This document shows, one piece after another, positions 1 to 64,000 of a stretch of 64,000 nt of DNA. Origin of the DNA: Planctomycetota bacterium. Its GTDB lineage: Bacteria > Planctomycetota > UBA1135 > UBA2386. Made by a program: the position numbers and the translations under genes. Location of the stretch: assembly GCA_965228735.1 (NCBI GenBank), contig OZ245838.1, positions 3,008,001 through 3,072,000 on the forward strand, read 5' to 3'. Under the pieces are notes generated by a model that saw nothing but the letters and a program-made list of their open reading frames with translations, searched no databases and had not been told where the DNA came from. How positions within the stretch are numbered: the stretch's first letter is position 1; each line of letters begins with the position of its first letter.

Positions 1-1
1 C

Positions 2-1966
2 AAGACCGCGAGCAGCCCCGCTCGCGTCGAGTTCGTCGTCGCCACCTTTCGACACCTCGAGATCGCCGTGACGGACCCGCAGGGTGACCCCGTCGCGGAC
101 GCGACGGTCCTCCTGGGTTCGAAGGAGGTCTCGGCGGCAGGCACGCTGGCAGCCGTCACGGACGCCAGCGGGCACGCTCGGATCGACTCGTTCGACCGAC
201 GCGACCTGGTGGCGGTCACGAAGGACGGCTGGCGCAGCACCCAGCGCCTGCCCGTGACGGCGGCCACCCCGATTCCCGGCGACGGCCGCCAGCGGCTCGC
301 GTTCGTGCTCGAACCACTCACGAACGGCGACACCATGCCGGGCCGCGTCGTCGACGCGCTCGGTCGCCCGATCGCTGGGGTTTCGATCCGTTGGCACAGC
401 GGCGGACGGCGCGAACGGCGAGGCGGTTTCCTGACGCGCCTGCCGGCACCGGACCGGGAACTCAGCGACCGAGCCGGTCGGTTCACGATACGCCATTGCG
501 GCCGGCCCGGGCGATTGGTCGCGCGCAAGAACGGGCTCGCCGACGTCTCGCGAACCATCGCGGCGGCCGACCTCGACACCTCGATCCTGGAGATCACGAT
601 GGTGGCGGAGTCGACGATCACGGGCTGGGTCCGCGACACGGCCGGCCAGGCGGTCGCCGGCGCGACGATCGTGGGGGCCGGGACCGATGGCATCGAATCC
701 ACCGCGCTAGCCGACGCAGCCGGCCGATTCGTGCTTAGTGGACTCAGTCCCATGCCCTCTCGATCGGAGTCCGGCCCCAAGGCCGAATCCGAGTCGGGGG
801 TCCGGGTCGCCGCGTTCCATCCGATCCACGGCGCCGCGCGCGCGTGGGTCCCGTGCTCCCACGCCTCGAGTGCGACCGTGAGCCTCACGCTGGCCGGCAC
901 CCGGATCCGCGGTCGGACTCGGCGAGGCCCGACTCCGGTGATCGGCGCGCGCATCCGGATCCAGGGCACGGTCCCGAGTTGGCGCGGGGAAGGCTGGGAC
1001 CACGAGGGCTACGAAGTCGAGTCCACGGCACCGGACGGCGAGTTCGTGATCGTTCGGCCGAACAGCGGTCGCTGGCGGCTCGTGGCCACTCCCCCGGACC
1101 GAGCAGAGGCTGTCGCCATCCCGGTGGAGTGGCAGGGCTCGCGCCTGCCGCAATACCTCGACATCGACCTGGCCGTGGCGGAGGCCGACGCGGGGACGGT
1201 TCGCCTGACCGTCGTCGGCGACGGCGGCGAACCGATCGACAGCTACTACCTCAGGCTGCGGCAAGAGGACGGTAAGGGAACGCAGTCCTTCTACTGTGGC
1301 GCCGAAGACGGCGGACTCGAGGCAAGGGTCCGGTCCGGAACCTACCGCGTCGCCATCAGCCCGCGCGGCGGTGGACTGGTGCAGGTCGTCGGCGAGGTCA
1401 CGATCGCGCCGAACGCGGTCGCCGACCTGGGTGAGGTTCGCGTCGCCGGGCCAGGGACGCTCCGAGGCACCCTCCAGCCCCCCGCCGGGACCACCGTGCC
1501 AGACGCCGTCTTCGGCCGCATCGTCGCCAAGAACCGCTCACCGATCGTCCACACTTGGACCGGTCCGTTCGGCCGCTGGCAAATGGACCATCTCGCACCC
1601 GGGCGCTACGAACTCGCGCCGGGAGAGCGATCGCTGATCGACTTCGAGCCACGGTCGATCGAGATCGGCCCCGGCGACAACGAGGAGATCCAGCTGTTCG
1701 GCCGCCCATGTTGGCGCGGCAGGGTCGAGGTTCTCCTGCCCGAGTCGAGCCTCGGCATCTGGTCGATACGGTACGAGAACTGCCACGGCGTGCCCGAACA
1801 ACGGATGTTCGACGCCAGTTCGGCCGTGAACGGCGTCGCCCGAATCGACGGCGTCCATCTGCGGCCCGGCGTCTCGAACGTCAGGGTCGACCGCCCCGGT
1901 GGCGCTGCCACCGATCACGAAGTGCAGACGACGGGAGCCCGCTTCTTGCGGCTGGACCTGCGATGA
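2..1966 (+). CDS. Carboxypeptidase-regulatory-like (beta-sandwich) repeat protein, 5'-truncated by the window edge
   Basis: Frame is open from base 2 to TGA at 1964-1966. It has repeated 'GRVVD..GRPIAGV.I', 'GWVRDTAGQAVAGATI' and 'ADAAGRFVL.GL' motifs. Confidence 0.7.
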   Translation, partial: KTASSPARVEFVVATFRHLEIAVTDPQGDPVADATVLLGSKEVSAAGTLAAVTDASGHARIDSFDRRDLVAVTKDGWRSTQRLPVTAATPIPGDGRQRLAFVLEPLTNGDTMPGRVVDALGRPIAGVSIRWHSGGRRERRGGFLTRLPAPDRELSDRAGRFTIRHCGRPGRLVARKNGLADVSRTIAAADLDTSILEITMVAESTITGWVRDTAGQAVAGATIVGAGTDGIESTALADAAGRFVLSGLSPMPSRSESGPKAESESGVRVAAFHPIHGAARAWVPCSHASSATVSLTLAGTRIRGRTRRGPTPVIGARIRIQGTVPSWRGEGWDHEGYEVESTAPDGEFVIVRPNSGRWRLVATPPDRAEAVAIPVEWQGSRLPQYLDIDLAVAEADAGTVRLTVVGDGGEPIDSYYLRLRQEDGKGTQSFYCGAEDGGLEARVRSGTYRVAISPRGGGLVQVVGEVTIAPNAVADLGEVRVAGPGTLRGTLQPPAGTTVPDAVFGRIVAKNRSPIVHTWTGPFGRWQMDHLAPGRYELAPGERSLIDFEPRSIEIGPGDNEEIQLFGRPCWRGRVEVLLPESSLGIWSIRYENCHGVPEQRMFDASSAVNGVARIDGVHLRPGVSNVRVDRPGGAATDHEVQTTGARFLRLDLR

Positions 1967-2796
1967 GCGGTGCGACAGGTCACTCGCAACGCGGCCTGGT
2001 CGAGGTGCTCGCCACCAGCGGCTGGGGGGCGCTGCTGGTCTTCGGAGGCGCCGCCAAGCTCCGGCGGTGCGACCCGCGAGATGCGCACGTCACCTGGCTG
2101 ATCGAACAGGTGCTGCCCGGCGTGGCCTGTGAAGTCCTGATCGCACTCGAGTTCACGCTCGGCGCCGTCATTCTGTTCGGCCCCCGCACGCGGGCGTTCT
2201 GGCTGAGTTGCGTCACCGGCGGGATCTGTGTGCTGGCCCACATCGGACTCTGGTTCGTCAACGGCAACGTCGATTGCGGGTGCCTCGGTGAAGTCCGGGT
2301 CTCGCACGTGATCATGGCGGTGACTGCCGGCAGCCTCGTCGCCTTGGCAGCGCTCGGTCGAACTCGGGGACCGGTCGTGCCAGGAGCAGAACGAGCCGCT
2401 CCCGTCGCCGCCATTGGCCTGGCGCTCGCGCTTGCCTTCTGGGTCGGCGGCAACACGACATCACCGAGTCGGTGGCTGCCGCTGCTGGACGGGTTCGCTG
2501 CGAGCGGGGACATCGTGCTCTTCGGATCCTCGTCATGCGAGGTATGCACGGCGATCACGAGCCACGGCGGCATGCTGGTCGAAGGCCGCGAGTATCCGCT
2601 CGAAGCAGTCGTCCTGGTCCATCGGCGGGGCGATGGGACGGTCCACGGCCATGAGCTCTACAAAGGCAACGTCACGATTCCCGAGCCCGCATGGTGGGCC
2701 GCGGTCGGGGCCGCAGCTCCCGCTGCCTACGAGATCACGGCGGCCGGGGCACGTCGCGTCGAAGTCAGCCGATCGCAACTCCGGCGTAGCCGCTGA
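1963..2796 (+). CDS. MauE/DoxX-like membrane protein with C-terminal CxxC thioredoxin-like segment
   Basis: ATGA overlap with the upstream stop. It has several hydrophobic helices, a MauE-type 'DCGCLG' motif and a downstream 'SSSCEVC'. Confidence 0.6.
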   Translation: MSGATGHSQRGLVEVLATSGWGALLVFGGAAKLRRCDPRDAHVTWLIEQVLPGVACEVLIALEFTLGAVILFGPRTRAFWLSCVTGGICVLAHIGLWFVNGNVDCGCLGEVRVSHVIMAVTAGSLVALAALGRTRGPVVPGAERAAPVAAIGLALALAFWVGGNTTSPSRWLPLLDGFAASGDIVLFGSSSCEVCTAITSHGGMLVEGREYPLEAVVLVHRRGDGTVHGHELYKGNVTIPEPAWWAAVGAAAPAAYEITAAGARRVEVSRSQLRRSR

Positions 2797-2886
2797 TCCA
2801 CGCGCATCGGTTCGGCTTCGGACGAACGCCGCGATCGTCGCATGCCACCTCGACGGCGGCAGCGACTCGCACGAGCTTGCGCTTGC

Positions 2887-5553
2887 TCACAGCGCGATGT
2901 CATTGACATCGTCGTAGCGCAACTGCAGCGGGATCCGGTGGACGACCTCGTCGTCGTCGTTCAGCAGCTGCAGTTCGACCGCCGTGTCCGGCACCTGGTA
3001 GACGGGTGAGCCACCCGATCGCACGGCCAGCCGGCGGAACGAGGAGATGACGTCCGGGCGGTGGACCGTGGTCACGATGGCCTGGCCCGCGGCATCCACG
3101 ACCTGCAGCTGCGTCACGCCGGCGGGGAACGTTCCGACGAGGCGGAACTTGCCCTGGCGCGCGACGACGATGCGCCCGTCGGCCCCGGGCGCGGGCACGT
3201 CGTGCGTGCCATCGACGATCCCGGGGCCGGTGAGCCACAGCCGCACCCCGCGCTGCGGACAATCGGTCACGCGCCACCGCCCTGCTGCATCGGTGCTCCC
3301 GGCCCGCGGCAGGGAGATGAACGTCGAGCTCGACGGTCCGCGCTCCGTCGTCGCGGTCACCGCGACCCGCACACCCTCGACCGGCTGGCCGAAACGGTCG
3401 ACGACCATGCCCGACAGCTCCGGCAGGATCGCGTCGACCGGCGCGCGCAGCACGACGTCGGTCGACCCGGCGGCAATCGGACCCGACTCGATCACGAGCA
3501 GCGACGTCGGTTCGACGATACGCAGCGAATACTCGCGCGGCAGGAGCGAGCCGATCTCGAAGGACCCGTCCGCGCCCGTCAACCACTCGCCGCCGCGCTG
3601 CCGCCCGTCGAGCCAGGCCTCGAGCGAACCGGTGAACGTGCCCCACGTCGTGCCGTCGTCGAGATAGACGTTGGCCTTCGCGAGTGGCTCGCCGTCCGGA
3701 CCGAGTGCGCGGCCACGGATCGTGAGCGGCTCGCCGCCGAGCGTCAGTGTCAGGTCCCGCCCGGCCGCGCGGTCGGCGCGCAACCGCGGCGCCAGCCCGT
3801 CCATGACCGCCGGCTGGAAGCCGACGAGGTGCGCCGTCACGGGTCCATCGAACCCGCTGCCGCCGATCTCGAACTCGAACCGCCCGTTCGCGTCGGCGGT
3901 CGCTCCCGTGCTGCCGAAGCGCACGTAGGCCTCGGCCGCGGGTCGACCGTCCGCGTGCCGGACGACGCCGGACACGATGGTGCGCTCGCTCGCCGGCGCG
4001 GCCCGCAGGGTCCAGGTGACGGGCGGCACGACCTCGTCCGCCGGAGTCGACAGCGTCACGTGACCGCGCTTCTGCGCCGTGACCCGCAGCAGCGCGTGGG
4101 CCGGAACCGTCCCGAGGTCGAACGTCCCGTCCGCGCTCGAGCTGTCGCTGAACGATCGATACCCCGACGAGTGCTCGAACCGCTGCGCGATGCCGGGCAG
4201 CGACTCGATGCTGTAGCCGACGCTGACGTACGCATCGTCGATCCCCGCCCCGTGGTCGTCGACGATGCGACCCGCAACGTGAACGGCCGGCCCGACGATC
4301 ATCGTCACCTGGCGGTCGTTCGGCAGCACGCCGTAGCCGTAGAGGATCCAGTCCGTCCCTGCGATGCGCAGATACTCGGCTTCGTCCGTGCCGACGATCT
4401 CGAACTGCCCGCGGCCATCGGTCGCGGCGCGCGGCCGCGTCGCCGTGCCGAGGAGCAACTGCTCGACGAACTCCGCATCGTGGCCGAACTGGCTCGCGAA
4501 ATGACGCCGCGCGGGTTCGATGGTGCGCAGCTGCTGCAGGTGGCCAGGCTCGAGCGTCATCGACATGTTCGGCCAACGCAGCTCGTTGCCGACGAGCTGC
4601 GGCAACTTCGGATCGAAGTGCACGACCTCGATGCCGGGCAGCGGCCGACCATCGACGGTCAGCACCTGACCCGCGAAGCGACCGCCCTCGGTCGGCGCGT
4701 CGACGTCCGTAGTCGATTCCGCAGCGGTCGCGACCGCTTCCCGCGTGGGTCTCGGATCCGCCGCGACGTCGGCGCGTTGGACGTTCGCCGCCGCCGTTGC
4801 CGTGGACCGGCCGGTCGAATCCGGCACGGGCTCGCGCCAGTCGACGCCGATGACTTCGAGACCGAGAACGAGCGCCAGCACGGCGCCCACGAGCGGCAAC
4901 ATCCACTTCATCGTGAGGCTCCCCAGGAGAACGATCATGGGAACGCCAGCACCGGCCGCAGCAGCGGTCGCCTTCGCCGCCCCGCGGGCGGAGAACAGCG
5001 GCAGCAACGCGGCACACCAGGCCTGCCGGTCGCCGAACTCGTCGTCGAGCCGCGCCCGCATGCGCTCGAGCCCGCGCTGGAGCTGCGTGCGCACCGTGTT
5101 CACGGGGCGGTCGAGACGTTCGGCGATCTGCCGCGGCTCGAGGTCGTCGAAGAAGCGGAGCAGCACCACGGTGTGATACGGCTCGTCGAGCTCGAACAGC
5201 TCGTCGACGAGGCGCTTGTGCGCGGCCGCGCGTTGCGCGGCCTCGGCCGGATCGTCGCTCGGGTCGTGCGCGCGAGCGGCCACCGATTCGGCGGCGACCG
5301 TTGCCTCACGACGACGACGACGACCGTCCTGGCGACCAAACCCGCGCGCGGCGTTCTTCGCGACCCGCGCGAGCCAACCCTTGGGATTGGTCAACGCGCG
5401 GGGCGGCCGCGTCATGGCCTCGAGCATCGTCTGCTGCGCGACGTCGTCGGCGCGCGAAGGATCGGCCACGAGGCTGCGCGCGAGCGCGCGGACCCAGTCC
5501 TGGTGGGCGAGCAGAGTGGCGATGGTCGAATCGGTTCCGGTCATGGCGTTCAC
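2887..5553 (-). CDS. ECF (sigma-70 family) sigma factor fused to a TM helix and extracytoplasmic carboxypeptidase-regulatory-like repeats
   Basis: N-terminal region 2 'WVRALARSLV.D...ADDVAQQTMLEA...GWLARVAKN' and region 4 'LDEPYHTVVLLRFFDDL...IAERLDRPVNTVRTQLQRG', then a TM segment 'WMLPLVGAVLALVLGL' and beta-sandwich repeats. Start is GTG 5553 or ATG 5544. Confidence 0.85.
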   Translation of the reverse strand: MNAMTGTDSTIATLLAHQDWVRALARSLVADPSRADDVAQQTMLEAMTRPPRALTNPKGWLARVAKNAARGFGRQDGRRRRREATVAAESVAARAHDPSDDPAEAAQRAAAHKRLVDELFELDEPYHTVVLLRFFDDLEPRQIAERLDRPVNTVRTQLQRGLERMRARLDDEFGDRQAWCAALLPLFSARGAAKATAAAAGAGVPMIVLLGSLTMKWMLPLVGAVLALVLGLEVIGVDWREPVPDSTGRSTATAAANVQRADVAADPRPTREAVATAAESTTDVDAPTEGGRFAGQVLTVDGRPLPGIEVVHFDPKLPQLVGNELRWPNMSMTLEPGHLQQLRTIEPARRHFASQFGHDAEFVEQLLLGTATRPRAATDGRGQFEIVGTDEAEYLRIAGTDWILYGYGVLPNDRQVTMIVGPAVHVAGRIVDDHGAGIDDAYVSVGYSIESLPGIAQRFEHSSGYRSFSDSSSADGTFDLGTVPAHALLRVTAQKRGHVTLSTPADEVVPPVTWTLRAAPASERTIVSGVVRHADGRPAAEAYVRFGSTGATADANGRFEFEIGGSGFDGPVTAHLVGFQPAVMDGLAPRLRADRAAGRDLTLTLGGEPLTIRGRALGPDGEPLAKANVYLDDGTTWGTFTGSLEAWLDGRQRGGEWLTGADGSFEIGSLLPREYSLRIVEPTSLLVIESGPIAAGSTDVVLRAPVDAILPELSGMVVDRFGQPVEGVRVAVTATTERGPSSSTFISLPRAGSTDAAGRWRVTDCPQRGVRLWLTGPGIVDGTHDVPAPGADGRIVVARQGKFRLVGTFPAGVTQLQVVDAAGQAIVTTVHRPDVISSFRRLAVRSGGSPVYQVPDTAVELQLLNDDDEVVHRIPLQLRYDDVNDIAL

Positions 5554-5559
5554 GACCCC

Positions 5560-5588
5560 AGTGCCGCGGGGCCGCGAGCGGACTCACG
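5560..5588 (-). promoter_or_regulatory. Candidate ECF promoter, copy 1 (CGTGAGTCC-N13-CGGCACT)
   Basis: Same bipartite motif and 13-nt spacer as three other copies. It ends 6 nt before the GTG of the sigma fusion. Confidence 0.65.
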
Positions 5589-5648
5589 AATACCCCGATT
5601 CTACCCCGACCTCGGCCAGGATCTCGCAAGACCCGACTGACAAGGTGG

Positions 5649-6929
5649 TTACGACCAGGCGTCGAGCAGCCGCCGGCACTCGGCGAGCAGCCAATCGGAC
5701 TCTTCGAACGGCCGCAGGCTGATGTCCTGCCACAGGATGCGCCCCTTCGGATCGACGAGGAACGTGCCGTGCAGCGCTTCGTCCGAGAACTCGTCCCAGC
5801 AGTTCCACTGCTTGAACACCGCGCCCTGCGGGTCGCACAGGACTTCGAAGTGCAGCGGATCGACGCCGTTCTCCTGCGCCGCCTGCCACGCCGCGCGCAC
5901 GGCGTTCTGATCGTCGGTGCCGATCGTCACGACCTCGATCCCGGCGGCGTTGAACTTCGGGGTCTTGGGTTCCAGCTCGACCAGCTGGGCGACGCAGTGC
6001 GCTCAACCAAAGCCGAGGAAGAACACGACGAGCACGGGTTTGCCCGCGTAGTCGGCGAGCTTGCCGCGACCGTTGAGGCCGCGGGGGAGATCGAATGCCG
6101 GGGCCTGCTGCGGCTGCCATTCCAAGCCGTCCTCACTGCCACCCATCAGGACCGTCAGCTTCGACAAGTGGCCGTCCGGGAGCCAAAGCCGTGGGAAGTG
6201 CAGCTGCGGATGCCGCGGCAGCCGCGGCGCCACCCGCGTGTTCAGGTCCAGGCGCGCACTACCGAGGCCGCCCACGGACTCGCTGTAGCCGGGAACCAGG
6301 AACGGCATCGCGGCCATCCGCCGCATGTAGCCGTTGGCCGCCGAGTAGAACGCTTCGAACGTCGCCAGCGATGGTGACGAGTCACCATCGCAGCCCGCCC
6401 TCGTCTTGGGCCCCAATGTTCGAGCCTGCTCGAATCCCGCGAGCCTCGCGGCCAACGAGCCGTCGATCTCGCGCAGCCGCGCAATCAGCGTCTCGGCACG
6501 CTCGACGGGCTCCTTCTGAAAACCCGCATCGACGAGCTCCGGCTGCCGATCGACTCCGAAGTACTCCCGATACGCTGCGACGATGGCCGCTTCGGGCGCC
6601 GGCGCCTTGCCGACGAACTTGTTCGCCTGCCACACGAGCCGCGCCGCGCGGTTGTTGTTCGACCGCAACGACAGCGCGAGCCCGAGATGCGCGATCGCCC
6701 GCTCCGGCTCGCGATGCGCGAGCTCGCGGAACATGCGGGCCGCCTCCCAGCCCCAACCCGCGGCGAGCCGTTCGAGGCCCGCGTCGAGCAGTTCGGTGCT
6801 CGACAATGCCGGATCCGGCCGGCGCCACGGCAGGTCCCGCGCCAGATCCTGCGCTCGCAACGGTGCTACCGCGCACGTCACGAGCAGCACGACCGTCGCG
6901 ACGGCGCGGAAACGAACTTCGGTTCGCAT
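5649..6929 (-). CDS. Secreted TPR + AhpC/TSA (redoxin) protein, predicted selenoprotein (U-x-x-C; TGA at 6005-6003)
   Basis: ORFs 6003-6929 and 5649-5930 are in the same frame, separated by a single TGA: ...VLVVFFLGFG-[TGA]-AHCVAQLVELEPKTPKFNAAGIEVVTIGTD...LHGTFLVDPKGRILW. The redoxin fold continues across the TGA, which sits at the first Cys of CxxC, and a hairpin follows. Confidence 0.85.
5972..5988 (-). promoter_or_regulatory. Candidate bacterial SECIS hairpin (CCAGCU-GGUCG-AGCUGG)
   Basis: Perfect 6-bp stem with a 5-nt GU-containing loop at +15 to +31 after the in-frame UGA. Confidence 0.7.
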
Positions 6930-7209
6930 GCGGAAAGCTTAGCCTCGGCGGCGCTTCCGACCACCGGCGCCGCCGTCACGATCGCGTCCCGAAACCTTAC
7001 CGTGGCACGCCGCTATAGTCGGGCGCACTTGCCGGCACTCGCGCCGGCCAACCTCGTCCCTTCTCGCCCCATCGTGCCGGACCGCCCTCCGAGGCGGCGC
7101 GCGGCCACTTTTCTCAGAATCCGACAACTTCGCGAACCGGTCCCGACACCGATGTTCCGAAGCGGCCCCCTCGAAGGCCACTCGCCCCCGATTCTCCCGA
7201 TATCTACCG

Positions 7210-8931
7210 ATGCGGATACCCCTATCTCTCGCCGGCCTTCTCCTGGCCAGCTCTCCCGCGCTCGCGCAGACGCTCGTCCTGCTCGGGGCGCAATCGCCCG
7301 GCGCCGAGCCCAACCACGACGACCCGTACGTGCTCGTCCAATCGCGACCGTGGTCGTCGCCATCGTTTCCGGCAGGGCTCGTCGGCGATCTGCGAACGGT
7401 CAGGTTCACGGGCCACGTCGTGCCCGACGTCATCACGATCATGAACCAGCGCGTCGTGCTGTGCGACGCCCCGGGCATTCACGACACGTGCGGCTGGCTG
7501 ACGCCCACCGGGCAGGACCCGGTCTACGCGGTGGCCGCGCTGCCCGGCCACGGCGTCGCCGGCGGTGATCACCCGACACTCGACGCCATCCTGACCGCGA
7601 CGAGCAATGGCCTCGTCCGCCTTCGGATGGGAAGCGCCGCCGTGGTCTCCGCACCAGTCGCCGACGCGACCTGGAACGACGTGCGCATGCTCGCCACCCA
7701 CCCGGATGACGCCACCGTCGTGTACGGCGTGACTTCGTCGGGCGCGGGCCGGATCGGGACGTACGACTCGATCACCGACGACTTCGTGTCGACCTCGCCC
7801 GCCGCTTTCGATCACTCGACGAGCACGGTCATCGACATCGAGTGCGTGAACTGGGACAACGACAGCAACGGCGAGAGCGAGGTCGCGGTCCTCACGGTCG
7901 ACGGTCTCTTCGTGCACGATCGCCTCGGGGCCGTCGTCGCGTCGTTCCCGTTCGTGACGACGATGGCCGCCGACATCGCCCGATTGCACTCGGGCGCCAA
8001 CGCGGTGGACGATCCCGGCACGCCGTCGATCACCGAAGTTCCCGAGAGCATCGCCTGCCTGCGGCCGGCCGCCGGTGGCGGCAGCGAGCTCGCGCTCTTC
8101 AGCTCGTTCGAGACCCAGAGCGTGCCGCTGAACGGCGAAAGCTACGTCGGCGTCGTCGCCGGTGACTGGAGCGGTGACGGCAACGAGGAGCTCGTGCTCT
8201 CGACGTCCCAGAACATCTACGTCTCGGTGTTGACGAACCATGCCGCCGGCAGCGGCGCGACCGACTTCTTCTACGGCGCTGCGACCGCGTTCCACGTCGC
8301 CGTTGCAGCAACGGCCAACCGGGCACACAACGGCTCCGCCGGCGTCATGGCCGACTTCGACGCCGATGGCGACCAGGACCTGTTCGCGGCGCTCGCGATC
8401 GAGAATCCGGGCGGCGAGAGCAGCGCGCCAGCGTACTCGCTCGTCGACAGCAAGCTGATCCACGTCGAGCCCAACGCCACACCGCTGTATCCGGTCGACA
8501 TCGCCTACACCGAGGACATTCACCAGATCCACGGCCAGCTGCACTTCGAGTTCGACGCGCCGGGCGGATCGAGCACGCATACGGAGATCGTGCTGTGGCC
8601 GGTGGTCGACGGCCAGATCGACATCACCCATTCGCAGCGGCGTTCCGCGCGCGTGCCCAACGGCCCCCCGGGAACGCGAATGCGGCAGACGATCGACATC
8701 GACCGCAGCTTCCTCGTGATTCACGAAGCGCAGTACGCCTGTATGGTGCGACCGATCAGCATGGCCAACGACAAGGTGACCGACGTCACGATGGCCACGC
8801 TGTTCGTGACCGGTTTCGGCTACCCGAAGGACGGCAACGGCAACCTGACGCCGCCGCCGAGCCCGCCGCCGCCGAGCGAACCCCTGCCGCCAGGCGACGA
8901 TCCCGAAGACCCGCCGTCGAACGGCGGTTAA
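7210..8931 (+). CDS. Secreted FG-GAP/VCBS-repeat protein with Pro/Asp-rich C-terminal tail
   Basis: Signal peptide MRIPLSLAGLLLASSPALA; repeats 'NWDNDSNGESEV', 'GDWSGDGNEELV', 'ADFDADGDQDLF'; tail PPPSPPPPSEPLPPGDDPEDPP. Confidence 0.75.
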   Translation: MRIPLSLAGLLLASSPALAQTLVLLGAQSPGAEPNHDDPYVLVQSRPWSSPSFPAGLVGDLRTVRFTGHVVPDVITIMNQRVVLCDAPGIHDTCGWLTPTGQDPVYAVAALPGHGVAGGDHPTLDAILTATSNGLVRLRMGSAAVVSAPVADATWNDVRMLATHPDDATVVYGVTSSGAGRIGTYDSITDDFVSTSPAAFDHSTSTVIDIECVNWDNDSNGESEVAVLTVDGLFVHDRLGAVVASFPFVTTMAADIARLHSGANAVDDPGTPSITEVPESIACLRPAAGGGSELALFSSFETQSVPLNGESYVGVVAGDWSGDGNEELVLSTSQNIYVSVLTNHAAGSGATDFFYGAATAFHVAVAATANRAHNGSAGVMADFDADGDQDLFAALAIENPGGESSAPAYSLVDSKLIHVEPNATPLYPVDIAYTEDIHQIHGQLHFEFDAPGGSSTHTEIVLWPVVDGQIDITHSQRRSARVPNGPPGTRMRQTIDIDRSFLVIHEAQYACMVRPISMANDKVTDVTMATLFVTGFGYPKDGNGNLTPPPSPPPPSEPLPPGDDPEDPPSNGG

Positions 8932-9042
8932 CCCACCTCGCTCTCGCTTCGCAGGCGGTCGCCCGATGCCGGCCGCCGCAGCACCTCACGGACGATCGCG
9001 TCGCCCTGGCGCGTGAGCCGGAGGAGCGAAACGGGCCGGCGC

Positions 9043-11451
9043 TCAGCGCGGCGCGGCAACGTCCAGTCCCGTGACGCGCATCCCGGCGAAGTAATAGGGC
9101 TCCGCCCGGCCGGGCGCGCGGGCAACGGCACGCCGGGCCTCGAACATCGCCGCGCTGAACGTCTGCCCTTCGCTCCACCGCTGCAGTGCGCCAGCGAGCA
9201 GGTCGCGCGTCGCGCCGACCGACAGATCACCATGCGCGAGCGCCACACAGTCGGCGCCGGCGAGCAGGAACGCGCCGCCCAGATGGTTCACCCCACCGTC
9301 ACCGAGCCGGGACGGGCCCGCTGCTGCGCCGCAGACGCCGAGCATGACGAGCGGTGGCGCTGCAAGACTCTCGACACCATCGGGGAAGACGGGCTCCGCG
9401 CCAGCGAGCAGCACGCCGGCCGGTCGCTCGCGACGATAGTCGTAGACCCCGTGCGAGAACACGCAGAGGGCGCGCGCCGCAGCCGTCTCGCGATCGCGCA
9501 GAGCCGCCGGCGTCGCCCGCGCGCCCCAGAGCGCGCGCACACGATCCGCAGCGAACGGTGCCGTGAACCGCGACCGCCGCGCCGCCGACATGCCGATCGG
9601 TTCGACACCCCAGCGCGCAGCGGTCTCGACGTCGAACTCGGGATCCCCCACGACCGTCAGGTCCTTGCCATGGGCCGGCGCGCCCTTGGCGGCGCGGGCT
9701 TCACGGCGGAGCCGGAGCGCCTGCCCGACGGCGACCGACGGCAGGAAGCGCATCGGTGTCTGCAGGCACCACCAGCCGTCGCTCCACGGCAGCAGCTGGA
9801 ACGTGCGGCTCGACAGCTCCGGGCCGACGAGCACGACCTCGCGCCAGCCCGCGACCCGCTCGCGCACCGCCGGCGGCAGCAGATAACCCGCCACCCGCGT
9901 CGCGATCTCACGCACCGGCACCCCCGACGGGCGGCGGTCGAGACTGTCGCGCAGCGCGTAGGCATCGGGCCAGAACGCCCGCCCGAGCGGCAGCGTGTGA
10001 TGCTCCCCGCCGTTCTCGTCGATCAGGAGCAGCGACGCGGACCACGGGCTGAACACGAACATCAGCAGGCCGCCGCCGCTGGGGACCAGGCTGCGCGCGA
10101 CGTCCAGGCCGACCGGCGCGCCATCCGCGACGAGCCGGCGGGACAGGGTGCCGAGCGCGAACGCCGCCTCCATGTGGCCGAACGCGGCCGCGATCCCGCC
10201 ATCCCCTCCGGCCGTCGCCCGATCGAGCTCGAGCAACGTGCCGAGCAACACCCGCTGGTTGCCGTACTGCAACGCCCCTCCGCCGCCATGGCGCACCGGC
10301 CGCCGCCGCCAGGACTCGAGCCAGTCCCGGGTCGCCCGTTCGAGGTCACGATGCAGGGCGCGCAACTCGGCGCGCGGCCGTGCCGCGGCGAGCGCGGTAC
10401 GCGCGCGCAGGGCCAGGATCTCGGCGTCGGTCCTGGTCGGCTCCGTCGATTCGCCGAACAACTCGTCGAGCATCCGCTCCGCGCGCTCCGGATCGCCGAG
10501 CTCGAGACAGATCTCGACCGCGATGATGCCGGCGCGCAAGGCACTGCCACCGAGCAAGCGGACGCGCAACTTCAACAGGTCGTCTAGCACACTCGAGAGC
10601 GCCACGGCGTCGGCCGCGAGCTGATAGCGCGCGAGCAGCAAGCGATACTCGAGATCGGTGCGCTGCGACTCGTTCAGCCCGGCGAACGCAGAATCGGCGA
10701 GCGCGCCCCGAGCTCGCTTCTGCACGCGATCCGTTCGCCCGAGCGCGAGCTGGACATCGAGCTCGAGCACGAGCACGTAGTAGCGCCACCCCAGATCGTC
10801 CTTCACGAGCTCGGCGAGGGCTTCGAGGTCCCCGAACGCGCGGTCCGGCAGCCCGAGATCGAGATGGCAGCGAATCCGTTCGGTTCGCAGCTGCTGCCAC
10901 ATGTAGCGCGTCAGCGCGCCCCTCGAGCCCGCCTGCACCAGGCCCTCGTCCGCGGCCGCGAGCAGCTCGAGCCCTTCCCATGGTCGTTCTTCGAGCCGAA
11001 CGACGCTCGCCTGGTAGACCCGGGCGAGCGGGTGATACTGCTCGACCGGACTCGCGAGCACCGCCCGACAGCTCGCGCGCGCGACGTCGTAGGGCGCCTT
11101 TCGCAGGTCGGCGTCGATCTTGCCGATATGCGCCCGCACGGCGGCCACGGCCTCGGCCGACGGCTGCTGCGCTTCGGGCCCGACCGATGGTTGCTCGGTC
11201 TCGGCGCTCGCCGATGGCTTCGGCGCGGCCTCGACCGGCTCACCCCGATCGAACGCGCCGAGGATCGCAGCGCCCCAGATGCCCGCGCCGAGGACGACGG
11301 CGGCGGCGAACAGAACGCCGGCTCGGCCCGAAACGGACCGCCTCAGAAGAGCGGGTGACTCGCGACGAAGGTCTCGTTCCGGACGAACGCCGTCACCTGC
11401 CAGATCGCCGTCTGCGGCAGGCCGTCCAGTACGGCTTGGGTCAGTCGCCAT
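9043..11451 (-). CDS. CHAT-domain (caspase-like) protease with N-terminal TM anchor and TPR-like helical region
   Basis: Catalytic His 'VFSHGV' and Cys 'LVMLGVCGAA', followed by 'LGGAFLLAGADCV' and the C-terminal 'PYYFAGMRVTG'. N-terminal hydrophobic segment 'AGVLFAAAVVLGAGIWGAAIL'. Start uncertain: ATG 11451 overlaps the upstream gene by about 110 nt. Confidence 0.8.
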   Translation of the reverse strand: MATDPSRTGRPAADGDLAGDGVRPERDLRRESPALLRRSVSGRAGVLFAAAVVLGAGIWGAAILGAFDRGEPVEAAPKPSASAETEQPSVGPEAQQPSAEAVAAVRAHIGKIDADLRKAPYDVARASCRAVLASPVEQYHPLARVYQASVVRLEERPWEGLELLAAADEGLVQAGSRGALTRYMWQQLRTERIRCHLDLGLPDRAFGDLEALAELVKDDLGWRYYVLVLELDVQLALGRTDRVQKRARGALADSAFAGLNESQRTDLEYRLLLARYQLAADAVALSSVLDDLLKLRVRLLGGSALRAGIIAVEICLELGDPERAERMLDELFGESTEPTRTDAEILALRARTALAAARPRAELRALHRDLERATRDWLESWRRRPVRHGGGGALQYGNQRVLLGTLLELDRATAGGDGGIAAAFGHMEAAFALGTLSRRLVADGAPVGLDVARSLVPSGGGLLMFVFSPWSASLLLIDENGGEHHTLPLGRAFWPDAYALRDSLDRRPSGVPVREIATRVAGYLLPPAVRERVAGWREVVLVGPELSSRTFQLLPWSDGWWCLQTPMRFLPSVAVGQALRLRREARAAKGAPAHGKDLTVVGDPEFDVETAARWGVEPIGMSAARRSRFTAPFAADRVRALWGARATPAALRDRETAAARALCVFSHGVYDYRRERPAGVLLAGAEPVFPDGVESLAAPPLVMLGVCGAAAGPSRLGDGGVNHLGGAFLLAGADCVALAHGDLSVGATRDLLAGALQRWSEGQTFSAAMFEARRAVARAPGRAEPYYFAGMRVTGLDVAAPR

Positions 11452-12128
11452 TCGGTTGCTTGGATCGCGGACTTCTCGAACCGCGGGGTCGCGGTCGTGT
11501 CCGCGCTGGCGAACACGGCGAGAGTGTAGTCCGTCCCGGGTGGAATGCCGCCCCCGGGCAACTCGAGCGTCCACGAGAGGAGCAGCTCGGCACCATCCGC
11601 CTGGACCCGCAGCACGAGTTCTTCGTCACCGAGGGTCTGGTTATCGTCGTTCGTCGGTTGCGCGGGCCCGGAGAAGACGCCGACCGCCCACAGCAGCAGG
11701 ACAGCGGCGGCCGCCGCGCCCGCGAACATGCCGATGCGCGCCGGGCCGCGCCGCAGCGTCGCGGCCGTCGGTTCCTGGGTCCCGGATCCGCGCACCTCGG
11801 GTTCATCCGCACCGCCCGGCAGCGGCCGAACGGCACCGGTGTCGCCGCCACCGAGGGCGAGCTGCCGCAGGGTCCTCGCAACCGTCGACTCCTCGGCCGA
11901 GCTCGTCGCCATGGCCTCGGCCTCGGCGAGCAGTTCGCGCTCGCGTTCGGCATCGGTCGCCAGCTGACCCTGCACGTCCTGCAATTCGGTGAGCGCCGCC
12001 GCGAACGCGGGGTTCTGCGCGGCCGCGGCCGCAACGTCGGGATCGTCACCCGCACGCTCGCCGGTCACGACGGCCGCGAGCAGCTGCTCCTCGCGATCGG
12101 ACAGTGGTGTTCGTGGTGTTCCGGTCAT
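11343..12128 (-). CDS. Putative single-pass anti-sigma factor
   Basis: ATGA-coupled directly downstream of an ECF sigma. It has an N-terminal helical domain (MTGTPRTPLSDREEQLL...), a TM 'IGMFAGAAAAAVLLLWAVGVF' and a C-terminal beta-rich domain. Confidence 0.6.
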   Translation of the reverse strand: MTGTPRTPLSDREEQLLAAVVTGERAGDDPDVAAAAAQNPAFAAALTELQDVQGQLATDAERERELLAEAEAMATSSAEESTVARTLRQLALGGGDTGAVRPLPGGADEPEVRGSGTQEPTAATLRRGPARIGMFAGAAAAAVLLLWAVGVFSGPAQPTNDDNQTLGDEELVLRVQADGAELLLSWTLELPGGGIPPGTDYTLAVFASADTTATPRFEKSAIQATEWRLTQAVLDGLPQTAIWQVTAFVRNETFVASHPLF

Positions 12129-12724
12129 TCTCCGTCCTCCTCCCTGGACCGGTAGAAACGGCGCAACGAGTCGAGTCCGCGGTAGTACCGCGATTTGACA
12201 GTGTTCGGAGACAGCAGAAGTTGCGCAGCAATCTCGAGAAAAGTGAGGCCCTGGTAGTGCTTCTTCCGGATGACCTGCGCTTCCCCCGGTGGCAACGCGT
12301 CGATCCCCTGTTGCAGCCGCTCGGAGTCGGCGTCGAACTCCGGCGCGGGCGCGGCCAGCTCGGCGACGTCGTCGAGGGAGACGCCGGTCCGCGACCCGGA
12401 GCCGACGCGGCGCAACGCGTTGCGCATCTGGAAGTCGCAGATGCGGAACACCCACGTCTCGAGCGCGGCATCACCGCGATAGTCCGCGAGCCGGCGCCAG
12501 ACGACGGCGAGCACATCCTGCACGATGTCGTCGAGGATCTCGGGCGCGAGGCTCTGACGACGACGGGCCGCGAGGCACTTCACGAACCGTGGGACGCAGT
12601 GCATCCGCTCGATGAACTGGTCGAGCGCGTCGGGCTGGCGGGCCAGAACATCGGCCACGAGCGCGAGATCCGCCGTGGCCGGTGACCGCTCGCCGTCGCC
12701 CGCCTCAGCTCCGGACGCACCCAT
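12125..12724 (-). CDS. ECF RNA polymerase sigma factor
   Basis: 'DDIVQDVLAVVWRRLADYRGDAALETWVFRI' (region 2) and 'ALPPGEAQVIRKKHYQGLTFLEIAAQLLLSPNTVKSRYYRG' (region 4). Start uncertain. Confidence 0.9.
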   Translation of the reverse strand: MGASGAEAGDGERSPATADLALVADVLARQPDALDQFIERMHCVPRFVKCLAARRRQSLAPEILDDIVQDVLAVVWRRLADYRGDAALETWVFRICDFQMRNALRRVGSGSRTGVSLDDVAELAAPAPEFDADSERLQQGIDALPPGEAQVIRKKHYQGLTFLEIAAQLLLSPNTVKSRYYRGLDSLRRFYRSREEDGE

Positions 12725-12805
12725 GCAGCGACCCGCATTCGGGAAAAAGTGGGCGATCGGGCGAGCGGCGCCGGGCGGCAAACATGGCCACCCAGCATAG
12801 CGCCG

Positions 12806-12826
12806 CGGTGGCCATGAGGGCCACCG
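12806..12826 (-). terminator. GC hairpin, possible terminator
   Basis: CGGTGGCC-atgag-GGCCACCG, a perfect 8-bp stem just after the stop at 12836. No U-tract. Confidence 0.35.
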
Positions 12827-12835
12827 GGTCCCGGA

Positions 12836-14026
12836 CTACTGCTTCATGAACCGCTCGAGGTCGGCCACGTAGTGGTCGTCCTCATGGAGTGCTATGGCCT
12901 TCTTCGCCGCCTTCACCGCCTTCTCGGTCTGGCCGTTGAGGTGCTGGCACCAGGCGACCGTGTTCCAACAATAGGCCTCGTACTTCGCGAGCTTCTCGGC
13001 GTCGTCGCCGCCTTCCGCTTTCTGGTCCGCGACCTTCTTCTGCATCTTCGTGAGCGCGCTCTCGGCGAGCTGCAGCGCGAACTTCTTCTCCTTGCTCGTG
13101 CGCTCGTCGCCGTTCTCGACGATCCAGCGCGCGACGCCATTCGACCAGTCGACGACCTTGTCGTCCGGGCAGGTCTTCCACGCCGAGTGGAACGCGGCGA
13201 ACGCGGCCTGGTCGTCCTCGCGCTTCAGCTCCATGTTGCCGATCTGCACCCAGGCCTCGTGCCTGGCCTCGGCCGGCTTGACGAGTCGAACGTGCGCGTA
13301 GAGCGGCTCGAGGTCCCACTTGCGGATGCGTTCGGCGCGCTGCGCGTCCGTCTCCTGCATCCCGTCGCCATCCTGGCCGTCGCCGTCGCCGTCGCCGCCG
13401 CCGACGATCTCCCGAATGACGTCCTGCATGCGAACGCGCGCGCCGACGACCGTCTTGCCCTTGCTGTCGATCGTCCGGATCGACTCCATGAGTTCGTCGT
13501 GGCGATCGTCGTTGCCGAGCGCCTGGACCTTGCCCGCGAGGGCCCAGCGCGCCTCGATGTCCTCGGTGCTGCCGTCCTCGTGCTGCTCGATCTGCCGCCG
13601 CAGACCGCGCACGGTGCCCTCGCCCCTCCGGATGCGCCGGAGTTCCGCGTCGAAGTCGGCCACGGGGATGAACCCCTGGATCAGATCGTCGGCCTGACCG
13701 TCGGGCGTCAGGAACAGGATCGTCGGCAGCGTCCGAACGCCGTACTTCTCGAACACGTCCTGCACGCCGTCACCGCCGTGCTTGGCGCTGTAGCACACGA
13801 ACTCGCGCATCGCGCCGGCGGCCTCGTCCGTGCTCAGCGTCTCCTGCCAGAGCTTGCCGCAGTAGTCGCTGCCGTCGGCCCAGCAGTAGACCAGGATCGG
13901 GCGGTCGGACGCCGCCGCGCGCTCGGTCGCATCAGCGAGCGAGTAGACCCAGTCGACGGGCCGGGGCGGCGTCAGCGGCAACGCGGCGGCGAGCAGGAGA
14001 ACGGAGACGAACGGAGTCGGGGTCAT
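12836..14026 (-). CDS. Secreted thioredoxin-like (Thioredoxin_7/SoxW-type, SxxC) + TPR-like protein, paralog A
   Basis: Signal peptide; 'VDWVYSLADATERAAASDRPILVYCWADGSDYCGKLW...YGVRTLPTILFLTPDG'; helical TPR-like C-terminus. Confidence 0.8.
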   Translation of the reverse strand: MTPTPFVSVLLLAAALPLTPPRPVDWVYSLADATERAAASDRPILVYCWADGSDYCGKLWQETLSTDEAAGAMREFVCYSAKHGGDGVQDVFEKYGVRTLPTILFLTPDGQADDLIQGFIPVADFDAELRRIRRGEGTVRGLRRQIEQHEDGSTEDIEARWALAGKVQALGNDDRHDELMESIRTIDSKGKTVVGARVRMQDVIREIVGGGDGDGDGQDGDGMQETDAQRAERIRKWDLEPLYAHVRLVKPAEARHEAWVQIGNMELKREDDQAAFAAFHSAWKTCPDDKVVDWSNGVARWIVENGDERTSKEKKFALQLAESALTKMQKKVADQKAEGGDDAEKLAKYEAYCWNTVAWCQHLNGQTEKAVKAAKKAIALHEDDHYVADLERFMKQ

Positions 14027-14087
14027 CGCTTGGACTTTCTCGGTTGGGAGTGGTGAGGTCGCGCGGCGTCGCGCGATACGTCCTCCG

Positions 14088-14117
14088 AGTTGCCGCGCGA
14101 TCCGCATCGGACTCACG
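14088..14117 (-). promoter_or_regulatory. Candidate ECF promoter, copy 2 (CGTGAGTCC-N13-CGGCAACT)
   Basis: Intergenic, oriented toward thioredoxin paralog A. Confidence 0.65.
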
Positions 14118-14155
14118 CCGATCCACGGCCGGGAAACGAACCCGACCCGCCCGTG

Positions 14156-16684
14156 TCACAACGTGACCCGACCACCCCCGGCCGGCACCGCCGCGCGCCG
14201 CACGATCGCGCCGTCGCGATAGCCCACGACCTGGACGGCCGTCGCCGGCAGCCGGAACGCCTCCGTCCGACCACCGAGGATCGGCACCCGATCCGTGCGC
14301 TGATTCTCGTTCCCGCGCGGGATGTCCACGACGAGCGCCCGCCCCGCGGCGTCGATGACCGCGACGAGCTCGACCGCGCCCGGCTCGACCACTTCGACGA
14401 CGAGCGTGTGCTCGCGCACCAACTGCACCTCGAGACCGCCTGCGATCGCCGCCTCGAGTTCGATCGTGCGGCCGACGTAGCCCGCGCGGTGCAGGCGCAG
14501 ACGCAGATCGCCGACCGGCACGTCGTAGAGGAAGAACTCGCCGTCCGGCCCGGTCACCATCGCGCCGCGGCGGTAGGACTGCCGGAACACCGGGTGGCCG
14601 GCGGCGCTGACCTCGCAGATCGAGAGGTCGATCGTGACGCCGACGCGCGCGAGCGGCCGACCGAGCTCGTCGACGACGCGGCCCCGGAGGCGTTCGTGCA
14701 CCGCGCTGCCGAGCTGCAACGTGACGTGGTCCGCGCCGGCTGCGATGGTCTGCGGGTCGGAGCGCAGCAACGTCTTCTCCTGCCCGGCGCGCACGACATA
14801 GTCGCGGGCGTCGAGCCCCGTGATCTCGAATGCGCCGTCCGCGCCCGTGATGGCAGGCCGCAGCGGCACGCCCCGGTCGCCGAGCAGGTCCTCGACGAAC
14901 TCCGGATGGCGCGCGTTCGGCGACCGACCGTTCGCCGACCGGGAGCGCTCGCCGATGCGACCGAGCGCGGTCTGGAGGCACGTCCGCTCGGCGAACGAGA
15001 ACGGCGTGGGATCCGTGATCCACACGCAGGCATTCCGCACCGGTCGCCCGCGACCGTCGACGACCTGACCGCGGATCGCGCGCGGCCGGTCACCGAGCTG
15101 CAGAACGAGTTCGCCGCGCTCGCGATCGAGGGCCGCCGACCGCGCGATCGACGCGGGCAGCCGCTCGGGCGCGACCGCGATGACGCGGTCGCCGACCGCC
15201 GTCCTCGGCAACCAGAAGCTGCCGGCGTGATCGGTCCGCGTCACGGCGTCGCCGCACGCCACGCGCACGTCACGCGCAGCCGAACCGTCGTGGTCGAGCA
15301 CGGTGCCGACGATCGCGCCGCGCGGCGCTGGTTCCCTGGACAGAACGACCTCGCACGTGGCCGCGGCCGGCAGCGCGGACCGCTCGATGCCGAAGCCCTC
15401 GCGGCGCACGACGAGCTGCGCGCCGGCGATCGCCGGGATCGCAGCGAGATCGAACCGGCCGTCCGCGCCGGTCGTCACCGCGAACGACTCGGTGCGGGCC
15501 GCCGCCACGCGCGCGCCGAACCGCGCGCGGAGTTCGGCGGGCAGCTCGATCGCCACCTCGGCGAGCGCGAGCGGCCGGTGGTTCATATCGACGATGCGCC
15601 CCGCGAGTCGCCGCCGCGGCGCAACGACGACACAGAGATCCGACCGCACCGCCGCCGTGCCCGCGACGGCTGCCAGGACCGTGACGACGTTCTCCGACAA
15701 CGCCGTCACGAAACCGCTGCCCGACGCCGCGAGCTCGAACGCCCCATCGGTGCCCGTCAACGCGATCTTCGTGCCGCGACCACGATCGCGTTCGGGCTCG
15801 AACCGCAGGACGAGGCCGGGCGCCGGCGCACCGTCGACCGACAACGCCACGCCAGCGAGCGCCCGTTCGGGCATCTTGACCGCGCCCCAGTCGATGCCGG
15901 CGTCCGACTGCACCCCGGCCGGAGTGCGATCCGGCATCGCCGGCGCCGGATCCTCGCCCGCCGTGCCCGCGGCGGCGGTCCGGGTCGGCGGCGGCGGCAC
16001 CGGCGTCGGCTCGGCGCTCCGCCACACACCCGTCGACCACAGCGCCAGCGCCGATACGGCAACGGCAGTCACGGCAGCAGTGACGATCGCGACACCAGCC
16101 ACGCTGCTCGACGGCACCACGCGATCGCCCTCGAGCCCGGGCACCAACGTGACGAGCGGCAACAGCGCCTGCCGTCGTTCCGCCGCGCCGCCGTAGCGAT
16201 CGTCGAGCTGACCGCGGAGCTGCTCGAGCCCGCGCTGCAGCCGGGTCTTCACCGTCGCGATCGGCATGGCCAGGGTGCGCGCGATCACGGTCGGCGACTC
16301 GTCGAGAAAGTAGCGCCGCAGCAGCACGAGGCGGTAGTGCTCCGGCATCCCCATCACGGCGTTGACGACCGCGCGATGGGCGTCGACGCGCTCCACGAGC
16401 TCCGCGCTGCTCGGCTCCTCCTCGGGGCGGATGGCCGCGGCCTCACGGCAGGTGCGGCGCTCGTCGCGACGAACGCGCTCCCACAACACGTTCCGCAGGA
16501 CCCGCGACAGCCAGGCGCGCGGCGAACGGATCTCGACGGGATCCGCCTCGAGTGCCGCCAGCATCGTCTCCTGCGCCAGATCGTCGGCGTCATCGGGATC
16601 GCGCACGAGCTGCGCCGCGAGCGCCCGCACCCAGTTCGTGTGTTCGAGCAGGGTGTCGAGCGCGAGTTCGGGAGAACGGGCCAT
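14156..16684 (-). CDS. ECF sigma factor fused to a TM helix and carboxypeptidase-regulatory-like repeats (paralog of 2887-5553)
   Basis: 'LLEHTNWVRALAAQLVRDPDDADDLAQETMLAAL...AWLSRVLRN' and 'MPEHYRLVLLRRYF...IARTLAMPIATVKTRLQRG'; TM 'VAIVTAAVTAVAVSALALW'. Confidence 0.85.
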   Translation of the reverse strand: MARSPELALDTLLEHTNWVRALAAQLVRDPDDADDLAQETMLAALEADPVEIRSPRAWLSRVLRNVLWERVRRDERRTCREAAAIRPEEEPSSAELVERVDAHRAVVNAVMGMPEHYRLVLLRRYFLDESPTVIARTLAMPIATVKTRLQRGLEQLRGQLDDRYGGAAERRQALLPLVTLVPGLEGDRVVPSSSVAGVAIVTAAVTAVAVSALALWSTGVWRSAEPTPVPPPPTRTAAAGTAGEDPAPAMPDRTPAGVQSDAGIDWGAVKMPERALAGVALSVDGAPAPGLVLRFEPERDRGRGTKIALTGTDGAFELAASGSGFVTALSENVVTVLAAVAGTAAVRSDLCVVVAPRRRLAGRIVDMNHRPLALAEVAIELPAELRARFGARVAAARTESFAVTTGADGRFDLAAIPAIAGAQLVVRREGFGIERSALPAAATCEVVLSREPAPRGAIVGTVLDHDGSAARDVRVACGDAVTRTDHAGSFWLPRTAVGDRVIAVAPERLPASIARSAALDRERGELVLQLGDRPRAIRGQVVDGRGRPVRNACVWITDPTPFSFAERTCLQTALGRIGERSRSANGRSPNARHPEFVEDLLGDRGVPLRPAITGADGAFEITGLDARDYVVRAGQEKTLLRSDPQTIAAGADHVTLQLGSAVHERLRGRVVDELGRPLARVGVTIDLSICEVSAAGHPVFRQSYRRGAMVTGPDGEFFLYDVPVGDLRLRLHRAGYVGRTIELEAAIAGGLEVQLVREHTLVVEVVEPGAVELVAVIDAAGRALVVDIPRGNENQRTDRVPILGGRTEAFRLPATAVQVVGYRDGAIVRRAAVPAGGGRVTL

Positions 16685-16696
16685 GGGTATCCGGCG

Positions 16697-16726
16697 GGTC
16701 GCCGCCGCCGCGCCACGGGACTCGCG
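16697..16726 (-). promoter_or_regulatory. Candidate ECF promoter, copy 3 (CGCGAGTCC-N13-CGGCGACC)
   Basis: Ends 12 nt upstream of the ATG of the second sigma fusion. Confidence 0.6.
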
Positions 16727-16747
16727 AACCGGTATTCTTGCAGAACT

Positions 16748-16777
16748 CGTGAGTCCGTCGCCGCTCCGGCGACGACT
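16748..16777 (+). promoter_or_regulatory. Candidate ECF promoter, copy 4 (CGTGAGTCC-N13-CGACGACT)
   Basis: Back-to-back with copy 3 and oriented toward thioredoxin paralog B. Confidence 0.6.
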
Positions 16778-16886
16778 CTCCTGGGTGGCGGTTCCCGTCC
16801 CACCCGCCACGAGACCCCTCCGACCACGCTCCGCCAGGTCCTCCCGCATGCCCAACCACGGCCCACGATCTCTCGTATCTTGCTGC

Positions 16887-18053
16887 ATGCAAGGTGTTTA
16901 CGCGATCATTGGCGCGATCGTCCTGGCCGCCCCGGTGACGGCCGGCCAACAGGCACCGGACGCTGACGGGTCCGCCGGCGCCGCGGGCGCGACGATCGAA
17001 TGGCAGAGCGGCGAACTGACCAAGAGCCTCGCCCGCGCCGAACTCGCGGGGCAGCCGCTGCTGCTCTACTTCTGGATGGATGGCAGCCAGCACTGCCAGA
17101 ACCTCTGGGGCCAGACCCTGACCCAGCCCGCGGCGGTGACCGCGCTCCAGCAGTTCGTGTGCCACAGCGCCGACGTCGCGACGCCGGCCGGCAGCAAGCT
17201 CGTGCAACGGTTCGGCATCAAGACGCTGCCGAGTCTGCTCGTCGTCACGGCGAACGGCGCGGTCGATGACGCGATGCTCGGCTTCGTGCCGCTGGCCGCG
17301 TTCTTGAGCGAGGCGCAGCGCATCACGAACGGCACGGGCACCGTCACCGCGCTGCGGGCCGCCGTCGACGCCGCACCCGACGATCTCGACCGCCGCTTCG
17401 CGCTCGGCCAGAAGCTCGAGTTCGTCGGCGACGAGGCGGCCGGCGACGCGATGTTCCAGTCGATTCGCGCGGCCGACCCCGAGGGCCGCACGACACCGGG
17501 CGCCGAACTGCTGTTGTTCGACATCCGCAATCAGATCCTCGACCGCGCGTCGGATCGGAACGACCCGGCGACGTGGGACCTCGCGCCGCTCTACCGTCGA
17601 CTGCGGCAGACGAAGCAACCAACGGTGCTGTGGAAGGGCTGGAGCTTCCTCTCGCGGATCGAAGGCGAACGCGGCGCGCCGCGCGAACAGGTCGCGGCCT
17701 ACGCCGCGGCGTGGCCGCACGCGCCCGCGGTCGAACGCGACGAATGGGGCTCGAACGTCGTCGAGAACCTCTGGAGCCGCCGCGACACGGTGCGCGCCGC
17801 CGGTCGCAAGCTGGCGCGCGAGATCGCGCGCACGCTCGCCGCACACGCGGACGCGCCGGCCGCTGATCCGGCGGGCAACGGCAGAAAGCCGCCCACGGCC
17901 GAGCAACGCGCGTTTTTCCTCGCGTCCGCGGCGCGCGGCATGGCCCTCGGCGGGCGGCGACGGGCCGCCCTCGACCTCGTCGCCAAAGCTCGCGAACTCA
18001 CGCCCGACGACGCGGCCCTCGAACAGCTGCAGCAGCAGATCGAGCGCCGCTGA
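16887..18053 (+). CDS. Secreted thioredoxin-like (SxxC) + TPR-like protein, paralog B
   Basis: Signal peptide; 'IEWQSGELTKSLARAELAGQPLLLYFWMDGSQHCQNLW...FGIKTLPSLLVVTANG'. Aligns by eye with 12836-14026 (WDL.PLY, G.GTV..LR). Confidence 0.8.
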   Translation: MQGVYAIIGAIVLAAPVTAGQQAPDADGSAGAAGATIEWQSGELTKSLARAELAGQPLLLYFWMDGSQHCQNLWGQTLTQPAAVTALQQFVCHSADVATPAGSKLVQRFGIKTLPSLLVVTANGAVDDAMLGFVPLAAFLSEAQRITNGTGTVTALRAAVDAAPDDLDRRFALGQKLEFVGDEAAGDAMFQSIRAADPEGRTTPGAELLLFDIRNQILDRASDRNDPATWDLAPLYRRLRQTKQPTVLWKGWSFLSRIEGERGAPREQVAAYAAAWPHAPAVERDEWGSNVVENLWSRRDTVRAAGRKLAREIARTLAAHADAPAADPAGNGRKPPTAEQRAFFLASAARGMALGGRRRAALDLVAKARELTPDDAALEQLQQQIERR

Positions 18054-18059
18054 CCGCCG

Positions 18060-19199
18060 TCAGCGCAGCCCGGCGTAGGCCGTCGCCGGCACGACGCAGA
18101 ACTCGATGCGGCGGTAGCCGTCCGCCTCGTAGAGGCACCCGAGACCGCCGCCGCCGGGCATCGCCACGAGGCACGAGTAGGCGCTGCCCCCGGGATGCAG
18201 CACGTGCTGCCACGGCCAGGTCTGGCCGCCGTCCGTGCTGAGGCGCAGCGTCATGACCTCGCGCTTCTTGCCGTGCGCCGGGTTGCTGAACGCGATCAGG
18301 CCCGGCTCAGCGCCCTCGGCCCAGCGTACGCGCCGCAGACTCGCCTGACACGTCGGCTCGACGAGCGCGGGATCGTGCCGTTGGTCACGCCACGTCACGC
18401 CACCGTCGAAGCTCACGCAGACCTGGCGTCGTGACTGCGCACGGTCGTAGTTCCGCATGTTGAGCAGCAGGCTGCCGTCCGCGCGTTCGACGACCTCGCA
18501 CTCGTTGACCTGATCCTGCGGCGACGAGCCACCGCGCCGCCACGTCACGCCGTGATCGTCCGAGTAGATCACGTGCGAGTAGTACCGCTTCGTCGCCGCC
18601 TCGATGTGGTCGCACGGGATCACGAGCCGGCCCGCGTGCGCCCCGCGTTCGAGCTGGATCCCGGCACCCGGGCCCGTCGCGTACCACGTCCAGTCCGGCA
18701 GTTTGGTCGGGTCCGTGATCTCGCGCGGCGGCGCGAACGTGCGCCCGTCGTCGGAGCTGCGCAGCAGCCACACCGTGCGCGTTCCCTCCGAGGTGCCGCG
18801 GATGATCTCGGACTCGTGATCGTGGCCGAGATTGTGCGTCGCGAGCAGCAGCACGTCGCCGGTCGTGCGATCGACCACGGGGCACGGATTGCCGCAGGTG
18901 TTGGGCCCGTCGTCCCACACGACCGACACGGCGGACCACGTGCGCCCACCGTCGGTCGAACGCCGCATCAGCAGATCGATGTTGCCGGCATCGCCGCGGC
19001 CTTGGACCCGGCCCTCGGCGAACGCGAGCAGGTCACCGTTCTTGGCAGCGATGATCGATGGGATGCGATAGGTGTGGTAGCCGCCTTCGCCGCTGACGAA
19101 GACGTCGGTTCGCTGCATCGGCAGCGGCCCGGACTGGGCCGCGAGACCGGCGACGAGCAGGGACGACCAGACGAGGCTCGAGTCGAGGGCACGGCGCAT
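18060..19199 (-). CDS. Exo-alpha-sialidase-like glycoside hydrolase (GH33, BNR repeats)
   Basis: 'YRIPS' motif; Asp boxes STDGGRTW, SSDDGRTF, SDDHGVTW, SFDGGVTW, STDGGQTW; 'AYSCL'. Confidence 0.9.
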   Translation of the reverse strand: MRRALDSSLVWSSLLVAGLAAQSGPLPMQRTDVFVSGEGGYHTYRIPSIIAAKNGDLLAFAEGRVQGRGDAGNIDLLMRRSTDGGRTWSAVSVVWDDGPNTCGNPCPVVDRTTGDVLLLATHNLGHDHESEIIRGTSEGTRTVWLLRSSDDGRTFAPPREITDPTKLPDWTWYATGPGAGIQLERGAHAGRLVIPCDHIEAATKRYYSHVIYSDDHGVTWRRGGSSPQDQVNECEVVERADGSLLLNMRNYDRAQSRRQVCVSFDGGVTWRDQRHDPALVEPTCQASLRRVRWAEGAEPGLIAFSNPAHGKKREVMTLRLSTDGGQTWPWQHVLHPGGSAYSCLVAMPGGGGLGCLYEADGYRRIEFCVVPATAYAGLR

Positions 19200-19218
19200 G
19201 CCGTGATCGTCGGCCTCG

Positions 19219-20055
19219 TCAGTCGCCGCCGCAACCACCGCCGCAACCGCCACCGCCGCCGCAGCCGCTGTCGCCGCCCGCGTCGTCGAATCCGTCCGCA
19301 TCGTCGAAGTCGTGCGTCTTGCGGTCGGTGCCGCCCCCATCGACGAAGAACGCGCCGGCCCGAGCGGTGTCGTCGCCCCGCCCAGCGCGTTCGCGCCGCA
19401 CCTGCTCACGGTCACCGCCGTGCCGAACGGCGCCACGCCAGACCTGCGAAACCATCAACAGCAGGAGGGCGATGAGACCGACGGCGACGGCCGTCGCGAG
19501 CAGGCTGTCGGTCGACGTCGTGTCGCCGGCGCACGCCGCGAAGAGCAGGAACACGGCCATGGTCATGCCGCCGGCGACCACGCCGCGCGACACGACAACA
19601 TGCTGCCCGAGCTCGACTCGGCGATAGCGGGCGTAGAAGCGTTGGTCTGCCGACGGCCAGATGTCACGCGGTGGCGGCGTCCCGAACTCGCGCTCGTAGC
19701 TCGCCAGCGTGTTCTCGTACCACTCCCGATACTTCCGCGACTCCGCCGCGCCGCCCGCCGTCGGACCGTGATGCAGCGGCCGGCCGAGCACTTCCCCGCA
19801 CATCTCGTCCCAGTACGACCGCGTGTAGGTCAGGTGCAGATGCCAGCACTGATCCACCTCGTCGGACGGCGTCACCGGGTGACCGGCCGTCATCGCGAGA
19901 TAGACGAAGCGCTTGTACTCGCGCTCGACGCGCTCGGCGAACGCCAGCGACCAGCCGTTCTCGCGCGCCACGCGCTGCGTGAACGTGAGGGCCGCATCGG
20001 TTGGTCCGATCGAGAAGCGTTCGAGACGAGCGCGGAGCGTGGGCTGCGGGATCAT
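19219..20055 (-). CDS. Glycine-rich-domain / TIGR04222-like membrane protein
   Basis: 'ARENGWS...EYKRF...TPSDEVDQCWHLHLTYTRSYW...LHHGP', two TM helices and a C-terminal GCGGGGGCGGGCGG tail. Confidence 0.8.
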   Translation of the reverse strand: MIPQPTLRARLERFSIGPTDAALTFTQRVARENGWSLAFAERVEREYKRFVYLAMTAGHPVTPSDEVDQCWHLHLTYTRSYWDEMCGEVLGRPLHHGPTAGGAAESRKYREWYENTLASYEREFGTPPPRDIWPSADQRFYARYRRVELGQHVVVSRGVVAGGMTMAVFLLFAACAGDTTSTDSLLATAVAVGLIALLLLMVSQVWRGAVRHGGDREQVRRERAGRGDDTARAGAFFVDGGGTDRKTHDFDDADGFDDAGGDSGCGGGGGCGGGCGGD

Positions 20056-20256
20056 GTCTTCCTCCTCCAGGGTGTCGGGGGATGCGCGCGGTCAGCCAAA
20101 CCGCGGCGTGGGCAAAGCGTAGTGGCCGGGCCCCGCGCCGCGACCGTCACCGAAAGCACCAAGTCCGTATCGATACGGTAGTTGCGGACGGGGGTCGGAG
20201 ACCGCATTTGACGGGGATCGCTTGCCGCGACCGCAAGGATCCGTATGCCGTGCAGC

Positions 20257-21603
20257 ATGGCAGGTTCCCGCAAACGTCTCGCGCTGCATTGGTGGATCCT
20301 GATCGCGATGGTCGGCGGCGTGCTCGCCGGCCTGCTCGCGGTCTTCGCCGGCGGCGAGAGCGGCGCGGAGTTCGTGACCGCCTGGATCAAACCGGTCGGC
20401 ACGATCTTCCTCAACCTGCTGCGCATGATCGCGGTGCCGCTCGTGCTGTTCTCGCTCGTCGCCGGCGTCGCGAGCCTCAACGACATGAGCAAGATGGCGC
20501 GCATCGGCGGCAAGACGATCGCGCTCTACCTCGGCACGACGGCGATCGCGATCACGATCGGCTTGCTCGCGGTCAACGTCATCCAGCCCGGCAGCGGCAT
20601 GTCGGTCGAGGCCAAGGAGTCCCTGCTGTCCGGGCTCACGCAGAAGTTCGGCGACGAGGCCCAGGCCCGGGTCGAGGCGATGCAGGAGGTCAGCATCGTC
20701 GATCAGATCGTCGGCATCGTGCCGCAGAACCCGTTCCACTCGCTCGCGAACACGGAGATGCTGCAGATCGTGTTCTTCGCGCTGATGCTCGGCATCGGCC
20801 TGACGCGACTCGGCAAGAAGGGCGCCCACGTCACGGCCGTCTTCCAGACGCTGTCCGACGCGATCATCGAGATGGTGCACATCATCATGAAGATCGCGCC
20901 AATCGGCGTGTTCGCGCTGATGTGCTCGGTCATCGCGCAGTTCGGTGAGGACAGCGAGAAGCTCGGCGAACTGCTGACCGCACTCGTCTCCTACATGGGC
21001 ACCGTCGTCCTCGGGCTCGCTCTGCACCTCGTGCTGGTCTACGGGCTGCTGCTCAAGTTCATCGCGAAGGTGCCGTTCCGCGCGTTCATGAAGGCGCTCG
21101 CCCCGGCCCAGCTGCTCGCGTTCTCGAGCAGCTCGTCCGCGGCCACGCTGCCGCTCACGCTCGAACGCGTCGAGAAGCACGTCGGCGTCGAGGAGGAGGT
21201 CTCGAGCTTCGTCCTGCCGCTCGGCGCGACGATCAACATGGACGGCACGGGGCTCTACCAGGGCGTCGCGGCCGTGTTCATCGCGACGATCTGCAACATC
21301 GACCTCACCCTCGGCGATCAGCTGACGATCGTGCTCACCGCGTCGCTCGCGTCGATCGGCACGGCTGCAGTCCCGGGGGTCGGCCTGATCATGCTCACGA
21401 TCGTGCTGGTGCAGATCAACGTGCCGCCGACGGCCATCGCACTGATCCTCGGGGTCGACCGCCCGCTCGACATGCTGCGAACGGTGCTCAACGTGACGGG
21501 CGATGCGACGGTGGCAACGACCGTTGGCGCCTCGGAGGGGCTCATCGATCGCGACGTGCTCGCGGGCAAGGCCCCACCGCCACCATCACAACCAGCAGCC
21601 TGA
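20257..21603 (+). CDS. Dicarboxylate/amino acid:cation symporter (DAACS; GltP/GltT-like)
   Basis: 'AFSSSSSAATLP', 'LPLGATINMDG', 'GVDRPLDMLRTVLNVTGD'. Confidence 0.95.
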   Translation: MAGSRKRLALHWWILIAMVGGVLAGLLAVFAGGESGAEFVTAWIKPVGTIFLNLLRMIAVPLVLFSLVAGVASLNDMSKMARIGGKTIALYLGTTAIAITIGLLAVNVIQPGSGMSVEAKESLLSGLTQKFGDEAQARVEAMQEVSIVDQIVGIVPQNPFHSLANTEMLQIVFFALMLGIGLTRLGKKGAHVTAVFQTLSDAIIEMVHIIMKIAPIGVFALMCSVIAQFGEDSEKLGELLTALVSYMGTVVLGLALHLVLVYGLLLKFIAKVPFRAFMKALAPAQLLAFSSSSSAATLPLTLERVEKHVGVEEEVSSFVLPLGATINMDGTGLYQGVAAVFIATICNIDLTLGDQLTIVLTASLASIGTAAVPGVGLIMLTIVLVQINVPPTAIALILGVDRPLDMLRTVLNVTGDATVATTVGASEGLIDRDVLAGKAPPPPSQPAA

Positions 21604-21652
21604 CGAGCCGGCGGTTGACGCGGTTCTTCGAGCCGCGCATCGTCCTGGCCGC

Positions 21653-23365
21653 ATGCCCCCCGCCGCCGACAGCCACCGCAGCCCTGACGGTGATACAGCC
21701 ACGAGCGCGCCGCGTTGGCTCGATCGCGCGGTCGTCGGCCTCGGCCTCGGCTACCTCGTCATCGCGTTCTGGGTCATGCTCGATGCCGCGCCCAGGGTGC
21801 CGTACGCGGACACCTATCGCTTCCTCGCGACGTTCCTCGAGCAGCCGTTCCCGGCCGATGTCCTGCAGCCGGACAACGGTCATCGCGAGGTGGTCACCAA
21901 CACGATTCGGGTGCTCGAACTCGAATTGCTCGACGCCAACCAGTGGCTGCAGATCAGCGTCGGGTTCGGGCTCCTCGCCGTCCTCGGGTGCGCGCTCGCG
22001 ATGCTGCGCACGGCGCCGCGAGCCAGCCGCCCGGCTGCGGCCGGCCTGCTGATGCTCGGGCTGTTCTGGCTCGGCAACTGGCGCAAGCTCGCACATGGCA
22101 GCGAGGTCATGCACCTGACGTTCGTGTTCCTCGGTCTCGTGCTCGGTCTGCGCGCGCTCATGACGGGGACCACGCGCGGCGCGATCGCGGCGGCCGGGCT
22201 CGGCCTCCTGGCGACGCTCTCGTTCGGCAGCGGCCCGGCGTGCTTCGCCGCGTTCTTCGTCACGTTGCTCGTCCAGCGGGCCCCGCGATCGCACTGGCTC
22301 TGGGTCGCGTTCGGCGCGCTGCTCGCAGCGGCGGCCCTCTTCGGGGCGCGCGAATCGGGCACCGCCAGCGTCGTGTTCGCGCCGTTCGAACAGCTCGCCA
22401 ACCTGATGCACCTGCTCGGCGCACCGTTCGTCTGGGTGTTCTCGCCGCTGCTCGACGCCGAGCACGCCGCCCGCCTGCCGGGGCCGCTCGCGCCGATCGC
22501 CGGACTCGTGGCGCAGCCCCTCGAGGCCGCGACCGGACCACACCTGCAAGCCCGCTGGCCCGCGGTCGGCTTCGGCGCGCTCGGCCTCGGCGCCCTGCTC
22601 TGGCATTCCGGAACGACGATTCGCGCCGCTGGCACGAGCACGCGCGCCGAGCGGTTCGCCCTCGGGCTCATGTGGTTCGGCGTGACGGTGCCCGCGCTGA
22701 TCGCCCTCGTTCGGGTCGGCTACTTCCGCGTGCACCCCGAGCAGCTCACGACCCAGCGCTATCTGCCGTGGGTCATGATCTTCTGGATCGGCTGCGCGTG
22801 GCGCATCGTGATACGGCCCACGGCGTCGCCCCGACGCATCGGCTGGTTCGCGCTCGCGATCCTGCTCGTCTTCGCGCCGAGCCAGGTCTGGAACTGTCGC
22901 AACGCCTATCGCCAGTACGAAGTCGCCGACGCGACCGCCGCCGCAGCAGCGGTCGGCGTACTCGATCGCGAGTTCGACCTCACCGAGACCGAGCCGAAGG
23001 ACCTGGCGCGCGCGCTGCCGCTGCTGCGCCAGCACGGCACGGCGATGTTCGCGTGGCCGGAGACGGCCCTGCTCGGCACCAGGCCGGACGTCGAATCGGA
23101 GCCCGCCCGGAACGTGCGCATCACGCCAGTCGCCAACGCCTTCTCGGATCCGACGATCACCGGCAAGGCGATCGGCGACCCGTACTTCACCGGTCCGGGC
23201 TGCGGCGTGACGTTCGCGTTCGACGGTTCGGCCGCGCGCCTCCTGCTCCTGGACGCGACGGGGACCGTCCGCGGCCTCGCCGTGCCGGCGGGCCAGAACT
23301 GGCGAGGCTGGTGGCGCGGCGCGGCACCGCCGAACGGCACGCTGCTCGTCGCCGACCAGGAGTGA
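21653..23365 (+). CDS. Polytopic membrane protein, possibly a GT-C-type glycosyltransferase
   Basis: Many TM helices; first loop 'RVPYADTYRF...QPDNGHRE'; 'QRY' near the late TMs; soluble C-terminal domain. Confidence 0.45.
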   Translation: MPPAADSHRSPDGDTATSAPRWLDRAVVGLGLGYLVIAFWVMLDAAPRVPYADTYRFLATFLEQPFPADVLQPDNGHREVVTNTIRVLELELLDANQWLQISVGFGLLAVLGCALAMLRTAPRASRPAAAGLLMLGLFWLGNWRKLAHGSEVMHLTFVFLGLVLGLRALMTGTTRGAIAAAGLGLLATLSFGSGPACFAAFFVTLLVQRAPRSHWLWVAFGALLAAAALFGARESGTASVVFAPFEQLANLMHLLGAPFVWVFSPLLDAEHAARLPGPLAPIAGLVAQPLEAATGPHLQARWPAVGFGALGLGALLWHSGTTIRAAGTSTRAERFALGLMWFGVTVPALIALVRVGYFRVHPEQLTTQRYLPWVMIFWIGCAWRIVIRPTASPRRIGWFALAILLVFAPSQVWNCRNAYRQYEVADATAAAAAVGVLDREFDLTETEPKDLARALPLLRQHGTAMFAWPETALLGTRPDVESEPARNVRITPVANAFSDPTITGKAIGDPYFTGPGCGVTFAFDGSAARLLLLDATGTVRGLAVPAGQNWRGWWRGAAPPNGTLLVADQE

Positions 23366-23436
23366 GACGATGCACCTCGATCGATTCGGGACCACCGGCT
23401 TGCTTATCATTGCGGTATCGGTTAACTATTGCCAGA

Positions 23437-23925
23437 ATGAGCACGCATCCGCACACCACCAAACCCACCCCACCCGGCTGGCCCCGGATCTCCCCCGCCC
23501 TGTTCTACGACGACGCCGCGGCCGCGATCGACTGGCTGTGCGACGTCTTCGGCTTCGAGGTCATCCTCAAGGTCGAAGGGGAAGGCGGCCGGATCGAACA
23601 CTCCGAACTCGGGTTCGGCGACGGCCTCGTGATGGTGAGCAGCCCGGGCGGCTCGTCGGGCCGCGAGACGCCGATGCCCGGACGGAGCCCGCGGGCCGTC
23701 GACGGCGCCAACACGCAGTGCCTCGCGATCTACGTCGACGACGTCGAGGCCCACTGCGAACTCGCCCGGAAAGGCGGCGCGAAGATCATGGACGAGCCCA
23801 CGACCTCGGACTACGGCGAGGACTACTGGTCGGACCGTAGCTATCGCGCGGAGGACCCGGAAGGACACCAGTGGTGGTTCATGCAGCGACTGCGCACCGG
23901 CGGCGGGGCGACGGGTGGCAAGTAG
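23437..23925 (+). CDS. VOC/glyoxalase family protein
   Basis: 'ISPALFYDDAAAAIDWLCDVFGF...HSELGFGDGLVMV...YRAEDPEGHQWWF'. Confidence 0.9.
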   Translation: MSTHPHTTKPTPPGWPRISPALFYDDAAAAIDWLCDVFGFEVILKVEGEGGRIEHSELGFGDGLVMVSSPGGSSGRETPMPGRSPRAVDGANTQCLAIYVDDVEAHCELARKGGAKIMDEPTTSDYGEDYWSDRSYRAEDPEGHQWWFMQRLRTGGGATGGK

Positions 23926-24250
23926 CGTCGACGACGCGTTCACCGCGCTCGCGGATCCGACGCGCCGTCGGGTCGTCCGTCTGCTCGCGAAGAAGCCGCG
24001 GCGGTCGAGCGACCTCGCCGACGCGCTCGAGCTCAGCCGCCCCGCGACGAGCAAGCATCTGCGGGTCCTGCGGCGCGCGGGGATCGTGCACGAACGGATC
24101 TCCGAGGCCGACGCGCGCGAACGGATCTACGACGTCGATCCGAAGCGGCTCGCGCCCGTGCGCACGTGGGTCGAACAGGTCGAGGCGTTCTGGAACGAGC
24201 AGCTCACGGCGTTCGCCGAGCACGTCTCGCGCCGGAGGCGCGGCCGATGA
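23915..24250 (+). CDS. ArsR/SmtB family transcriptional regulator
   Basis: 'FTALADPTRRRVVRLL...LSRPATSKHLRVLRRAGIV'. Confidence 0.9.
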   Translation: MASSVDDAFTALADPTRRRVVRLLAKKPRRSSDLADALELSRPATSKHLRVLRRAGIVHERISEADARERIYDVDPKRLAPVRTWVEQVEAFWNEQLTAFAEHVSRRRRGR

Positions 24251-24798
24251 CCCGCAGCGACGGGAGTTCGCCACCCGGCGACCGCGCGCGCGCGACCGTC
24301 CACGTCCGCATCTCGCCAGCCGAGGCGTTCGAGGTCTTCACGGCCGAGATCGACCAATGGTGGCGGCGCGGACCGAAGTACCGCGCGAGCGGCCGCACGG
24401 TCGAGGAGGACCGCGGCGTGCTGCGGCTCGAACCCGAGGTCGGCGGCCGGCTATTCGAGTCGATCGACGGTCCGACCGGGGTCCGCGTCGTTCAGACCGG
24501 CACCGTCCGGGTGTGGGAACCGCCGAGCGCGCCAGAGCCGGCCGGCACGCCGGCCGGGCGCCTGGTGCTCGATTGGCGCGGCCTCAACTTCGCGCCCAGC
24601 GAACGCACCGAGGTCGAAGTCACGTTCACGGCCCGCGCGGGCGGCACCGAGGTCGTCGTCACGCATCGTGGTTGGAGTCAGATCCCGCCCGATCATCCGG
24701 TTCGCCACGGCCAGGACACCGTCGCGTTCCTCCGCATGATGGGCCTGCTGTGGGGCGATCTGCTCCGGTCGCTGCGCGAGCACGCGCACCGCGCCTGA
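24247..24798 (+). CDS. SRPBCC/AHSA1 (START-like) domain protein
   Basis: 'EAFEVFTAEIDQWW...TEVEVTFTARAGGTEVVVTHRGW'; the usual ArsR-SRPBCC pairing with ATGA overlap. Confidence 0.85.
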   Translation: MTRSDGSSPPGDRARATVHVRISPAEAFEVFTAEIDQWWRRGPKYRASGRTVEEDRGVLRLEPEVGGRLFESIDGPTGVRVVQTGTVRVWEPPSAPEPAGTPAGRLVLDWRGLNFAPSERTEVEVTFTARAGGTEVVVTHRGWSQIPPDHPVRHGQDTVAFLRMMGLLWGDLLRSLREHAHRA

Positions 24799-24845
24799 AC
24801 CGCGGCGCTACTTCTTCGCGGCCTTCTTCCTCGCGGCCGACCGGC

Positions 24846-25187
24846 TCACGTTGGCCCGGGCAGCTTGCTCGCGACGAGCTCGTAGCTGAGCTCGACGAGG
24901 TCGCGCAGCTCGGCGTCACCCGACAACGCGCTCTCCGCGACGCTGATCCAGCCGTAACGCCCGACGTACTTCGCGACCTCGATACCGGGTCGCGTGATCA
25001 GGATCGCCTGGCGTTCGAGGCCGACCTTCACCCCCATCGTGCCGCCTCCGGCTTCGACGTGGGCGCCGGCGAAGATCTTGCCGCGCACATAGAAGTGCGG
25101 CTCGCCGCCGAGCCGCGTCGACTCCTCGGTGTCCGGGAGCGCGAGCGCGACCTTGCGCACGCGCGTCAACAGGTCCTGTTTCGGCAT
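24846..25187 (-). CDS. MmcQ/YjbR family protein (C-terminus possibly frameshifted)
   Basis: 'LALPDTEE...FYVRGKIFA...AKYVGRYGWI...LVELSYELVASKLP'. Confidence 0.85.
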   Translation of the reverse strand: MPKQDLLTRVRKVALALPDTEESTRLGGEPHFYVRGKIFAGAHVEAGGGTMGVKVGLERQAILITRPGIEVAKYVGRYGWISVAESALSGDAELRDLVELSYELVASKLPGPT

Positions 25188-25214
25188 CGTTCCTCCGTTG
25201 GGCAACCGCTCTCC

Positions 25215-26045
25215 TCAGAGCTTGGCGCCGCAGTGATAGCAGTGCACCGCGGCGTCGCGGTGGTCTTCCGTCGAACAGCTCGGGCAAGACCGGGTCGACG
25301 TCGCGTCGCGCTGACTGCGCACGAGCTCCGACGACACGATCCCGGTCGGCACCGCGATCACCGCGTAACCCATGAGCATGACGCCCGACGCGACGGCCTG
25401 GCCGATACCGCTCTGGGGCGAGATGTCGCCGTAGCCCACGGTCGTGAGTGTGACGATCGCCCAGTAGATCGACCGCGGAATGCTGTCGAATCCCGACTCG
25501 CGGCCCTCGATCACGTACATCAGCGTGCCGATCACGACGACGGTGCAGAAGATCGACAGCAGGAAGACGACGATCTTGGGCGTGCTCTTCCGCAGCGCCA
25601 GACGCAGCGTCCGCGCTTCGCCGAGGAACTGCACGAGCTTGAGCACGCGGAACACGCGGACGAGCCGGATGACGCGCACCGTCCCGAGCTGGTGACCACC
25701 GGCGAAGACGAGCGCGGCGTAGGCCGGCAGCACCGCGACGAAGTCGATGATCCCGTAGAAGCTCGTGGCGTAAGCGAGCGGTCGGCGCACGCAGTACAGC
25801 CGCACCATGTACTCGACCGTGAAGATCGCGGTGAAGCCCCATTCGAGGCGCGTCAGCAGCGGCCCCCAGGCCTCGCGGTAGTCGTCCACCGTCTCGACGC
25901 AGATCGCGACCACGCTCGCGACGATGAGCACGAGCAGCGCGATATCGAATGCGCGGCCGGCCGGCGTCTCGGCCTCGAACACGATCGCGTGCAGCTTCGC
26001 GCGCAGCCCTCGCCGCCTGGAGTCGTCCGCCGCACGGTCGGTCAT
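25215..26045 (-). CDS. Voltage-gated-type potassium channel (ion transporter) with C-terminal Zn-ribbon
   Basis: S4-like 'VRVIRLVRVFRVLKL', selectivity filter 'TLTTVGYGD', C-terminal CPSC...CYHC. Confidence 0.92.
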   Translation of the reverse strand: MTDRAADDSRRRGLRAKLHAIVFEAETPAGRAFDIALLVLIVASVVAICVETVDDYREAWGPLLTRLEWGFTAIFTVEYMVRLYCVRRPLAYATSFYGIIDFVAVLPAYAALVFAGGHQLGTVRVIRLVRVFRVLKLVQFLGEARTLRLALRKSTPKIVVFLLSIFCTVVVIGTLMYVIEGRESGFDSIPRSIYWAIVTLTTVGYGDISPQSGIGQAVASGVMLMGYAVIAVPTGIVSSELVRSQRDATSTRSCPSCSTEDHRDAAVHCYHCGAKL

Positions 26046-26151
26046 GCCAGCGCCGAGCAGAGCGCAGGAGCGCCCGCGAGGCAAGTTCTGGCGCTGGCAA
26101 CAGTTCCTGCGGACGATCGGCCACCTCACGGTCACGCCCGCCGCCCCCACC

Positions 26152-26700
26152 ATGGAATCCACCACGACGCTCTCGCCCGAGCCCGCACCCGGCGACGCCC
26201 CCGACGTGTCGGGCAGCCCGACGGAGTTTCGCCTGCACCCGCGCGCGGCGGCCGTGTGGACGACGATCACGGCGGTGGTGATCGCGGTCCCGGTCACGGG
26301 CGGGACGATCGCGACGCTGATCCTCGGGCTCTACTGGGTGCCGCCGCTCATCTTCGGCCTCGGCGGACTGATCCTGTGGCTCGTGAGCCGCTACTACCGC
26401 CGCTACGTCGCGGCGCTGCGCTGCGAACTGTCCCGGCGCGGCCTGCTCGTCGTGCGCGGCGTCTGGTGGCGGACGGAGATCTTCGTGCCGCGTGAGCGGG
26501 TTCAGCACACGGACATCGACCAGGGGCCGGTCGCGCGCCGCTGCGGCATGGCGACGCTCAAGGTGTTCACGGCCGGCAGCGAGCACAGCCAGATCCAGGT
26601 CGACTCGCTGAGCCACGATGATGCGAGCTTCGTGCGCGACGACCTGATCGAGCCCGAGCACCGACCGTCGCGTGAGACGACGCCAACCGCCGATGCGTGA
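26152..26700 (+). CDS. Bacterial PH-domain membrane protein (YdbS-like)
   Basis: Two TMs, then 'VVRGVWWRTEIFVPRERVQHTDIDQGPVARRCGMATLKVFTAG'. Confidence 0.85.
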   Translation: MESTTTLSPEPAPGDAPDVSGSPTEFRLHPRAAAVWTTITAVVIAVPVTGGTIATLILGLYWVPPLIFGLGGLILWLVSRYYRRYVAALRCELSRRGLLVVRGVWWRTEIFVPRERVQHTDIDQGPVARRCGMATLKVFTAGSEHSQIQVDSLSHDDASFVRDDLIEPEHRPSRETTPTADA

Positions 26701-28303
26701 CGCAGCCACGGAACCGACGACCGAAGCGGAACCGCACGCGCCCGAAGACGGCGCAGCGGCCGCCGGCGCCGGCAGCGACGAGCGGCGGCTGCATCCGTTC
26801 TCGTGGCTGTTCGTGCTCATCACCCGACTGCGGCCGTTCGTCCTCCCGGCGCTCGTGCTGCTGTTCGTCGGGCGCGGTTCGAGCTGGGAGCTCTGGGGCG
26901 CGCTCGGCGCCGTTCTGTTCGCGATCTACGCGCTGATCTACGCCTTCGGGTTCCGCTACCGCATCGCCGGCGAAGAGCTCATCGTGCGCGAGGGCGTGAT
27001 CTTCCGCACCGTGCGCCACGTGCCGTTCCAACGCGTCCAGAGCGTGGTGCAACGCCGCAACGCGCTGCATCGGATCTTCGGCGTGACGGAGCTGCGGCTC
27101 GAGTCCGCGGGCGGCACCAGGCCCGAGGCCGTGATGAACGTGATCACCGCGGCCGAGGCCGACCGCCTCGAACACCTGCTGCGATCCGGCGAACGCCGAG
27201 CGAGCGCCCGCAGCAACCTCGAGTCCGATGCCGACGCGGCCGCCGGCGACGGCGAGTCGGCCACGGCAGACGAGCGCGCGCCCGAAGTGCTGCAGCGCCT
27301 GACCGCCGGCGAAACCCTGCGACTCGGCCTCATCAGCAACCGGGGCTGGATCATCGTCGGCATGCTCGTCGGCCTCTACTGGCAGTTCGGCCCCGAGGAC
27401 GGCGAGATCTTCGAGTTCGTCAAGGACACGATCGGCGACCTGTTCAGCATCTGGGGCAACGACCAGTGGAGCGCGCTCGCCGGGCTCGGGCTGCTCGTGC
27501 CCGCGATCATCGCGTTCGGCCTCGTCCTCAAGCCCTTGTCGATGGTGATGACGTGGCTGCTGTTCCACGACTTCACGCTCACGCGCGACCACGGCCGACT
27601 CGCGAGCGTCGCCGGTCTGCTGACGCGCCGATCGGCCAGCGCCCGCGCGGAACGGATCCAACGCCTCACGGTGCGCGAGCCGCTGAGCGCGCGGCTGCTG
27701 CGCCGCCGCATGCTCGCATGCGATGTTGCCGTGCAACGCAGCGAGGGTGGCGACAACGACGAGATGAGCCGTCTGCACTGGCTCGCCCCGATCGCGACGC
27801 CCGCGGCGACCGGCGAGCTGATCCGGGAGCTGTCACCGGATCTCGCGCTGACGGAGCGTGACTGGCGACCGCTGCACCCGGCTGCGTGGCGGCGCGTGTT
27901 CAAGCGCTTCGTGCTGCTCGCGCTGATCGTCGGTGTGCCGCTGTGGCTGCCGCTGCGCGAGCTCACCGTCGTCCCGGTGATCGCGATCCTGGTCTACGGC
28001 TGGTTCCACGCGAGGGGCTGGGCGAGGTTCGCGGCGTGGTCCTTCGACGGGCGCACGTTCGCGTTCCGCGCCGGCTTCCTCATGCGCCAGTGGACCATCG
28101 CCCGCCTCGCGGACGGCCACGCCGTCGTGCTCGGCGAGACGCCGTTCGATCGCCGTCGCGAGATGGCGTCGGTGCGACTCACGACCCAGGGGGCGTCACG
28201 CGTCGGGTTCGGCCTGCGCGTGCCCTACCTGCCGGTCGGCGACGCCCGCACGCTCGCGCAGGAGCTGCAGGCCCGGGTCGCCGACGCTCGCGGTGAGCCA
28301 TAG
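26693..28303 (+). CDS. Multi-PH-domain membrane protein (YdbT-like)
   Basis: 'RRLHPFSW', 'VREGVIFRTVRHVPFQRVQSV...HRIFGVTELRLESAGG'; follows the YdbS-like gene. Confidence 0.85.
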   Translation: MRDAATEPTTEAEPHAPEDGAAAAGAGSDERRLHPFSWLFVLITRLRPFVLPALVLLFVGRGSSWELWGALGAVLFAIYALIYAFGFRYRIAGEELIVREGVIFRTVRHVPFQRVQSVVQRRNALHRIFGVTELRLESAGGTRPEAVMNVITAAEADRLEHLLRSGERRASARSNLESDADAAAGDGESATADERAPEVLQRLTAGETLRLGLISNRGWIIVGMLVGLYWQFGPEDGEIFEFVKDTIGDLFSIWGNDQWSALAGLGLLVPAIIAFGLVLKPLSMVMTWLLFHDFTLTRDHGRLASVAGLLTRRSASARAERIQRLTVREPLSARLLRRRMLACDVAVQRSEGGDNDEMSRLHWLAPIATPAATGELIRELSPDLALTERDWRPLHPAAWRRVFKRFVLLALIVGVPLWLPLRELTVVPVIAILVYGWFHARGWARFAAWSFDGRTFAFRAGFLMRQWTIARLADGHAVVLGETPFDRRREMASVRLTTQGASRVGFGLRVPYLPVGDARTLAQELQARVADARGEP

Positions 28304-28329
28304 TCGCGCACCGCACTGGCCAACTCTCC

Positions 28330-28357
28330 ATGGTGTAGAGGGGCCCCTCTACACCAT
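28330..28357. repeat. Perfect 28-bp palindrome between convergent genes
   Basis: ATGGTGTAGAGGGG|CCCCTCTACACCAT; overlaps the radical SAM stop codon. Confidence 0.85.
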
Positions 28358-29500
28358 CTTGCCGTCGTTCTCGTTCGCGTCGGCGCTCGCAGCCGGCTGC
28401 CGCAGCCACTGCTTGTCGAAGTGTGAGTTCGCGACCAGGATGTCGCAGGTTCTGCAGACTTCGGGGTAGTCCCGATCGTTCATCCGGCGACGGAACTCGC
28501 GATACTTCTCGCCATTCCAGATCTCGGCCATCGACTGGTCGTTGACGTTGCCCATGAGCAGCTCGCGCGGGCCGCGGCAACACGGGAACACCTCGCCGCT
28601 GGGCTCGATCTTGACGTAGCTGGTGGCCATCGAGCAGAAGTGCGGGAAGCGCTCGCGCACCTCCTCGAGCATGACCGAGAGGATCTCGGGCGAGATCTCG
28701 CGGACCATCGGCGCTTGCATCGCGACGTTCCGCCGATACGGGTCGTCCATATCGACGTGGAAGATCATCCCGCGCTCGCGCGCGCGGTCGCACGCCCGGT
28801 CGATGTGCGCGATGATCTGCTCCTCGGTGTAGGCGGCGAACACGTTCTGGTCGCGGCAGCGCTCGGCGTTGTCGAGCATCGGCTGGATGCGCAGGTCGGA
28901 GCGCGATTCGACGGCGCCCAGATCGGCGAGGAAGTCGACGAGCTCGTCGAGGTGCTCGACGTTGTCCTTGACGAGAACGGCGACGAAACCAACCGGGATC
29001 CCGAGCTCGGCCGCGGCCGCGACGATCTCCTTCATGTTCGCGACGACCGTGTCGAAGTCGGCGCGGTCGCGCAACATCTCCAGGACTTCCTTCCTCGGGC
29101 TGTCGAACGAGATCCACAGCTTGTGCACGCGGTCGGCCATGTCACGGAACGCCTTGCCGTCGAGCAGCGTCGCGTTCGAGTACATGTTGAGGTAGACCTC
29201 GTGTTCGCGGCACTTCTGCAGCACCATCTTGAAGTTCGCGAGCATCGGCTCCGACAACGCGGACGGGGTCCACACCGACATCGTCGGCAGGATCTCGTCG
29301 AGCAGCTGCACCGCGTCGGCCGTCTTCATCACCTGGACCGGCAGGCCGTCGGCCTGCGCGCACATGATGCAGCGCAGGTTGCAGACGTTGTTGGGCGCGA
29401 ACTCGAGCCACGCCGGCTGTGCCGACCATTCTTCCGTGCGCGTCGCGAGGTCCGCGATCACGGAGTAATAGTTGCGGAGTTCGCGGGCGATTTTGGTCAT
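28349..29500 (-). CDS. Radical SAM protein with SPASM/Twitch domain
   Basis: CNLRCIMC; C-terminal 'FCSMATSYVKIEPSGEVFPCC...MGNVNDQSMAEIWNG...CRTC'. Confidence 0.9.
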   Translation of the reverse strand: MTKIARELRNYYSVIADLATRTEEWSAQPAWLEFAPNNVCNLRCIMCAQADGLPVQVMKTADAVQLLDEILPTMSVWTPSALSEPMLANFKMVLQKCREHEVYLNMYSNATLLDGKAFRDMADRVHKLWISFDSPRKEVLEMLRDRADFDTVVANMKEIVAAAAELGIPVGFVAVLVKDNVEHLDELVDFLADLGAVESRSDLRIQPMLDNAERCRDQNVFAAYTEEQIIAHIDRACDRARERGMIFHVDMDDPYRRNVAMQAPMVREISPEILSVMLEEVRERFPHFCSMATSYVKIEPSGEVFPCCRGPRELLMGNVNDQSMAEIWNGEKYREFRRRMNDRDYPEVCRTCDILVANSHFDKQWLRQPAASADANENDGKMV

Positions 29501-29874
29501 GAACGGTCGGAGGCGGATTGGCAGTCGGGGCGCGGTCGAACCGACGCCCGCTGATGCGAGCCTACGACACCCGATCGGCATCGACGACCCTCACTCTTCG
29601 GCTCGCTACAGCCGGTTCGTCGCGCGAACGCGGCAAAGGTCGATCGCACCGCGTGATCCGTCCGCCGGTCCGGCCCAAAGGCGCGCGCGGCTCCGCCAGA
29701 ATCACGAACCCGTGAACACGGCCCGCCGCAATCCTCGCGAAACTACTTCACCGCCAACCGGATTTCTGCCCTCGTCGGGCGCCGTTCCTGAGGGAGAATG
29801 CTTCCCCGGTTTTGCGATCTCCCGCCACGTTCAGGCGTTCGGCAAGACCGGATGATCTGCCCCTCCAGACTCTC

Positions 29875-31599
29875 ATGCGAATCAAGACGCTCCTCGCGGC
29901 CGGCCTGCTGGCCGCCACCGCCACCTCCCAGGACTGCCTCTTCTCCGGCAACACCCCGCCGGGCACCGATCTCATGCTCGGCGACGACCAGACGGTCACG
30001 CTGCCGCTGCCCTTCTCGTTGCCGTGGAACGGCGGCACGGTCGACGCCATCTCGATCTGCTCCAACGGCTACGTCTGGCTCGGCGTCGAGACCAGCGTCG
30101 ATTGGTCGGACTCGGAAGCCGAGTTCCTGTCCCAGGGCCCGCGCCTCGCGCCGTGCTGGGACGACCTCAACCCGTCTGCTGGCGGTGCGGTCTACTACAA
30201 CGAGACCGCGACGCAGGTCTCGGTCGTCTGGCAGGACGTGCCGTACTTCGGCCAGACCACCAACCTCGCGAACATGGAGCTCGTGATCTCCATCAGCGGC
30301 ACGATCTACTTCCACTACGGCGCGAACCACTCCGTCCACACGAGCTCGGCCATCACCGGCATCACGGTCGGTGGCGGCGCCACGCCGAACGCGCTCGACA
30401 TCTCGGGCAACCCGGCGATCGTCGGCGCGACCGGCTACGAGCTGTTCGCCGGTGGAGCGTTCGACCTGAGCGGGCTCACCCTCGCGCTCACGCCGACGAC
30501 CGCCACCGACTACCAGGTCAGCCAGACGAGCTTGCCAGGCTGCCCGGCGACGCAGGGCCCGAACCTCACCCCCGCCGCCAGCACGACGTTCGGCATGGGC
30601 TGCCCGTCCGCCGGCACGGTCCCGACCGGCAACTGGTACGAAGAGTTCTCGGCCTCGACGCTCGACGTCAACAACCAGAGCTACCTCTACGTCTACGCCG
30701 GCACGACCTACGTGATGGTCCCGGGCGGCGGTTGGGACACCAACTTCGGCACGCCGGTCACCCTCGGTGACGACACCCAGGTCAACGTCTCCCTCGCGGG
30801 GATGGGTGGCCTGCCGTTCCTCGGCCAGACGCTGCAGTCGATCGACATGTGCTCGAACGGCTTCTTCTGGATGGCCCCCAACACCAGCAACGACTTCTCG
30901 CCGACCGCGCAGGAGTTCGCCGACCAGGGTCCGCGCATCGCGCCGTGCTGGATGGACCTCAGCCCCAACAACGGCGGCACGGTCTACTGGAACGAGACCC
31001 CGGCCTACTGCATGGGCACGTGGGAGAACGTCCCGTCGTACGGCAACCCCGGCACGTCGGCCAACACGTTCCAGATCAAGTTCTTCCCGGACGGCAGCGT
31101 CGAGGTCAACTACATGACCGTCGACAACAACGCGACGCTCGCCGACGAGGCGATCATCGGCTTCAGCTCGGGCGTCGGCCAGCCGACGCCACCGGTGGAC
31201 GTGTCGATGTTCGTCGGCGGCGCGTTCGACATCGCGCCGCCGCCGGTGCCGCTCACCCACACCCCGGACACGGACCCCGTCATCGGCACGAGCTACGATC
31301 TCACGACGGTGGACGCGCCGATCGGCAGCGTCTTCGGCGCGACGTTCGTCGGCTTCAACCAGCTGAACATCCCGCTGGGCGGCCTCGGCGCGCCGAACTG
31401 CACGCAGTACGCGGAGAACCTGGCCGTGTTCCTCTCGGTCCTCAACGGTTCGACGACGTTCACGCACTCGCTCCCGGTGCCGTTCTCGCTCGACTTCATC
31501 GGCGTGACGTTCATCTCGCAGGGTGCGGTCTACGAGCCGAGCCTCAACCCGCTCGGCGTCGCGTCCAGCAACGGCGCGACGGGCACGATCGGCACCTAG
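29875..31599 (+). CDS. Secreted protein with two nidogen(NIDO)-like repeats and a C-terminal beta-rich domain
   Basis: Signal peptide; duplicated 'LGDD...CSNG..W...EF..QGPR.APCW.DL.P..GG.VY.NET'. Confidence 0.75.
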   Translation: MRIKTLLAAGLLAATATSQDCLFSGNTPPGTDLMLGDDQTVTLPLPFSLPWNGGTVDAISICSNGYVWLGVETSVDWSDSEAEFLSQGPRLAPCWDDLNPSAGGAVYYNETATQVSVVWQDVPYFGQTTNLANMELVISISGTIYFHYGANHSVHTSSAITGITVGGGATPNALDISGNPAIVGATGYELFAGGAFDLSGLTLALTPTTATDYQVSQTSLPGCPATQGPNLTPAASTTFGMGCPSAGTVPTGNWYEEFSASTLDVNNQSYLYVYAGTTYVMVPGGGWDTNFGTPVTLGDDTQVNVSLAGMGGLPFLGQTLQSIDMCSNGFFWMAPNTSNDFSPTAQEFADQGPRIAPCWMDLSPNNGGTVYWNETPAYCMGTWENVPSYGNPGTSANTFQIKFFPDGSVEVNYMTVDNNATLADEAIIGFSSGVGQPTPPVDVSMFVGGAFDIAPPPVPLTHTPDTDPVIGTSYDLTTVDAPIGSVFGATFVGFNQLNIPLGGLGAPNCTQYAENLAVFLSVLNGSTTFTHSLPVPFSLDFIGVTFISQGAVYEPSLNPLGVASSNGATGTIGT

Positions 31600-31691
31600 G
31601 CCAGCAGTCAGCCCGAGCAGCCGCGATCCTGCCGCGGCGCGCCATACCATCTGGCCCATCGCGGCTACGTCGGCGGTATGGTCGCGCCACG

Positions 31692-32558
31692 ATGCGCAAC
31701 GAATCGACGCAGGATCCCGGCGGCCGCCCCGCCGTTCGGCTGCAGGCCGACGGCACCGGCGATGACGTCGTCATCGCCGCGACCGGCGCGCAGGTGCTGC
31801 GATGGCACCGCCGCGGCCGCGACGTCCTCTGGACCGCGAGCGCGCCGGCCTTCGATCCAGGCAAGCCCGTGCGCGGCGGCGTGCCGATCGTGTTCCCCTG
31901 GTTCGGCGACCACCGGAGCGATCCGGATCTGCCGGCCCATGGCTTCGTTCGCAACCGCGACTGGCAACGCGAACCGCTCGATCCGGACTCGGCAGCCGCG
32001 ACGTTCACGCTGACGGACGACGTGGAGAGTCGAGCCATGTGGCCGTTCGCGTTCGCCGCGACCTTTCGCGTCGTGCTCGACCCGGAAGCCGGCCTGCACC
32101 TCACGTTCGCCGTCGAGAACCGCAGCGCCGAGCGGATGCCTTGCGAGGTCGCGCTGCACACCTACTACGCCGTCGGGGACATTCATACCGCGAGCGTCGA
32201 CGGGCTGCAGGGGGTCCGCTTCGTCGAACACGCCCGCGAACCCGAAGGCGACTGGGACCACGACGCGCCGCTCCGCTTCCGTGCCGAGACGGACCGCGTC
32301 TTCCAGGACGTGCCAGACCAACTCGTCATCGACGCGCCGGCACTCTCGCGGCGACTCACCCTGACGACGACGAACGCGCGGTCGGCGATCGTCTGGAACC
32401 CCTGGCCGAACAAGACCGCCCGACTATCGCAGATGGCACCCGACGACTGGCAGCGTTTCGCCTGCGTCGAATCGGCGAACGTGCACGACAACGCGCTCGA
32501 GCTCGCCCCGGGCGAACGTCACGAGCTCACCCTCGCGATCCGCTGCGACGAGGTATGA
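31692..32558 (+). CDS. D-hexose-6-phosphate mutarotase / aldose 1-epimerase family (YeaD-like)
   Basis: 'GAQVLRW...[13 protein letters not shown]...HGFVRN...ALHTYY...IVWNPW...FACVE'. Confidence 0.9.
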
Positions 32559-32559
32559 C

Positions 32560-32952
32560 CTACCGCCAGCGCAGGACCGCAGCCTGCACCGTCCGATCGA
32601 CCGAGATCGATTCACATTCGCCCCCGCTCTCCAGCACCAGGCTCCCGCCGAGCAGGAGGATCGCGTCACCGCCGAGGCGCCGGGCCTCGCCCTTCATCGC
32701 CTCGACGATGTCGGCGAACGACATGAAGTCCGAGCCCTCTCCGACTACGCGACCGATGCGGTCATAGCCACGCTCTGGCGGCTCGTCCGGTTCGAAGACG
32801 AGGATCGGGTGACCGAGCGGTCGGCCCGGGAACACCTCCGCGCCGAGCCGCACGGCGGACGCCGAGACGCAGCCGCCGAGCGACGCGGGCAGCGCGCAGA
32901 ACAGGGCGGCACCGAGCGCGATGTCACGGCGACGAGACAGGTGGAGCGACAT
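32560..32952 (-). CDS. Hypothetical lipoprotein (YbjQ-like fold possible)
   Basis: Lipobox-like 'SLGGC'; 'YDRIGRV...[14 protein letters not shown]'. Confidence 0.55.
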
Positions 32953-33024
32953 GACCGCCCAGGAGCAAAGCGCATGCCGCAAGGGCCGGGAGAAACGCAC
33001 CGAACCCGGTATGGTCATCCGCTC

Positions 33025-34938
33025 ATGCCCAGCCCCTGCAGCACTCCGGATGCGAGCGCCTTCCTGCCGACGACGGCGGCCGCGATGCGCGCGCGCGGCT
33101 GGGACGCGGTCGACGTCGTGTTCGTCTCGGGCGATGCCTACATCGACCATCCGTCGTTCGCGATGGCGCTGCTCGGCCGCGTCCTCGAGGCCGAGGGCTT
33201 CCGCGTCGCGATCCTGAGCCAGCCGGACTGGCAGACGGCCGATGCGTTCCGCGAGTTCGGCCAGCCGCGCGTCTGCTTCGCGGTGAGCGCCGGGAACATG
33301 GACTCGATGATCAACCACTACACGGCGAACAAGAAGCGGCGCAACGAGGACGCCTATTCGCCGGGTGGCGCGATCGGCCGGCGGCCGGACCGCGCGACGA
33401 ACGTCTACGCGCAGCGCTGCCGCGAGGCGTTCAAGGGCGTGCCCGTGATCGCCGGCGGCGTCGAGGCATCGCTGCGGCGCATCGCGCACTTCGACTACTG
33501 GTCCGAGACCGTCCGCCCGAGCATCCTCCTGACGTGCAAGGCCGACCTGCTCGGCTTCGGCATGGGCGAGCGCGTGCTGACCGAGATCGTGCGACGGCTC
33601 GCGGACGGCCGTGGTGTCGAGAGCTGCCGCGATCTGCGCGGCGTCGCCTACCTGCTCGGCAGCAAGGAGGCGGTGCCGGACCACCGCTTCGACGACGCCG
33701 CGTGCGACAACCGCACGGTCGAGCTCCCGAGCTTCGAGGCCGTCAAGACCGACAAGCGCGCGTTCGCCGAGGCGACGCGGCTGCTGCATCACGAGACCAA
33801 TCCGCTCAACGGCCGGCGGCTCACGCAGCGCCACGGCGACCGCACGCTCGTCGTCAACCCGCCCGCGCTCGCTCTCAGTGAGGGCGAGCTCGACACCATC
33901 TACGACCTGCCCTACGTGCGGCGACCGCACCCGAGCTACGACCGCCCGGTGCCGGCGCACACGATGATCAAGGATTCGATCACGACGATGCGCGGCTGCT
34001 TCGGCGGGTGCACGTTCTGCTCGATCACGATGCACCAGGGTCGCGCGATCCAGAGCCGGAGCGAGGCGTCGATCCTGCGGGAGGTGCAGCAGCTCGCGAG
34101 CGATCCCGACTTCAAGGGCGCGATCAGCGACGTCGGCGGGCCGACCGCCAACATGTATCGGATGCGCTGCACGCGCCCGGAGATCGAAGCGAAGTGTCGG
34201 CGGCTGTCATGCGTTCATCCGACGGTCTGCAAGCTGCTCGGCACCGACCACGGCCCCACGAAGAAGCTGCTGAAGCAGGTGCGCGAGACGCAGGGCATCA
34301 AGAGCGTGCGCGTCGCGAGCGGCATCCGCATGGACCTCGCCCGCCTCGACGAGGAGTACGTCGAGGACATGGCGCGCCACCACGTCGGCGGCCAGCTCAA
34401 GGTCGCGCCGGAGCACAACAGCAGGAAGGTGCTGGAGCTCATGAAGAAGCCGGCCCACCACACGTTCGACGAGTTCGCGGACAAGTTCGCGGCGGCGAGC
34501 AAGCGGGCAGGCAAGGAGCAGTACCTCGTGCCCTACTTCATCGCATCCCACCCGGGCTGCGGCGTCGAGGAGATGATCGAGCTCGCGGTGTTTCTCAAGC
34601 AGCGCGGCTACCGCCCGCGGCAGGTGCAGGACTTCATCCCGGCACCCATGGACATCGCGACGTGCATGTACTGGACCGGCCTCGACCCGACGACGATGCA
34701 GGAGGTCGAGACCGTGAAGAAGCTCAAGGACCGCGAGGTCCAGCGCGCGCTGATGCAGTACTTCAAGCCGGAGAACTGGTTCGCCGTCCGCAAGGCGCTC
34801 GTCGACGCGGGGCGTCAGGACCTGATCGGCAGCGGCCCGCAGTGCCTGATCCCGAACGATCCGCCGAAGGCCGCGCTCGCGGCGCGGCGCGAGGGGGCGA
34901 ACGATCCGCGGCGCCGCCGGGGCCGGGAACCGCGATGA
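33025..34938 (+). CDS. ygiQ: YgiQ family radical SAM protein
   Basis: '[10 protein letters not shown]', '[11 protein letters not shown]', '[10 protein letters not shown]', '[10 protein letters not shown]'. Confidence 0.93.
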
Positions 34939-34941
34939 ACG

Positions 34942-36000
34942 CTACACCGTGACGCCGATCGCGCCGTTGTAGACGAAGTGCATCAGCATGCACGGCAGCA
35001 GGCTCTTGCTGCGTTCGCGGAGGAAGCACAGGTAGAAGCCGATGCCGACGTGGAAGGGCAGCGCGAGGGTGACCCCGTGCGCCAACCCGAACGCAGCGCC
35101 CGTGACGACGATGCCGATGTAGCGCCCGAGCAGGGCGCAGAACCGCCCCTGAACGGCGCCACGAAACGCGATCTCCTCGAACACGGCCGGGGTGAACGCG
35201 AGCACGAACAGGAACCACCCGTAGCCGAGTCGATCCCGCAGCTGCGCGTACATCGAGCCGGCTTCGCCGTCCTCGAGCTCGAACAGCTCCTCGATCAACT
35301 CCCCGTAGCCCATCGCCAGCAGGTAGACGATCGCCGCGACGGCCACCGCTTCGATGAAGTAGACGAGGTGCGCCCGCCGAAAGCCGGTGAACGCGTACGG
35401 ACTCGACAAGGCAGCGATCAGCACGACCGCGACCCCGGTGACGAGCGACGCGAACGGCATCGCGAGGGCCTGCGCTTCGCCCTCGAGCGACAAACTGATG
35501 GCGAGCTGCGGCAGCAGGAACGCGCACATCATCAGCGCAAGCTCGAGGATCGCCGCGTTGGTCCACTTCTGCTTCGTCTCGACGGTGCCGTGCTGCACCG
35601 TGCCCGGCGCCATCGCGGCGGCGACCGGCATCTGCCGCGCGCTCGTCTCGCCCGCCTTGACCGGGATCTCCAGCCGCCCCTGGTCGTCCCGCGTCACCTT
35701 CGGGGTCGGCAACCGCGCGTCGCCGCCGTCGTCGAACACCTGGAACGCGCGCGGGTCGGCGACCTCGCGCTTCGGCACCTGCACGTAGACACCGCACGAG
35801 CACCGCAGCTTGAACCCCGCCATGTCGGGATGCACGCGCCACGGCGCGCCGCAGCCGCTGCACCGGGCCGCGATCGCGGTCTCGGGATCGAGCGGCTCGT
35901 TCGGGGGCCACTGCCGCACGACGGGTAGATCACTGCGCGGCTGCTCGTCCGCGCTGCGGTCGACTTCGTCGCCGTCGTCTACCGCATCCTCGCCCGTCAT
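34942..36000 (-). CDS. CPBP (Abi/CAAX type II) intramembrane metalloprotease with N-terminal Zn-ribbon
   Basis: 'PAVFEEIAFRG', 'FGLAH', 'HFVYN'; N-terminal CSGC...CSC. Confidence 0.9.
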   Translation of the reverse strand: MTGEDAVDDGDEVDRSADEQPRSDLPVVRQWPPNEPLDPETAIAARCSGCGAPWRVHPDMAGFKLRCSCGVYVQVPKREVADPRAFQVFDDGGDARLPTPKVTRDDQGRLEIPVKAGETSARQMPVAAAMAPGTVQHGTVETKQKWTNAAILELALMMCAFLLPQLAISLSLEGEAQALAMPFASLVTGVAVVLIAALSSPYAFTGFRRAHLVYFIEAVAVAAIVYLLAMGYGELIEELFELEDGEAGSMYAQLRDRLGYGWFLFVLAFTPAVFEEIAFRGAVQGRFCALLGRYIGIVVTGAAFGLAHGVTLALPFHVGIGFYLCFLRERSKSLLPCMLMHFVYNGAIGVTV

Positions 36001-36004
36001 CGCC

Positions 36005-37018
36005 TCAGTTCTTCTTCTTCTCGTACTTCGTCATGCTGAGGGCCAGCTGGCTCGCGGTCATGCGACCCGGCAGCTCCTCGACGACCGTCGTGTTGGCGTC
36101 GGTGACGAACGGCCGCAGGCTCACGCTGGTCTGCGCGAGCACGTTGTCGTCCGCGTCGCGCAGCTGCAGCCAGACGTCCTGGCCCTCGCGCACCATCGTA
36201 TCGCGCAGCTTGTCGGCCTCGGTCACGTTGCCCGCCTCGCGCCCGTCCCACTCGGCGCTCGTCTTCGGATAGTCGGCGCCGCGGCGCAGCGTGACCTCGT
36301 AGGCACCCCAGTGGTTCTCGAGTTCGACGTCGAGCAGCCCGTCGAACGGTCCGAGCTCGACCCTGACGCCCGCGGCGTTGGCCGCGAGCAGCGCATCGAC
36401 GAGGCCCGACCGCCACGCCATGAGGCCGAACGCGACGATCAACAGCGGAATCGCCAGCACGACCTCCTTGCGCCTGAGCATGGACTGCCATGGCGGCGCA
36501 GCCTGGATCTCGTCGGGCTTGTCCCCCGCCGTCACGGGGCGCATCCGAGTCAGCGTGTCGACCCCATCACCGGCCGGCGGCGGCGCGACTGCGCGGAACA
36601 GGGTCTCCGCGACCTCGCTGTCGAACACCATCGTGCAGCGCAGCGTCGATTCGACGGCGCCCTTCGTCGCCGCGGCGATCGCCTGCAGCTGCCCGAGCAT
36701 CTCGGCCTGGGCGTCGGCATCGAAGCGCGAACCCGGCACGCGCTCGTTGGCCGGCAGCAGCGAGTACTTGCCGCCGTCCTGTTCGAGCGAGAACTCGCAG
36801 ACGCCGATCTTGTTGAGCCTGGCCACGGCCCGCGCGATGGCGGGACCGTCCTTCACCCGGCCGTCGAGGATGCCGTCGATCGTCACCCACTCCGGCGGGC
36901 CCGCGGGCATCGTCGGCTGCGCGTCGTCGTTGCTTCGACCTTCGCCGCTGCCGTTGCCGCTGCCGCTGCCGCTGCCGGCATCGCCATGACCGCTGTTGTC
37001 GTCGTCGTTGGTCATCAC
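36005..37018 (-). CDS. Hypothetical single-pass membrane protein
   Basis: Coupled to the upstream gene; central TM 'VVLAIPLLIVAFGLMAW'; low-complexity G/S/D N-terminus. Confidence 0.7.
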   Translation of the reverse strand: MMTNDDDNSGHGDAGSGSGSGNGSGEGRSNDDAQPTMPAGPPEWVTIDGILDGRVKDGPAIARAVARLNKIGVCEFSLEQDGGKYSLLPANERVPGSRFDADAQAEMLGQLQAIAAATKGAVESTLRCTMVFDSEVAETLFRAVAPPPAGDGVDTLTRMRPVTAGDKPDEIQAAPPWQSMLRRKEVVLAIPLLIVAFGLMAWRSGLVDALLAANAAGVRVELGPFDGLLDVELENHWGAYEVTLRRGADYPKTSAEWDGREAGNVTEADKLRDTMVREGQDVWLQLRDADDNVLAQTSVSLRPFVTDANTTVVEELPGRMTASQLALSMTKYEKKKN

Positions 37019-37581
37019 GCCTCACCCAGCTGTTCGCCGACCTCGCCGATCGACACCCAGTCCGTCATGCCTTCGCACCAGACGAGGGTCGAATCCGGAA
37101 TCTCCTCGTCGAGCCACATCGTGCGCAACGCCGCACTCGACACCGGCCCGGAGCGCTCGCCGTCGACCGCATAGAACCACTCGCGCGCGGGCTGCGGCGG
37201 CGCGGACGCGTGCTCCGGCAGCGGCGGGGGCGGCGGCGCGTCGCCGGGCAGCTCGGCGGCAGTCGTGTCGAGCCCGAGCGCGCGGTCGTGCACACCGAGC
37301 CGCTGGCCGTGCGCCTGGTGCCGCTGGTCGGAGATCTGCCGTTCCTTCTTGAGCTGCTCGCGCAGCTTGCGAGCCTCGTCGCGGTGACGCCGCTCCTTCT
37401 CGGCCTCCTTCTTCAGGTCCGGAATCAGCAGCAGGATGATGATGCCGAGACAGCCCGCGAGGAAGCCGATGAAGAACCAGCCGACGCCGCTGCGGCCGCG
37501 CGACGGCGCGATCACCGCGCACACGATGCCGAAAACCGCTCCGACGATCAGGTTGATGATGATGAATGCGCCGTCGTCCAT
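37015..37581 (-). CDS. Membrane protein with coiled coil and C-terminal GYF_2 (DUF4339) domain, paralog 2
   Basis: 'WFYAVDGERSGPVS...TLVWCEGMTDW'; N-terminal TMs 'IAPSRGRSGVGWFFIG'. Confidence 0.85.
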   Translation of the reverse strand: MDDGAFIIINLIVGAVFGIVCAVIAPSRGRSGVGWFFIGFLAGCLGIIILLLIPDLKKEAEKERRHRDEARKLREQLKKERQISDQRHQAHGQRLGVHDRALGLDTTAAELPGDAPPPPPLPEHASAPPQPAREWFYAVDGERSGPVSSAALRTMWLDEEIPDSTLVWCEGMTDWVSIGEVGEQLGEA

Positions 37582-37587
37582 TGCGTG

Positions 37588-38265
37588 TCAGTCCTCGTCG
37601 TCAGCTCCATCGGTCGCGCGGCCGTCACCCGCCATCTCGTCGACCTCGCGGATCGCGACCCACTCCGCCAGCCCCGACCGCCAGACCAGCGTCTCCGCAT
37701 CGATCCGGCCATCGCGCCAGAGCAGCCAGAGTTTGGCGCGCGGCACCGGGCCGCGCTGCTCACCGTCCAGGGCGTAGTACCATTGCTCGCCCGGGTCAGC
37801 GCCGGCGCCACCCGCTGGCGCGGGCCCCGGCCCTGGCCCCGGACCTGGCCCCGACCCCGACCATTGGGCGGCGTCGCCCCGATCCTGCCCCGGCCCGAGC
37901 AGCGCCGGGTCACCGGCCGACGAGGTATCCACCCCGAGCGCGCGGTCGTGCGCGCCGAGGCGCTCGTCGTGCGCGCCGTGCCGGTGGTCGCTGACCTGGC
38001 GCTCCTTCTTGAGCAGCTCGCGCAGCTTGCGGGTCTCCGCGCGCCGCCGCTTCTCCTTGGCCTCTTCTTCCTTCAGGTTCGGCAGCAGCAGGATCAGGAT
38101 GATCCCGATGCACTGCGTCACGACGCCGATGAAGAACCAGCCGACCGGGCTGCGACCGCGGCTCGGCGCGATCAGCGCGCACACGACGCCGAACACGCTG
38201 TAGATCAGCACGACGACCAACAGGCCGACGAGCACACCGACCGCTTCACTGACGGCGATCATCAT
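37588..38265 (-). CDS. Membrane protein with coiled coil and C-terminal GYF_2 domain, paralog 1
   Basis: 'WYYALDGEQRGPV...TLVWRSGLAEW'; 'IAPSRGRSPVGWFFIG'; PG-repeat linker. Confidence 0.85.
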   Translation of the reverse strand: MMIAVSEAVGVLVGLLVVVLIYSVFGVVCALIAPSRGRSPVGWFFIGVVTQCIGIILILLLPNLKEEEAKEKRRRAETRKLRELLKKERQVSDHRHGAHDERLGAHDRALGVDTSSAGDPALLGPGQDRGDAAQWSGSGPGPGPGPGPAPAGGAGADPGEQWYYALDGEQRGPVPRAKLWLLWRDGRIDAETLVWRSGLAEWVAIREVDEMAGDGRATDGADDED

Positions 38266-38711
38266 GTCGTCGCGGCGAACCAGCCGAACGCGCGCGCCGC
38301 CCACGCGAACAGGATGCCGACGAGGAACAAGCGGTGACCGAGCCACCGCAGCGTCCGATGCGCCGAGAGCATGTGGCCGCGCCGCATCACGTCGAGGTGC
38401 AATAGCACGGCCGCCGCCGCGAGGACCGCGACGACGAAGCCGCCGGGGTTGAGCGCGAGCGCCTCGTCGAAGCGGCCCTGCACGACCATCGACGTGCTGC
38501 GCGTGAGCCCGCAGCCGGGACACGCGCACTCACCGAGCAGCGAGCCGAGCGGGCACGGCGGGCCCTCGACGCCGAACAGCGTGGCGGACTCGCGGGACAC
38601 GGTCGTGGTCGCGGCGATCACGAGCGCGCCAGCCGCCGGCACCATCATCAGCGCCGCCGAACGACGAACGGCCGCAGGGGCCGAGGTCTCGCTGTGCGCG
38701 GCGGTGCTCAA
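38262..38711 (-). CDS. DUF2752 domain membrane protein
   Basis: 'PCPL...ACPGCGLTRS...ALALNP'. Confidence 0.85.
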   Translation of the reverse strand: MSTAAHSETSAPAAVRRSAALMMVPAAGALVIAATTTVSRESATLFGVEGPPCPLGSLLGECACPGCGLTRSTSMVVQGRFDEALALNPGGFVVAVLAAAAVLLHLDVMRRGHMLSAHRTLRWLGHRLFLVGILFAWAARAFGWFAATT

Positions 38712-38712
38712 C

Positions 38713-38961
38713 TCAGAACCAGGCCTTCTTGCCGACCTGATACTCGCGGATGAACTCCTCGTCCGACTTGGTCAGATAGATGATGCCCTCGATCAGGCCG
38801 ATGATGGAGCCGACGCACAGGAACCCGAGGATGAGGCGAATAACGCCACCGCCGACATCCCCGAGAACGAAACGGTGCAGGCCGAACCCGCCGAAGATGA
38901 TCCCGAGAACGCCGCAGAGGACGCGCTTGCTGTCTTGGGGAGTGGGAGGAGGTGTGCTCAT
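38713..38961 (-). CDS. TM2 domain protein
   Basis: 'KRVLCGVLGIIFGGFGLHRFVLG...IGLIEGIIYLTKSDEEF..EY...KKAWF'; AAGGA RBS upstream. Confidence 0.9.
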   Translation of the reverse strand: MSTPPPTPQDSKRVLCGVLGIIFGGFGLHRFVLGDVGGGVIRLILGFLCVGSIIGLIEGIIYLTKSDEEFIREYQVGKKAWF

Positions 38962-39053
38962 GGGTCGAATTCCTTCTACGAGAGGGGCGGACAGATATCA
39001 GGGAAACGCCCCAGAACCAACCGGCTCCCGCAATTCCGGCCCCCGACACGGGT

Positions 39054-39824
39054 TCAGCCGCCGAGCGCGTCGCGGTGCGCAGGCAGGTTCTGGGCGATGC
39101 CCTGGTACGTCGCGGCGAGCTCGAGCGCATTCGTGAGCTCGGCGTTCCAGCTGCGATAGGCCGCCCGCTTCGTGAGCTGCACCGCCTCGGCCGGCAGCTC
39201 GGCGATCGCCGCGGCCCGCCGCTTTGCGGCGGCAAGCAGGTCCTCGGGTTCGACGACATCGTGCACGAGCCCGATCCGCAGCGCTTCGTCCGTATCGACG
39301 ATCCGGCCCGTGAGCATCATCTCGAGTGCACGCGGGAAACCGATCGTCCGCGCGAGGAAGAACGCGCCCCCATCGCCCGGCACGAGGCCCACGCGCACGA
39401 ACGTCGAGCCGAGCTTCGTGCCACGCGCCGCGATCCGGATGTCCGCCATGCAGCAGAGGTCGAGACCCGCGCCGATCGCAGCACCGTGGATCGCCACGAC
39501 GATCGGCACGCGCGTCTCGGCAAGGGCGCGCGGCACGGCCTGGATGCCGTCGATGTAGCGTCGGCGCAGTTCGGCCGGATCGCCGGCGAACATGCCGGAC
39601 CGCGCCTTCATCGCCTTGACGTCGCCGCCCGCGTGGAACGTCTCGCCGTCGCCGTGGAGCACGACGCAGCGCACCGCTGGATCGTCGTCCGCGGACCGGA
39701 GTGCCGCGACGAGCTGCGCGCACATCTCGTCGCTGTAGGCGTTGCGCGCTTCGGGGCGCGCGAGCGTCACGAGCGCGAGGGCATCCTCGACTGCGTAGCG
39801 AACGTGCTCAGGGGTACTGGCCAT
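39054..39824 (-). CDS. Enoyl-CoA hydratase/isomerase (crotonase) family
   Basis: 'FHAGGDV', 'AIHGAAIGAGLDL...DIRIA', 'VGLVPGDGG'. Confidence 0.93.
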   Translation of the reverse strand: MASTPEHVRYAVEDALALVTLARPEARNAYSDEMCAQLVAALRSADDDPAVRCVVLHGDGETFHAGGDVKAMKARSGMFAGDPAELRRRYIDGIQAVPRALAETRVPIVVAIHGAAIGAGLDLCCMADIRIAARGTKLGSTFVRVGLVPGDGGAFFLARTIGFPRALEMMLTGRIVDTDEALRIGLVHDVVEPEDLLAAAKRRAAAIAELPAEAVQLTKRAAYRSWNAELTNALELAATYQGIAQNLPAHRDALGG

Positions 39825-39936
39825 GGCGATGTTGTAGCAGGCCGGGCAGGCCGATGGATTCTCCGAGTCGCCCCGGCGATCGCAGGGGCGATGACAAGCA
39901 CGTGAGGCTCCCTGCCGTCACCACGAGGCCTCGCCG

Positions 39937-42900
39937 ATGCGCCCGCGCCCCACCGGCCCACTCCCGGCACCCGTCTGCCTGCTGTCCTTCCTGCTGCCGA
40001 CCCTGCTGACCGAGCTGCCCGCCCAGGGTGAGTTCGTCAACTTCGAGGACCCGCAGGTCCGCCCCGTCGCGATCGCGACCATCAGTGCGGGGCCGAGCGC
40101 GCGTCGCTTCGCGCTCGTCTGCAACACGCCGGACAACTCCGTCGAGATCTACTCGGCCGCCGCACCGTTCGACTTCGTGGCGCGCGTGCCGGTCGGCCTG
40201 TCGCCCGTGACGGTGCGCTGGAACGCGGACAACGGTCGGTTCTACACCTGCAACTACCTCGGCGACTCGGTGACGGCGGTACGCCTCGATCCGGCGAGTT
40301 CGCCCGCCGGCGTCCGGCCACGCGTCGAGCGCACGGCGTTCGTCGGCGATCAACCGACCGACATCGTGTTCGTCGAGAACAACACCCAAGCGTTCGTCGC
40401 GCTCGAGGGCAGGAACGGCGTCGCCCACCTGAGCCTCCCCGACATCGCGACGATCACGCCCAATGTGCGACTGCAGGTCGCCGGCGCGCAGGGCCCGCTC
40501 ATCAATCACATCGTGAAGATGCCGCGCCGGCTCACTGTACTGCCGGACGGGCGGTTCTACGCGCTCAACCTCATGGGCGGCGACATCGACTCGCCGCCGC
40601 TGCTCGACATGGGGCTGTTCACGTTCGACCCCAACAACCCGCCGACGGGCGCGGCCGGGCACTTCCACTCGCTCCGCGACCTCGGCAGCACCAACCTCGG
40701 CTGCCGCATCAACGCGGCCGGCGACCGCATGTTCGTCGTCGCGCAGATCGCGCAGAACGACGCGGCAGGCGTCGACGCGGTCGCGGCACAGCCGACCGGC
40801 TTCGTGCAGACGTGGCTGCAGGTCGTCGACCTGTTGCCCGGCGCGGCGGGCGATCCGCCGCAGCTCGTGCCCGAGCAGGTGACGGGCAGCGGCCAGAAGG
40901 CGCTGCTGCAGAGCATCAATCTCAACCGCGACTACTCGCAGAACGCGCTCACGGCGGTCCAGCCAACGGACGCGATCGCGCAGGTCACCGACGTCGCGCT
41001 CGTCGAGGGCGCGACCGGCATCGAGCGCATCGTGCTCGCCGCGTTCGGCTCCGACAAGATCGTCGTGTTGACGCCGGACGGCAGCCAGCCGAGCGGCTAC
41101 CGCGCGCGCCACATCCGCCTCCAGGTGAACCCGGCGGCAGGCGACGGCTACTCCGCCGTCGGGCCGCGCGGTCTCGCGTATGACGAGAACGGCGCGGACC
41201 CGGCCGGCGGCCTGCGACCCGGCCTGGTCTGGTGCGTCAACCGGCTCGACAACTCGCTCGCGATCGTCAACCCGTGGACGGGCACGCTCGTGCTGCACCG
41301 CCCGCTGCGGCACGACCCGACGCCGACCGAGATCCGCGCGGGGCGCAAATTCCTCTACAGCGCGTGGGCGACGTCGGGGAACGGAATGGTCTCGTGCTCG
41401 AGCTGTCACGTCGATGCGCGGACCGATGGGCTCACGTGGAACCTCGGCAACCTCGACGCGCCCGGGCCCGGCATCCCCGCGCACTTCCACGACGGCAACG
41501 ACCAGGACCTCGGCTCGATGCCGGACTGGCCGAACAGCAAGGGCCTCATGGTCACGCAGACGCTGCAGGGGCTGCTCGATTCGCACGTCGAGCCCTACCG
41601 CATGCGCGCCGTCGCGACGAATGCGCCGTATCACTGGCGCGGCGACAAGTTCGACTTCCCGGACTTCAACGAGGCATTCGTGCGGCTGCAGGGCATGCCG
41701 GACGAACCGACGATCCCGGGGCTCAGCGGGCTCGACGCCGACGACATGACGGCCTACCACCGCTTCATCAACACGGTCCACCACGCGCCGAACCCCGAGC
41801 AGCGCAAGGACCGGCGGCTCGGCGGCGAGCTCGGCGACCCGGACGATCCGATGGACGGCAGCGGTGGCCTGCTCGGCATGAAGCTGTTTCACATCATCCC
41901 GACGGTCGGGCCGCGCTCCTGCGTGAACTGCCACACGCTGCCCGACGGCAGCAGCAACACGCTGACGCTCACCGAACTCATCGACGGCGAGCTCGGCACC
42001 CCGGCGCAGACCCAACCGATGGAGACCGCGGCCACGCGCAACCTGTTCCAACGCGAGATCACGATCCCCAACGGCTTCGACGCGACCGATCTGTCCGGCA
42101 ACGTGCCGCTGCTCGTCACCGGTTCCCACGGGCTGCTCCACGCCGGCATCTTCTCCTTCCCGTCACTCAACAACTCGCTGACGATCAACGACTTCATCCA
42201 TCGGTCGTTCGGGTTCGCCCCCGATGCGACGGTCGACCACCTGCTCAAGCTCGCGACCACCGAGTTCGTGCGGCAGTTCGACAGCGGCACGGCCCCGATG
42301 ATCGGCGTCGCGTGGACCGTCGACCCGGGCGACCCCGCTGCCAACAACAGCGTCCTGTCGCTGCTCGAGCGCGAGGTCGACGAGGCCAACGTCGGACTCG
42401 CCGTCTACACGCGATCGGGCGGCATCGAGCGCGGCTTCTGGTTCGACCCGCGCGATCAACAGTATCACCAGGAGAACGGCCCGGCCGTGCTCGACCGCGC
42501 CGGGCTGCTGGCGCTCGCGGGTCCTGGCGGCGACGACGTGGTGATCGCGCAGGCCACACCGACGGGCAGCGAACGCCGCATCGCGAGCCTCAGCGGCCGC
42601 CCGGCGACGCTGACGGGTGCCGCCCCCGATCCGCAGACGATCGCGCTCGTGCCGATGGCGCCCAACACGTTCTACGTCGGCGTGCCGAGCCTCACGGGCA
42701 ACTGGGACCCGAACCACCCGACCCTGCCGTTCCAGTGGAACGTCGCCAACAATGGCCCCGAACCCGTGAGCATGCGGTCCATCCGCGAGCTGCAGACGTC
42801 GCTCGCCGGCACGTTCGGCGTGCCTTTGAGCCCGCTGCGCCACGAACCGCCGCGCCGCCTGCGGGTGATCGGCGCGGGCATCCGCCCCAACGCCAAACTC

Positions 42901-43221
42901 GTGCTCGGGATGCCGCGCCAATCACCGACGAGCGGCCCGATCCAACAGGTCCGCTTCGACCTGGCCCCGACGAAGTACGTGAGCCACGGCCTGCCCGTCT
43001 GGGAGACCGCCGAGGAGCTCGACCCGATGCAGACGCTCGCATTCCTGCACGGCGGCTACTGGTCGCCGGGCGTGGTGCAGGTCATGCGGGCCGACTACTC
43101 CGGCGTGCCAGCCCTCGACCCCACGACCTGGAACCGCTACGTCGTCGCCATCGAGAACGAGGACGGCACGATCGGCGTCGCAGCGACACGACAGTGCCTG
43201 ACGCTACAAGACGACCGCTGA
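39937..43221 (+). CDS. Secreted YVTN/YncE beta-propeller fused to a di-haem cytochrome c (CCP/MauG-like) region
   Basis: Signal peptide; 'VPVGLSPV', 'VGDQPTDI', 'GPRGLA' propeller repeats; CSSCH (41395-41409), 'NAPYHWRG', CVNCH (41920-41934). Confidence 0.8.
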   Translation: MRPRPTGPLPAPVCLLSFLLPTLLTELPAQGEFVNFEDPQVRPVAIATISAGPSARRFALVCNTPDNSVEIYSAAAPFDFVARVPVGLSPVTVRWNADNGRFYTCNYLGDSVTAVRLDPASSPAGVRPRVERTAFVGDQPTDIVFVENNTQAFVALEGRNGVAHLSLPDIATITPNVRLQVAGAQGPLINHIVKMPRRLTVLPDGRFYALNLMGGDIDSPPLLDMGLFTFDPNNPPTGAAGHFHSLRDLGSTNLGCRINAAGDRMFVVAQIAQNDAAGVDAVAAQPTGFVQTWLQVVDLLPGAAGDPPQLVPEQVTGSGQKALLQSINLNRDYSQNALTAVQPTDAIAQVTDVALVEGATGIERIVLAAFGSDKIVVLTPDGSQPSGYRARHIRLQVNPAAGDGYSAVGPRGLAYDENGADPAGGLRPGLVWCVNRLDNSLAIVNPWTGTLVLHRPLRHDPTPTEIRAGRKFLYSAWATSGNGMVSCSSCHVDARTDGLTWNLGNLDAPGPGIPAHFHDGNDQDLGSMPDWPNSKGLMVTQTLQGLLDSHVEPYRMRAVATNAPYHWRGDKFDFPDFNEAFVRLQGMPDEPTIPGLSGLDADDMTAYHRFINTVHHAPNPEQRKDRRLGGELGDPDDPMDGSGGLLGMKLFHIIPTVGPRSCVNCHTLPDGSSNTLTLTELIDGELGTPAQTQPMETAATRNLFQREITIPNGFDATDLSGNVPLLVTGSHGLLHAGIFSFPSLNNSLTINDFIHRSFGFAPDATVDHLLKLATTEFVRQFDSGTAPMIGVAWTVDPGDPAANNSVLSLLEREVDEANVGLAVYTRSGGIERGFWFDPRDQQYHQENGPAVLDRAGLLALAGPGGDDVVIAQATPTGSERRIASLSGRPATLTGAAPDPQTIALVPMAPNTFYVGVPSLTGNWDPNHPTLPFQWNVANNGPEPVSMRSIRELQTSLAGTFGVPLSPLRHEPPRRLRVIGAGIRPNAKLVLGMPRQSPTSGPIQQVRFDLAPTKYVSHGLPVWETAEELDPMQTLAFLHGGYWSPGVVQVMRADYSGVPALDPTTWNRYVVAIENEDGTIGVAATRQCLTLQDDR

Positions 43222-43225
43222 CACC

Positions 43226-43272
43226 CGGCCGTACGGTACCTCGGCCGTACGGTACCTGGTTCATTCTGCCGG
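43226..43272. repeat. Degenerate copy of the REP-like element with a 16-bp tandem duplication
   Basis: CGGCCGTACGGTACCT x2 (43226-43257); 43245-43272 matches the arm at 47908 at 25 of 28 positions. Confidence 0.75.
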
Positions 43273-43282
43273 GTCCCGGCGG

Positions 43283-44617
43283 CTACTTCCTGAGTTCGGC
43301 GACGAGGCTCTCGTACTCGCGCCGAACACCCGCAGCCTCCTTGCTGCCGAACAGCAGCCCCGCGAACGTCGCATCGAGGGTGGCCGCCGCGTCGAGTGCG
43401 TTCTTCAGCGCGCCGTTCTGGTCGATCGCCACGAGCAGCTTCTTCGCGGCATCGGCGTGCGCCGTCGCGCGGGCATCGCCGCGGTGCCGCAGCCAGGCGA
43501 CGCGCACGAGCAACACGCGCAGCTTGGTCATCTGCAAGAACTCGCGGTTCTTGCGGCGTTCGCGAATCCGGTTGGCGGCCTGCCGCTGCGCCGCGAGGAT
43601 CTCCTCGTCACCCGTCACGACGAACCCGGAGAACATCGCCACCGTCGTCATGTCGCCGACGTCGCCGAGCGCCGCGAGCGCCGACAGGCGCGCCGGGTGA
43701 TCCTGCTGGCCCGCGATCTCGTGCAGCGCGAAGAACGCGTCCGGATGCGCCGACGCCGACAGGGTGCGGGCGGCGAGTCGCTGCGCCTGCAACCCGGCCG
43801 TCGGATCCTGCGCGATCGCGACGAGGCCGGTGTGCGGCACGCGTTCACCGGGCAACTTGCTGAGCGCGCGGAACGCCGCCGCCGCGACCGCCTGGTCGCG
43901 ATGCCGGCACAGCCGCAGGACCTTCGCGACGATCGTCGGGTCCGCGTGCCCGTACACCGCGACGCCGTCGAGCGCACGCAAGACCTGATGGCGGTAGCGC
44001 GCCCGCGGCTCCGCCTTCTTGCGATCGCCGAACGCGACCAGCTCACCCGGCGCGTCGAGCCACGGCACGAGCACCTGCATCGGATCGTGCGGCGGCAGGT
44101 AGCGCGCGGCTGCGGTCTCGTCGGGATCCTCCTTGTTCTTCAGCTCGAGGAACATCGCGGCCGCCTTGCCGCGCTGCGCGACCGGGTGCTCGAGGAACCA
44201 CCCGACCGCCGCGCCACCGCGATCGCGCATCGCCTTCTCGGCGTTGTCCTGGTTGTGGCTGTCGAGCGCGCCGAGGTTCCACGCGGCGGCGCGCATGAGT
44301 TCCTCGGGGTCGAGGCGCGCGAGCTGCGGGCCGGCGTGGCGCCAACCCTCGTACATCGCGATCCACTCGAGCAACGCGACGTCCTCGTGTTCGGCGAGCG
44401 CGAGCACCCACGACTTCTTGGTGCGCGCGTCGCCGTCCGCATCGCCGGTCGCCGCGCGGAACGCGACCCACCGGCCTTCGAGATCGCGTTCGCCCCAGTC
44501 GGCCGGCAGTTCCGCGGGTTCGATGGGCTGCGGCTTGACGCGTTGCGGCGTGACTGGCGCTGCAAGCAGGCCGCCGACGAACAGAAGCAGACAGCGCGCG
44601 GTCGTCGATCGCATCAT
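43283..44617 (-). CDS. Secreted HEAT/ARM-repeat-like protein
   Basis: Signal peptide; helical repeats 'AVAAAAFRALSKL', 'RLAARTLS', 'RLSALAALGDVGD'. Confidence 0.6.
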   Translation of the reverse strand: MMRSTTARCLLLFVGGLLAAPVTPQRVKPQPIEPAELPADWGERDLEGRWVAFRAATGDADGDARTKKSWVLALAEHEDVALLEWIAMYEGWRHAGPQLARLDPEELMRAAAWNLGALDSHNQDNAEKAMRDRGGAAVGWFLEHPVAQRGKAAAMFLELKNKEDPDETAAARYLPPHDPMQVLVPWLDAPGELVAFGDRKKAEPRARYRHQVLRALDGVAVYGHADPTIVAKVLRLCRHRDQAVAAAAFRALSKLPGERVPHTGLVAIAQDPTAGLQAQRLAARTLSASAHPDAFFALHEIAGQQDHPARLSALAALGDVGDMTTVAMFSGFVVTGDEEILAAQRQAANRIRERRKNREFLQMTKLRVLLVRVAWLRHRGDARATAHADAAKKLLVAIDQNGALKNALDAAATLDATFAGLLFGSKEAAGVRREYESLVAELRK

Positions 44618-45246
44618 CGGGTCTCCTCCTGGCTGGCCCCCAGGCTCGCGACGCGCGCCACGCGGTCGCCCTCGATCTCGACGAGCAACCGCGGCAGTCC
44701 GTCGGCCTCGAGGTAGCAGCCCAGCGCGCCGCCCGTCGGCAAGGTCGCCGTCCGGAACGTCACCGTCGCGGGCCAGCGGCGCGCGCTCGTTCGTGGCGAA
44801 CCCTCGACACCGACGATCTCCACGCCAGCAGGGCCGAAGGCGCGCTGCGGCACCCGGCGCCAGTCGATCGCCGCGATGCGGCTGGGACAATCGGAGGCGA
44901 CCTCGCCGCCCTGCCGGACGACGAGCCGCAGCGCATCCTCGCGGAGCAGCCGATCGAGCTCCTCGGCCGTGCGCAGATTGCTGCCGGACACACCCGCGAG
45001 GCCGGGAACGGGATCGACTCCGGGGCCGAACGCCGAGATCGTCAGCTGCAGCCAGCGGGCATCGTCGTCCTCGGCACCGCCGGCCATCAGCTCGGCCCGC
45101 ACGCTCGCCACGGGGCGCGGCACGAGCGCGTCCTCGTCGTAGAGCGCGGTCTTCGCATCGACCACGACGGCCACTGGCGCGGGAGGCTGCCCGACGACGG
45201 GCAGCAGCGCGAGCAGGAGGGCGAACGAGCAGATGGTCCAGGGCAT
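44614..45246 (-). CDS. Hypothetical secreted protein
   Basis: Signal peptide; stop overlaps the next gene's ATG, with GGAGG RBS before the next gene. Confidence 0.6.
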   Translation of the reverse strand: MPWTICSFALLLALLPVVGQPPAPVAVVVDAKTALYDEDALVPRPVASVRAELMAGGAEDDDARWLQLTISAFGPGVDPVPGLAGVSGSNLRTAEELDRLLREDALRLVVRQGGEVASDCPSRIAAIDWRRVPQRAFGPAGVEIVGVEGSPRTSARRWPATVTFRTATLPTGGALGCYLEADGLPRLLVEIEGDRVARVASLGASQEETR

Positions 45247-45301
45247 GATCTGAACTCCGGGCAGGCTGCGGGTGGAACGCGACGATCCGAGGATACGAAC
45301 G

Positions 45302-45327
45302 AACGCCGCCGCCGTGCCCTCCGTTCA
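45302..45327 (-). promoter_or_regulatory. Possible ECF-type promoter (TGAAC-N17-CGTT)
   Basis: Matches the generic ECF AAC/CGT pattern upstream of 45246. Single instance only. Confidence 0.3.
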
Positions 45328-45389
45328 TTTCCGAAACGGGCAGCGGAGCGGAATCCCTCGCGCGGGACAGCAACCGCCCGCCCTTTCGC

Positions 45390-47156
45390 TCACCGCGACC
45401 ACAACTTGACCGCCTCGTACCACTTCGTGGCCCAGCACTGCTTCTGGATCTGCTCGTAGATCACGAGCCGGTCGCTCTTGTTGCCCGCCTTGCGCGACTT
45501 CGCGAACAGGCGGTCCGCCGCCTCTTGCTGCTCGGCGCGGAGCTTGTTGTAGCGCTCGAGGATCGGCGCGGCGGCCGGGGCCGTGCCGAACTCGCGGCGG
45601 AACGCGAGGAAGTCCTCGATCCACTTGCCCTGGCCGCTGCGGTCGGAGTCCATGCGGGCCTGGAGCCGTTCCATCACCTTGGCGGTTGCCGCCGCGAGTT
45701 CGACCGGCAACGACTCGTCGACCAGGCCATCGGAGGAGTCCGGATGCCGCCCGTTCCGACGCGCGAGCAACGCGCCGACGTCACGCCAGGCCCCGGCCGC
45801 GGCGCGTTCGCCGGCGAACTCGGTGAGCTTCTCCGGCGATGGTGAGCTCACGCCATCGAGCCACCGCACCGCGTCGTCGACGGGCAGGAGCGCGAACTGG
45901 TGCCCGACGTTCTTCGGCGCGAACAAGCGCGCGAACGGGAACCCACCGTCCATGATCCGGCTCTCGCAATACTCCCCCGCCGAGTATTTCACGACGTCGT
46001 CGGCCTGCCCATGGATCATCGCGATGGCGACCTCGTGCTGCTCCTTCTGGCGCCCCGCCGGGAAGTTGTCGGGCTCGCACTGCACGAGCAGGTTGCAGCT
46101 CATCGGGAACGCGCCCGCGAGCAACTCGGGATAGAACATCACGAGGCAGTAGGTCAGGAAGCCACCCTGGCTGTGGCCGCCGAGGAACCAACGGTCGACG
46201 CCGAGCTGGTCGCCGAGTTCACCGAGGGCGCCGGCGACGAGCGCGGGGCTCTGCTTCTGCGCCCAGATCGGGCCGACACCCGGGCCGCCGAAGTTGACGT
46301 AGGTGTAGTTGAAGCGCAGCGCGTCGGGCTTGCTCGCCGGGCTCATGCGTTCGCCGTCCAGCCCGACGACGAGGTAGTCCTTCGCGAGGTCGGGCCAGGC
46401 GGACACGATCGTGTCGACGTAGGCCCGGCTGCTCATGTTGGAGCCGTGCAGGATGCAGATCGCCGCCCGCTTCCGGCCCGGCTCGTAGTCCGCGGGCCAG
46501 TGCACGTGGTAGCGCACGCCGAGCTCGGTCTGCCCGCTCGTCGTGGCGCCGGGTTCGATAGCCGCGTTCGCCGGCACCTTGCGGTATGCCCCCCAGAAGC
46601 GGTCCTTCGCCTTCTTGCCGAGCAGCACGTCGCCGCCATTGAGTTCGAACGTGCCGCTGCCCGAATCGCGCCCCTGCTCGTAGTCGAACGCGAGCTTCCG
46701 ACCCGTGACGTTCCCCGTGATCGAGCCCGTGCTACCCCAACCATAGGTGCCCGTGACCTTGGCGCCGTTCTGCGTGAGCTGCATCGGGCCGACCGACGAC
46801 ATCCACTCGCCGCCGAACGACGGGAGGGCAACGGCAGCGCCGCCTCGCCGTACGACCAACGTCAGCAGGTCAGCGCAGCGGAACGCCCTCGGCTCGCCCG
46901 CGACCTCGACCGCGAGGAGGGCCGGCCCGAGGTTGCCGCGCAGTTCGACGCCGGCCGCGACGACGACGTCGGGGTCGCCGAACGTGATCTGCTCGAGGGT
47001 CTCGGTCCGGATCGTCGCGCGGCCGAAGTCGGTGGCCATCGTGAAGCTCTCGACGGGCCAGCGGGCGACCACGGGATCACCGGCCTTCGGCGCAAGTTCG
47101 ACCTCGACCGGTCCCTGCGGGGCGACCACGACCATCGACAACAGAGCAGCGAGCAT
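45390..47156 (-). CDS. Secreted alpha/beta hydrolase (esterase-like) multidomain protein
   Basis: 'ILHGS', nucleophile elbow 'GHSQGG', 'IHGQADDVV', 'VGH'. Confidence 0.8.
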   Translation of the reverse strand: MLAALLSMVVVAPQGPVEVELAPKAGDPVVARWPVESFTMATDFGRATIRTETLEQITFGDPDVVVAAGVELRGNLGPALLAVEVAGEPRAFRCADLLTLVVRRGGAAVALPSFGGEWMSSVGPMQLTQNGAKVTGTYGWGSTGSITGNVTGRKLAFDYEQGRDSGSGTFELNGGDVLLGKKAKDRFWGAYRKVPANAAIEPGATTSGQTELGVRYHVHWPADYEPGRKRAAICILHGSNMSSRAYVDTIVSAWPDLAKDYLVVGLDGERMSPASKPDALRFNYTYVNFGGPGVGPIWAQKQSPALVAGALGELGDQLGVDRWFLGGHSQGGFLTYCLVMFYPELLAGAFPMSCNLLVQCEPDNFPAGRQKEQHEVAIAMIHGQADDVVKYSAGEYCESRIMDGGFPFARLFAPKNVGHQFALLPVDDAVRWLDGVSSPSPEKLTEFAGERAAAGAWRDVGALLARRNGRHPDSSDGLVDESLPVELAAATAKVMERLQARMDSDRSGQGKWIEDFLAFRREFGTAPAAAPILERYNKLRAEQQEAADRLFAKSRKAGNKSDRLVIYEQIQKQCWATKWYEAVKLWSR

Positions 47157-47217
47157 TCCGCGAACCTACCGCATCCCGCCGTTGCCCGGAATCCGCCCCG
47201 CACGCTACGGTGCGGTC

Positions 47218-47904
47218 ATGACCGACGGCGTGGCCAAGGCCAAACGCGCAGCGGCAGTCGCCGCCGCGAATCTCGTCGAGTCCGGCATGCGGGTCGGGCT
47301 CGGCACCGGGTCGACGTTCGCGTTCGTCATCGACCGACTCGCCGAACGCAAGAAGGCCGAGGACCTGTCGTTCGTCGGCGTCCCGACCAGCACCCAGACG
47401 GCCGAGCTCGCGACCGCGGCCGGCCTGCAGCTGGCCGAGCTCGACGACCTCGACGAGCTCGACCTCGCGATCGACGGCGCCGACGAGGTCGACCCACGGA
47501 AGAACCTGATCAAGGGCGGCGGCGGTGCCCACCTGCGCGAACGGATCGTCGCCGCGACCGCGCGCGAGCTCGTCGTCATCGTGGATGAACACAAACTCGT
47601 CGACGTGCTCGGCCAGCGCTTCCTGCTGCCGGTCGAGGTCGTGCCGCTCGGTTGGCGCCACGCTGCGAAGCGCCTCAGAGCGACCGACTGCGAGCCGAAG
47701 CGCCGCGAGCGCGACGGCCAGCCGTTCGTGACGGACAACGGCAACTACGTCCTCGACTGCAAGTACGACGGCATCCCCGACCCGGCGGCTCTGGCGACGA
47801 CGCTCGACGGCACCGTCGGCGTCGTCGACCACGGCCTGTTCGTCGGCATGGCCGGCCGCGTCATCATCGGCGACGAAGCCGGCTCCGTGCGCGTGATCGA
47901 GTAA
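47218..47904 (+). CDS. rpiA: Ribose-5-phosphate isomerase A
   Basis: 'VGLGTGST', 'DGADEVD', 'IKGGGGA', 'TDNGN', 'GVVDHGLF'. Confidence 0.97.
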   Translation: MTDGVAKAKRAAAVAAANLVESGMRVGLGTGSTFAFVIDRLAERKKAEDLSFVGVPTSTQTAELATAAGLQLAELDDLDELDLAIDGADEVDPRKNLIKGGGGAHLRERIVAATARELVVIVDEHKLVDVLGQRFLLPVEVVPLGWRHAAKRLRATDCEPKRRERDGQPFVTDNGNYVLDCKYDGIPDPAALATTLDGTVGVVDHGLFVGMAGRVIIGDEAGSVRVIE

Positions 47905-47907
47905 CTG

Positions 47908-48000
47908 CCGTACGGAACCAGGTTCATGCTGCCGGCCGCGAGCCAGCTACCTCGCGGGTAGCGTCCCGGCGGCCGGCAGCATGAACCTGGTTCCGTACGG
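47908..48000. repeat. REPIN/MITE-like element: perfect 32-bp inverted repeat around a 29-nt spacer
   Basis: CCGTACGGAACCAGGTTCATGCTGCCGGCCGC (47908-47939) and its exact reverse complement (47969-48000); inner GCTACC/GGTAGC stem; lies between convergent rpiA and purK. Confidence 0.9.
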
Positions 48001-48003
48001 GTG

Positions 48004-49146
48004 TCAGCGGGTATCCGCAGTCGCGCGGGCTGCCAGCGCGCGCTCGCGGGCGGACTCGAGGGAGTCGTCGACGACCGTGAGGTGGCCCATCTTGCGGCCG
48101 GGGCGCGCGTCCTGCTTGCCGTAGAGGTGCAGCGCGACGCGGTCGTCGCGCAGGGCGGCGGCCCAGTCGGGCTCACCGTTCTGCCAGAGGTCGCCGAGCA
48201 GGTTGACCATCACGCCGGCGGGGGCGATGCGCTCGGTCGAGCCGAGCGGCAGACCGCAGACGGCGCGGACCTGCTGTTCGAACTGGCTGCAGTGGTGCGC
48301 ATCGATCGTGACATGGCCCGAGTTGTGCGGGCGCGGCGCGAGCTCGTTCACGAGCAAGGTTCCGTCCTCGAGCCAGAAGAGCTCGACGCAGAGCACGCCG
48401 ACCACGTCGAACTTCTCGAGCACGGTGCGGCCGATCTCGCGCGCTCGGTCGCGCACCGCATCGGCGACCGGCGCGGGACACAGCGTGACGTCGAGGATGT
48501 GATTGCTGTGCTCGTTCTGCACCGGCTCGTAGAGTGCGACCGCGCCGTCGAGGCCGCGCGCGCCGACGACCGAGAGCTCGCCCTGGAACGCGATCATCCG
48601 TTCGAGCACGGCCGGCTGCGAGCCGAGCTCTTCGAACGCCACAGCGAGCGCCACGGCATCGCGCACGACGCGCTGCCCGTGACCGTCGTAGCCCCACGCG
48701 CTGGTCTTGAGCACGGCCGGAAAGCCGACCGTCTCGGTCGCCGCAGCGAGGTCCGCCGCGCTCTCGATCTCGGCAAACGTCGCGACCGGCAGCCCCGCGG
48801 CCTGCAGCGCGCGCTTCTCGCGGATCCGGTTCTGCGTCGTGTGCAGCAGCTCGCCGGCCGGTCGCACGGGCGCGTGCCGCAGCGCCTCGGCCGCTGCACG
48901 CGCCGGCACGTTCTCGAACTCGAACGTCACGACATCGACCGCCTTGCCGAGCTTCGTCACGGCGTCGAGATCGTCGTAGGGCGCGACGATGACCTCGTCC
49001 GCCGTCTGCGCGCCCGGCGACTCGGCCGCGTCCGTCAGCACCGTGACGCGATACCCCATCTGCCGCGCCGCGATCGCGAACATGCGGCCGAGCTGACCGC
49101 CGCCGAGAACGCCGAGGTTGCTGCCGGGCAGGAGTACTCCGCTCAC
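48004..49146 (-). CDS. purK: N5-carboxyaminoimidazole ribonucleotide synthase
   Basis: '[12 protein letters not shown]', 'TFEFENV', 'GYDGHGQ', '[12 protein letters not shown]', '[11 protein letters not shown]'; GTGA overlap with the purE stop. Confidence 0.97.
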
Positions 49147-49652
49147 GACAGCTCCGAGTTCCTCGCCTTCTCCTCCGCCGCCGCGCGCAGCGTCTCGAGC
49201 CGCGCGCGCACCGCGGCGTCGTGCGGCGCGAGCAAGCGCCCGGCGAACAGCGCCGCATTGCGCGCGCCGGCCTTGCCGATCGCGAACGTGGCGACCGGCA
49301 CGCCGCCCGGCATCTGCACGATCGACAGCAGCGAGTCGACGCCCTTCAGCACGCGGCTCTCGACAGGCACGCCGAGCACCGGCACATGGGTCCAAGCGGC
49401 GAGCATGCCCGGCAGGTGCGCAGCACCACCCGCGCCGGCGATGATCGCCCGCAGCCCGCGGCCTTCGGCTTCCTGGGCGTAGCTGCGCAGCAGCTCCGGC
49501 GTCCGGTGCGCGGAGACGACGCGCGACTCGTGCGGGACTCCGAGTTCGGCGAGACAATCGGCGGCGTGCTGCATCGTCGGCCAGTCCGAGCTGCTGCCCA
49601 TGACCACGCCGACGATCGGATCGCCGCCCCGGGAAGAATCGTTCGAAGCCAA
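49143..49652 (-). CDS. purE: N5-CAIR mutase
   Basis: '[11 protein letters not shown]', 'SAHRTP', '[11 protein letters not shown]', '[11 protein letters not shown]'. Start uncertain (TTG 49652). Confidence 0.95.
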
Positions 49653-49809
49653 GATCGTGCGATTGCTGATGAGTGAATGCCCCAACCGAGCGGCAGCGCA
49701 CGCGCGACGGTCGGCAGGGCGGAGGCCGTAGTAGGAAGCCAGCGCGCGGCATTGCAAGCCCGAGGGCTCCCGATTCGCCAAGCGGCCGTCCGCCGGCTAA
49801 CCTCGCTCC

Positions 49810-52437
49810 ATGGCAGTCCTCGCCGTCACGCTGATGACCCTCGCCCCGATCGGTGCCCAGGACCCGGCCCCCGGGATCGCCCGCGAGCTCGCGCGCACCC
49901 GCAAGGCGCAGATCGAGAACGTCGAATACGACCTGCACTTCCGCCTCGAGGACGGCGCGCCGGCGATCGCGGGCGAGGTCTGGATCCGCTTCGAGCTCAA
50001 CGCCAGCAACGACACCAACGGGGACGAGGAGCCCGACCTGCCGGTCGTGCTCGACTTCGGCGGCGAAGGCCTGCAGAACCTGCGCGTCAACGATCGCGAG
50101 ACGGCGCCGCGGATCGTCCACAACCACATCGTCATTCCGCCCGAGCAGCTCGTGCTCGGGCTCAACGGGATCGTCGTCGAGTTCCGCTCCGAGATCGCGC
50201 CGACCGGCACGCCACTCACGGTCTACGAGGACCCGACCGACGGCCGGCGTTACTACTACACGCTCGTGGTCCCGGCCGACGCGCACCGGCTGTTCCCGTG
50301 CTTCGACCAGCCGGATCTGCGCGCGCGCTTCCGCTTCACGCTCGACCTGCCGGCGACCTGGCAGGCCTGCGCGAACACGGCGCTGACGGACGACGGCGTC
50401 GAGGCGATCGAAGGCGGCGAACGCTGGCCCTTCGAGCAGAGCGAGCCGCTGCCGACGTATCTCATGGCGTTCGCGTGCGGCCCGTTCGCCGTCGCCGAGG
50501 GACCGACCCCGCCCGCCCCCGGCATCGACGGCTCGCCGCTGCGCGTGTTCTACCGCGCCTCGCAGGGCAAGCACCTCGACATGCAGGCGCTCGTGCGGCT
50601 GCACAACGACGGGCTGCGCTGGATCGCGAACGCCTTCGACGTGCCCTACCCGTTCAAGAAGCTCGACGTCGTACTCTGCCCCGGTTTCCCGTACGGCGGC
50701 ATGGAGCACGCGGGCGCGATCTTCTACCGCGAGTCGGCACTCGTCTTCGACCACCCGCCGACGGCCGCGGAGCTCGTGCGGCGCAGCACGCTCGTCTATC
50801 ACGAACTGTCGCATCAGTGGTTCGGCAACCTCGTCACGATGAAGTGGTTCGACGACCTCTGGCTCAAGGAGGGGTTCGCGACGTTCATTGGCTACCGCAC
50901 GCTCGAAGCGCTCGAGCCCGAGCGCAAGGCGTGGCTGCGCTTCCTGCAGCGGGTCAAGCCGCGCGCGTACGAGGTCGACGCGACGCCCGGCACGACGCCG
51001 GTCTACCAGGAGCTCATGAACCTGGCCGACGCCAAGTCCGCGTACGGCGCGATCGTCTACAACAAGGCGCCGGCCGTTCTGCGCGAACTGCACGACCGAC
51101 TCGGCGCCGACGTGTTTCGGGCCGGGCTCAAGACCTTCCTCACGCGGCACGCGTTCGACAACGCGGACTGGCGCGACCTCGCAAAGGCACTGGAAGGCGC
51201 CGCACGTCAGGACCTCGGGCGTTGGTCCGAACGCTGGCTGCTCGCGCCGTCGATGCCACAGGTGCGCGTCGAGTGGCGAACGGGCGACGACGGACTCGTG
51301 GCGGAGGCCAACCTCGTGCAGCGCGCGATCGGCGGCGGCGATGGATCGTGGCCGCTGCGGCTGACGCTGCTCGTGCGCGATGACAACGGCTGGCGCGAGA
51401 TCACGGCCGAGAGCGACGCGCCGAACACGCCGCTCGCGGACCTCGTCGGCAAGCCCGCGCCGCTCGCCGTACTCGCCAACCCGACCGACGTGGCCTACGG
51501 CCAGTTCGTCCCCGACGCCGTGACACGCGCGTATCTCGGCCAGCAGGCCAGCGCGCTCGAGGATCCGCTCGTGCGCGCGGTCGCGCTCTCGAGCCTGTTC
51601 GAAGCCGTGCGCGAGGCCGAGTTCGATCCGGCCACGTTCGCCGGGACGGTGCTCGACGTGCTCGCGATCGAACGCGACCCCGACACGTTCGGCTATCTGC
51701 TCGGCAAGCTGTCGACCTGCCTGCGGCGCTACCTGCCTGAAGGCCGCGCCAAGGCCCCCATGGATCGCGCGACCGCGCTGCTGCTCGGGCAGCTCGAGGA
51801 CGACGCGATCACGGGCAACGAGCTGTCGATCTTCCGGTTCCTCGCGCGGGCGTCGACCACCCCCGAGGTCCTCGCACTGTGCCGCAGCGTCGTTCGATCC
51901 GAAGATCTGCCAACGGGCCTGGCTCCCGGCAAGCAGGACCGCTTCCTCGCCGCCGCGGCGCTCCTCGCGGCAACGGGCAAGAGCGACGAGCTCGAATACC
52001 TCGAACGCGTGTACGACGGCGATGACGTCGCGAAAGAAGCGTTCCTCGCACGGGCCGCGACCGCGGATGCCGAGGTCAAGGAACGCTACTGGCAGCAGTA
52101 CCTGCAACTCGGCAAGCCGCCCGAGCAGTGGACGCAGGCGAGCCTGTCGTTCTTCCACTGGCCCGGCCAGGGCGAGCTCACCCTGCCCTACCTGCGGAAG
52201 GCGCTCGACCAGGTGGAGTGGGTGAAAGAGAACCGCCGCATCTTCTTCATGCCCGCGTGGCTCGACGGCTTCGTCAACGGTCACAGCTCGGCCAAGGCAC
52301 TCGCGATCGTCGACGAGTATCTCGCCGGCCCCGGGCAGCGACTGAGCCCCGACGTGCGCCGGAAGCTGCTGCAATCGCGGGACGGCCTCGAGCGCACGGT
52401 GCGCATCCGCGCCCGCTTCGGCGCCGGCGGCAGGTAG
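49810..52437 (+). CDS. pepN: M1 family aminopeptidase (aminopeptidase N-like), secreted
   Basis: 'FPCFDQP', 'GGMEH' (GAMEN variant), 'HELSHQWFGNLVTMKWFDDLWLKEGFA', 'YNK'. Confidence 0.9.
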   Translation: MAVLAVTLMTLAPIGAQDPAPGIARELARTRKAQIENVEYDLHFRLEDGAPAIAGEVWIRFELNASNDTNGDEEPDLPVVLDFGGEGLQNLRVNDRETAPRIVHNHIVIPPEQLVLGLNGIVVEFRSEIAPTGTPLTVYEDPTDGRRYYYTLVVPADAHRLFPCFDQPDLRARFRFTLDLPATWQACANTALTDDGVEAIEGGERWPFEQSEPLPTYLMAFACGPFAVAEGPTPPAPGIDGSPLRVFYRASQGKHLDMQALVRLHNDGLRWIANAFDVPYPFKKLDVVLCPGFPYGGMEHAGAIFYRESALVFDHPPTAAELVRRSTLVYHELSHQWFGNLVTMKWFDDLWLKEGFATFIGYRTLEALEPERKAWLRFLQRVKPRAYEVDATPGTTPVYQELMNLADAKSAYGAIVYNKAPAVLRELHDRLGADVFRAGLKTFLTRHAFDNADWRDLAKALEGAARQDLGRWSERWLLAPSMPQVRVEWRTGDDGLVAEANLVQRAIGGGDGSWPLRLTLLVRDDNGWREITAESDAPNTPLADLVGKPAPLAVLANPTDVAYGQFVPDAVTRAYLGQQASALEDPLVRAVALSSLFEAVREAEFDPATFAGTVLDVLAIERDPDTFGYLLGKLSTCLRRYLPEGRAKAPMDRATALLLGQLEDDAITGNELSIFRFLARASTTPEVLALCRSVVRSEDLPTGLAPGKQDRFLAAAALLAATGKSDELEYLERVYDGDDVAKEAFLARAATADAEVKERYWQQYLQLGKPPEQWTQASLSFFHWPGQGELTLPYLRKALDQVEWVKENRRIFFMPAWLDGFVNGHSSAKALAIVDEYLAGPGQRLSPDVRRKLLQSRDGLERTVRIRARFGAGGR

Positions 52438-52566
52438 CCGGTTCGCCTGGACCGAATCCGCGACGGAACCGCCCCATGCCATCGCGGCGAGGGGCCCGGG
52501 CGTCTTTCCAAGGGCCGCCGAATGAGGCATTCTTGTCCGGTGCCCCGGCAGCCCCTACCTCCTGCA

Positions 52567-54258
52567 ATGACCGCTTCCTCGCAACTCGCGTGCGCCCTGG
52601 CCATGGGCCTCGCCCTCAGTGCACCCGCCCTCGCCGCCACTCCGAGCGGCGGCGGCGGCACGACCTACGGCGGCGTCGACGTGCCGGCCGGCTTCCACGC
52701 GTTCGGCGCCGTCAACGATCCGCTCTCGCACGGCCAGGTCGGCGACAACTTCCTGTCGCTCAACGAAGCGATCCAGTTGCACAACAACACGCTGCTCCTC
52801 AATCAACTGTCCGCCGCGGAGCAGGCGCAGATCCAGCTGATCCCGGGCACGGGCCAGAGCACGTTCCTGAGTTGGGCGCGCTTCAACGGCGCGAACGTCC
52901 CCGTCATCACGATCGAGCAGAACCTCGACGTGATCGTCAACACGACTTACGGGCTGTTCCTGTCGAGTGACAACGGCAGCACGACGCTCGACTTCTCGGG
53001 GCCGAACGTGACGCGCGGCATGCTCGCGACGACGAACTCGCTGCAGATGCGCGACTTCGTGTTCTCCGGCGGTCCCTACGGCATCGACGTCGTGCAGACC
53101 GACATCGCGGGGCAGATCGGCTTCGCGATCAACGACTGCCGGTTCGAGGACCAGTCACAGTTCGGTGTGCGCATCCGGTCGACGACGGCGAACGGCATCG
53201 GCAAGGGCTACCTCGAACGCTGCGAGTTCGACAACGCAACGACCGGCTTCATCTGGGCTGCAGCCGCGGCCGGTCGGACGTCGTTCTTCGACCTGCACGA
53301 CTGCCGCATCGAGGGCGGCGACTCCGGGGTCGAGATCGCGGCCGGCGACGGCGGCGTCGCGCGCTACGTCTTCGATCGCCTCGTGATCGATGCACTGAAC
53401 ACCGGCATCACGATCGATCGCCCGGCCAACGCCAGCCGCCCGATGTTGCTGCTGTGGCGCAACGTCGAAGCGCGCGCAGCCGACGCGGTCCGCATCGCCG
53501 GGCACCCGACCGGCACCACGACGCTGCAACTCCAGATGTGCCACTTCGCGGCCGGCACCGGCAGCGTCGCGCTGGCGCTCGGCTCCGCGCCGGGCGACGA
53601 CATCGGCGGGCTGCTCGAGGACTCGACGTTCTCCGGCGACCTGACGGTGCGCACCGGCGGCGGCACCGCCGCTCTCGTGATCCAGAACGTGCGCTGCGAC
53701 ACGGGCAACACCGTGCTCACCCCGAGCGCATCGCAGGCGGTCGAAGTCAGCGACTCCCGCTTCGACCAGGGGACCTTGCAGAACGCGGGCTCCGCCGCCC
53801 TCTCGATGACCAACTGCTGCGTGACCGGCGCAGCCACGGGCACGATCCTGGCCGCGGACTCCTTCTTGCCGAACGCCGGCGCCGGCGTGACGCAGACGAC
53901 GCCGCGCCCCGCCGAGCAGCTCGGCAGCATGCGCGTGCTGCCGACGGTTCCGACGATCGGCGCCAACGTCATCTTCGAGGCGGACCTGCCGCCGGGCCTC
54001 TTCGGCTCGTTCCTGCTCGGGTTCACCGATCCCAACCCGACGCTGCTCGCCCAACCGCTGCACGTCTACAGCATCTTCAACAGCACGCTGCTGCTCCCCG
54101 GCATCTTCCGCTTCCAGCAGCAGTACGTCTGGCCGATCGCCAACAATCCGAACTTCATCGGCATCGACCTCGTGGCGACGATTGCGGTGCTGCCGGACCC
54201 GGGCGTCAGCGCGCTGCCGGTGCAGATCGCGCCGGGCCGGCGGTTCGCGCTGCAGTAG
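52567..54258 (+). CDS. Secreted right-handed beta-helix-like protein with C-terminal beta-rich domain
   Basis: Signal peptide; 'LSLNEAI'; repeats 'INDCRFE', 'LERCEFD', 'LHDCRIE', 'LEDSTFS'. Confidence 0.65.
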   Translation: MTASSQLACALAMGLALSAPALAATPSGGGGTTYGGVDVPAGFHAFGAVNDPLSHGQVGDNFLSLNEAIQLHNNTLLLNQLSAAEQAQIQLIPGTGQSTFLSWARFNGANVPVITIEQNLDVIVNTTYGLFLSSDNGSTTLDFSGPNVTRGMLATTNSLQMRDFVFSGGPYGIDVVQTDIAGQIGFAINDCRFEDQSQFGVRIRSTTANGIGKGYLERCEFDNATTGFIWAAAAAGRTSFFDLHDCRIEGGDSGVEIAAGDGGVARYVFDRLVIDALNTGITIDRPANASRPMLLLWRNVEARAADAVRIAGHPTGTTTLQLQMCHFAAGTGSVALALGSAPGDDIGGLLEDSTFSGDLTVRTGGGTAALVIQNVRCDTGNTVLTPSASQAVEVSDSRFDQGTLQNAGSAALSMTNCCVTGAATGTILAADSFLPNAGAGVTQTTPRPAEQLGSMRVLPTVPTIGANVIFEADLPPGLFGSFLLGFTDPNPTLLAQPLHVYSIFNSTLLLPGIFRFQQQYVWPIANNPNFIGIDLVATIAVLPDPGVSALPVQIAPGRRFALQ

Positions 54259-54297
54259 TGCGTGCCCGCATCGCGGACGCGGTCTACAGTCCGCGCG

Positions 54298-55761
54298 ATG
54301 AAGTTCACATACCCACGCGATGGCAAGGCGCTCGGGAGTGCTGCCCACGTTCTCGTCGTCGCGGCCAAGAACTGTTTCGGCCCGCGCAAGCGCGCGGCGG
54401 CGTTCGCCAAACTGCTGAAGAAGGACACCGCGGCTCTCGTCCACGAGCTCGGAGGCGAGGCCGGCACCGGCCTGCTCGGCGGCACGTCGACATCGCGCCT
54501 CGGCAAGCAGCGGATCACGGTCGGCGCGCTGGCCGACGACTTCTCGCGCCACAATTGCGCAGCGCGCGCCGAGAGTGTGCGGAAGGTCACCGCCGGCGCC
54601 GCGCTCGGCAATGCGGCGAAGAACGCGGTGCTGCTCGTCCTCGACGACGAGAGCCACCTCGTCGCCGCGGTCAACGCGGTCGGCCGCGCGCTGCCGGTGT
54701 TCTCGATGAAGAGCAAACCGACGGGCAACGGCTCGGTCGCGATCGTCGCCGCGACGCGCGCGGGCAAGCTTGTCGCGATCGGCAAGGACGTGCAGAACCT
54801 CGTTCACAATGCGCGCGAGGCGGCGCGTCTGGTCGACACGCCGCCGACGGACCTCGACCCGGCGGCGCTGGCGCGCGAGGCGAAGAAGATGCTGCGCTCC
54901 ATCAAGGGCGTGAAGATCACCGAGATCACGGGCGACAAGCTGCTCGAGAAGAAACTCGGCGGGATCCACGGCGTCGGCCGGACCGCGCGTTCGGCTCCCC
55001 GCATGATCGTCGCGACCGCGGGCGCGACGAAGAAGGGACGTCACGTCGCGCTCGTCGGCAAGGGCATCACCTACGACACGGGCGGCCTGCACATCAAGAT
55101 GCGGGGCGCGATGGAGACGATGAAGGGCGACATGGGCGGCTCGGCGGCCGTGCTCGGCGCGTTCGCGACGCTCGCGCAGAACGGCCCGCCCTGCAAGCTG
55201 TCGCTCGTCATGTGCATCGCCGAGAACGCGATCGGCCCGGCGTCCTACAAGCCCGACGACGTGCTCACGATGCACTCGGGCAAGACGGTGGAGATCAACA
55301 ACACGGACGCCGAGGGGCGCCTGCTGCTCGCGGACGGCTGTTCGTGGGCCGCGCGCGTACTGAAGGCCGACACGATCATCGACGCGGCGACGCTGACCGG
55401 CGCCCAGGGCGTCGCCACGGGCAACCTGCACGCGGCCGTCGTCAGCAACGACGAGGCCGTCGAGCGCGCGCTGCTCGACGCCGGCAAGAGCAGCGGTGAC
55501 CTGACGTGGGCGCTGCCGTTCGCGCCGGAGTTCTACCGCAGCGAGTTCAAGAGCCCGATCGCCGACATGCGCAACTCGGTGCGAAGCCGGAGCAACGCGC
55601 AGTCGAGCTGCGCGGCGATCTTCGTGCACTGGCACATCGCGGACACGAACGCGCGCTGGGGTCACATCGACCTCGCCTACCCGGCGATGCGCGGCGATCG
55701 CGGCACCGGCTACGGCGTCGCGCTGATCGCCGATGCCGTTCAGCGGCTCGGCGACAGGTAG
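54298..55761 (+). CDS. M17 leucyl aminopeptidase family protein (NPEPL1-like)
   Basis: 'VGKGITYDTGG', 'MKGDMGGSA', 'NTDAEGRL', 'ATLTGAQGVATG'. Confidence 0.92.
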   Translation: MKFTYPRDGKALGSAAHVLVVAAKNCFGPRKRAAAFAKLLKKDTAALVHELGGEAGTGLLGGTSTSRLGKQRITVGALADDFSRHNCAARAESVRKVTAGAALGNAAKNAVLLVLDDESHLVAAVNAVGRALPVFSMKSKPTGNGSVAIVAATRAGKLVAIGKDVQNLVHNAREAARLVDTPPTDLDPAALAREAKKMLRSIKGVKITEITGDKLLEKKLGGIHGVGRTARSAPRMIVATAGATKKGRHVALVGKGITYDTGGLHIKMRGAMETMKGDMGGSAAVLGAFATLAQNGPPCKLSLVMCIAENAIGPASYKPDDVLTMHSGKTVEINNTDAEGRLLLADGCSWAARVLKADTIIDAATLTGAQGVATGNLHAAVVSNDEAVERALLDAGKSSGDLTWALPFAPEFYRSEFKSPIADMRNSVRSRSNAQSSCAAIFVHWHIADTNARWGHIDLAYPAMRGDRGTGYGVALIADAVQRLGDR

Positions 55762-56591
55762 CCGCCGCCGCGGCTGCCGAAGGCCCGCAGCACGAAGTAG
55801 TCGTAGTCGGCCCACAGCAGCTGGCCGTCGACGAACGCGAGCCGGACGCCCAGGCCTTCGGCCTCCGACACGGTCCAGGCCCACACCTGCACGCTCGGAT
55901 CGTCGACGTGCGCGCTCGAGCAGCGCGGCTCGCCCAGAGCCTGGCGAACAGCCCTGAACGTCACGGGACGCGGCAGGGCCTCCACCCGCTGCACGAGCGC
56001 GGCGCGCGCGATCCTCGGATCCTCGTAGAACAGCAGCGCGGGCAAGATGATGATCGGTGCGAGAACGAGGCCGGGCAGGCCGATGGTCGACAGCACCACG
56101 ATCTGAGACGTCGTCGGGTGAGGCCCCGGCTTGTGGCGGGCGGTATCGAGCGGCTCGAGATCACGCCACTCGAACGGCACCTTGCTCGCCGCGACGACGC
56201 CGGGCAGCGCAGCGATCGTGTCGCGCCCCCAACCCCGTTGCCGCTCGAGCCAACCGAACTCCTCGAAGTCACACGCGAAGAGCGCGGCGACCAGCCGGTC
56301 ATCGCGATAGACCAGGAGATAGTTGGGGTGCGGGTAGAACGCCTGGCAGTGGTCGATGCGCCATTCGCCAGCCGGCCCGCCCGCCACCTCCGGATGGAAC
56401 CGCAGACGCGGTTCCGTCGCGGCATCGAGCAGCGGCGCGACCTCGGCCGGCGCCATGCCTGGCTCCAGGCTCTCGAGTCGCCGCGGGTCGAACCCGACGT
56501 TGCAAGCTGCCAGAGCCAGGACTGCGGCGTGAGCGAAGGCGCGGCGGGCGCCGCGCGTCGGGAATCGTTCGGGGATCGGATCGTGGATCAT
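55740..56591 (-). CDS. Hypothetical lipoprotein
   Basis: Lipobox-like 'VLALAAC'; internal hydrophobic segment; GGAGG RBS upstream. Confidence 0.55.
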   Translation of the reverse strand: MIHDPIPERFPTRGARRAFAHAAVLALAACNVGFDPRRLESLEPGMAPAEVAPLLDAATEPRLRFHPEVAGGPAGEWRIDHCQAFYPHPNYLLVYRDDRLVAALFACDFEEFGWLERQRGWGRDTIAALPGVVAASKVPFEWRDLEPLDTARHKPGPHPTTSQIVVLSTIGLPGLVLAPIIILPALLFYEDPRIARAALVQRVEALPRPVTFRAVRQALGEPRCSSAHVDDPSVQVWAWTVSEAEGLGVRLAFVDGQLLWADYDYFVLRAFGSRGGGYLSPSR

Positions 56592-56724
56592 CGAGACCTC
56601 CTGTGATCCGAAGTAGCCACGCGGTCCGTTCGCGTCCTCGAATTACCGGTGTACGATCCGTTAAGCACTGCGAATCGACGGCCGCACGTTTCGGGGCGAG
56701 CCGCTACACTGCGGGCCGCTTCTG

Positions 56725-58179
56725 ATGACCCCGGAGATCCTCATGCGAAGTCACCTCCAGCTCTCGGCACCGGCGCTCGCCGGCCTGCTGTTCCTGCCCG
56801 CCACCCTCGCGCAGTCCGCCGACTCCCGATCGAACGGGATCGAACGACCGGAGTTCGCCGCCCCGGTGCGGCTGCAGGCCGGCAAGGAGTTCCTCGGTCA
56901 GGGGCGCCTCTACCCCTCGCCGGTCTATCACGACATGAACGGCGACGGCCGGCTCGACATCGTCGTCGGCGACCTCTGGGGCAAGCTCACGGTAGCGCTG
57001 CGCGAGCCTGGCAGCTCGCCCGCGATCGCCGGCGAGACCAAGCTCAACGGCACCGATGGCGAGGTGCTCGACTTCGCCAACTGGTGATGCATCGGCATGA
57101 GTCCACAGTTCGTGGACTTCAACGCCGACGGCCACCTGGACATCGTCGCGGGCACGTTCTCGGGCTCACCGTGGATCGCGTTCGGCACGAAGGATGGCTT
57201 CGCGCAACCGGGTATGATCCACGACCGGAGCGGCGAGCGCATCGTGCTCAACCAGTTCTGGAACTACGACACCAAGAAGTGGGACTCGACGACGCGCTGC
57301 AATCCTGCCGGCGAGGAACTCGGCAACGGCCACGGCACGTCGGCGCTCGCGTTCGATCACGACGGTGACGGCGACTTCGACCTGTTGCTCGGCGACTACG
57401 ACACGGGTCACCTGTTCCTGCGCCGCAACGAGGGCAGCAACGCCGAGCCGAAGTTCGCGACGCACAACGAGCTCGTCCGGGCCGGCGGCGAGCCGATCAA
57501 CGTCGGCAAGATGGCGACGATGCGCGCGCTCGACTGGAACGGTGACGGCCACCAGGATCTCCTGATCGGCAGCTTCGGCGACAGCTACGGCCCCGGCACG
57601 GGCGGCGGCGTCTGGCTGTTCCCCGGCGCGACCCGCGCGGACAACGGCGACGCGCAGTTCGGCGCGCCCGTGACCTTCGTCGACCCGAGCAAGAAGGACG
57701 GCAGCGGCCCCGCGCGCCCGGACACCGGGCTCTACGCCGACGCGGCCGATCACGACGGCGACGGCGACCTCGATCTGATCGTCGGCGGCTACGCGATGTG
57801 GCAGCCGAAGAAGCCCACGCTCGGGCCCGACGAGGAGCGCGAGCTGGAAGGGCTGCGGAAGGACCACGAGGAAGCTCTCGCGCGCAATCGCGAGCTCAAC
57901 CTGGCGTTCTACGCGGCGCTCGAGGAGGTCCCCGAAGCCGACAAGGCGGCGATGCGCGCGAAGCTCATCAAGGCTCAGAAGGACCAGCGCGCCGAGGTGT
58001 CGCAGAAGCTCTCGAAGATCAACGAGCGCCTGACGGAGCTCGACCCCGGCATGCAGCGGCAGGCCTTCGTGTGGCTCTACGAGAACCTCGCGGTGAGCAC
58101 GCCCGCCACGCCTGGCCCCGATGGCCAAGAACAGGGTGGCGAGCAGGGACAGGGCGGCGAGCAGGGCGGAGTGCGCTGA
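56725..58179 (+). CDS. Secreted FG-GAP/VCBS-repeat protein, predicted selenoprotein (W-U-C; TGA at 57085-57087)
   Basis: ORFs 56725-57087 and 57097-58179 are in frame: ...EVLDFANW-[TGA]-CIGMSPQFVDFNADGHLDIV.... FG-GAP repeats lie on both sides (DMNGDGRLDIV; DFNADGHLDIV, DHDGDGDFDLL, DWNGDGHQDLL, DHDGDGDLDLI). No RBS before 57097; SECIS-like hairpin follows. Start may be ATG 56743. Confidence 0.75.
57100..57118 (+). promoter_or_regulatory. Candidate bacterial SECIS hairpin (AGUCCAC-AGUUC-GUGGACU)
   Basis: Perfect 7-bp stem with a 5-nt GU-containing loop at +13 to +31 after the in-frame UGA. Confidence 0.7.
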
Positions 58180-58181
58180 TC

Positions 58182-59561
58182 GTGCACCGCGCCGCCCTCC
58201 CCCTGCTGGCTGCCGCGATCGGCGGACTCGACGCGACCGCGCAGAACCCCGTCGATCGCAAGGCGCAGGAGCGCTTCCAGAAGGCCGAGAAGGCGGTCGC
58301 GGACAGCAAGTTCAGCGCGGCGCACAAGCTCTACCGGCAGCTCGCGCGCAAGTATCCCAACACCGCGTGGGGCAAGATCGCCGCGCTGCGCACCGAGCCG
58401 ACGGCGTTCCTCGGCTACGCCGATCTGCTGCGGCATGGTGAGCCGACCAATCGCGTGGACGTCGTCGTCATGGGCGACGGCTACGCGCTCGACGACCAGA
58501 ACGAGTTCGAGGACGTCGCGAAGTCGGTCGTCGACGTGTTCCGCCGCGAGAACGTGCTCGGCGAGTACTACGCGTATCACAACTTCGTGCGGGTCCACCT
58601 GACGAGCAAGGACCAGGGCGTCTCGGGGTTCGGCCGCAAGAAGGAGACCGCGCTCGGCGGCAAGATCGCCGGCAAGGTGCAGGGCCAGGTCGGGGTCGAC
58701 ATCCGCAAGACCAAGAAGTGGCTCGACCAGCTCGCCCACCACGACGGTTACGCGATCGCGATCGTCAAGGCGGGCTCGAGCGGCACGGGCGGCGGCGGCA
58801 TCGCGGCCGTCGGCGGCCGCGCGGACGGGACGCTCGTGCACGAATGGGGTCACGCGTTCGGCGGGCTGAGCGACGAGTATTCGACGTTCACCGGCCACCG
58901 CGGCTCGCCGCGCAACACGGTCAACGTCAGCACCACCGACGACCTCGCCAAGGTGCCGTGGAAACACTTCGTCGAAGCGAAGTATCCCGGCGTCGGCGCC
59001 TACCGCGGCGCGGACGGCCGCATCAAGGGCGCCTACAAGCCGACGTCCGGGCAGTGCCGCATGGGCAGCGCCAACGACTTCTGCCCCGTCTGCCGCGAAC
59101 GGATAGTGCTGCAGATCTACCGCCGCGTCGATCCGATCGACGCACACGAGCCGCGCACCGAGCACGACAAGAACCGTGCGACGATGATTCGCCGCGAGAC
59201 GAAGTTCGAGGTCACGGTGCTCGAACCGAAGTCGCATCGCCTCGATGTCACGTTCCACGTGATCCCGGAGCAGGCGGCCATCCGCCCGCGCAACGACGAG
59301 CGACTCGAAGACCGCCAGCGGCGCGGCAAGCTCGCGGACATCCGCGAGACGGTGCAGAAGACGAACGGCAAGTTCGGCGGCCGCGGCCGCTACTCGATCA
59401 CGATCGGGCCGCGCGAGCTGCCGCCGGGGCGCTTCCAGATCGTCTGCCGCGTGCGCGATGACAGCAAACCGAGCGGTGAGTCGCGACCGTGGGTGCTGCG
59501 GGACGACCGCGACCTGCTCGCGAGCGAGCGGGTGTGGTGGGTCGAGATTCCGGAGCGGTAG
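58182..59561 (+). CDS. M64 (IgA peptidase-like) family metallopeptidase with N-terminal TPR-like segment
   Basis: 'NRVDVVVMGDGY', 'HEWGHAFGGLSDEY', 'VPWKHF', 'CRM...FCPVC'. Confidence 0.85.
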   Translation: MHRAALPLLAAAIGGLDATAQNPVDRKAQERFQKAEKAVADSKFSAAHKLYRQLARKYPNTAWGKIAALRTEPTAFLGYADLLRHGEPTNRVDVVVMGDGYALDDQNEFEDVAKSVVDVFRRENVLGEYYAYHNFVRVHLTSKDQGVSGFGRKKETALGGKIAGKVQGQVGVDIRKTKKWLDQLAHHDGYAIAIVKAGSSGTGGGGIAAVGGRADGTLVHEWGHAFGGLSDEYSTFTGHRGSPRNTVNVSTTDDLAKVPWKHFVEAKYPGVGAYRGADGRIKGAYKPTSGQCRMGSANDFCPVCRERIVLQIYRRVDPIDAHEPRTEHDKNRATMIRRETKFEVTVLEPKSHRLDVTFHVIPEQAAIRPRNDERLEDRQRRGKLADIRETVQKTNGKFGGRGRYSITIGPRELPPGRFQIVCRVRDDSKPSGESRPWVLRDDRDLLASERVWWVEIPER

Positions 59562-59571
59562 CCGGCTACCG

Positions 59572-60783
59572 CTAGCGCGGGCGCACCTCGAACGTCACCT
59601 CCATCGCCTCGCCGTCGACGACGTCGATCTCGACGTCGGTCCCCCCTAAGAGTTTGGCGCTCCGCAACCGCAGCCGGTTCTTGCCGGGCGGCAGGATGCA
59701 ACGGAACGTGCCGTCCGGCATCACCTCGAAGCCCTGACACCAAAGAGCGAGCGGTCGCGCCGGACCGTTCACGGCGACGTCGCAGTAGCCCCTTGGCCGC
59801 ACCACGTTCCCCGCCGCGTCCACGAGGCGCCCACGAATCCGGCCGCCGCGAACGACCTGGACGAGTTGATCGGCCGTGTCCTTGCCGGCCTCGACGAGCA
59901 CGCCGGTCACGGCAATCACGGCGAATCCATCGATGTCGGCGAAGAGCAGATACTCGTCAGGAACGAGACCGTGAGTGCAGAACCTCCCACGCTCATCCGT
60001 CTCCGCCACCACCGACTGGCCAGCACCACCGGCGACGACCTGCACGCGCACCGCGGGGTCGCCGTTCGGCATTAGGACCACGCCGCAGATGCGGCCGCCA
60101 CGCTCGAGCGTGCAGTCGGCAGGTTTCGACGGATCCTCGACGAAGACGCGAGACTGCGCGTGGTGCGGCCCGCTCGCGAAGAACTCGAGCGTGTCGGTTC
60201 GTGGCAAGCCGCGCACGACGAAGCGGCCATCCGCGCCGGTGTGTGCGACCCACGGCAGGATCGGCGCGGTGGTCCAGAGCCGCCGGTCGGGATCGCCGAA
60301 GCTCGCCGGCCACACCCGGACTCCCGCGATCGGCAACCCGGTGTCCTCGTCCGTCACGCGGCCGCGCAGATCGACGCTGTCGGTCAGATCGACGCGCACC
60401 TTCGAGAGGTCGCCGCCGGGCAGCAACCGGGTCAGTCCGGACTTGCCCTTGCAGCGTGCGATGACCAGCACGCCGGTGTTGAGGCGCCGGTATCTGGGTA
60501 TCCACGGCACGCCCGGCATCGCGAAGCTACCGTCGGCCCCAGCGAGGCACTCACCGATCGCGGTCGCGCGGTAGCGCTGGAAGTCACAACGCCATACCGT
60601 CACCCGAACGGTCGCACCCTTCGGCACCCCCCGGACGACACCCGTGACGTCACGCCGGAGCTCGACCTCGCGCTTCTCTGGCGCCCCGTTCTCTGGCGCC
60701 CCGTTCTCTGGCGCCCCGCGCTCCTGCGCTGCGAGCCCTGAGCCGAGACCGAACAGGAACACTGCTACGAGAAACCGGTTCAT
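59572..60783 (-). CDS. Secreted carboxypeptidase-regulatory-like repeat protein, paralog 2
   Basis: Signal peptide; 'LRGRVTDEDTGLPIAGVRVWP', 'TDERGRF'. Confidence 0.75.
   Translation of the reverse strand: MNRFLVAVFLFGLGSGLAAQERGAPENGAPENGAPEKREVELRRDVTGVVRGVPKGATVRVTVWRCDFQRYRATAIGECLAGADGSFAMPGVPWIPRYRRLNTGVLVIARCKGKSGLTRLLPGGDLSKVRVDLTDSVDLRGRVTDEDTGLPIAGVRVWPASFGDPDRRLWTTAPILPWVAHTGADGRFVVRGLPRTDTLEFFASGPHHAQSRVFVEDPSKPADCTLERGGRICGVVLMPNGDPAVRVQVVAGGAGQSVVAETDERGRFCTHGLVPDEYLLFADIDGFAVIAVTGVLVEAGKDTADQLVQVVRGGRIRGRLVDAAGNVVRPRGYCDVAVNGPARPLALWCQGFEVMPDGTFRCILPPGKNRLRLRSAKLLGGTDVEIDVVDGEAMEVTFEVRPR
60674..60718. repeat. 15-bp tandem repeat x3 (encodes GAPEN)
   Basis: TTCTCTGGCGCCCCG three times, in frame after the signal peptide. 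Confidence 0.9.
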
Positions 60784-62003
60784 CGCCCCTTCTTCACGCG
60801 CCACACGACTTCGGTCGCCTCGCCTTCGACGACGTCGACCCACTCGGTCGGCTCCGAGTAGCCGTCCGTGCCACGCAGGTAGATCCGGTTCCTGCCTGCG
60901 GGCGCGCGGATGCGGAACGTGCCGTCCTTCTGCACGGGCACGCATTCGCACGAGCCACCGCTGCCGCGCGCCGGGCCGTACATCGCGACGTCCGTGTACC
61001 ACTTCGTCGGGATCGGCTTGCCGGTCGCGGCGTCGACGACCTTGCCGACGATGAATCCGCCCTTCACGAGCTGGACGGTGTGCCCATCGTCGAGTTCGCC
61101 GGGCTCGACCTCGATGCCGGTCACCGCGATGACCGTGAGCCCCTCGACCCGGGCGAAGACCTTGTAGACCTCGGGATTCAGCTCCGTGATCAGAAACCGC
61201 CCGTTCGCGTCCGTCACCGCGCGGCCGAGCCCCGCGCCCCGACCCGTGGCCGTGACGTGCACGTCGGGTGCCGGGTTGCCGTCCGGCAGGAGGACCACGC
61301 CGGCGATGCGCCCGCCGGCCGGGAGCGTGCCGAGGACGGGTTCGCTCGGATCCTCGACGTCGATCCACGTGCGCGCGTGATGCTCACCGCCGGCGATCAG
61401 CTTGATCGGTTGCAGATCGGGAACGCCGCGCAGCGTGAAGTTGCCCTTGTCGTCGGTCCACGCGACCCACGGCGGCAGCGGGCCCGTGAGCCAGACCGCG
61501 TACTTCGGCCCCAGGATCGACGGCCAGACGCGGGCCCCCGCGATTGGCACGTCGGTGTCGCGATCGCGCAGCTGACCGCGCAGCTCGATGCCCGGCGCGA
61601 GCGCGACCTTCAGCTTGCCGGGGTCGAACGCCTCACCGCGATACTGGCGCAACCCGACGAGGTCACCGCAGCGCGCGAGCAACACGACCCTGTGGGAGCC
61701 CCAGTCGTAGGCCCGAAACCACGGCACCTCGTCGAACGCGAACGTGCCGTCGGCCGCCGTCACCGTCTCCGCGATGGGCAGCACCTGCCCGCGCTTGCCG
61801 TCGTCGTGCACCAGCGTCACGCGCGCGGTCTTGCCGGCGGGCACGCCCTCGATCCGACCGCGAACGTCGACCGTGATGCGTTGCCCGTCGGCACCCTTCG
61901 TCGGCGCCGCGTTCTGTGGCAGGCTGTGCTGAGCGAACAGCGCCGCGCCGGCGGCCAGGATGGCCGCGACGAGACGCGCGACCGATCCCGGCGCGAGTGT
62001 CAT
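60780..62003 (-). CDS. Secreted carboxypeptidase-regulatory-like repeat protein, paralog 1
   Basis: Signal peptide; 'LRGQLRDRDTDVPIAGARVWP', 'TDANGRF'; ATGA overlaps at both ends. Confidence 0.75.
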   Translation of the reverse strand: MTLAPGSVARLVAAILAAGAALFAQHSLPQNAAPTKGADGQRITVDVRGRIEGVPAGKTARVTLVHDDGKRGQVLPIAETVTAADGTFAFDEVPWFRAYDWGSHRVVLLARCGDLVGLRQYRGEAFDPGKLKVALAPGIELRGQLRDRDTDVPIAGARVWPSILGPKYAVWLTGPLPPWVAWTDDKGNFTLRGVPDLQPIKLIAGGEHHARTWIDVEDPSEPVLGTLPAGGRIAGVVLLPDGNPAPDVHVTATGRGAGLGRAVTDANGRFLITELNPEVYKVFARVEGLTVIAVTGIEVEPGELDDGHTVQLVKGGFIVGKVVDAATGKPIPTKWYTDVAMYGPARGSGGSCECVPVQKDGTFRIRAPAGRNRIYLRGTDGYSEPTEWVDVVEGEATEVVWRVKKGR

Positions 62004-63502
62004 CGGTTGCGAGTGTACCAGGCGACGCCGTGCAGCGGGCGCTGCAGCGCCTTGTCGAGGAGGCCGTCGCACTCGACCTCGTAGACCCGGCAGGCCTCGA
62101 GCCCGTCGACCTCGAGGTCGAGCGTCCGGCCGTCTGGCATCACACCGACGCCCGAGATCGCGTGCTCGCGCGTATCGCGCGGCGGGCAGCCGTAGCTCTG
62201 ATGATGATCGTAGGTCCAGCTGCTGACGCTGAACGACGGCGGCAACGCGGACGCGACGTTGATCGGCGCGGTCATGCGCAGGCGGAACCCCTGGTCGGTT
62301 CGCGTGACCCGCTCGATCTCGAACGGCACCTTGCCGCGCCAACGCAGCTGCTGCAGGCCGTGCGTGCGGTTGCCGAGCGAGCCCCAGCCGCGGTTGCTCA
62401 GGCCGCACCACAAAGCCCCCGTCCTGGACCACAGCACGCGCGTGATGCCGCACTTCAGCCCGTGCCGGAACGGATAGCACGCGCCCTGGTAGCGGCCGTC
62501 GACCTTCTCGAGGGTCATGCGGAACACCTCGGAGCTGTATTGGTCACCGCAGAAGATCTGGCCCGCGAACGGCCCGAAGTTGCCTGCGGTATCCCAGACG
62601 AACCCGGCCGGCGAACGGCCGCACTTGTCGTACGGGATCCAGACGGCAGGCAGGCGGAAGTTGGGAATCGTGGCAACGGCCTCGGCCATGCGGATCCCGC
62701 TCTTCACCTCGCCGGGGTGGTCGACGAGGCTTTGCTCGAGCTTGCACGACTCGATGCCGTGCGGGTGCCCGTGGAAATCCCCGGTCTCGAGCAACGCGAA
62801 CTTGCTCGTCGCACACCACTCGCCCTGGTTGTCCGTGTACCAGATCTCGCCGCTGGGCGACGTGCCGACGCCCGCGGGCGATCGCAGGCCCGCGCAGCGC
62901 GGTTCGAACGTGCCGCCCTCGGGCGGGATCCGCACGGCCCAGCCGCGCCAGTCGGCCTTGCCGAACGGCTCGCTACCGAACGGCTTGTTGAGCGTCAGCC
63001 AGAGTCCGCCGTCGGGCCCGAGCGTCGGGCCGAAGCAGTACTCGTGGTAGTTGCCGGACAGCGGCCACCCCTGCGCGTGCGTCTCGAGCAGGTCCATGCG
63101 ACCGTCGCCGTTGGTGTCGGCCATGCGGGACAACTCACCGCGTTGACCGCACCAGAGCCAGCCGTCGTGGTCGAGCAGACCGAGCGGTTCCTGCAGACCC
63201 TGCGCCCACAGCGTCCACTTCGGACTCTGCCCGAGCGGATCGGTCGCGTGCCAGATCTCGCCGCGCCGCGTGCCGACGTAGATCTCGATGCTGCCGTCCG
63301 GGCGCGTGCGTTCGACGATGCCGCCGGCCTCGAGCACGACGTGCTCCGGAACTTCGACGTCGACGATCTCGATGAAGTCGTCCTCGGTCGGCTCGGCGGC
63401 CTTCGTCACGGGGCCGGGCGATGCGGGCTCCTGCGCGACACTCGCAGCGGCGAGCAGCAGAACAGCGAGCAGAGCCGGGATCGAGTGCGAGAACCTCACC
63501 AT
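62000..63502 (-). CDS. Secreted beta-propeller protein (glucose/sorbosone dehydrogenase-like, PVC-type)
   Basis: Signal peptide; 'LEAGG...TRRGEIW...GLQEPLGL...QRGELSR..DTNGDGRMD...NYHEYCFG...GLRSPAG...TDNQGEW'. Confidence 0.7.
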   Translation of the reverse strand: MVRFSHSIPALLAVLLLAAASVAQEPASPGPVTKAAEPTEDDFIEIVDVEVPEHVVLEAGGIVERTRPDGSIEIYVGTRRGEIWHATDPLGQSPKWTLWAQGLQEPLGLLDHDGWLWCGQRGELSRMADTNGDGRMDLLETHAQGWPLSGNYHEYCFGPTLGPDGGLWLTLNKPFGSEPFGKADWRGWAVRIPPEGGTFEPRCAGLRSPAGVGTSPSGEIWYTDNQGEWCATSKFALLETGDFHGHPHGIESCKLEQSLVDHPGEVKSGIRMAEAVATIPNFRLPAVWIPYDKCGRSPAGFVWDTAGNFGPFAGQIFCGDQYSSEVFRMTLEKVDGRYQGACYPFRHGLKCGITRVLWSRTGALWCGLSNRGWGSLGNRTHGLQQLRWRGKVPFEIERVTRTDQGFRLRMTAPINVASALPPSFSVSSWTYDHHQSYGCPPRDTREHAISGVGVMPDGRTLDLEVDGLEACRVYEVECDGLLDKALQRPLHGVAWYTRNR

Positions 63503-63999
63503 TGGTAGACCACCTCGACCTGCTGGCCGGCCGTCAGTTGCGAACGCGCCGGCGCGGGCCGACCGTCGACGAGCAGCGTCACGCCCGCGTTCTTCGTCCA
63601 AACGATGTCCATCGCGCCCTTGCGACAGCGGATCGTGCGCACGATCTCGCTGCCGCCGGCGACGAGCCGCGCGCGCGCCGTGTCGTCGTACGCGCAGCTG
63701 TCGTCCGCCGCCTCGACCATGAACGTCGGGAAACCGTCGTCCGTCACGCGGTGCCCGGCGACCATGCGATCGCCGGCGGCGAGCGCGAAGTCCTCGAGCA
63801 CGATCCACTCGTCCTGCGGCCCGAGCGGCTTCAGCAGCTTGCCCGCGCGACCGTGCCACGTGCCCGTCGCGTCGAGGAAGTCGCCGCGCCAGAGCCACAC
63901 GAGTCGGCCGCTCTCGACGTCGAACGCGTAGTGCGTGCGCTGCGCGGTCCCGACGGCGATGCACCGCGCGGAGACGCCGTCGAGGAACGCGCCGTGGAA
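63496..63999 (-). CDS. C-terminal part of a gene truncated by the window edge (operon partner of 62000-63502)
   Basis: Frame is open from the window edge: FHGAFLDGVSARCIAVG...HYAFDVESGRLVWLWRGDFLDATGTW...VEVVYQW*. Confidence 0.65.
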   Translation of the reverse strand, partial: FHGAFLDGVSARCIAVGTAQRTHYAFDVESGRLVWLWRGDFLDATGTWHGRAGKLLKPLGPQDEWIVLEDFALAAGDRMVAGHRVTDDGFPTFMVEAADDSCAYDDTARARLVAGGSEIVRTIRCRKGAMDIVWTKNAGVTLLVDGRPAPARSQLTAGQQVEVVYQW

Positions 64000-64000
64000 C

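Follow-up and report, generated by a model that had tools for sequence, protein, structure and literature searches.

Four bipartite sites in the window, as we call the whole 64,000-nucleotide stretch of DNA analysed here, are very probably ECF promoters read by a family of membrane-tethered sigma factors (sigma-TM). The case is built at the level of sequence, from the sites themselves, their conservation in related genomes, an architecture common to the promoters of the family, and covariation between sigma residues and promoter bases. All four sites are intergenic and face a gene, as the first-pass annotation had stated, and a pattern scan with CGYGAGTCC-N13-CGRC recovers each of them (5588-5563, 14117-14092 and 16726-16701 on the minus strand; 16748-16773 on the plus strand). 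Specifically, site 1 (5560..5585, minus strand; GAGTCC at 5585-5580, N13, CGG, core CACT) is the predicted promoter of sigma-TM 1 (2887..5544, minus strand), with a +1 near A5550 on an inferred numbering. Site 2 (14089..14114, minus strand; GAGTCC, N13, CGG, core CAAC) is the predicted promoter of Trx-TPR 1 (12836..14026, minus strand), with a predicted +1 near G14079. Sites 3 and 4 stand back to back. Site 3 (16698..16723, minus strand; GAGTCC, N13, CGG, core CGAC) is the predicted autoregulatory promoter of sigma-TM 2 (14156..16684, minus strand), whose ATG falls at +5 relative to a predicted start near A16688, and site 4 (16751..16776, plus strand; GAGTCC, N13, CGA, core CGAC; predicted +1 near 16786) is assigned to Trx-TPR 2 (16887..18053, plus strand; alternative ATG at 16848). 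We infer transcription start sites at all four positions, and we favour ATG 5544 as the start of sigma-TM 1 because a start at GTG 5553 would precede the predicted +1.

Shuffled versions of the window contain a mean of 0.17 pattern matches, with four or more in 0 of 100 shuffles, a figure that is circular because the pattern was derived from the sites themselves. The whole genome holds nine matches, four of them in the window, and the plain pattern shows no enrichment of spacer 13 over other spacers (6-17 matches each); the motif signal is therefore local. A non-circular matrix, trained on 15 sites from four other genomes and used with a score cut-off of 15, gives sites 2-4 scores of 26.0, 19.6 and 20.8, and site 1 only 13.5. 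By a crude gene caller, 8 of its 33 matches with spacer 13 are intergenic and upstream of a gene, compared with 3/32, 3/212 and 4/83 for spacers 10-12 and 9/236, 3/102 and 4/37 for spacers 14-16. Matches at genome positions 5031743 and 1558213 are of uncertain status, and one at 4546992, where a coding region of a cytochrome oxidase cluster ends, is attributed to chance. A sigma-70 consensus scan of positions 2500-18500 gave no sites, and a degenerate pattern applied to four relatives returned mostly coding-looking matches, for which the reversed control is not comparable.

Both window sigmas match PF04542 and PF08281 above cut-off with no region-3 match, which places them among the ECF (group 4) sigma-70 factors, and their TIGR02937 scores are 55.9 and 69 bits against a cut-off of 42.9. 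In each, the sigma2 and sigma4 domains are followed by a single strong hydrophobic helix (approximately residues 216-234 in sigma-TM 1 and 197-217 in sigma-TM 2), the arrangement of a sigma factor fused to a transmembrane helix and an extracytoplasmic domain. CarboxypepD_reg repeats follow in sigma-TM 1, and the predicted structure of sigma-TM 2 continues through a low-confidence linker into a chain of beta-sandwich domains. This layout resembles that of IutY of Pseudomonas putida (ECF243) and of ECF48/52/53, for which activation by proteolytic release has been proposed or shown, with Prc and RseP as the proteases in the IutY/ECF243 type (PMC8999054). Unlike IutY, however, the ectodomain here is a beta-sandwich chain of approximately 570 amino acids in which a Pfam search found CarboxypepD_reg and no FecR or zinc-finger match, one genome carries 36 long paralogs, and release is putative. 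The phylum (two sigma homologs are named Planctomycetota), the duplication-driven expansion and the long C-terminal extensions recall the ECF57 factors of planctomycetes (PMC7671368, PMC7826278), whereas the extension here has no WD40 match in Pfam. A search for related loci in genome contigs yielded distant ECFs only, with 25-52% identity in the best segments.

The first-pass annotation had proposed looking for the motif upstream of orthologous sigma genes, and it is found there. GAG(T)CC-N13-CGRCAAC precedes 7/7 sigma genes that lie beside Trx-TPR genes in five genomes (one each in G000, G001 and G033, two each in G011 and G022), with N14 rather than N13 in G033. The motif also lies directly 5' of 11 of the 14 linked Trx-TPR genes in these five genomes; the divergent Trx-TPR genes of both second-type modules (G011, G022) are without it. 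Among 19 stand-alone Trx-TPR loci, one exceeds a matrix score of 15 and the others reach at most 8.3.

The geometry extends to the whole sigma-TM-CarboxypepD_reg family, with a site in 138 of 169 upstream regions. Expectation maximization (EM) on these regions yields a log-likelihood of 742, versus 142 for shuffles and 459 and 447 for random gene upstreams. This architecture consists of an A/T block and a -35 hexamer of variable sequence, followed by N13, CGG and a core at -13 to -10 that also varies. What had been described as a second box is likely to be two elements, an extended -10 CGG followed by the core (CACT, CAAC, CGAC and CGAC at sites 1-4), and on this reading the spacer has an ordinary length of 16 nucleotides. 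Among 114 dereplicated sigma-promoter pairs, the predicted +1 is a purine in 88, and the first in-frame ATG or GTG falls at +1 to +9 in 76. The proposal of a bipartite ECF-type promoter read by the sigma-TM fusions is upheld by ortholog conservation and residue-base covariation. Its extension to the entire ECF group fails, since the GAGTCC version is one allele and each of the 36 long paralogs in the genome has its own. Nor is GAGTCC an unusual -35, as had been suggested: it is one of many variants in a family whose commonest form is GAACC(A/C/G), in 27 of 169 rows.

Covariation in the same 114 pairs, where the null maximum z is 3.1-4.0, links promoter bases to individual sigma residues. The strongest pairing is T147 with -34 (z 19.9), followed by K146 with -30 (15.2) and -31 (10.4), A143 with -32 (13.0), E69 with -13 (12.1) and -12 (7.7), and Q150 with -32 (8.6). 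A kinship-controlled pair test is passed by T147, A143, E69 and K146/-30, and gives no support to Q150/-32 (p 0.63), K146/-31 (p 0.1) or R61/-10 (p 0.43). The CGG at -16 to -14 covaries with arginines that follow region 2.4: R80/-16 is upheld in the pair test, and R76/-15 rests on about three rows. By an alignment through AlgU, K146, T147, Q150 and E69 correspond to R171, S172, F175 and N84 of RpoE, which are reported promoter determinants (PMC7776599). The determinant positions and the bases with which they covary agree with the ECF specificity code of Todor et al. 2020 (PMC7776599). Other features shared with known autoregulatory ECF promoters, those of SigX and SigW of B. subtilis among them (PMC5758882), are a fixed-spacer bipartite promoter in front of the gene of the sigma itself and a regulon that is small and largely linked (a 'local regulator'), and the SigX -10 element is identical to the core CGAC (PMC5758882). 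The present family differs from these systems in its family-wide CGG covarying with arginines, in its very short leaders and in a code that spans dozens of paralogs in one genome; neither 'Planctomyc' nor 'extended' occurs in the main text of PMC7776599.

It has been an unsolved question whether the many same-group ECFs of one planctomycete are redundant or specialised (PMC7826278). Confident promoters are distinct in 16/16, 23/23, 22/22, 21/22 and 26/28 paralog rows in five genomes, a nearly complete distinctness that points to specialisation. With such a DNA code, dozens of tethered sigmas in a single cell could each activate a separate set of genes. The principle of ECF autoregulation and its code were already known. 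Added here are exact promoter-sigma pairs suited to a heterologous reporter, the predicted regulon of a sigma-TM family not characterised before, and a naturally occurring set of candidate orthogonal pairs. Our literature search found no paper on the promoters of the sigma-TM-CarboxypepD_reg family, although Wiegand et al. 2020 or the supplement of PMC7826278 may give a group name and logo.

Site 1 is probably sigma-TM 1's own promoter, with sites 2-4 read by sigma-TM 2, and there is presumably some cross-talk between the two. The single regulon of the first-pass annotation would instead have sigma-TM 2 read all four sites, and sigma-TM 1 would be one of its targets, through a cascade or as part of a common regulon. 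We consider this unlikely, although the -35 of site 1 in G000 is of the sigma-TM 2 type, GAGTCC (26 of 27 rows pair C at -30 with K146), and the two sigma genes lie next to each other in both G000 and G001. A residue-to-base dictionary, trained with GAGTCC-type rows excluded, ranks the two window sigmas within the top three of 36 long paralogs on 7/7 sites tested and fails to separate them: sigma-TM 1 is top on sites 1, 3 and 4, and sigma-TM 2 is nearly its equal on site 1 (3.8 versus 4.0). When all 128 ECFs are scored, several short sigmas rank above the window sigmas on sites 2-4. Against a single reader, sigma-TM 1 and sigma-TM 2 are separate lineages, the former forming its own clade in a quick tree (SH-aLRT 99), and its orthologs in 3/3 other genomes (G001, G007, G026) keep their own allele, GAGTCA..CACT. 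The CACT core occurs with site 1's -35 once in the genome, and the short loci of G007 and G026 showed no Trx-TPR gene.

That the motif is instead the operator of a dimeric non-sigma factor, or the promoter of some other sigma, is highly improbable. Inspection does find ACTC at the end of several sites, forming a loose dyad (GAGT...ACTC), and a possible hairpin at site 4, but the dyad matches at only 3-5 of 6 positions across 15 orthologous sites, and the motif bases covary with recognition residues of the adjacent sigma itself. The operator reading was dropped on these results. Similarly dropped was the short ECF at 12781-12125, which ranks 22-71 of 128 and is missing from the motif-bearing loci of G011, G022 and G033.

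The two remaining targets combine a thioredoxin fold with TPR-like helices and carry SxxC (GSDYC in Trx-TPR 1, GSQHC in Trx-TPR 2). Their N-termini are hydrophobic and modelled with low confidence, and from these the proteins are likely to be exported. The envelope thiol-redox module proposed earlier finds no support as oxidoreductase chemistry: a CxxC active site is present in 0/19 aligned Trx-TPR proteins and 0/30 partly overlapping loci, and the SxxC cysteine is missing in 3/19 homologs, one of which lacks both cysteines. The second cysteine (C78) is retained in 18/19, so the proteins may have some thiol role. The top fold match is E. coli CnoX/YbbN (PDB 3QOU; PMC8129009), which likewise joins an SxxC thioredoxin domain (SQHC in Trx-TPR 2) to TPR helices. 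The main sequence match covers only the thioredoxin domain (E 2e-10), and full-length homology is not borne out (whole-chain TM-score 0.23 (TMq), rmsd 21). The second cysteine is at a different spacing, and the likely export of Trx-TPR contrasts with the cytoplasmic location of CnoX's partner, GroEL.

We lean somewhat towards quality control rather than redox catalysis. A redox-protective regulon, in which the Trx-TPR proteins would be exported chaperedoxins linked to their clients through mixed disulfides and the sigma would sense envelope oxidation, seems rather unlikely. The CnoX-like SxxC, the conserved second cysteine, and a UxxC peroxiredoxin-like gene adjoining sigma-TM 1 in G000 and G001 all speak for it. 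Yet that gene is located upstream of site 1, outside the control of the motif, some homologs lack the SxxC cysteine, every cysteine column in the sigma ectodomains is conserved in at most 11 of 23, and the other conserved motif target is a protease. This target, an exported Asp-PDZ protease, bears the motif in three genera (G000, G011 and G022), and its gene lies within the module in G011 and G022; a second G011 ortholog (L329) is without the motif. A hydrolase (genome position 426010) was rejected as a conserved target because the motif is absent in 3/3 close orthologs.

By analogy with known systems, the beta-sandwich ectodomain of the tethered sigma would sense a signal, and site-1/site-2 proteolysis would then free the sigma from the membrane; M50 and S41 protease families are encoded in the genome. 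The freed sigma would activate the gene that encodes it and a small group of protein-quality-control factors, likely exported, among which the Trx-TPR proteins may act as chaperones alongside the Asp-PDZ protease. Taken together, the four ECF promoters, the two-sigma assignment, proteolytic release and an exported quality-control regulon form a reasonably likely whole.

A wider reading, possible and on balance doubtful, joins an orthogonal receptor-sigma array to this channel as a self-regulating envelope quality-control loop. Each of these planctomycetes would carry 30-90 single-chain receptor-sigma factors, separated by a combinatorial promoter code of approximately five bases at -35 and four at -10, built on a CGG anchor that all share and that an arginine-rich helix reads. 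The channel described here would be a loop that encodes its own regulators. Of these, the Asp-PDZ protease might serve as site-1 protease or for clean-up; the exported Trx-TPR proteins might be chaperones or dampen the sigma ectodomain in the manner of RseB. If true, the regulon of each channel would be readable from sequence alone.

The four copies of a bipartite element reported by the first-pass annotation are present where it placed them, and all are intergenic, facing two ECF sigma genes fused via a membrane helix to a CarboxypepD_reg ectodomain (sigma-TM) and two thioredoxin-TPR genes (Trx-TPR). Specifically, site 1 (5585..5560, -) precedes sigma-TM 1 (5544-2887, -), site 2 (14114..14089, -) precedes Trx-TPR 1 (14026-12836, -), site 3 (16723..16698, -) precedes sigma-TM 2 (16684-14156, -) and site 4 (16751..16776, +) precedes Trx-TPR 2 (16887-18053, +). 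In the 7.19 Mb host genome (G000; 69% GC), the site pattern matches only nine times and a 13-nucleotide spacer is not preferred over other lengths, and thus any regulon of this motif must be small. Judged from sequence, the four sites form a real and well-supported ECF promoter, predicted to be one allele of a paralog-specific code. The underlying principle of an ECF promoter and its code is already known. The family architecture, CGG element and regulon were not found in the literature searched; a group name and logo may already be given in Wiegand et al. (2020) or the PMC7826278 supplement, outside that search.

G000 carries 124 Sigma70_r2 matches, and 36 of its 128 ECF-like frames have extensions exceeding 500 amino acids. 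We assembled 169 family sigmas, mostly the best 30 of 93, 63, 39 and 46 matches in relatives G011, G033, G001 and G022, plus G000 sigmas and single loci from other genomes. Expectation maximization over their upstream regions yields an A/T block, G-N5, N13 and CGG-N4, and in 138 of 169 a site was confidently placed at the distance expected. Both the -35 hexamer (GAACCG, GAATCC, GCATCC, GTCACG, GAGTCC and others) and the core vary. After dereplication at 55% identity (138 to 114 sigma-promoter pairs), mutual information peaks between the hexamer and the sigma4 recognition helix, and between the core and region 2.4. For example, T147 pairs with A in 49/53 rows, S147 with C or G in 36/41, E143 with C in 24/24 and K146 with C in 26/27.

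Alignment to AlgU equates K146, T147, Q150 and E69 with RpoE R171, S172, F175 and N84, AlgU numbers being RpoE + 1. The register follows from this alignment and from PMC7776599, in which these RpoE residues are tied to -31, -34, -32 and -13/-12, respectively, placing GAGTCC at -35 to -30, CGG at -16 to -14 and the core at -13 to -10. Independently of residue matching, the predicted +1 is then a purine in 88/114 pairs, and start codons concentrate at +1 to +9 in 76/114 sigma genes.

When kinship is controlled by comparing residue and base changes across 69 disjoint nearest-neighbor pairs, co-change is observed for T147/-34 (p = 6e-6), E69/-13 (1.5e-4), E69/-12 (4e-4), R80/-16 (6e-4), A143/-32 (7e-4) and K146/-30 (0.02). 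None is seen for Q150/-32, K146/-31, R61/-10 or four mismatched control pairs (p = 0.08-0.63). With relatives left out, a residue-to-base dictionary places a sigma's own site at median rank 5 of 114, and within the top 11 for 86. Nine-base codes are distinct within genomes in 16/16, 23/23, 22/22, 21/22 and 26/28 rows, the G033 rows containing duplicates.

With GAGTCC-type rows excluded from training, the dictionary ranks both window sigmas 1-3 among 36 long paralogs at all seven sites tested, and fails to distinguish the two at these sites. When the comparison covers all 128 ECFs, some of the short sigmas outscore them. Assignment of sigmas to sites is therefore based on phylogeny. The sigma-TM 2 lineage co-occurs with Trx-TPR genes and a CAAC/CGAC core, and the sigma-TM 1 clade retains GAGTCA..CACT in 3/3 other genomes (quick tree, backbone not resolved). 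Cross-talk between the two in G000 is plausible. The neighboring short ECF, considered as an alternative reader, ranks 22-71 of 128 and was rejected. A second sigma-TM clade in G000 comprises 17 long paralogs (SH-aLRT 99; e.g. C1:5040231, 5740609, 7095624), whose upstream regions show, by eye, boxes including GTGCAAC, GTAGCA and GGGAAC.

Searching 61 genomes with Trx-TPR 1 gave 16 regions for comparison. G001 and G033 each carry one copy of the arrangement Trx-TPR, sigma, divergent Trx-TPR, and G011 and G022 carry two each, one of those in G022 having a single adjacent Trx-TPR. The motif lies upstream of 7/7 module sigmas, G000 included, as GAGTCC, GAGTTC or GAGACC, N13 (N14 in G033) and CGRCRAC. 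It directly precedes 11 of 14 linked Trx-TPR genes (13 within modules, one remote in G022); another lies directly behind a motif-bearing protease gene, and the two lacking it are divergent genes of second-type modules. Among 19 stand-alone Trx-TPR loci, 18 score at most 8.3, and the other (15.6) has a GTGTTC-N14 site far upstream. Stand-alone paralogs L383 (G000:C1:2772863-2773981) and L361-L375 lack the motif and carry varied non-CxxC motifs (HNAC, DGYC, NDNC, others). Distant homologs L008 (G041), L014 (G052) and L017 (G026) have a TGA within the match, possibly selenocysteine or broken genes. Two sigma-TM 2 homologs carry the name Planctomycetota, which suggests this phylum for the window as well.

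A matrix of 15 sites, all from other genomes, finds eight intergenic-upstream matches in G000, including sites 2-4. The other five precede genes for an exported-type hydrolase, an Asp_protease_2/PDZ protein, a WD40 protein, another long sigma and an unknown product. The motif precedes the Asp-PDZ protease gene in G000, G011 and G022, is absent from a second G011 ortholog, and occurs at 0/3 close orthologs of the hydrolase. In relatives, three additional targets each occurred once: a DUF2911 protein, a TPR protein and a beta-lactamase-fold hydrolase. By eye, the N-terminus of each looks signal-like.

What might such a regulon do? The first-pass annotation proposed an envelope thiol-redox module, a reading that is less likely than quality control. 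CxxC occurs in 0/19 aligned Trx-TPR proteins; the C-terminal cysteine of the active-site motif is kept in 16/19, an additional cysteine in 18/19, and the cis-Pro column is invariant. The Trx-TPR model (pLDDT 91) combines a thioredoxin fold with a helical repeat, and its best fold match, E. coli YbbN/CnoX, appears alike in architecture only (TMq 0.23). According to PMC8129009, SxxC CnoX is a holdase with a protective cysteine, not an oxidoreductase. A chaperone-like Trx-TPR together with a PDZ protease suggests envelope quality control as the more likely function.

In the sigma-TM 2 model (pLDDT 81), the sigma domains are followed by a single helix (197-217) and a tandem array of beta-sandwiches. 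These look similar to pilin/Cna-type domains, with low TM-scores over the whole chain. By analogy to IutY, as described in PMC8999054, proteolysis would free the sigma from the membrane; G000 encodes M50 and S41 proteases. Predicted family leaders are very short (e.g. 16688-16684 and 5550-5544), and in G000 the Asp-PDZ protease start codon lies at the predicted +1. Short predicted leaders suggest leaderless or near-leaderless translation. GC-rich hairpins are predicted in the longer leaders of both Trx-TPR genes (16783-16807, +; 14088-14026, -). An ARAGORN tRNA-Ala call (14184-14281, -) within the sigma-TM 2 coding sequence, at its 3' end, is probably false.

Immediately upstream of site 1, both in G000 and in G001, lies a gene for an exported-type AhpC/TSA protein with UxxC (6929-5649, -), a single gene when the in-frame TGA at 6005-6003 is read through. 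Because this TGA, found in 4/10 loci, aligns with cysteine codons in the other six, and selA is found in G000, the product is likely a selenoprotein. The short ECF sigma, a putative membrane anti-sigma and a CHAT (caspase-like) protein with visible HG and CG motifs (12781-9043, -) are convergent with an FG-GAP protein gene (7210-8931, +), a block syntenic only in G001 among the 16 regions. CarboxypepD_reg repeat proteins lacking a sigma domain (68-1966, +; 59572-62003, -) are built much like the sigma ectodomains.

Follow-up and report, generated by a model that had tools for sequence, protein, structure and literature searches.

A very likely selenocysteine codon splits the databases' version of an exported-looking, TPR-like and peroxiredoxin-like protein in a Planctomycetota bacterium

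The window analysed here is a 64-kb stretch of the Planctomycetota genome G000 (all coordinates refer to it unless stated otherwise). On its minus strand lies a frame of 426 codons that runs from 6929 to a TAA stop at 5649-5651 and contains one internal TGA, codon 309, in the translated context VVFFLGFG*AHCVAQL. Does this TGA terminate a protein, or does it specify selenocysteine (Sec) in the active site of a longer one? The initial annotation had proposed a UxxC selenoprotein with an AhpC/TSA domain, the TGA occupying the place of the first Cys of a CxxC motif and the redoxin fold continuing in frame to 5649. The Pfam AhpC-TSA match, well above its cut-off, covers residues 274-399 and runs across the TGA. 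The scores were 74.7 bits for PF00578 and 53.7 bits for PF08534, against cut-offs of 26 and 26.6. The positions of all features are collected in Table 1.

Table 1. Features of the selenoprotein candidate and its neighbour, in window coordinates
Feature	Position	Strand	Basis or remarks
Whole gene, 426 codons + TAA, one TGA read through	5649..6929	-	Frame; end-to-end alignment with Cys orthologues
Predicted signal peptide, residues 1-26	6852..6929	-	Basic n-region, hydrophobic 10-24, ..LRA/QD junction
TPR-like helical domain (predicted), about residues 40-160	6450..6812	-	AF2 model; alignment to N-terminus of long TPR-type paralogue
AhpC/TSA (Prx-like) redoxin domain, residues 274-426	5652..6110	-	PF00578 E 8e-21; nearest solved relatives 2-Cys peroxiredoxins
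In-frame TGA, predicted Sec309, UxxC position 1	6003..6005	-	Among other orthologues, Cys in 14 and TGA in 4
Cys312, UxxC position 2	5994..5996	-	Aligns with peroxidatic Cys of peroxiredoxins
Candidate bacterial SECIS	5972..5988	-	6-bp stem, 5-nt loop starting GG, 20 nt after TGA, -8.8 kcal/mol
His387	5769..5771	-	Stands where peroxiredoxins have the catalytic Arg
ECF sigma with C-terminal carboxypeptidase-regulatory-like repeats	2887..5553	-	Sigma70_r2/r4 + CarboxypepD_reg; about 95 nt downstream, co-oriented

Full-length Cys orthologues (410-450 aa) aligned end to end with the 426-codon frame. A database search with residues 255-426 as query returned 72 matches, with lengths of 234-746 only; in 66 of them a pattern match placed a Cys of a CxHC motif at the position of residue 309, in agreement with the G-C-x-H-C expected by the initial annotation. 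Three others terminated exactly at FFLGFG (99%, 72%, and 47% identical) and the last three escaped the motif pattern. As had also been anticipated, the gene is split in the databases, into a piece of 308 aa and a piece of 93 aa that lacks the active site. A 405-aa database version, P0074, had to be discarded: it is 21 residues short, the entire active site included, and omits 63 nt (5985-6047) that hold the active site and the TGA, with GC as their first two letters and AG as their last. This gap is likely an intron invented by the gene caller to bypass the TGA, and the resulting joint was absent from the contigs of four sequencing runs.

Those same contigs spoke against a sequencing error, which we could rule out: in all four runs covering the site (at most four studies, three of them near-identical and possibly the source itself, and one a strain with 19 differing letters) the TGA was unchanged and free of indels. 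Pseudogenization was likewise ruled out. The 116 codons downstream of the TGA contain no stops, pN was 0.13-0.25 and pS 0.39-0.46 in comparisons with all four other TGA orthologues, and seven of the eight strain differences in this half were silent; the downstream half is under purifying selection. Thus, neither the sequencing error nor the inactivated downstream half named by the initial annotation as possible refutations was found. Were the TGA a true stop, translation would yield a shortened TPR-like protein, leaving the 3' half as either a pseudogene or a separate 93-aa gene. The two database pieces are compatible with this, as is the fact that TGA is the commonest stop in G000 (1660 of 2518 training ORFs). 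However, the stop is always TGA and always at the catalytic Cys, across lineages that do not form one clade, and the same TGA occurs in two distant paralogues, while the 93-aa piece has no active site and selection acts downstream, so that termination at this codon appears exceedingly improbable.

The absence of Sec machinery, which would also have spoken against the selenoprotein, was not observed either: selA, selB, selD, and tRNA-Sec were all detected above curated cut-offs in G000, where selD carries an in-frame TGA of its own. Together with the TGA/Cys column, this upholds the initial proposal of a UxxC selenoprotein, and UGA309 is almost certainly read through as Sec, as far as sequence can tell. 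The gene very likely encodes one exported redox protein with Sec in its active site, split by the databases at the UGA.

The candidate SECIS element is encoded by the codons for Q-L-V-E-L. It falls within every limit of the bacterial SECIS model as given in the available text of PMC13188914 (loop of 3-9 nt with G in the first two loop positions, stem of 4-16 bp, spacing of 16-37 nt, and -7.5 kcal/mol or lower). All five TGA orthologues have such a hairpin of 6-7 bp (-8.8 to -10.0 kcal/mol), with a G-starting loop from +21/+22, against none of the 14 Cys orthologues, the best of which reached -4.1 kcal/mol, a contrast whose independence is overstated because the orthologues are kin. As background, a hairpin of this kind followed 147 of 4317 ordinary Cys codons (3.4%); in the Sec-AhpC of G000 the hairpin loop likewise lies at +21. 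The hairpin was not more stable than in shuffled sequences (z -0.43 at 43 nt), was absent from the minimum-energy fold of 80 nt, and was backed by a single compensatory pair, a score at least equalled in 81 of 500 shuffles. One Cys orthologue (G068) retains a weak 5-bp version, perhaps a vestige of the element or else its forerunner. The Rfam scan gave no match near the gathering score, the promoter scan no match, and the terminator scan a single terminator-like match at chance level.

To which class does the redoxin domain belong? Peroxiredoxins possess a conserved catalytic Arg, and TlpA/ResA oxidoreductases a WCxxC motif together with a cis-Pro motif. Alignment to solved peroxiredoxins set FFLGFG-U-AHC against FFYPADFTFVC: Sec309 faces the Thr of the peroxiredoxin TxxC, the Pro is missing, and the motif PxxxTxxC is absent. 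A His occurs at position 387 in 66 of 70 proteins (the other four escaped the pattern). No NCBIfam model reached its cut-off, the best matches, all far below, being AhpC, PrxU, and SelL-related. The 2-Cys peroxiredoxins and AhpC proteins, including Sec forms (TxxU; PrxU NF040737), are the nearest in solved fold and sequence and share the peroxidatic position with Cys312, but they differ from our protein by the residue at the Sec position, the PxxxTxxC motif, and the Arg, and scores were 38-40 bits against cut-offs of ~270. A true peroxiredoxin or AhpC can therefore be ruled out; of the AhpC/TSA-type redoxin originally proposed, the domain and its UxxC stood, the AhpC identity did not. Membership of TlpA/ResA was rejected as well. 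The proteins of the TlpA/ResA/DsbE group share with ours an exported thioredoxin fold (predicted here), the (U/C)xxC motif, structural matches, and a weak ResA match (NF002854, 26.7 bits against a cut-off of 170). However, their W-C-x-x-C contrasts with FLGFG-U-AHC, and the WPTIY of the TlpA-type proteins of G000 with LHGTF. Because the Pro and PxxxTxxC are absent, His387 replaces Arg, and no NCBIfam cut-off was reached, the protein is likely a Prx-like oxidoreductase, with a thioredoxin-type UxxC on a peroxiredoxin scaffold, and not a peroxiredoxin.

Prx-like UxxC selenoproteins have been catalogued as a class since about 2005. Table 1 of PMC13188914 lists PF00578 UxxC as 'Prx-like thiol:disulfide oxidoreductase', and contains PF00578 UxxC/UxxU and PF08534 UxxC (redoxin-family) selenoproteins. 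To judge from these table descriptions rather than from sequences, they have in common with the window's gene the Pfam domain, the UxxC, an in-frame UGA with a bacterial SECIS-type hairpin, and Cys homologues, whereas the leader and the TPR-like domain distinguish ours. A TPR fusion is not named in that table (no occurrence of 'tpr' or 'tetratricopeptide'), and other Prx-like fusions appear in the available text of PMC2398784, where TPR has no occurrence. Our literature searches, which covered few subscription journals, did not surface the family of the window's gene. The combination of a leader, a TPR-like domain, and a Prx-like UxxC domain with His for Arg is a new architecture in a catalogued class; its recognition repairs a split annotation and adds one architecture to that class.

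Residues 1-26 resemble a signal peptide, with the most hydrophobic 15-mer at residues 10-24, and 24 of the 45 short-form matches had the motif [AG]Q[DN][PLR] among their first 60 aa. The protein is thus predicted to be exported, as first annotated, on the grounds of hydrophobicity and an AQD-type junction. The accompanying idea that an exported form is less usual did not hold for this organism, in which several other TGA-split thioredoxin-fold candidates bear leader-like N-termini. The fusion to TPR repeats could be retained only as a predicted TPR-like fold and as homology to TPR-bearing long forms, since Pfam detected no TPR on the window protein and a single weak one among the 19 orthologues (E 0.01). 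The AF2 model of the full chain (pTM 0.82) consisted of a helical N-terminal half and a redoxin domain. The top matches to a model of residues 27-270 were TPR domains (Tah1, Z 11.0, rmsd 2.9, 89 aligned), although for helical repeats a Z under about 13 can reflect a common arrangement, and the best Foldseek match for the N-terminal model was the TPR domain of CHIP (E 0.03).

These long forms are uncurated TPR + AhpC/TSA 'redoxin domain' proteins of ~750-900 aa from Planctomycetota and Verrucomicrobiota, homologous to the window protein over its N-terminus and redoxin domain (hhalign, 100%, E 3e-73). They share with it the motifs LGFG-C-xHC and LHGTF, and up to 7 of 15 showed weak TPR matches; Atlas clusters of this family have up to 2192 members. 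Compared with them, the short form is missing ~370 aa and all four of the long form's His-rich motifs (0 of 46 short proteins). By sequence, the window's gene is a shortened form of this ~800-aa TPR + redoxin family. A Cys copy of the long form is present in G000. Long forms are almost all Cys, with two TGA genes among the class matches, both with the TGA at the same active-site position (L066 4936-7233 in G046, and L067 in G066) and both in genomes that retain Cys copies as well. In the G046 gene the same hairpin arises from Q-L-Q-E-L, with the bottom pair swapped and a loop without an early G; the G066 gene had no hairpin by the rule applied here.

What might such a protein do? Our preferred model, held with moderate confidence, is an exported, SECIS-dependent UxxC selenoprotein of 426 residues that would reduce oxidised thiols of envelope proteins bound to its TPR-like domain. 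UGA309 would be decoded as Sec via SelB bound to the hairpin 20 nt downstream. With the client, an envelope protein, positioned by the TPR-like domain, Sec309, which would sit at the thioredoxin nucleophile position (the Thr of the Prx TxxC), may attack a disulfide or other oxidised sulfur on it, and Cys312 would resolve the adduct to yield a selenenylsulfide. His387 would stand beside the site in place of the Prx Arg. Electrons might come from a DsbD-type carrier, and G000 has a DsbD-like gene with a UxxC of its own; the Cys orthologues likely perform the same job. We infer this reaction, whose type is uncertain because the cis-Pro motif is absent and the nearest solved relatives are peroxidases.

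Alternatively, the same selenoprotein could be an envelope peroxidase, a Prx-like/SelL-type UxxC enzyme that reduces H2O2 or organic hydroperoxides and is localised through its TPR part. We think this rather unlikely. The nearest solved structures by both sequence and fold are 2-Cys peroxiredoxins, the best sub-threshold NCBIfam matches fit a peroxidase, and the gene is found in coral and macroalgae metagenomes, where oxidative stress may be expected. RNA data sets did not appear among the listed sources of the gene. However, PxxxTxxC and the catalytic Arg are absent, and G000 already has a Sec-AhpC and two Sec-BCP candidates. It might also be possible that the ligand or substrate of the U/C-x-x-C and His387 site is a metal or metalloid instead of protein thiols, given the near-invariant His beside it and the His-rich motifs of the long paralogue. 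But the short form has lost all four of these motifs, and the His inside the U/CxHC motif is Gln in two of the five TGA forms, which makes this alternative quite improbable.

The initial annotation had also drawn attention to the ECF sigma downstream. The tight, co-oriented arrangement was confirmed, but a meaningful tie was not: the sigma is adjacent in only one of the 18 other orthologue loci, in a genome of the same genus (G060), and an ancestral link is ruled out. The conserved neighbour, found within about 3.3 kb in 17 of the 18 other loci, is a convergent pair of LVIVD/choice-of-anchor-B-like and YncE-like propeller genes (63-90% identity). In G000 the pair lies 10.5 kb from the gene, just before the window (G000 3000160-3003158). 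Since it is on the opposite strand, it may be plain synteny. The sigma stands between the gene and these conserved neighbours and thus appears to have been inserted later, within part of a single genus; it is probably a neighbour and not part of the system. A role of the protein as dedicated redox sensor or regulator of this membrane-anchored sigma would fit the orientation, the spacing, and the shared adjacency in G060. It is very improbable given the lack of adjacency in 17 of 18 other loci (including three of the four other TGA forms), the apparent later insertion, and the 15 similar sigma matches in G000. As a separate observation, the sigma belongs to a signalling cluster (2887-5553, 9043-12781, and 14156-16888). 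This cluster, which is syntenic in G060, comprises two ECF sigma genes with fused carboxypeptidase-regulatory-like repeats, a further gene resembling a sigma, and one encoding a CHAT domain.

Although the selenoprotein case itself is fairly ordinary, the switching of its relatives between Sec and Cys is of main interest. Of the 91 genomes in the family set, 22 matched at 1e-45 and 19 had a short orthologue, with TGA in five (G000, G059, G060, G010, and G062, from three genera; identities down to 44%) and Cys in 14. In the TGA orthologue of G062 (L070:6679-9276, minus strand) the frame continues into a BNR/sialidase-like domain, which may be a fusion or an assembly artefact. Seven of 140 matches in 339 genomes of the class had TGA, all within the same family and two being the long paralogues; among 53 matches in a 401-genome sample of the phylum, TGA occurred in the window's gene only. 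In JGI metagenomes, a DNA pattern scan for TGA forms gave no matches, and a protein-based scan found at least eight loci, of which the seven inspected had Cys. The Cys forms are not explained by absent machinery, since selA was present in all 19 genomes bearing a short orthologue and selB in 83 of the 91 family genomes.

A tree of 29 full-length rows (LG+G4, site 309 masked, g16 genomes G026, G032, and G034 excluded) required four changes for its six Sec rows, one of which, P0071, was counted as Sec because the protein ends at the motif (the codon itself was not seen). The six formed a single group in none of 200 bootstrap trees, and an AU test rejected one Sec clade (p 1.5e-8); a domain-only tree was poorly resolved. 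The Sec forms are not one clade, and the tree is compatible with gains or losses. Both paths have precedent in the available text of PMC1794560, which reports Prx-like families where Cys has changed to Sec repeatedly, as well as reverted genes that retain SECIS remnants. Tentatively, and with more doubt than confidence, we suggest repeated independent Sec gains, made possible because the family's own helix codes the SECIS: in the Q-L-x-E-L hairpin, codon x forms the loop, and an Asp-to-Glu change plus TGC-to-TGA would switch a Cys enzyme to a selenoenzyme. The gene would then form part of a redox network of exported selenoproteins, within a Planctomycetota family rich in selenoproteins (35 or more genes in G000, several of them from uncatalogued families). 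Nature provides here a set of Sec and Cys orthologues from genomes that all possess selA, with which one could test how easily a bacterial SECIS emerges inside a coding region and what advantage Sec brings to an envelope redoxin.

The host lineage offers the larger lead, given the wide presence of selB in the family and dozens of TGA-split redox genes in G000. In a rough scan of this genome, 217 TGA sites were flanked on either side by coding-like sequence, and at 76 of them a hairpin reached -6 or better. A Cys three residues away together with a hairpin at or below -7.5 accompanied 13 of the 217 TGA sites, as compared with 1 of the 291 TAG sites and none of the 23 TAA sites. We picked 34 candidates by hand for scans against protein-family models (loci L086-L116); many were TlpA-like, deiodinase-like, BCP, MsrA, AhpD-like, SelL-like, Grx, and HMA or DsbD-like proteins, many had leader-like N-termini, and 14 had no NCBIfam match at 1e-8. 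Counting SelD, AhpC, a second BCP, and the window's gene, G000 has about 35-38 selenoprotein gene candidates, and the family looks selenoprotein-rich. The main text of the 2026 review PMC13188914 names other phyla as selenoprotein-rich and leaves Planctomycetota/Planctomycetes unmentioned. According to the accessible part of PMC4807772, two planctomycetes possess Sec machinery and 13 candidates, including Prx/AhpC-type and ASPIC-UnbV/FG-GAP genes; as they are given only by IMG id, a homologue of the window's family may be among them.

Several of the other candidates deserve mention, the first two of which were also followed into relatives. A second one in the window (56665-58176, plus strand, TGA at 57085) encodes a leader and FG-GAP repeats, with the context FANW-U-CIGMSPQF and a hairpin. 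One in-frame TGA, whatever its exact position, was counted in 90 of 91 matches to this gene, from 72 of the 91 family genomes, and G000 has two paralogues (L106 and L110). Table 1 of PMC13188914 does not name this U-C family; S9 of PMC4807772 includes FG-GAP/ASPIC-UnbV candidates. A cobalamin-independent methionine-synthase-like gene (L089:49-1197, plus strand; G000 1761498-1762646) has a TGA in RRTFM-U-ATL and a hairpin, with TGA in 14 of 34 family matches, at the same site in the six inspected; such a selenoprotein is absent from the PMC13188914 table. Locus L086:30-662 (minus strand; G000 1929-2561) encodes a small protein that looks exported and whose two HMA-like repeats contain two TGAs in frame; Pfam and NCBIfam gave no match to it at the thresholds used. 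Finally, L023/L024 (G000 ~204570-205726) hold a tandem AhpC-like pair with Cys in one copy and TGA in the other at the peroxidatic position.

Follow-up and report, generated by a model that had tools for sequence, protein, structure and literature searches.

The bacterial SECIS element is summarized in PMC13188914, in the part of that paper that sets out the consensus, as a hairpin with a stem of 4 to 16 bp, a loop of 3 to 9 nt in which a G at position 1 or 2 is followed by G or U, and a spacing of 16 to 37 nt; the energy limit applied there is -7.5 kcal/mol or lower. The archetypes are the three elements of E. coli K-12 (NC_000913.3). The fdhF loop is GGUC at +19, and that of fdnG and fdoG is AGUCU at +19, or GUC at +20 if the A-U pair closes. 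The stretch of planctomycete DNA analysed here (the window, 64 kb, contig positions 3008001-3072000) contains two in-frame UGA codons, each followed by a compact hairpin (Table 1). The sequence-only reading had described both hairpins exactly: coordinates, stems, 5-nt loops from +20 or +21, GU at loop positions 2-3 and a 3' end at +31 were all found as it gave them. Both sites fit the consensus, as they lie within an ORF and have 19 and 20 nt between the UGA and the loop. This fit is weak evidence either way, because the consensus as we coded it (one bulge at most) misses the three E. coli elements and passes 393 of 900 (44%) ordinary TGA gene ends. From the comparisons described below, we conclude that both hairpins are very probably real, ordinary bacterial SECIS elements and that the in-frame UGA upstream of each is read as selenocysteine (Sec).

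Table 1. Features of the two UGA sites (window positions; plus offsets are counted from the UGA)
Feature	Positions	Strand	Description
Site-1 gene	5649..6929	-	426 aa with UGA read through; U309 in F-L-G-F-G-U-A-H-C (UxxC); AhpC/TSA domain C-terminal
AhpC/TSA (PF00578) domain spanning UGA	5733..6110	-	aa 274-399, E 8e-21, 74.7 bits, cut-off 26
In-frame UGA, site 1	6003..6005	-	Cys codon (TGC/TGT) at this column in 24 homologs; three further genomes have TGA
Putative SECIS upper hairpin, site 1	5972..5988	-	stem +15..+20 / +26..+31, 6 bp; loop GGUCG +21..+25 (5982-5978)
Site-2 gene	56725..58179	+	484 aa with UGA read through; start possibly ATG 56743; W-U-C = U121-C122
FG-GAP_3 (PF13517), single match across UGA	56932..57147	+	model positions 1-60 of 61, E 2e-7
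In-frame UGA and next Cys codon, site 2	57085..57090	+	UGA 57085-57087; TGA in 29/29 aligned homologs
Putative SECIS upper hairpin, site 2	57100..57118	+	stem +13..+19 / +25..+31, 7 bp; loop AGUUC +20..+24 (57107-57111)

Sec machinery and the decoding of UGA

The window is part of one 7.19-Mb contig with 69.4% GC, representing a genome that is 93% complete. All that a host requires for a bacterial selenoprotein gene is there, as selA, selB, selC and selD are all encoded. selA and selB score above cut-off, selD carries an in-frame TGA of its own at the UxxK position of its family, and the tRNA-Sec reaches an Rfam score of 76.6 bits against a cut-off of 47. SelB aligns with E. coli SelB over 638 columns at 32% identity, with the alignment reaching the C-terminus, and the C-terminal winged helix is present (SelB-wing_3, E 4e-11). 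At gathering thresholds Rfam finds no family in the 64-kb window; the tRNA-Sec, the only match, lies at a separate locus. selA is present in 41 of the 41 genomes of the same order that were searched.

Read-through of UGA as Cys or Trp, by a special UCA tRNA or under a changed genetic code and with the hairpin being incidental, would also give full-length proteins. Cys-inserting UCA tRNAs occur in some bacteria, and three weak read-through candidates in this genome stand opposite Trp in paralogs. However, there is a single UCA-anticodon tRNA among the 68 ARAGORN calls (4 with unreadable anticodons), and it is the one that scores as tRNA-Sec. Moreover, selA, selB and selD are intact, the last with the UGA typical of its family, and TGA is the main stop, ending 3,620 of the 5,293 genes called with our own Markov gene caller. 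We therefore regard decoding as Cys or Trp as very unlikely.

Site 1 has a hairpin in its UGA form and not in its Cys form

Searching 41 genomes for homologs of the site-1 gene returned 30 loci. The column of the UGA holds TGA in 4 of them (this genome included) and TGC or TGT in 24, and the 2 misaligned loci are other peroxiredoxins. A hairpin with a G[U/G] loop follows the codon in 4/4 TGA homologs but in 0/24 Cys homologs. The three closest Cys orthologs have a near-identical peptide, yet their stem is broken or the GU is lost. The 5-nt loop is unique to the copy in this genome, as the other three UGA orthologs have one extra pair and a 3-nt loop. With its 6-bp stem and GGUCG loop, the site-1 hairpin has an energy of -10.3 kcal/mol. 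Taken alone, this folding is no more stable than that of shuffled sequences (z +0.27 and -0.53), and an equally good fold arises in 19% of 200 synonymous recodings. Both UGAs recur unchanged in contigs from other public runs, and for some of these runs a link with the source of this DNA is possible; one strain differs at 15 positions across 401 nt, with zero differences within 5962-6108, the region of the site-1 UGA and hairpin.

The protein has a hydrophobic N-terminus and, by a hydropathy heuristic only, is likely exported. It has PF00578/PF08534, the UxxC motif and many Cys homologs in common with the Prx-like thiol:disulfide oxidoreductase/Redoxin selenoproteins in Table 1 of PMC13188914. 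It is unlike that class in its approximately 270 additional N-terminal residues, for which there is no Pfam match, and in its NCBIfam scores, all far under cut-off. The relatives of site 1 are mainly in the Cys form (24/28). Its domain and motif place site 1 in the catalogued Prx-like UxxC class.

The next gene downstream of site 1 encodes an ECF-type sigma-70 protein (window 2887-5544, minus strand), and a second gene of this type is found at 14156-16684 (minus strand); both proteins have long C-terminal carboxypeptidase-regulatory-like repeats. Two Thioredoxin_7 proteins without UGA (12836-14026, minus strand, and 16887-18053, plus strand) are encoded on either side of one of these sigma genes.

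Site 2 belongs to a family in which UGA and stem are conserved

The site-2 protein has five FG-GAP-type repeats and a hydrophobic N-terminus. Among 30 homologous loci, 29 align at the UGA; the codon is never TAA or TAG, and several of the homologs lack the downstream ATG. A G[U/G]-loop hairpin is present in 25 of the 29 UGA homologs. The stem in this genome extends to 8 bp if the G-U pair 57099/57119 (+12/+32) is added, with an energy of -11.4 kcal/mol. Its folding beats shuffles modestly (z -2.0 and -2.3), and 0 of 200 synonymous recodings are as stable. Covariation was scored in 31 sequences (28 distinct, with two in-genome paralogs added), which are related, so that the following figures are not probabilities: 94.9% of the cells are paired, 3 of the 7 pairs show two-sided change, 0 of 500 shuffles score as high, and slid controls reach 28-42%. 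RNAalifold returned the same core stem for the family. Two rare codons in the 5' arm, AGT (4.8% of Ser) and CCA (3.7% of Pro), are invariant across the nearest homologs (14/14), and third positions become more variable from +34 onward.

Database homologs give another view of this gene. Out of 192, 179 align downstream of the UGA only and 171 begin at the next Met, the ATG 9 nt after the UGA, which indicates that the database entries of this common planctomycete family are truncated. The named relatives are mostly Planctomycetota MAGs. A Cys version is found in two full-length database proteins, P0184 and P0189; both have W-C-C-I-G and match DsbD_N at the C-terminus (E 1e-9 and 4e-4, respectively; the match in P0189 is below the Pfam cut-off, with 20.9 versus 25 bits). 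A profile search of 1.84 billion representatives with the family gave output dominated by long generic FG-GAP proteins. The AlphaFold2 model (pLDDT 96.2, pTM 0.92) has an all-beta body and a helical hairpin, with the U-C pair in a loop, and the predicted fold is a beta-propeller plus a helical hairpin. A peptidase M64-like gene (window 58182-59561, plus strand) starts 3 nt past the site-2 stop, and co-transcription is possible.

These data bear on the view that split genes result from true stops, nonsense mutations or sequence errors at the two UGAs and that the hairpins are background in GC-rich DNA. In favour of this view, TGA is the usual terminator in this genome, ordinary TGA ends often pass the published consensus, a few TAG, TAA and TGA codons stand opposite non-Cys residues, and there is at least one apparent frameshift. 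At site 2, there is also the nearby ATG at which most database homologs start. However, Pfam domains run across both UGAs, homologs of both sites have Cys at the same column, the site-2 codon is never another stop, the downstream ATG is not always there, the site-1 hairpin disappears in the Cys homologs, and other public runs have identical codons. That the two UGAs simply terminate or interrupt genes is thus extremely improbable, and Sec insertion at both remains our reading. The proposal in the sequence-only reading that these are SECIS-type hairpins after Sec codons is borne out by the Sec machinery, the domains across the UGAs, the Sec/Cys pairs, the coupling of hairpin and UGA, and the covariation at site 2.

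Hairpin geometry across the genome and in relatives

The same reading went further and proposed that UGA-N12-14, a stem of 6-7 bp and an RGUYN loop define a lineage-specific SECIS. We coded this pattern as a loop start at +19..+22, RGUYN, a stem of 6 bp or more and no more than one G-U pair. In the window it picks out exactly these 2 of 1,124 TGA triplets, and genome-wide 27 of 134,569. It is highly specific: it matches 7 of 52 predicted Sec sites (4/35 in tier 1 and 3/17 in tier 2, as defined below; one of the tier-2 sites was chosen partly for its hairpin) versus 0 of 3,579 TGA gene ends that are not candidates, and in controls it is found at 0/1,442 TAG ends, 0/231 TAA ends and 1/19,547 Cys codons. 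It also occurs in 21/29 members of the site-2 family, and stems here are mostly unbroken over 5-9 bp whereas in the three E. coli elements a bulge interrupts the stem after 4-5 contiguous pairs. These are the points in favour of a compact element specifically required by the SelB of this lineage. Yet the pattern misses 45 of the 52 sites, and two of the seven it matches had served to define it; it is absent from all 40 held-out sites in relatives, and only 1 of the 4 site-1 UGA orthologs has it. An RGUYN loop at +19 is also what fdnG and fdoG of E. coli have. A lineage-specific class thus fails its own tests, as it covers a minority of the Sec sites of the lineage and shares its loop type and spacing with E. 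coli, and we consider it very unlikely. The SECIS itself is textbook knowledge, and the test disposes of a false lead.

A broader rule describes the sites better: a 3-5-nt loop with G[U/G] at position 1-2, starting at +17..+34, and -7.5 kcal/mol or better. As this rule was tuned on these sites, its matches at 27/35 tier-1 and 15/17 tier-2 sites have to be read with that in mind; the homologs in the hairpin counts are also related, so that the counts are not independent. Backgrounds are 90/900 sampled TGA ends, 93/900 Cys codons and 4/65 CxxC motifs, and the expectation from synonymous recoding is 6.1 sites in tier 1 and 2.0 in tier 2. Eight of the 35 domain-defined sites have no hairpin by this rule, nor do 7 of the 8 UGA members of one Trx-like family. 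The held-out set consisted of the first 40 of about 50 TGA-bearing PF00578 matches among those listed in relatives (448 further matches were unlisted), with 20 stop-free PF00578 matches, 19 with a usable Cys, as controls. The broad rule found hairpins at 19/40 UGA versus 1/19 Cys codons, and the published rule at 32/40 versus 8/19.

The 42 detected hairpins have loop starts from +18 to +32 with a mode at +22, and 6 have a core stem ending at +31. The commonest loops are GGUC (8), CGUGA (5) and AGUUC (4). The geometry is steady inside a gene family but different between families. One and the same 7-bp GGUC hairpin stands at +25..+42 in four TlpA-like paralogs (contig 848558, 3714212, 3976156 and 6546711; U-G-P-C or U-P-P-C), some 12 nt beyond those of the window. 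Codons just 3' of the UGA are rarer at true Sec sites, and because of this a coding score taken just downstream of the UGA penalises true sites.

A large predicted selenoproteome

Candidates were TGA codons with coding context, of which 58 ORFs were scanned with Pfam and 30 with NCBIfam. In tier 1 (35 sites in 32 genes), a family model spans the UGA, which stands where a redox or metal Cys is expected; two of the 32 are HMA genes with the U placed at the edge of the domain. Tier 2 comprises 17 sites in 16 genes. When 14 of these 16 were compared, the TGA was conserved in relatives or paralogs for 13 and in a same-genus genome only for 1. We predict 45-48 selenoprotein genes with 52 Sec sites, approximately 32 of the genes belonging to known families, and the hint of a selenoprotein-rich genome in the sequence-only reading has thus held. 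Independent six-frame searches gave TGA-bearing matches that were all on the list already (10/10 for PF00578, 5/5 for PF13899, 5/5 for PF00085, and 2/2 for PF13517, for which 150 of 329 were scored). Some sites may still be absent from the list, as the coding score described above initially passed over one AhpD site.

We discarded twelve candidates that were unproven or that we judged to be true stops or neighbouring genes (C1 1807619, 3115822, 4150215, 4577434, 5199719, 5253108, 5365156, 6358502, 7017076, 7077822, 2927091 and 3835296). One of them, 2927091 (contig 2926468-2927217, minus strand), stays outside the count but may be a real Sec site: its UGA follows an N-terminal membrane segment, a 9-bp GGUC hairpin has its loop at +25 and an energy of -19 kcal/mol, and there is no family match. 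A thioredoxin-like gene at contig 5287428-5287736 (minus strand) has an apparent frame shift close to a TAG, perhaps caused by an indel in the assembly, and other Sec genes may be hidden likewise.

Several other genes are of interest in their own right. An FG-GAP/ASPIC-UnbV protein (contig 5458926, plus strand; loci L210-L229) has UGA in 16 of the 19 homologs that align, and a G[U/G] hairpin accompanies every one of these; the three others have Glu, Glu and Asp instead of Cys and are without hairpin. A thioredoxin-like family with G-H-P-L-G-C-T-U has four paralogs (contig 3484699, 4855623, 6929513 and 7087946) and TGA in 25/25 loci (L230-L254), with no Cys form among them and no NCBIfam match at 1e-7. 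A helical protein with L-P-G-E-U-x-G-C near its C-terminus and no Pfam match (contig 3763190, minus strand) has TGA and a GGUC hairpin in 10/10 loci (L265-L274), and one relative has U-x-x-U. Four genes have two UGAs each (contig 1926-2543, minus; 501120-501602, plus; 583187-583822, plus; 6693395-6694411, minus): two are of a tandem HMA type, one is U-L-P-U and one is of a VPGUxxT thioredoxin-MsrA type. In the gene at 1926-2543, both UGAs and both hairpins are kept in 7/7 genomes with a match.

Discussion

By the E. coli paradigm, SelB-GTP-Sec-tRNA would bind the apical-loop G(U/G) through its C-terminal winged helix and deliver Sec once the UGA arrives at the ribosome. The SelB of this genome would tolerate a loop start from +18 to +32, a 3-5-nt G[U/G] loop and mostly unbroken stems of 5-9 bp. 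As the hairpin lies inside the reading frame, each gene family would keep its own solution within this range, and the geometry therefore becomes family-specific. The likeness of the two hairpins in the window would then be fortuitous, both falling in the common mode near +20 to +22. The site-1 product is presumably an exported UxxC thiol oxidoreductase or peroxidase. The site-2 product may be an exported propeller in which the vicinal Sec-Cys pair is the likely redox centre, probably re-reduced by a DsbD-type route.

The size of the selenoproteome can be set against BSepDB. In its Table 2 (PMC13326102), the ten largest bacterial selenoproteomes have 46-63 genes and no planctomycete is among them. 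With 45-48 predicted genes, chiefly of thioredoxin-fold, AhpD, HMA, MsrA, rhodanese and SelD types, this genome is at the edge of that top ten; the like-for-like count is approximately 32, since approximately 12-13 genes are in families unmatched to the catalogue. The BSepDB supplement gives genomes only, with at least 407 Planctomycetota rows, and six putative selenoproteins are given for planctomycete P1 in PMC4807772. Our literature search found no paper on Planctomycetota selenoproteins with in-frame UGA or on Sec genes of OM190/UBA1135.

From its gene content the host is likely an oxygen-respiring bacterium. A cbb3 subunit exceeds its cut-off and an aa3-like one falls slightly short, and an aa3-like oxidase is found in 35 of 41 genomes of the order. 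NapA-like and PhsA-like enzymes are also encoded beside these oxidases, so the host may be facultative. FdhA (contig 6396623-6397915) has Cys at the catalytic position, and the Sec trait in this genome is therefore not kept for FdhA. A glutathione peroxidase domain was not found in this 93%-complete genome. Many redox selenoproteins are reportedly known from marine aerobic metagenomes, which tempers the surprise. A published review, in its statement on the subject, holds that aerobic bacteria seldom keep selenoproteins and that Sec-rich bacteria are predominantly anaerobic. A genome with aa3-like and cbb3 oxidases, a Cys-form FdhA and so many predicted selenoprotein genes goes against that statement.

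On balance, we favour a wider picture: an order of oxygen-respiring Planctomycetota with one of the largest bacterial selenoproteomes, lacking a Sec-formate dehydrogenase in this genome and made up largely of exported redox proteins. Several of its families would be uncatalogued, including an FG-GAP Sec-Cys propeller that receives its electrons by a DsbD-type route and an ASPIC/UnbV propeller in which Glu or Asp replaces Sec, and its genes would be split at UGA in databases. If this is true, an order-wide aerobic selenoproteome contradicts the current statement, as worded in that review, that such retention is rare in aerobic bacteria.

Site 2 has DxxGDG-type repeats and a propeller fold in common with the FG-GAP/VCBS propellers (PF13517) such as CRTAC1 and the integrin alpha head. 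The nearest solved structure, murine CRTAC1, is remote (TM-score 0.41, 14% identity), and integrin propellers reach 0.41 at most. The vicinal U-C pair sets site 2 apart from the known members. The 119-family selenoprotein catalogue (Table 1 of PMC13188914, 2026) has no FG-GAP/VCBS row, and the NCBIfam (seleno)protein models gave only one unrelated match, below cut-off. Our literature search found no paper on FG-GAP selenoproteins; a listing in other catalogues (BSepDB families, Haft & Tolstoy 2025) is possible. With respect to that table of 119 families, the FG-GAP U-C proteins are a predicted uncatalogued selenoprotein family.

The 52 sites form a natural series for one SelB, with loops from +18 to +32, in which spacing tolerance is directly testable. 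Compared to the fdhF, fdnG and fdoG elements, with GGUC and AGUCU loops at +19, the window sites have GGUCG and AGUUC at +21 and +20, and other genes of this genome have loops as far out as +32. The loop type and spacing of the window sites are thus common to the archetype, and only the stem differs. The upper stems are unbroken over 6-8 bp at the window sites, whereas those of E. coli have 4-5 contiguous pairs and then a bulge; it is on the 6-bp unbroken stem alone that the E. coli elements fail the proposed pattern. It is possible that this preference for mostly unbroken stems of 5-9 bp gives the SECIS elements of this genome a mild lineage flavour.

Follow-up and report, generated by a model that had tools for sequence, protein, structure and literature searches.

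Can a CHAT domain make the site-1 cut in an anti-sigma factor? This role has been proposed for DdvA of Myxococcus xanthus, for which self-cleavage is only a proposal, autoproteolysis was not observed, and mutants of the catalytic dyad have no phenotype at rest (PMC11506125). In DdvA the enzyme and its substrate form one chain with no known trigger, which precluded a test of the proposal (PMC11506125). The locus analyzed in this study lies in a window of 64,000 nucleotides (the whole stretch of DNA under analysis) from the genome of an uncultured Planctomycetota bacterium, and it bears on the same question. Its CHAT protein and its likely anti-sigma factor are encoded by separate genes, and it offers a specific bond as the candidate cut site, an invariant dyad and a possible reporter promoter, which opens binding and cleavage to direct assay. 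In the published text available to us, the mechanism, of which this locus would be a split form, is no more than a proposal made for a single protein of Myxococcus, DdvA. If true, it would assign many bacterial caspase relatives a function outside defence, and this in a phylum with numerous unexplained signalling genes.

Organization and genomic context of the locus

An earlier reading made from the DNA alone, referred to below as the original prediction, had described three overlapping co-oriented genes at 9043-12724, and these genes are present there on the minus strand in the order sigma factor, middle gene and TPR-CHAT (Table 1). This span places the triplet correctly but omits a fourth conserved gene, which is convergent and encodes a predicted secreted FG-GAP propeller behind an ECF-type promoter (together 7121-8931). 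The four-gene layout is shared by all three CHAT loci of the source genome. Within positions 6800-13000, no sigma-70 promoter or useful terminator was found.

The original prediction had regarded the locus as CRISPR-independent, and this was borne out as far as tested: there is no match to a RAMP-family gene in the source genome (93% complete, one contig), and PADLOC, applied to 35 ORFs around its three loci, gave two weak enzyme-family matches only, none of them in the module. The module is best read as one without CRISPR or defence context.

Table 1. Positions of the module features in the window
Feature	Position	Strand	Details
ECF sigma factor	12125..12724	-	199 aa; Sigma70_r2 and r4_2 (Pfam), TIGR02937, all over cut-off
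Likely class I anti-sigma factor	11343..12128	-	261 aa; family profile match to RslA, E 8.5e-5
Anti-sigma transmembrane helix	11673..11729	-	residues 134-152; mean hydropathy 2.23 over 19 residues
Anti-sigma outer linker with Leu166-Gly167, candidate cut site	11619..11651	-	residues 160-170
Dual-coding overlap	11343..11451	-	CHAT in -1 frame in 91/96 modules
TPR-CHAT protease, predicted exported	9043..11451	-	802 aa; PF12770
CHAT N-terminal hydrophobic helix, signal peptide or retained anchor	11260..11316	-	residues 46-64; mean hydropathy 2.34
Catalytic His667 (His667-Gly668)	9451..9453	-	invariant in 93/93 aligned CHATs
Catalytic Cys707	9331..9333	-	invariant in 93/93 aligned CHATs
Convergent secreted FG-GAP protein, likely sigma output	7210..8931	+	573 aa; model and family profile
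ECF-type promoter-like site, AAC ... CGAC boxes	7121..7150	+	59 nt before FG-GAP start; 16.2 bits

The sigma factor and the likely anti-sigma factor

The first gene encodes an ECF sigma factor, as had been predicted: its Pfam and TIGR02937 matches exceed their cut-offs, and the domains of this protein of about 200 aa are sigma2 and sigma4 only, as in ECF (group 4) factors. All NCBIfam subfamily matches were below their cut-offs, and a genome scan with this single sigma as query found nothing. The protein belongs to a distinct Planctomycetota subfamily, whose profile parts from other ECFs by a gap in E-value from 6e-41 to 2e-32.

The middle gene was expected to encode a single-pass protein, and its product indeed has one hydrophobic helix, which stands between a cytoplasmic anti-sigma-like domain and a linker followed by an FN3/Ig-like outer domain. 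By itself the protein has no Pfam or NCBIfam match. The profile of its family matches RslA in the anti-sigma domain (3HUG_B), with further matches that fall short of significance to MucA, RseA and RsiW (E 0.14-0.39) and to FN3 consensus proteins; in a cluster resembling the middle protein, 48% of the members carry zf-HC2. It has the features of class I anti-sigma factors, namely an N-terminal anti-sigma domain, a single transmembrane helix, and a gene directly after that of the sigma, and as judged from homology it is likely a class I membrane anti-sigma, which would hold the sigma. The window's copy has no Cys and lacks the ZAS motif HxxxCxxC, a CxxC remnant of which occurs in 25 of 86 loci and in 102 of 141 database representatives, the full zinc motif being found in 0 of the 141.

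A HMMER search with the middle-protein family returned thousands of matches, and 730 clusters, including some multi-repeat Ig proteins, were reached by its profile at E 1e-30 or better; the three matches of a word-based search with the same alignment mark the sensitivity limit of that method. The matches of the outer domain are to Ig/FN3-like repeats arrayed in tandem in giant proteins. A kinship of this domain with DUF928 was rejected after no DUF928 match was found among 26 members, and a literature search gave no paper naming the two together.

The TPR-CHAT protein

In the third protein, PF12770 covers residues 516-791 with 77.7 bits (cut-off 24), and the structure model (pLDDT 86) consists of helical repeats in its N-terminal half. 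It is therefore a TPR-CHAT protein by architecture, with a CHAT domain and His-Cys dyad behind helical repeats, and its proteolytic activity is predicted. The top fold match of the model is DdvA (8ROT, E 9e-13), which is also the best CHAT match by sequence. We aligned 93 CHATs, whose sequences share 17-40% identity with that of the window; the two catalytic residues are their sole invariant columns, and the relatives considered were CHAT proteins of up to about 1100 aa.

The original prediction of a TPR-like CHAT with an intact dyad and an N-terminal anchor stands for the domain, the dyad and the hydrophobic helix, but the helix may instead be a cleaved signal peptide. An N-terminal h-region is found in 89 and a C-terminal anchor in 63 of the 93 intact CHAT relatives, most of which combine a cleavable-looking signal with the C-terminal anchor. 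On this basis the CHAT is predicted to lie outside the inner membrane, in agreement with the extracytoplasmic location first suggested, and its export signals would bring it to the side of the membrane where the anti-sigma outer domain lies.

Conservation of the module and the buried start codon

Among 60 loci chosen by the middle gene alone, the sigma gene is present in 60/60, CHAT is the next gene in 50 of the 56 with room, and FG-GAP is found in 41/48. In 20 distant sigma-picked loci outside the class, the middle gene was found in 20, CHAT in 18 and FG-GAP in 17. The conservation of the triplet that had been anticipated is thus seen in both samples (CHAT in 50/56 and 18/20), and 4/56 and 2/20 loci, respectively, have no adjacent CHAT. 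The relatives of the module come from many uncultured Planctomycetota. The four genes co-diverge, each of the three copies in the source genome falls among modules from other genomes, and nearest neighbours are shared most often by CHAT and FG-GAP (36/76). Such congruence of trees alone is not proof of co-evolution, because kin share gene order.

The sigma and middle genes overlap by the 4 nt ATGA, in which the start of the middle gene overlaps the sigma stop, and this -4 overlap recurs in 75/106 modules. The CHAT gene starts within the anti-sigma gene, with which it shares 109 nt, and the shared segment encodes the last strands of the anti-sigma outer domain and, in the -1 frame, the CHAT N-terminal export region. 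The buried ATG is formed by the Glu226-Trp227 codons of the anti-sigma. Of 71 conserved Trp codons, 34 are preceded by an A, where 8.7 would be expected, and these family statistics support selection on the CHAT start inside the anti-sigma gene, which would couple protease synthesis to anti-sigma synthesis. A CTG start at the anti-sigma stop was considered and rejected as unneeded, and a start there would leave many signal peptides too short; an NTG/NTA codon occurs at this place because the stop codon itself dictates it.

The linker motif and the predicted complex

The otherwise variable outer linker carries a large hydrophobic residue or Ala, then mostly Gly. Among 106 modules, 89 have the Leu and 87 the Gly; among 141 database representatives, the counts are 129 and 127. 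This Leu-Gly pair was recorded as the candidate cut site ahead of the complex prediction; craspases cleave after Met or Leu (PMC11506125). Loss of the pair in CHAT-less loci, examined as a test of function, was not seen, and because anti-sigmas without an adjacent CHAT keep the motif, it may be structural.

The pairing of CHAT with the anti-sigma, which the original prediction had put forward for structure prediction, gave a complex score of 0.79, while the best of three controls scored 0.00. The score mark for a complex is reached by 116 of 157 solved pairs and by 2 of 215 mismatched pairs, a calibration that holds only roughly for our own alignments. At least 93% of the contacts recur between runs, and the partner pLDDT is at least 82. 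In the modelled interface, linker residues 160-170 lie across both catalytic residues, and the FN3-like domain rests on the TPR helices; the output places the linker but not the scissile bond itself. Since solved CHAT-substrate and separase complexes exist, the peptide in the groove may partly be carried over from those structures.

Proposed mechanism and alternative explanations

We consider it probable that the whole scheme holds, namely a four-gene module in which an exported CHAT binds and likely cuts the anti-sigma linker, and the sigma thus freed transcribes the FG-GAP gene; the CHAT is best read, in line with the dedicated protease of the original prediction, as a site-1 protease in a split system of the DdvS/DdvA type. 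By analogy, the membrane anti-sigma would hold the ECF sigma, and the separately encoded TPR-CHAT would reach the periplasm. There it would bind, according to the model, the outer FN3-like domain of the anti-sigma, and would likely make the site-1 cut in the linker at or near Leu166-Gly167. Site-2 cleavage by RseP, then cytoplasmic degradation, would follow; an RseP-like M50 gene is present elsewhere in the source genome, and RseP acts on DdvA stripped of its TPR-CHAT (PMC11506125). The convergent FG-GAP gene would be the likely target of the released sigma. The signal is probably sensed by the TPR superhelix, which may in turn receive feedback from the secreted FG-GAP protein. A broader proposal, of which we are doubtful, is a widespread, multi-copy form of trans-envelope signalling by a periplasmic, TPR-gated site-1 enzyme of the caspase family, with a start hidden in the substrate gene, a Leu-Gly cut, an FG-GAP feedback loop and copy-specific partners.

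The complex model cannot separate a substrate from a securin-like inhibitor and suits either, and securin inhibition of separase has been described (PMC11506125). The anti-sigma linker might thus plug the CHAT, whose real substrate would be another exported protein, for example the FG-GAP protein, and signal-induced dissociation would simultaneously activate the CHAT and expose the anti-sigma to other proteases. Translational coupling, which suggests a stoichiometric pair and not catalytic excess, agrees with a plug, as do the nearest neighbours shared by CHAT and FG-GAP. However, given caspase-family specificity, Leu-Gly resembles a cleavable P1-P1' pair, not a blocked one, and we regard inhibition by the linker as unlikely. 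The coupled genes, together with the large two-site interface formed by the linker and the FN3-like domain, would also fit a constitutive cut, in which the CHAT cleaves the linker during assembly, as in self-cleaving anti-sigmas, and the pieces stay bound until a signal dissociates the cap. The protease would then be a maturation enzyme and a shield instead of a signal-activated switch. Pre-cleaved, still associated anti-sigmas are described, but in known TPR-CHAT proteases the dyad keeps an inactive geometry before the trigger arrives (PMC11506125), and this order of events appears somewhat less probable still.

Some sigma/anti-sigma pairs without an adjacent CHAT keep the linker motif, as would be expected if the CHAT were simply an output co-transcribed in the sigma operon, acting on unrelated substrates in the periplasm and not on the anti-sigma. 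The linker placed at the dyad, with a score far above those of the controls, and the selected overlap of the two genes make such a bystander role very improbable. The position of the CHAT in the -1 frame in 91/96 modules, with the frame open across the junction, would permit a -1 ribosomal frameshift to fuse both proteins into a DdvA-like single chain. This fusion, to which we assign almost no probability, is opposed by the selected ATG in the CHAT frame and by the rarity of slippery heptamers (3/106), and was rejected; moreover, it would leave the signal-peptide-like segment of the junction in the wrong place.

Comparison with known systems

The original prediction had likened the module to Csx29, but the closest system, by the fold and sequence matches of the CHAT, is DdvS/DdvA of Myxococcus xanthus (PMC11506125, PMC6061681; PDB 8ROT, 8RW5). 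Read as encoding a dedicated site-1 protease, the module likewise comprises an ECF sigma and a likely class I anti-sigma domain followed by a single membrane helix, with a flexible linker outside that faces the dyad of a periplasmic TPR-CHAT (here predicted from export signals and the complex model), and RseP would act as the second step. In DdvA a single chain carries the anti-sigma domain, the membrane helix and the TPR-CHAT, whereas here the CHAT has a gene to itself, set off by a stop codon and with a start codon of its own under selection. The protease would be exported separately, the anti-sigma ends in an FN3-like domain, and the window copy has no CHCC zinc site. DdvS/DdvA is associated with a CBASS/CRISPR island and a GTAA-n16-CGT promoter, neither of which was found here, where the motif is AAC...CGAC. 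In the part of PMC11506125 available to us, DdvA-like proteins are reported only from Myxococcota and one Comamonas.

The type III-E craspase system Csx29/Csx30/CASP-sigma (PMC10028731) likewise has a separate TPR-CHAT, a sigma-inhibitor substrate and an ECF sigma output, and cleaves after Met or Leu, the candidate here being Leu-Gly. The craspase is cytoplasmic and is switched on by Cas7-11 bound to target RNA, whereas no RAMP-family gene was found in the genome analyzed here. Csx30 is soluble and does not belong to the membrane class I anti-sigmas; in the module, the CHAT bears export signals and its partner has a membrane helix. ECF54 sigmas also occur near TPR-CHAT genes, but in the available part of their description (Casas-Pastor et al., PMC7826278) they are from Actinobacteria only and no anti-sigma is reported, whereas the present module is from Planctomycetota and has one. 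The ECF54 neighbours given there, a carboxypeptidase-regulatory-like protein and a subtilase, and the GTATCAG / CTCC promoter also differ from those found here. The action of DegS and RseP on RseA (cited in PMC10028731, PMC11506125) similarly starts with an outer site-1 cut of a class I anti-sigma, followed by RseP and sigma release, but here the site-1 cut would fall to a cysteine protease of the caspase family that carries a TPR sensor and whose gene lies in the same operon, overlapping that of its substrate.

The FG-GAP gene and its candidate promoter

The promoter motif emerged only by gapped-pair counting over more loci; k-mer and Gibbs sampling searches gave nothing above shuffles. The score of the site in the window was obtained after leaving the loci of the source genome and its genus mate out of the training, and the site is likely read by the neighbouring sigma. 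At 12 bits or more, the motif precedes 1.4% of called genes in the source genome, and 22.9% of held-out FG-GAP genes versus 2.4% in shuffles. By leave-one-out, it stands before only 17 of 76 FG-GAP genes; it precedes 0/10 of those of one sigma clade and is absent before the window's sigma gene (1.8 bits).

The FG-GAP protein consists of a signal peptide, an FG-GAP beta-propeller, an Ig-like sandwich and a Pro-rich tail. Tails are variable across the family, in which FG-GAP_3 is found in 51 of 60 members, and the model folds like integrin alpha heads and other propellers.

Gene organization of the module

The original prediction described three co-oriented genes, encoding an ECF sigma factor, a single-helix protein, and a CHAT protease; all three were confirmed at that place, on the minus strand, followed by a convergent FG-GAP gene whose near end lies 111 nt from the CHAT stop codon, the two genes facing each other. 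The CHAT protein carries His667-Gly668, Cys707, and a hydrophobic helix at residues 46-64. The genome containing the window (G000; 7.19 Mb in a single contig, C1, 93% complete) has three CHAT matches, and the four-gene layout is identical at all three. The sigma factor of one paralogous module has close relatives mostly labelled Planctomycetota, all of them from metagenome assemblies.

Coordinates of the module, its paralogs, and nearby features (window positions unless a contig is named)
Feature	Position	Strand	Description
ECF sigma factor	12724-12125	-	199 aa; family match
Middle protein	12128-11343	-	261 aa; one membrane helix, residues 134-152
TPR-CHAT protein	11451-9043	-	802 aa; CHAT domain 516-791
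FG-GAP protein	7210-8931	+	573 aa; signal peptide, weak FG-GAP repeats
Promoter-like site of FG-GAP gene	7121-7150		16.2 bits by a motif trained without it
Paralogous four-gene module	G000:C1:1743914-1749467		
Second paralogous four-gene module	G000:C1:6978207-6984033		
Flanking fused ECF sigma factors	2887-5553; 14156-16888	-; -	
AhpC/TSA-like protein	5649-6929	-	signal peptide; in-frame TGA at 6003-6005
Thioredoxin-like/TPR protein	12836-14116	-	signal peptide; just upstream of sigma gene
Protein resembling the preceding one	16362-18053	+	
tRNA-Ala call (ARAGORN)	14184-14281	-	inside long coding frame
Viperin-family match (PADLOC)	28352-29590	-	weak (E 5e-10); 16 kb from module

Conservation of the module in related genomes

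In the first search of relatives, CHAT genes were found in 54 of 61 genomes. Forty loci, picked because their open frames span about 765-1070 aa, were fetched among the CHAT matches listed (150 of 232), and the order of same-subfamily sigma factor, small membrane gene, and CHAT was observed in 23 of them. Since this sample had been picked by CHAT length, two reverse tests were run. The middle-protein profile matched 174 of 301 genomes of the class; at 60 loci from the best matches listed, outside the training set and with some near contig ends skipped, the sigma gene lay directly upstream in every case, CHAT was the next gene at 50 of 56 loci with room for it, and 41 of the 48 loci with room for a further gene had a convergent FG-GAP-like one next. 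Among the six loci scored as lacking CHAT, one has an adjacent CHAT below threshold, one has inserted genes that put CHAT 3.7 kb further along, and none was found nearby in the other four. With the sigma profile, 37 of 401 genomes of the phylum gave a match at E 1e-30. Of 20 loci picked by this profile from genomes labelled only as same phylum (distant loci), all have the middle gene, 18 have CHAT, and 17 have the convergent FG-GAP gene. Both surveys thus upheld the proposed sigma-anti-sigma-CHAT triplet.

At several loci scored as lacking the FG-GAP gene, another signal-peptide protein fills the same slot. Individual variants include ABC-exporter-like genes inserted between anti-sigma and CHAT genes (locus L061), an FG-GAP-like gene kept where CHAT is absent (L050), and an upstream, divergent FG-GAP gene (L124). 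The four genes co-diverge in 76 full modules (Spearman 0.40-0.60), which shows inheritance as a unit and not co-evolution, because kin share gene order. In all four gene trees, the window copy groups with modules of other genomes, not with its own paralogs.

The middle protein as a likely anti-sigma factor

The middle protein has no family match of its own. Its profile picked out the RslA anti-sigma domain at E 8.5e-5, while matches to MucA, RseA, RsiW, and FN3 consensus proteins were below significance. A CxxC remnant occurs at 25 of 86 loci. Of 141 database representatives, 102 have it and none has the full HxxxCxxC; the window protein has no Cys. Homology and gene position suggest that it binds the sigma factor. 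For the outer domain, the matches are Ig/FN3-like repeats that giant proteins carry in tandem; the linker joining this domain to the membrane helix is variable except for one spot, occupied in 106 sequences by Leu (89), Ala (8), Met (6), or Ile (3), with Gly next in 87; among the database representatives, Leu is found in 129 and Gly in 127 of 141. This Leu-Gly motif is also retained in anti-sigma factors without an adjacent CHAT, so a link to the protease does not follow from conservation alone.

In 91 of 96 modules, CHAT is read in the -1 frame of the anti-sigma gene. The stop codon of the latter falls within the stretch that encodes the hydrophobic region of CHAT. In the last 170 nt of the anti-sigma gene, a -1-frame ATG is present at 48 of 73 class loci versus 9 of 73 for a mid-gene stretch (12 versus 2 of 18 distant loci), and -1-frame stops are depleted (10/91 versus 36/91), which together indicate a CHAT start buried within the anti-sigma gene, at 11451 in the window. 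An A precedes the conserved Trp227 codon at 34 of 71 loci (8.7 expected) and at only 3 of 15 distant loci; the preceding amino acid varies widely, and for most codons near Trp227 the frequency of a final A is about 6%. The arrangement fits translational coupling. A frameshift fusion of the two proteins was also considered, and the rarity of slippery sites (3/106) speaks against it.

The TPR-CHAT protease and its predicted complex

Only the His and Cys columns are invariant among 93 intact CHATs, an alignment that leaves out three truncated or broken copies (L049, L069, and L079). The confident model of the window protein (pLDDT 86) matched DdvA, the Myxococcus xanthus anti-sigma factor with a TPR-CHAT region, best, followed by craspase Csx29 and separase; the best sequence match is likewise DdvA. 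Of the 93 proteins, 89 have a hydrophobic region near the N terminus and 63 a membrane anchor at the C terminus; a loose pattern finds a signal-peptidase-like site in 67. In the window protein the C-terminal anchor is missing and the N-terminal helix is long, so that anchoring may occur at that end; under either topology, TPR-CHAT is predicted to lie outside the inner membrane.

The original prediction held that CHAT acts as a dedicated protease on the anti-sigma factor. The linker Leu-Gly had been set down as a candidate cut site before the complex of CHAT residues 95-802 with anti-sigma residues 153-261 was predicted from 93-row alignments of each. This complex scored 0.79, against 0.00 for the best of three controls. 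Among pairs used for calibration, 116 of 157 solved ones came up to the score mark, as did 2 of 215 mismatched ones; with own alignments these figures are only a rough guide. Runs agreed in at least 93% of contacts, with partner pLDDT of at least 82. In the model, the interface includes the stretches that contain His667 and Cys707. It also includes strand 742-749, paired with linker residues 161-166, and TPR residues 202-246 form the docking site of the FN3-like domain. The linker's placement beside the dyad segments supports binding of the anti-sigma factor in a substrate-like pose, although a substrate and an inhibitor would be indistinguishable in the model, which names no scissile bond, and solved CHAT and separase complexes may have informed the prediction.

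According to PMC11506125, DdvA is the only characterised anti-sigma factor with TPR-CHAT, its linker cleavage in trans is proposed, RseP is shown to act on its truncated forms, and such fusions are reported from Myxococcota and one Comamonas. An RseP-like M50 gene is present in G000. Csx29 cleavage relieves Csx30 inhibition of a sigma factor (PMC10028731). The module would work like both systems but belongs to neither, its protease being separate and predicted to be exported, with no CRISPR; the CRISPR independence anticipated at the outset agrees with our finding no RAMP gene in the 93% complete genome. In the portion of the PMC7826278 supplement available, CHAT is named among ECF groups for ECF54 only, which is without an anti-sigma factor. 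We found no description of a split, exported form in listings and abstract openings of the open-access literature. Proteolysis of the anti-sigma factor by a dedicated CHAT is the best-supported mechanism, and one we regard as fairly probable.

The FG-GAP gene and a candidate promoter motif

FG-GAP_3 repeats occur in 51 of 60 members of the convergent family. The model shows a beta-propeller and an Ig-like sandwich, with a Pro-rich tail that is disordered; its fold matched integrin alpha heads and other propellers in general terms only. Initial motif searches yielded nothing above shuffles; gapped-pair counting on more loci revealed AAC ... [CG]GAC boxes. In split-half tests, at least 12 bits was reached in 22.9% of held-out upstream regions versus 2.4% of shuffles, and in leave-one-out tests the motif preceded 17 of 76 FG-GAP genes (0 of 10 in one sigma clade). 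Such sites precede 1.4% of 4237 roughly called G000 genes and 12 of 106 sigma genes, 4 of them on the opposite strand; the window sigma gene has none. We infer that the window sigma factor reads the site before its FG-GAP gene. The DdvS promoter is given in PMC6061681. The AAC ... [CG]GAC motif had no match in the clade of the second paralogous module, where CHAT has His-Ala and a C-terminal anchor and FG-GAP tails end in LLPW.

Elsewhere in G000, intergenic high-scoring sites at C1:652542, 1140282, and 4104455 lie 60-100 nt before genes that are candidate regulon members, two encoding signal-peptide proteins. An identical 31-nt sequence scoring as a promoter site at 10 or more places (e.g., C1:340083, 2171515, and 6839014), with one copy near a transposase-like ORF, probably belongs to the end of an insertion element that recurs in the genome.

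Genomic neighborhood

Each of the two ECF sigma factors flanking the module forms one chain with a membrane helix and long carboxypeptidase-regulatory-like repeats; neither was seen as a conserved neighbor in relatives. A thioredoxin-like/TPR protein and, on the other strand, one that resembles it are encoded nearby, and the tRNA-Ala call is probably false. PADLOC gave two weak matches among 35 ORFs around the three G000 loci, none in module genes; the viperin-family match may be an ordinary radical SAM enzyme. The in-frame TGA of the gene with a C-terminal AhpC/TSA-like domain stands in a G-*-A-H-C (UxxC) context, and selA is present in G000; the TGA-containing gene likely encodes a selenoprotein peroxiredoxin.
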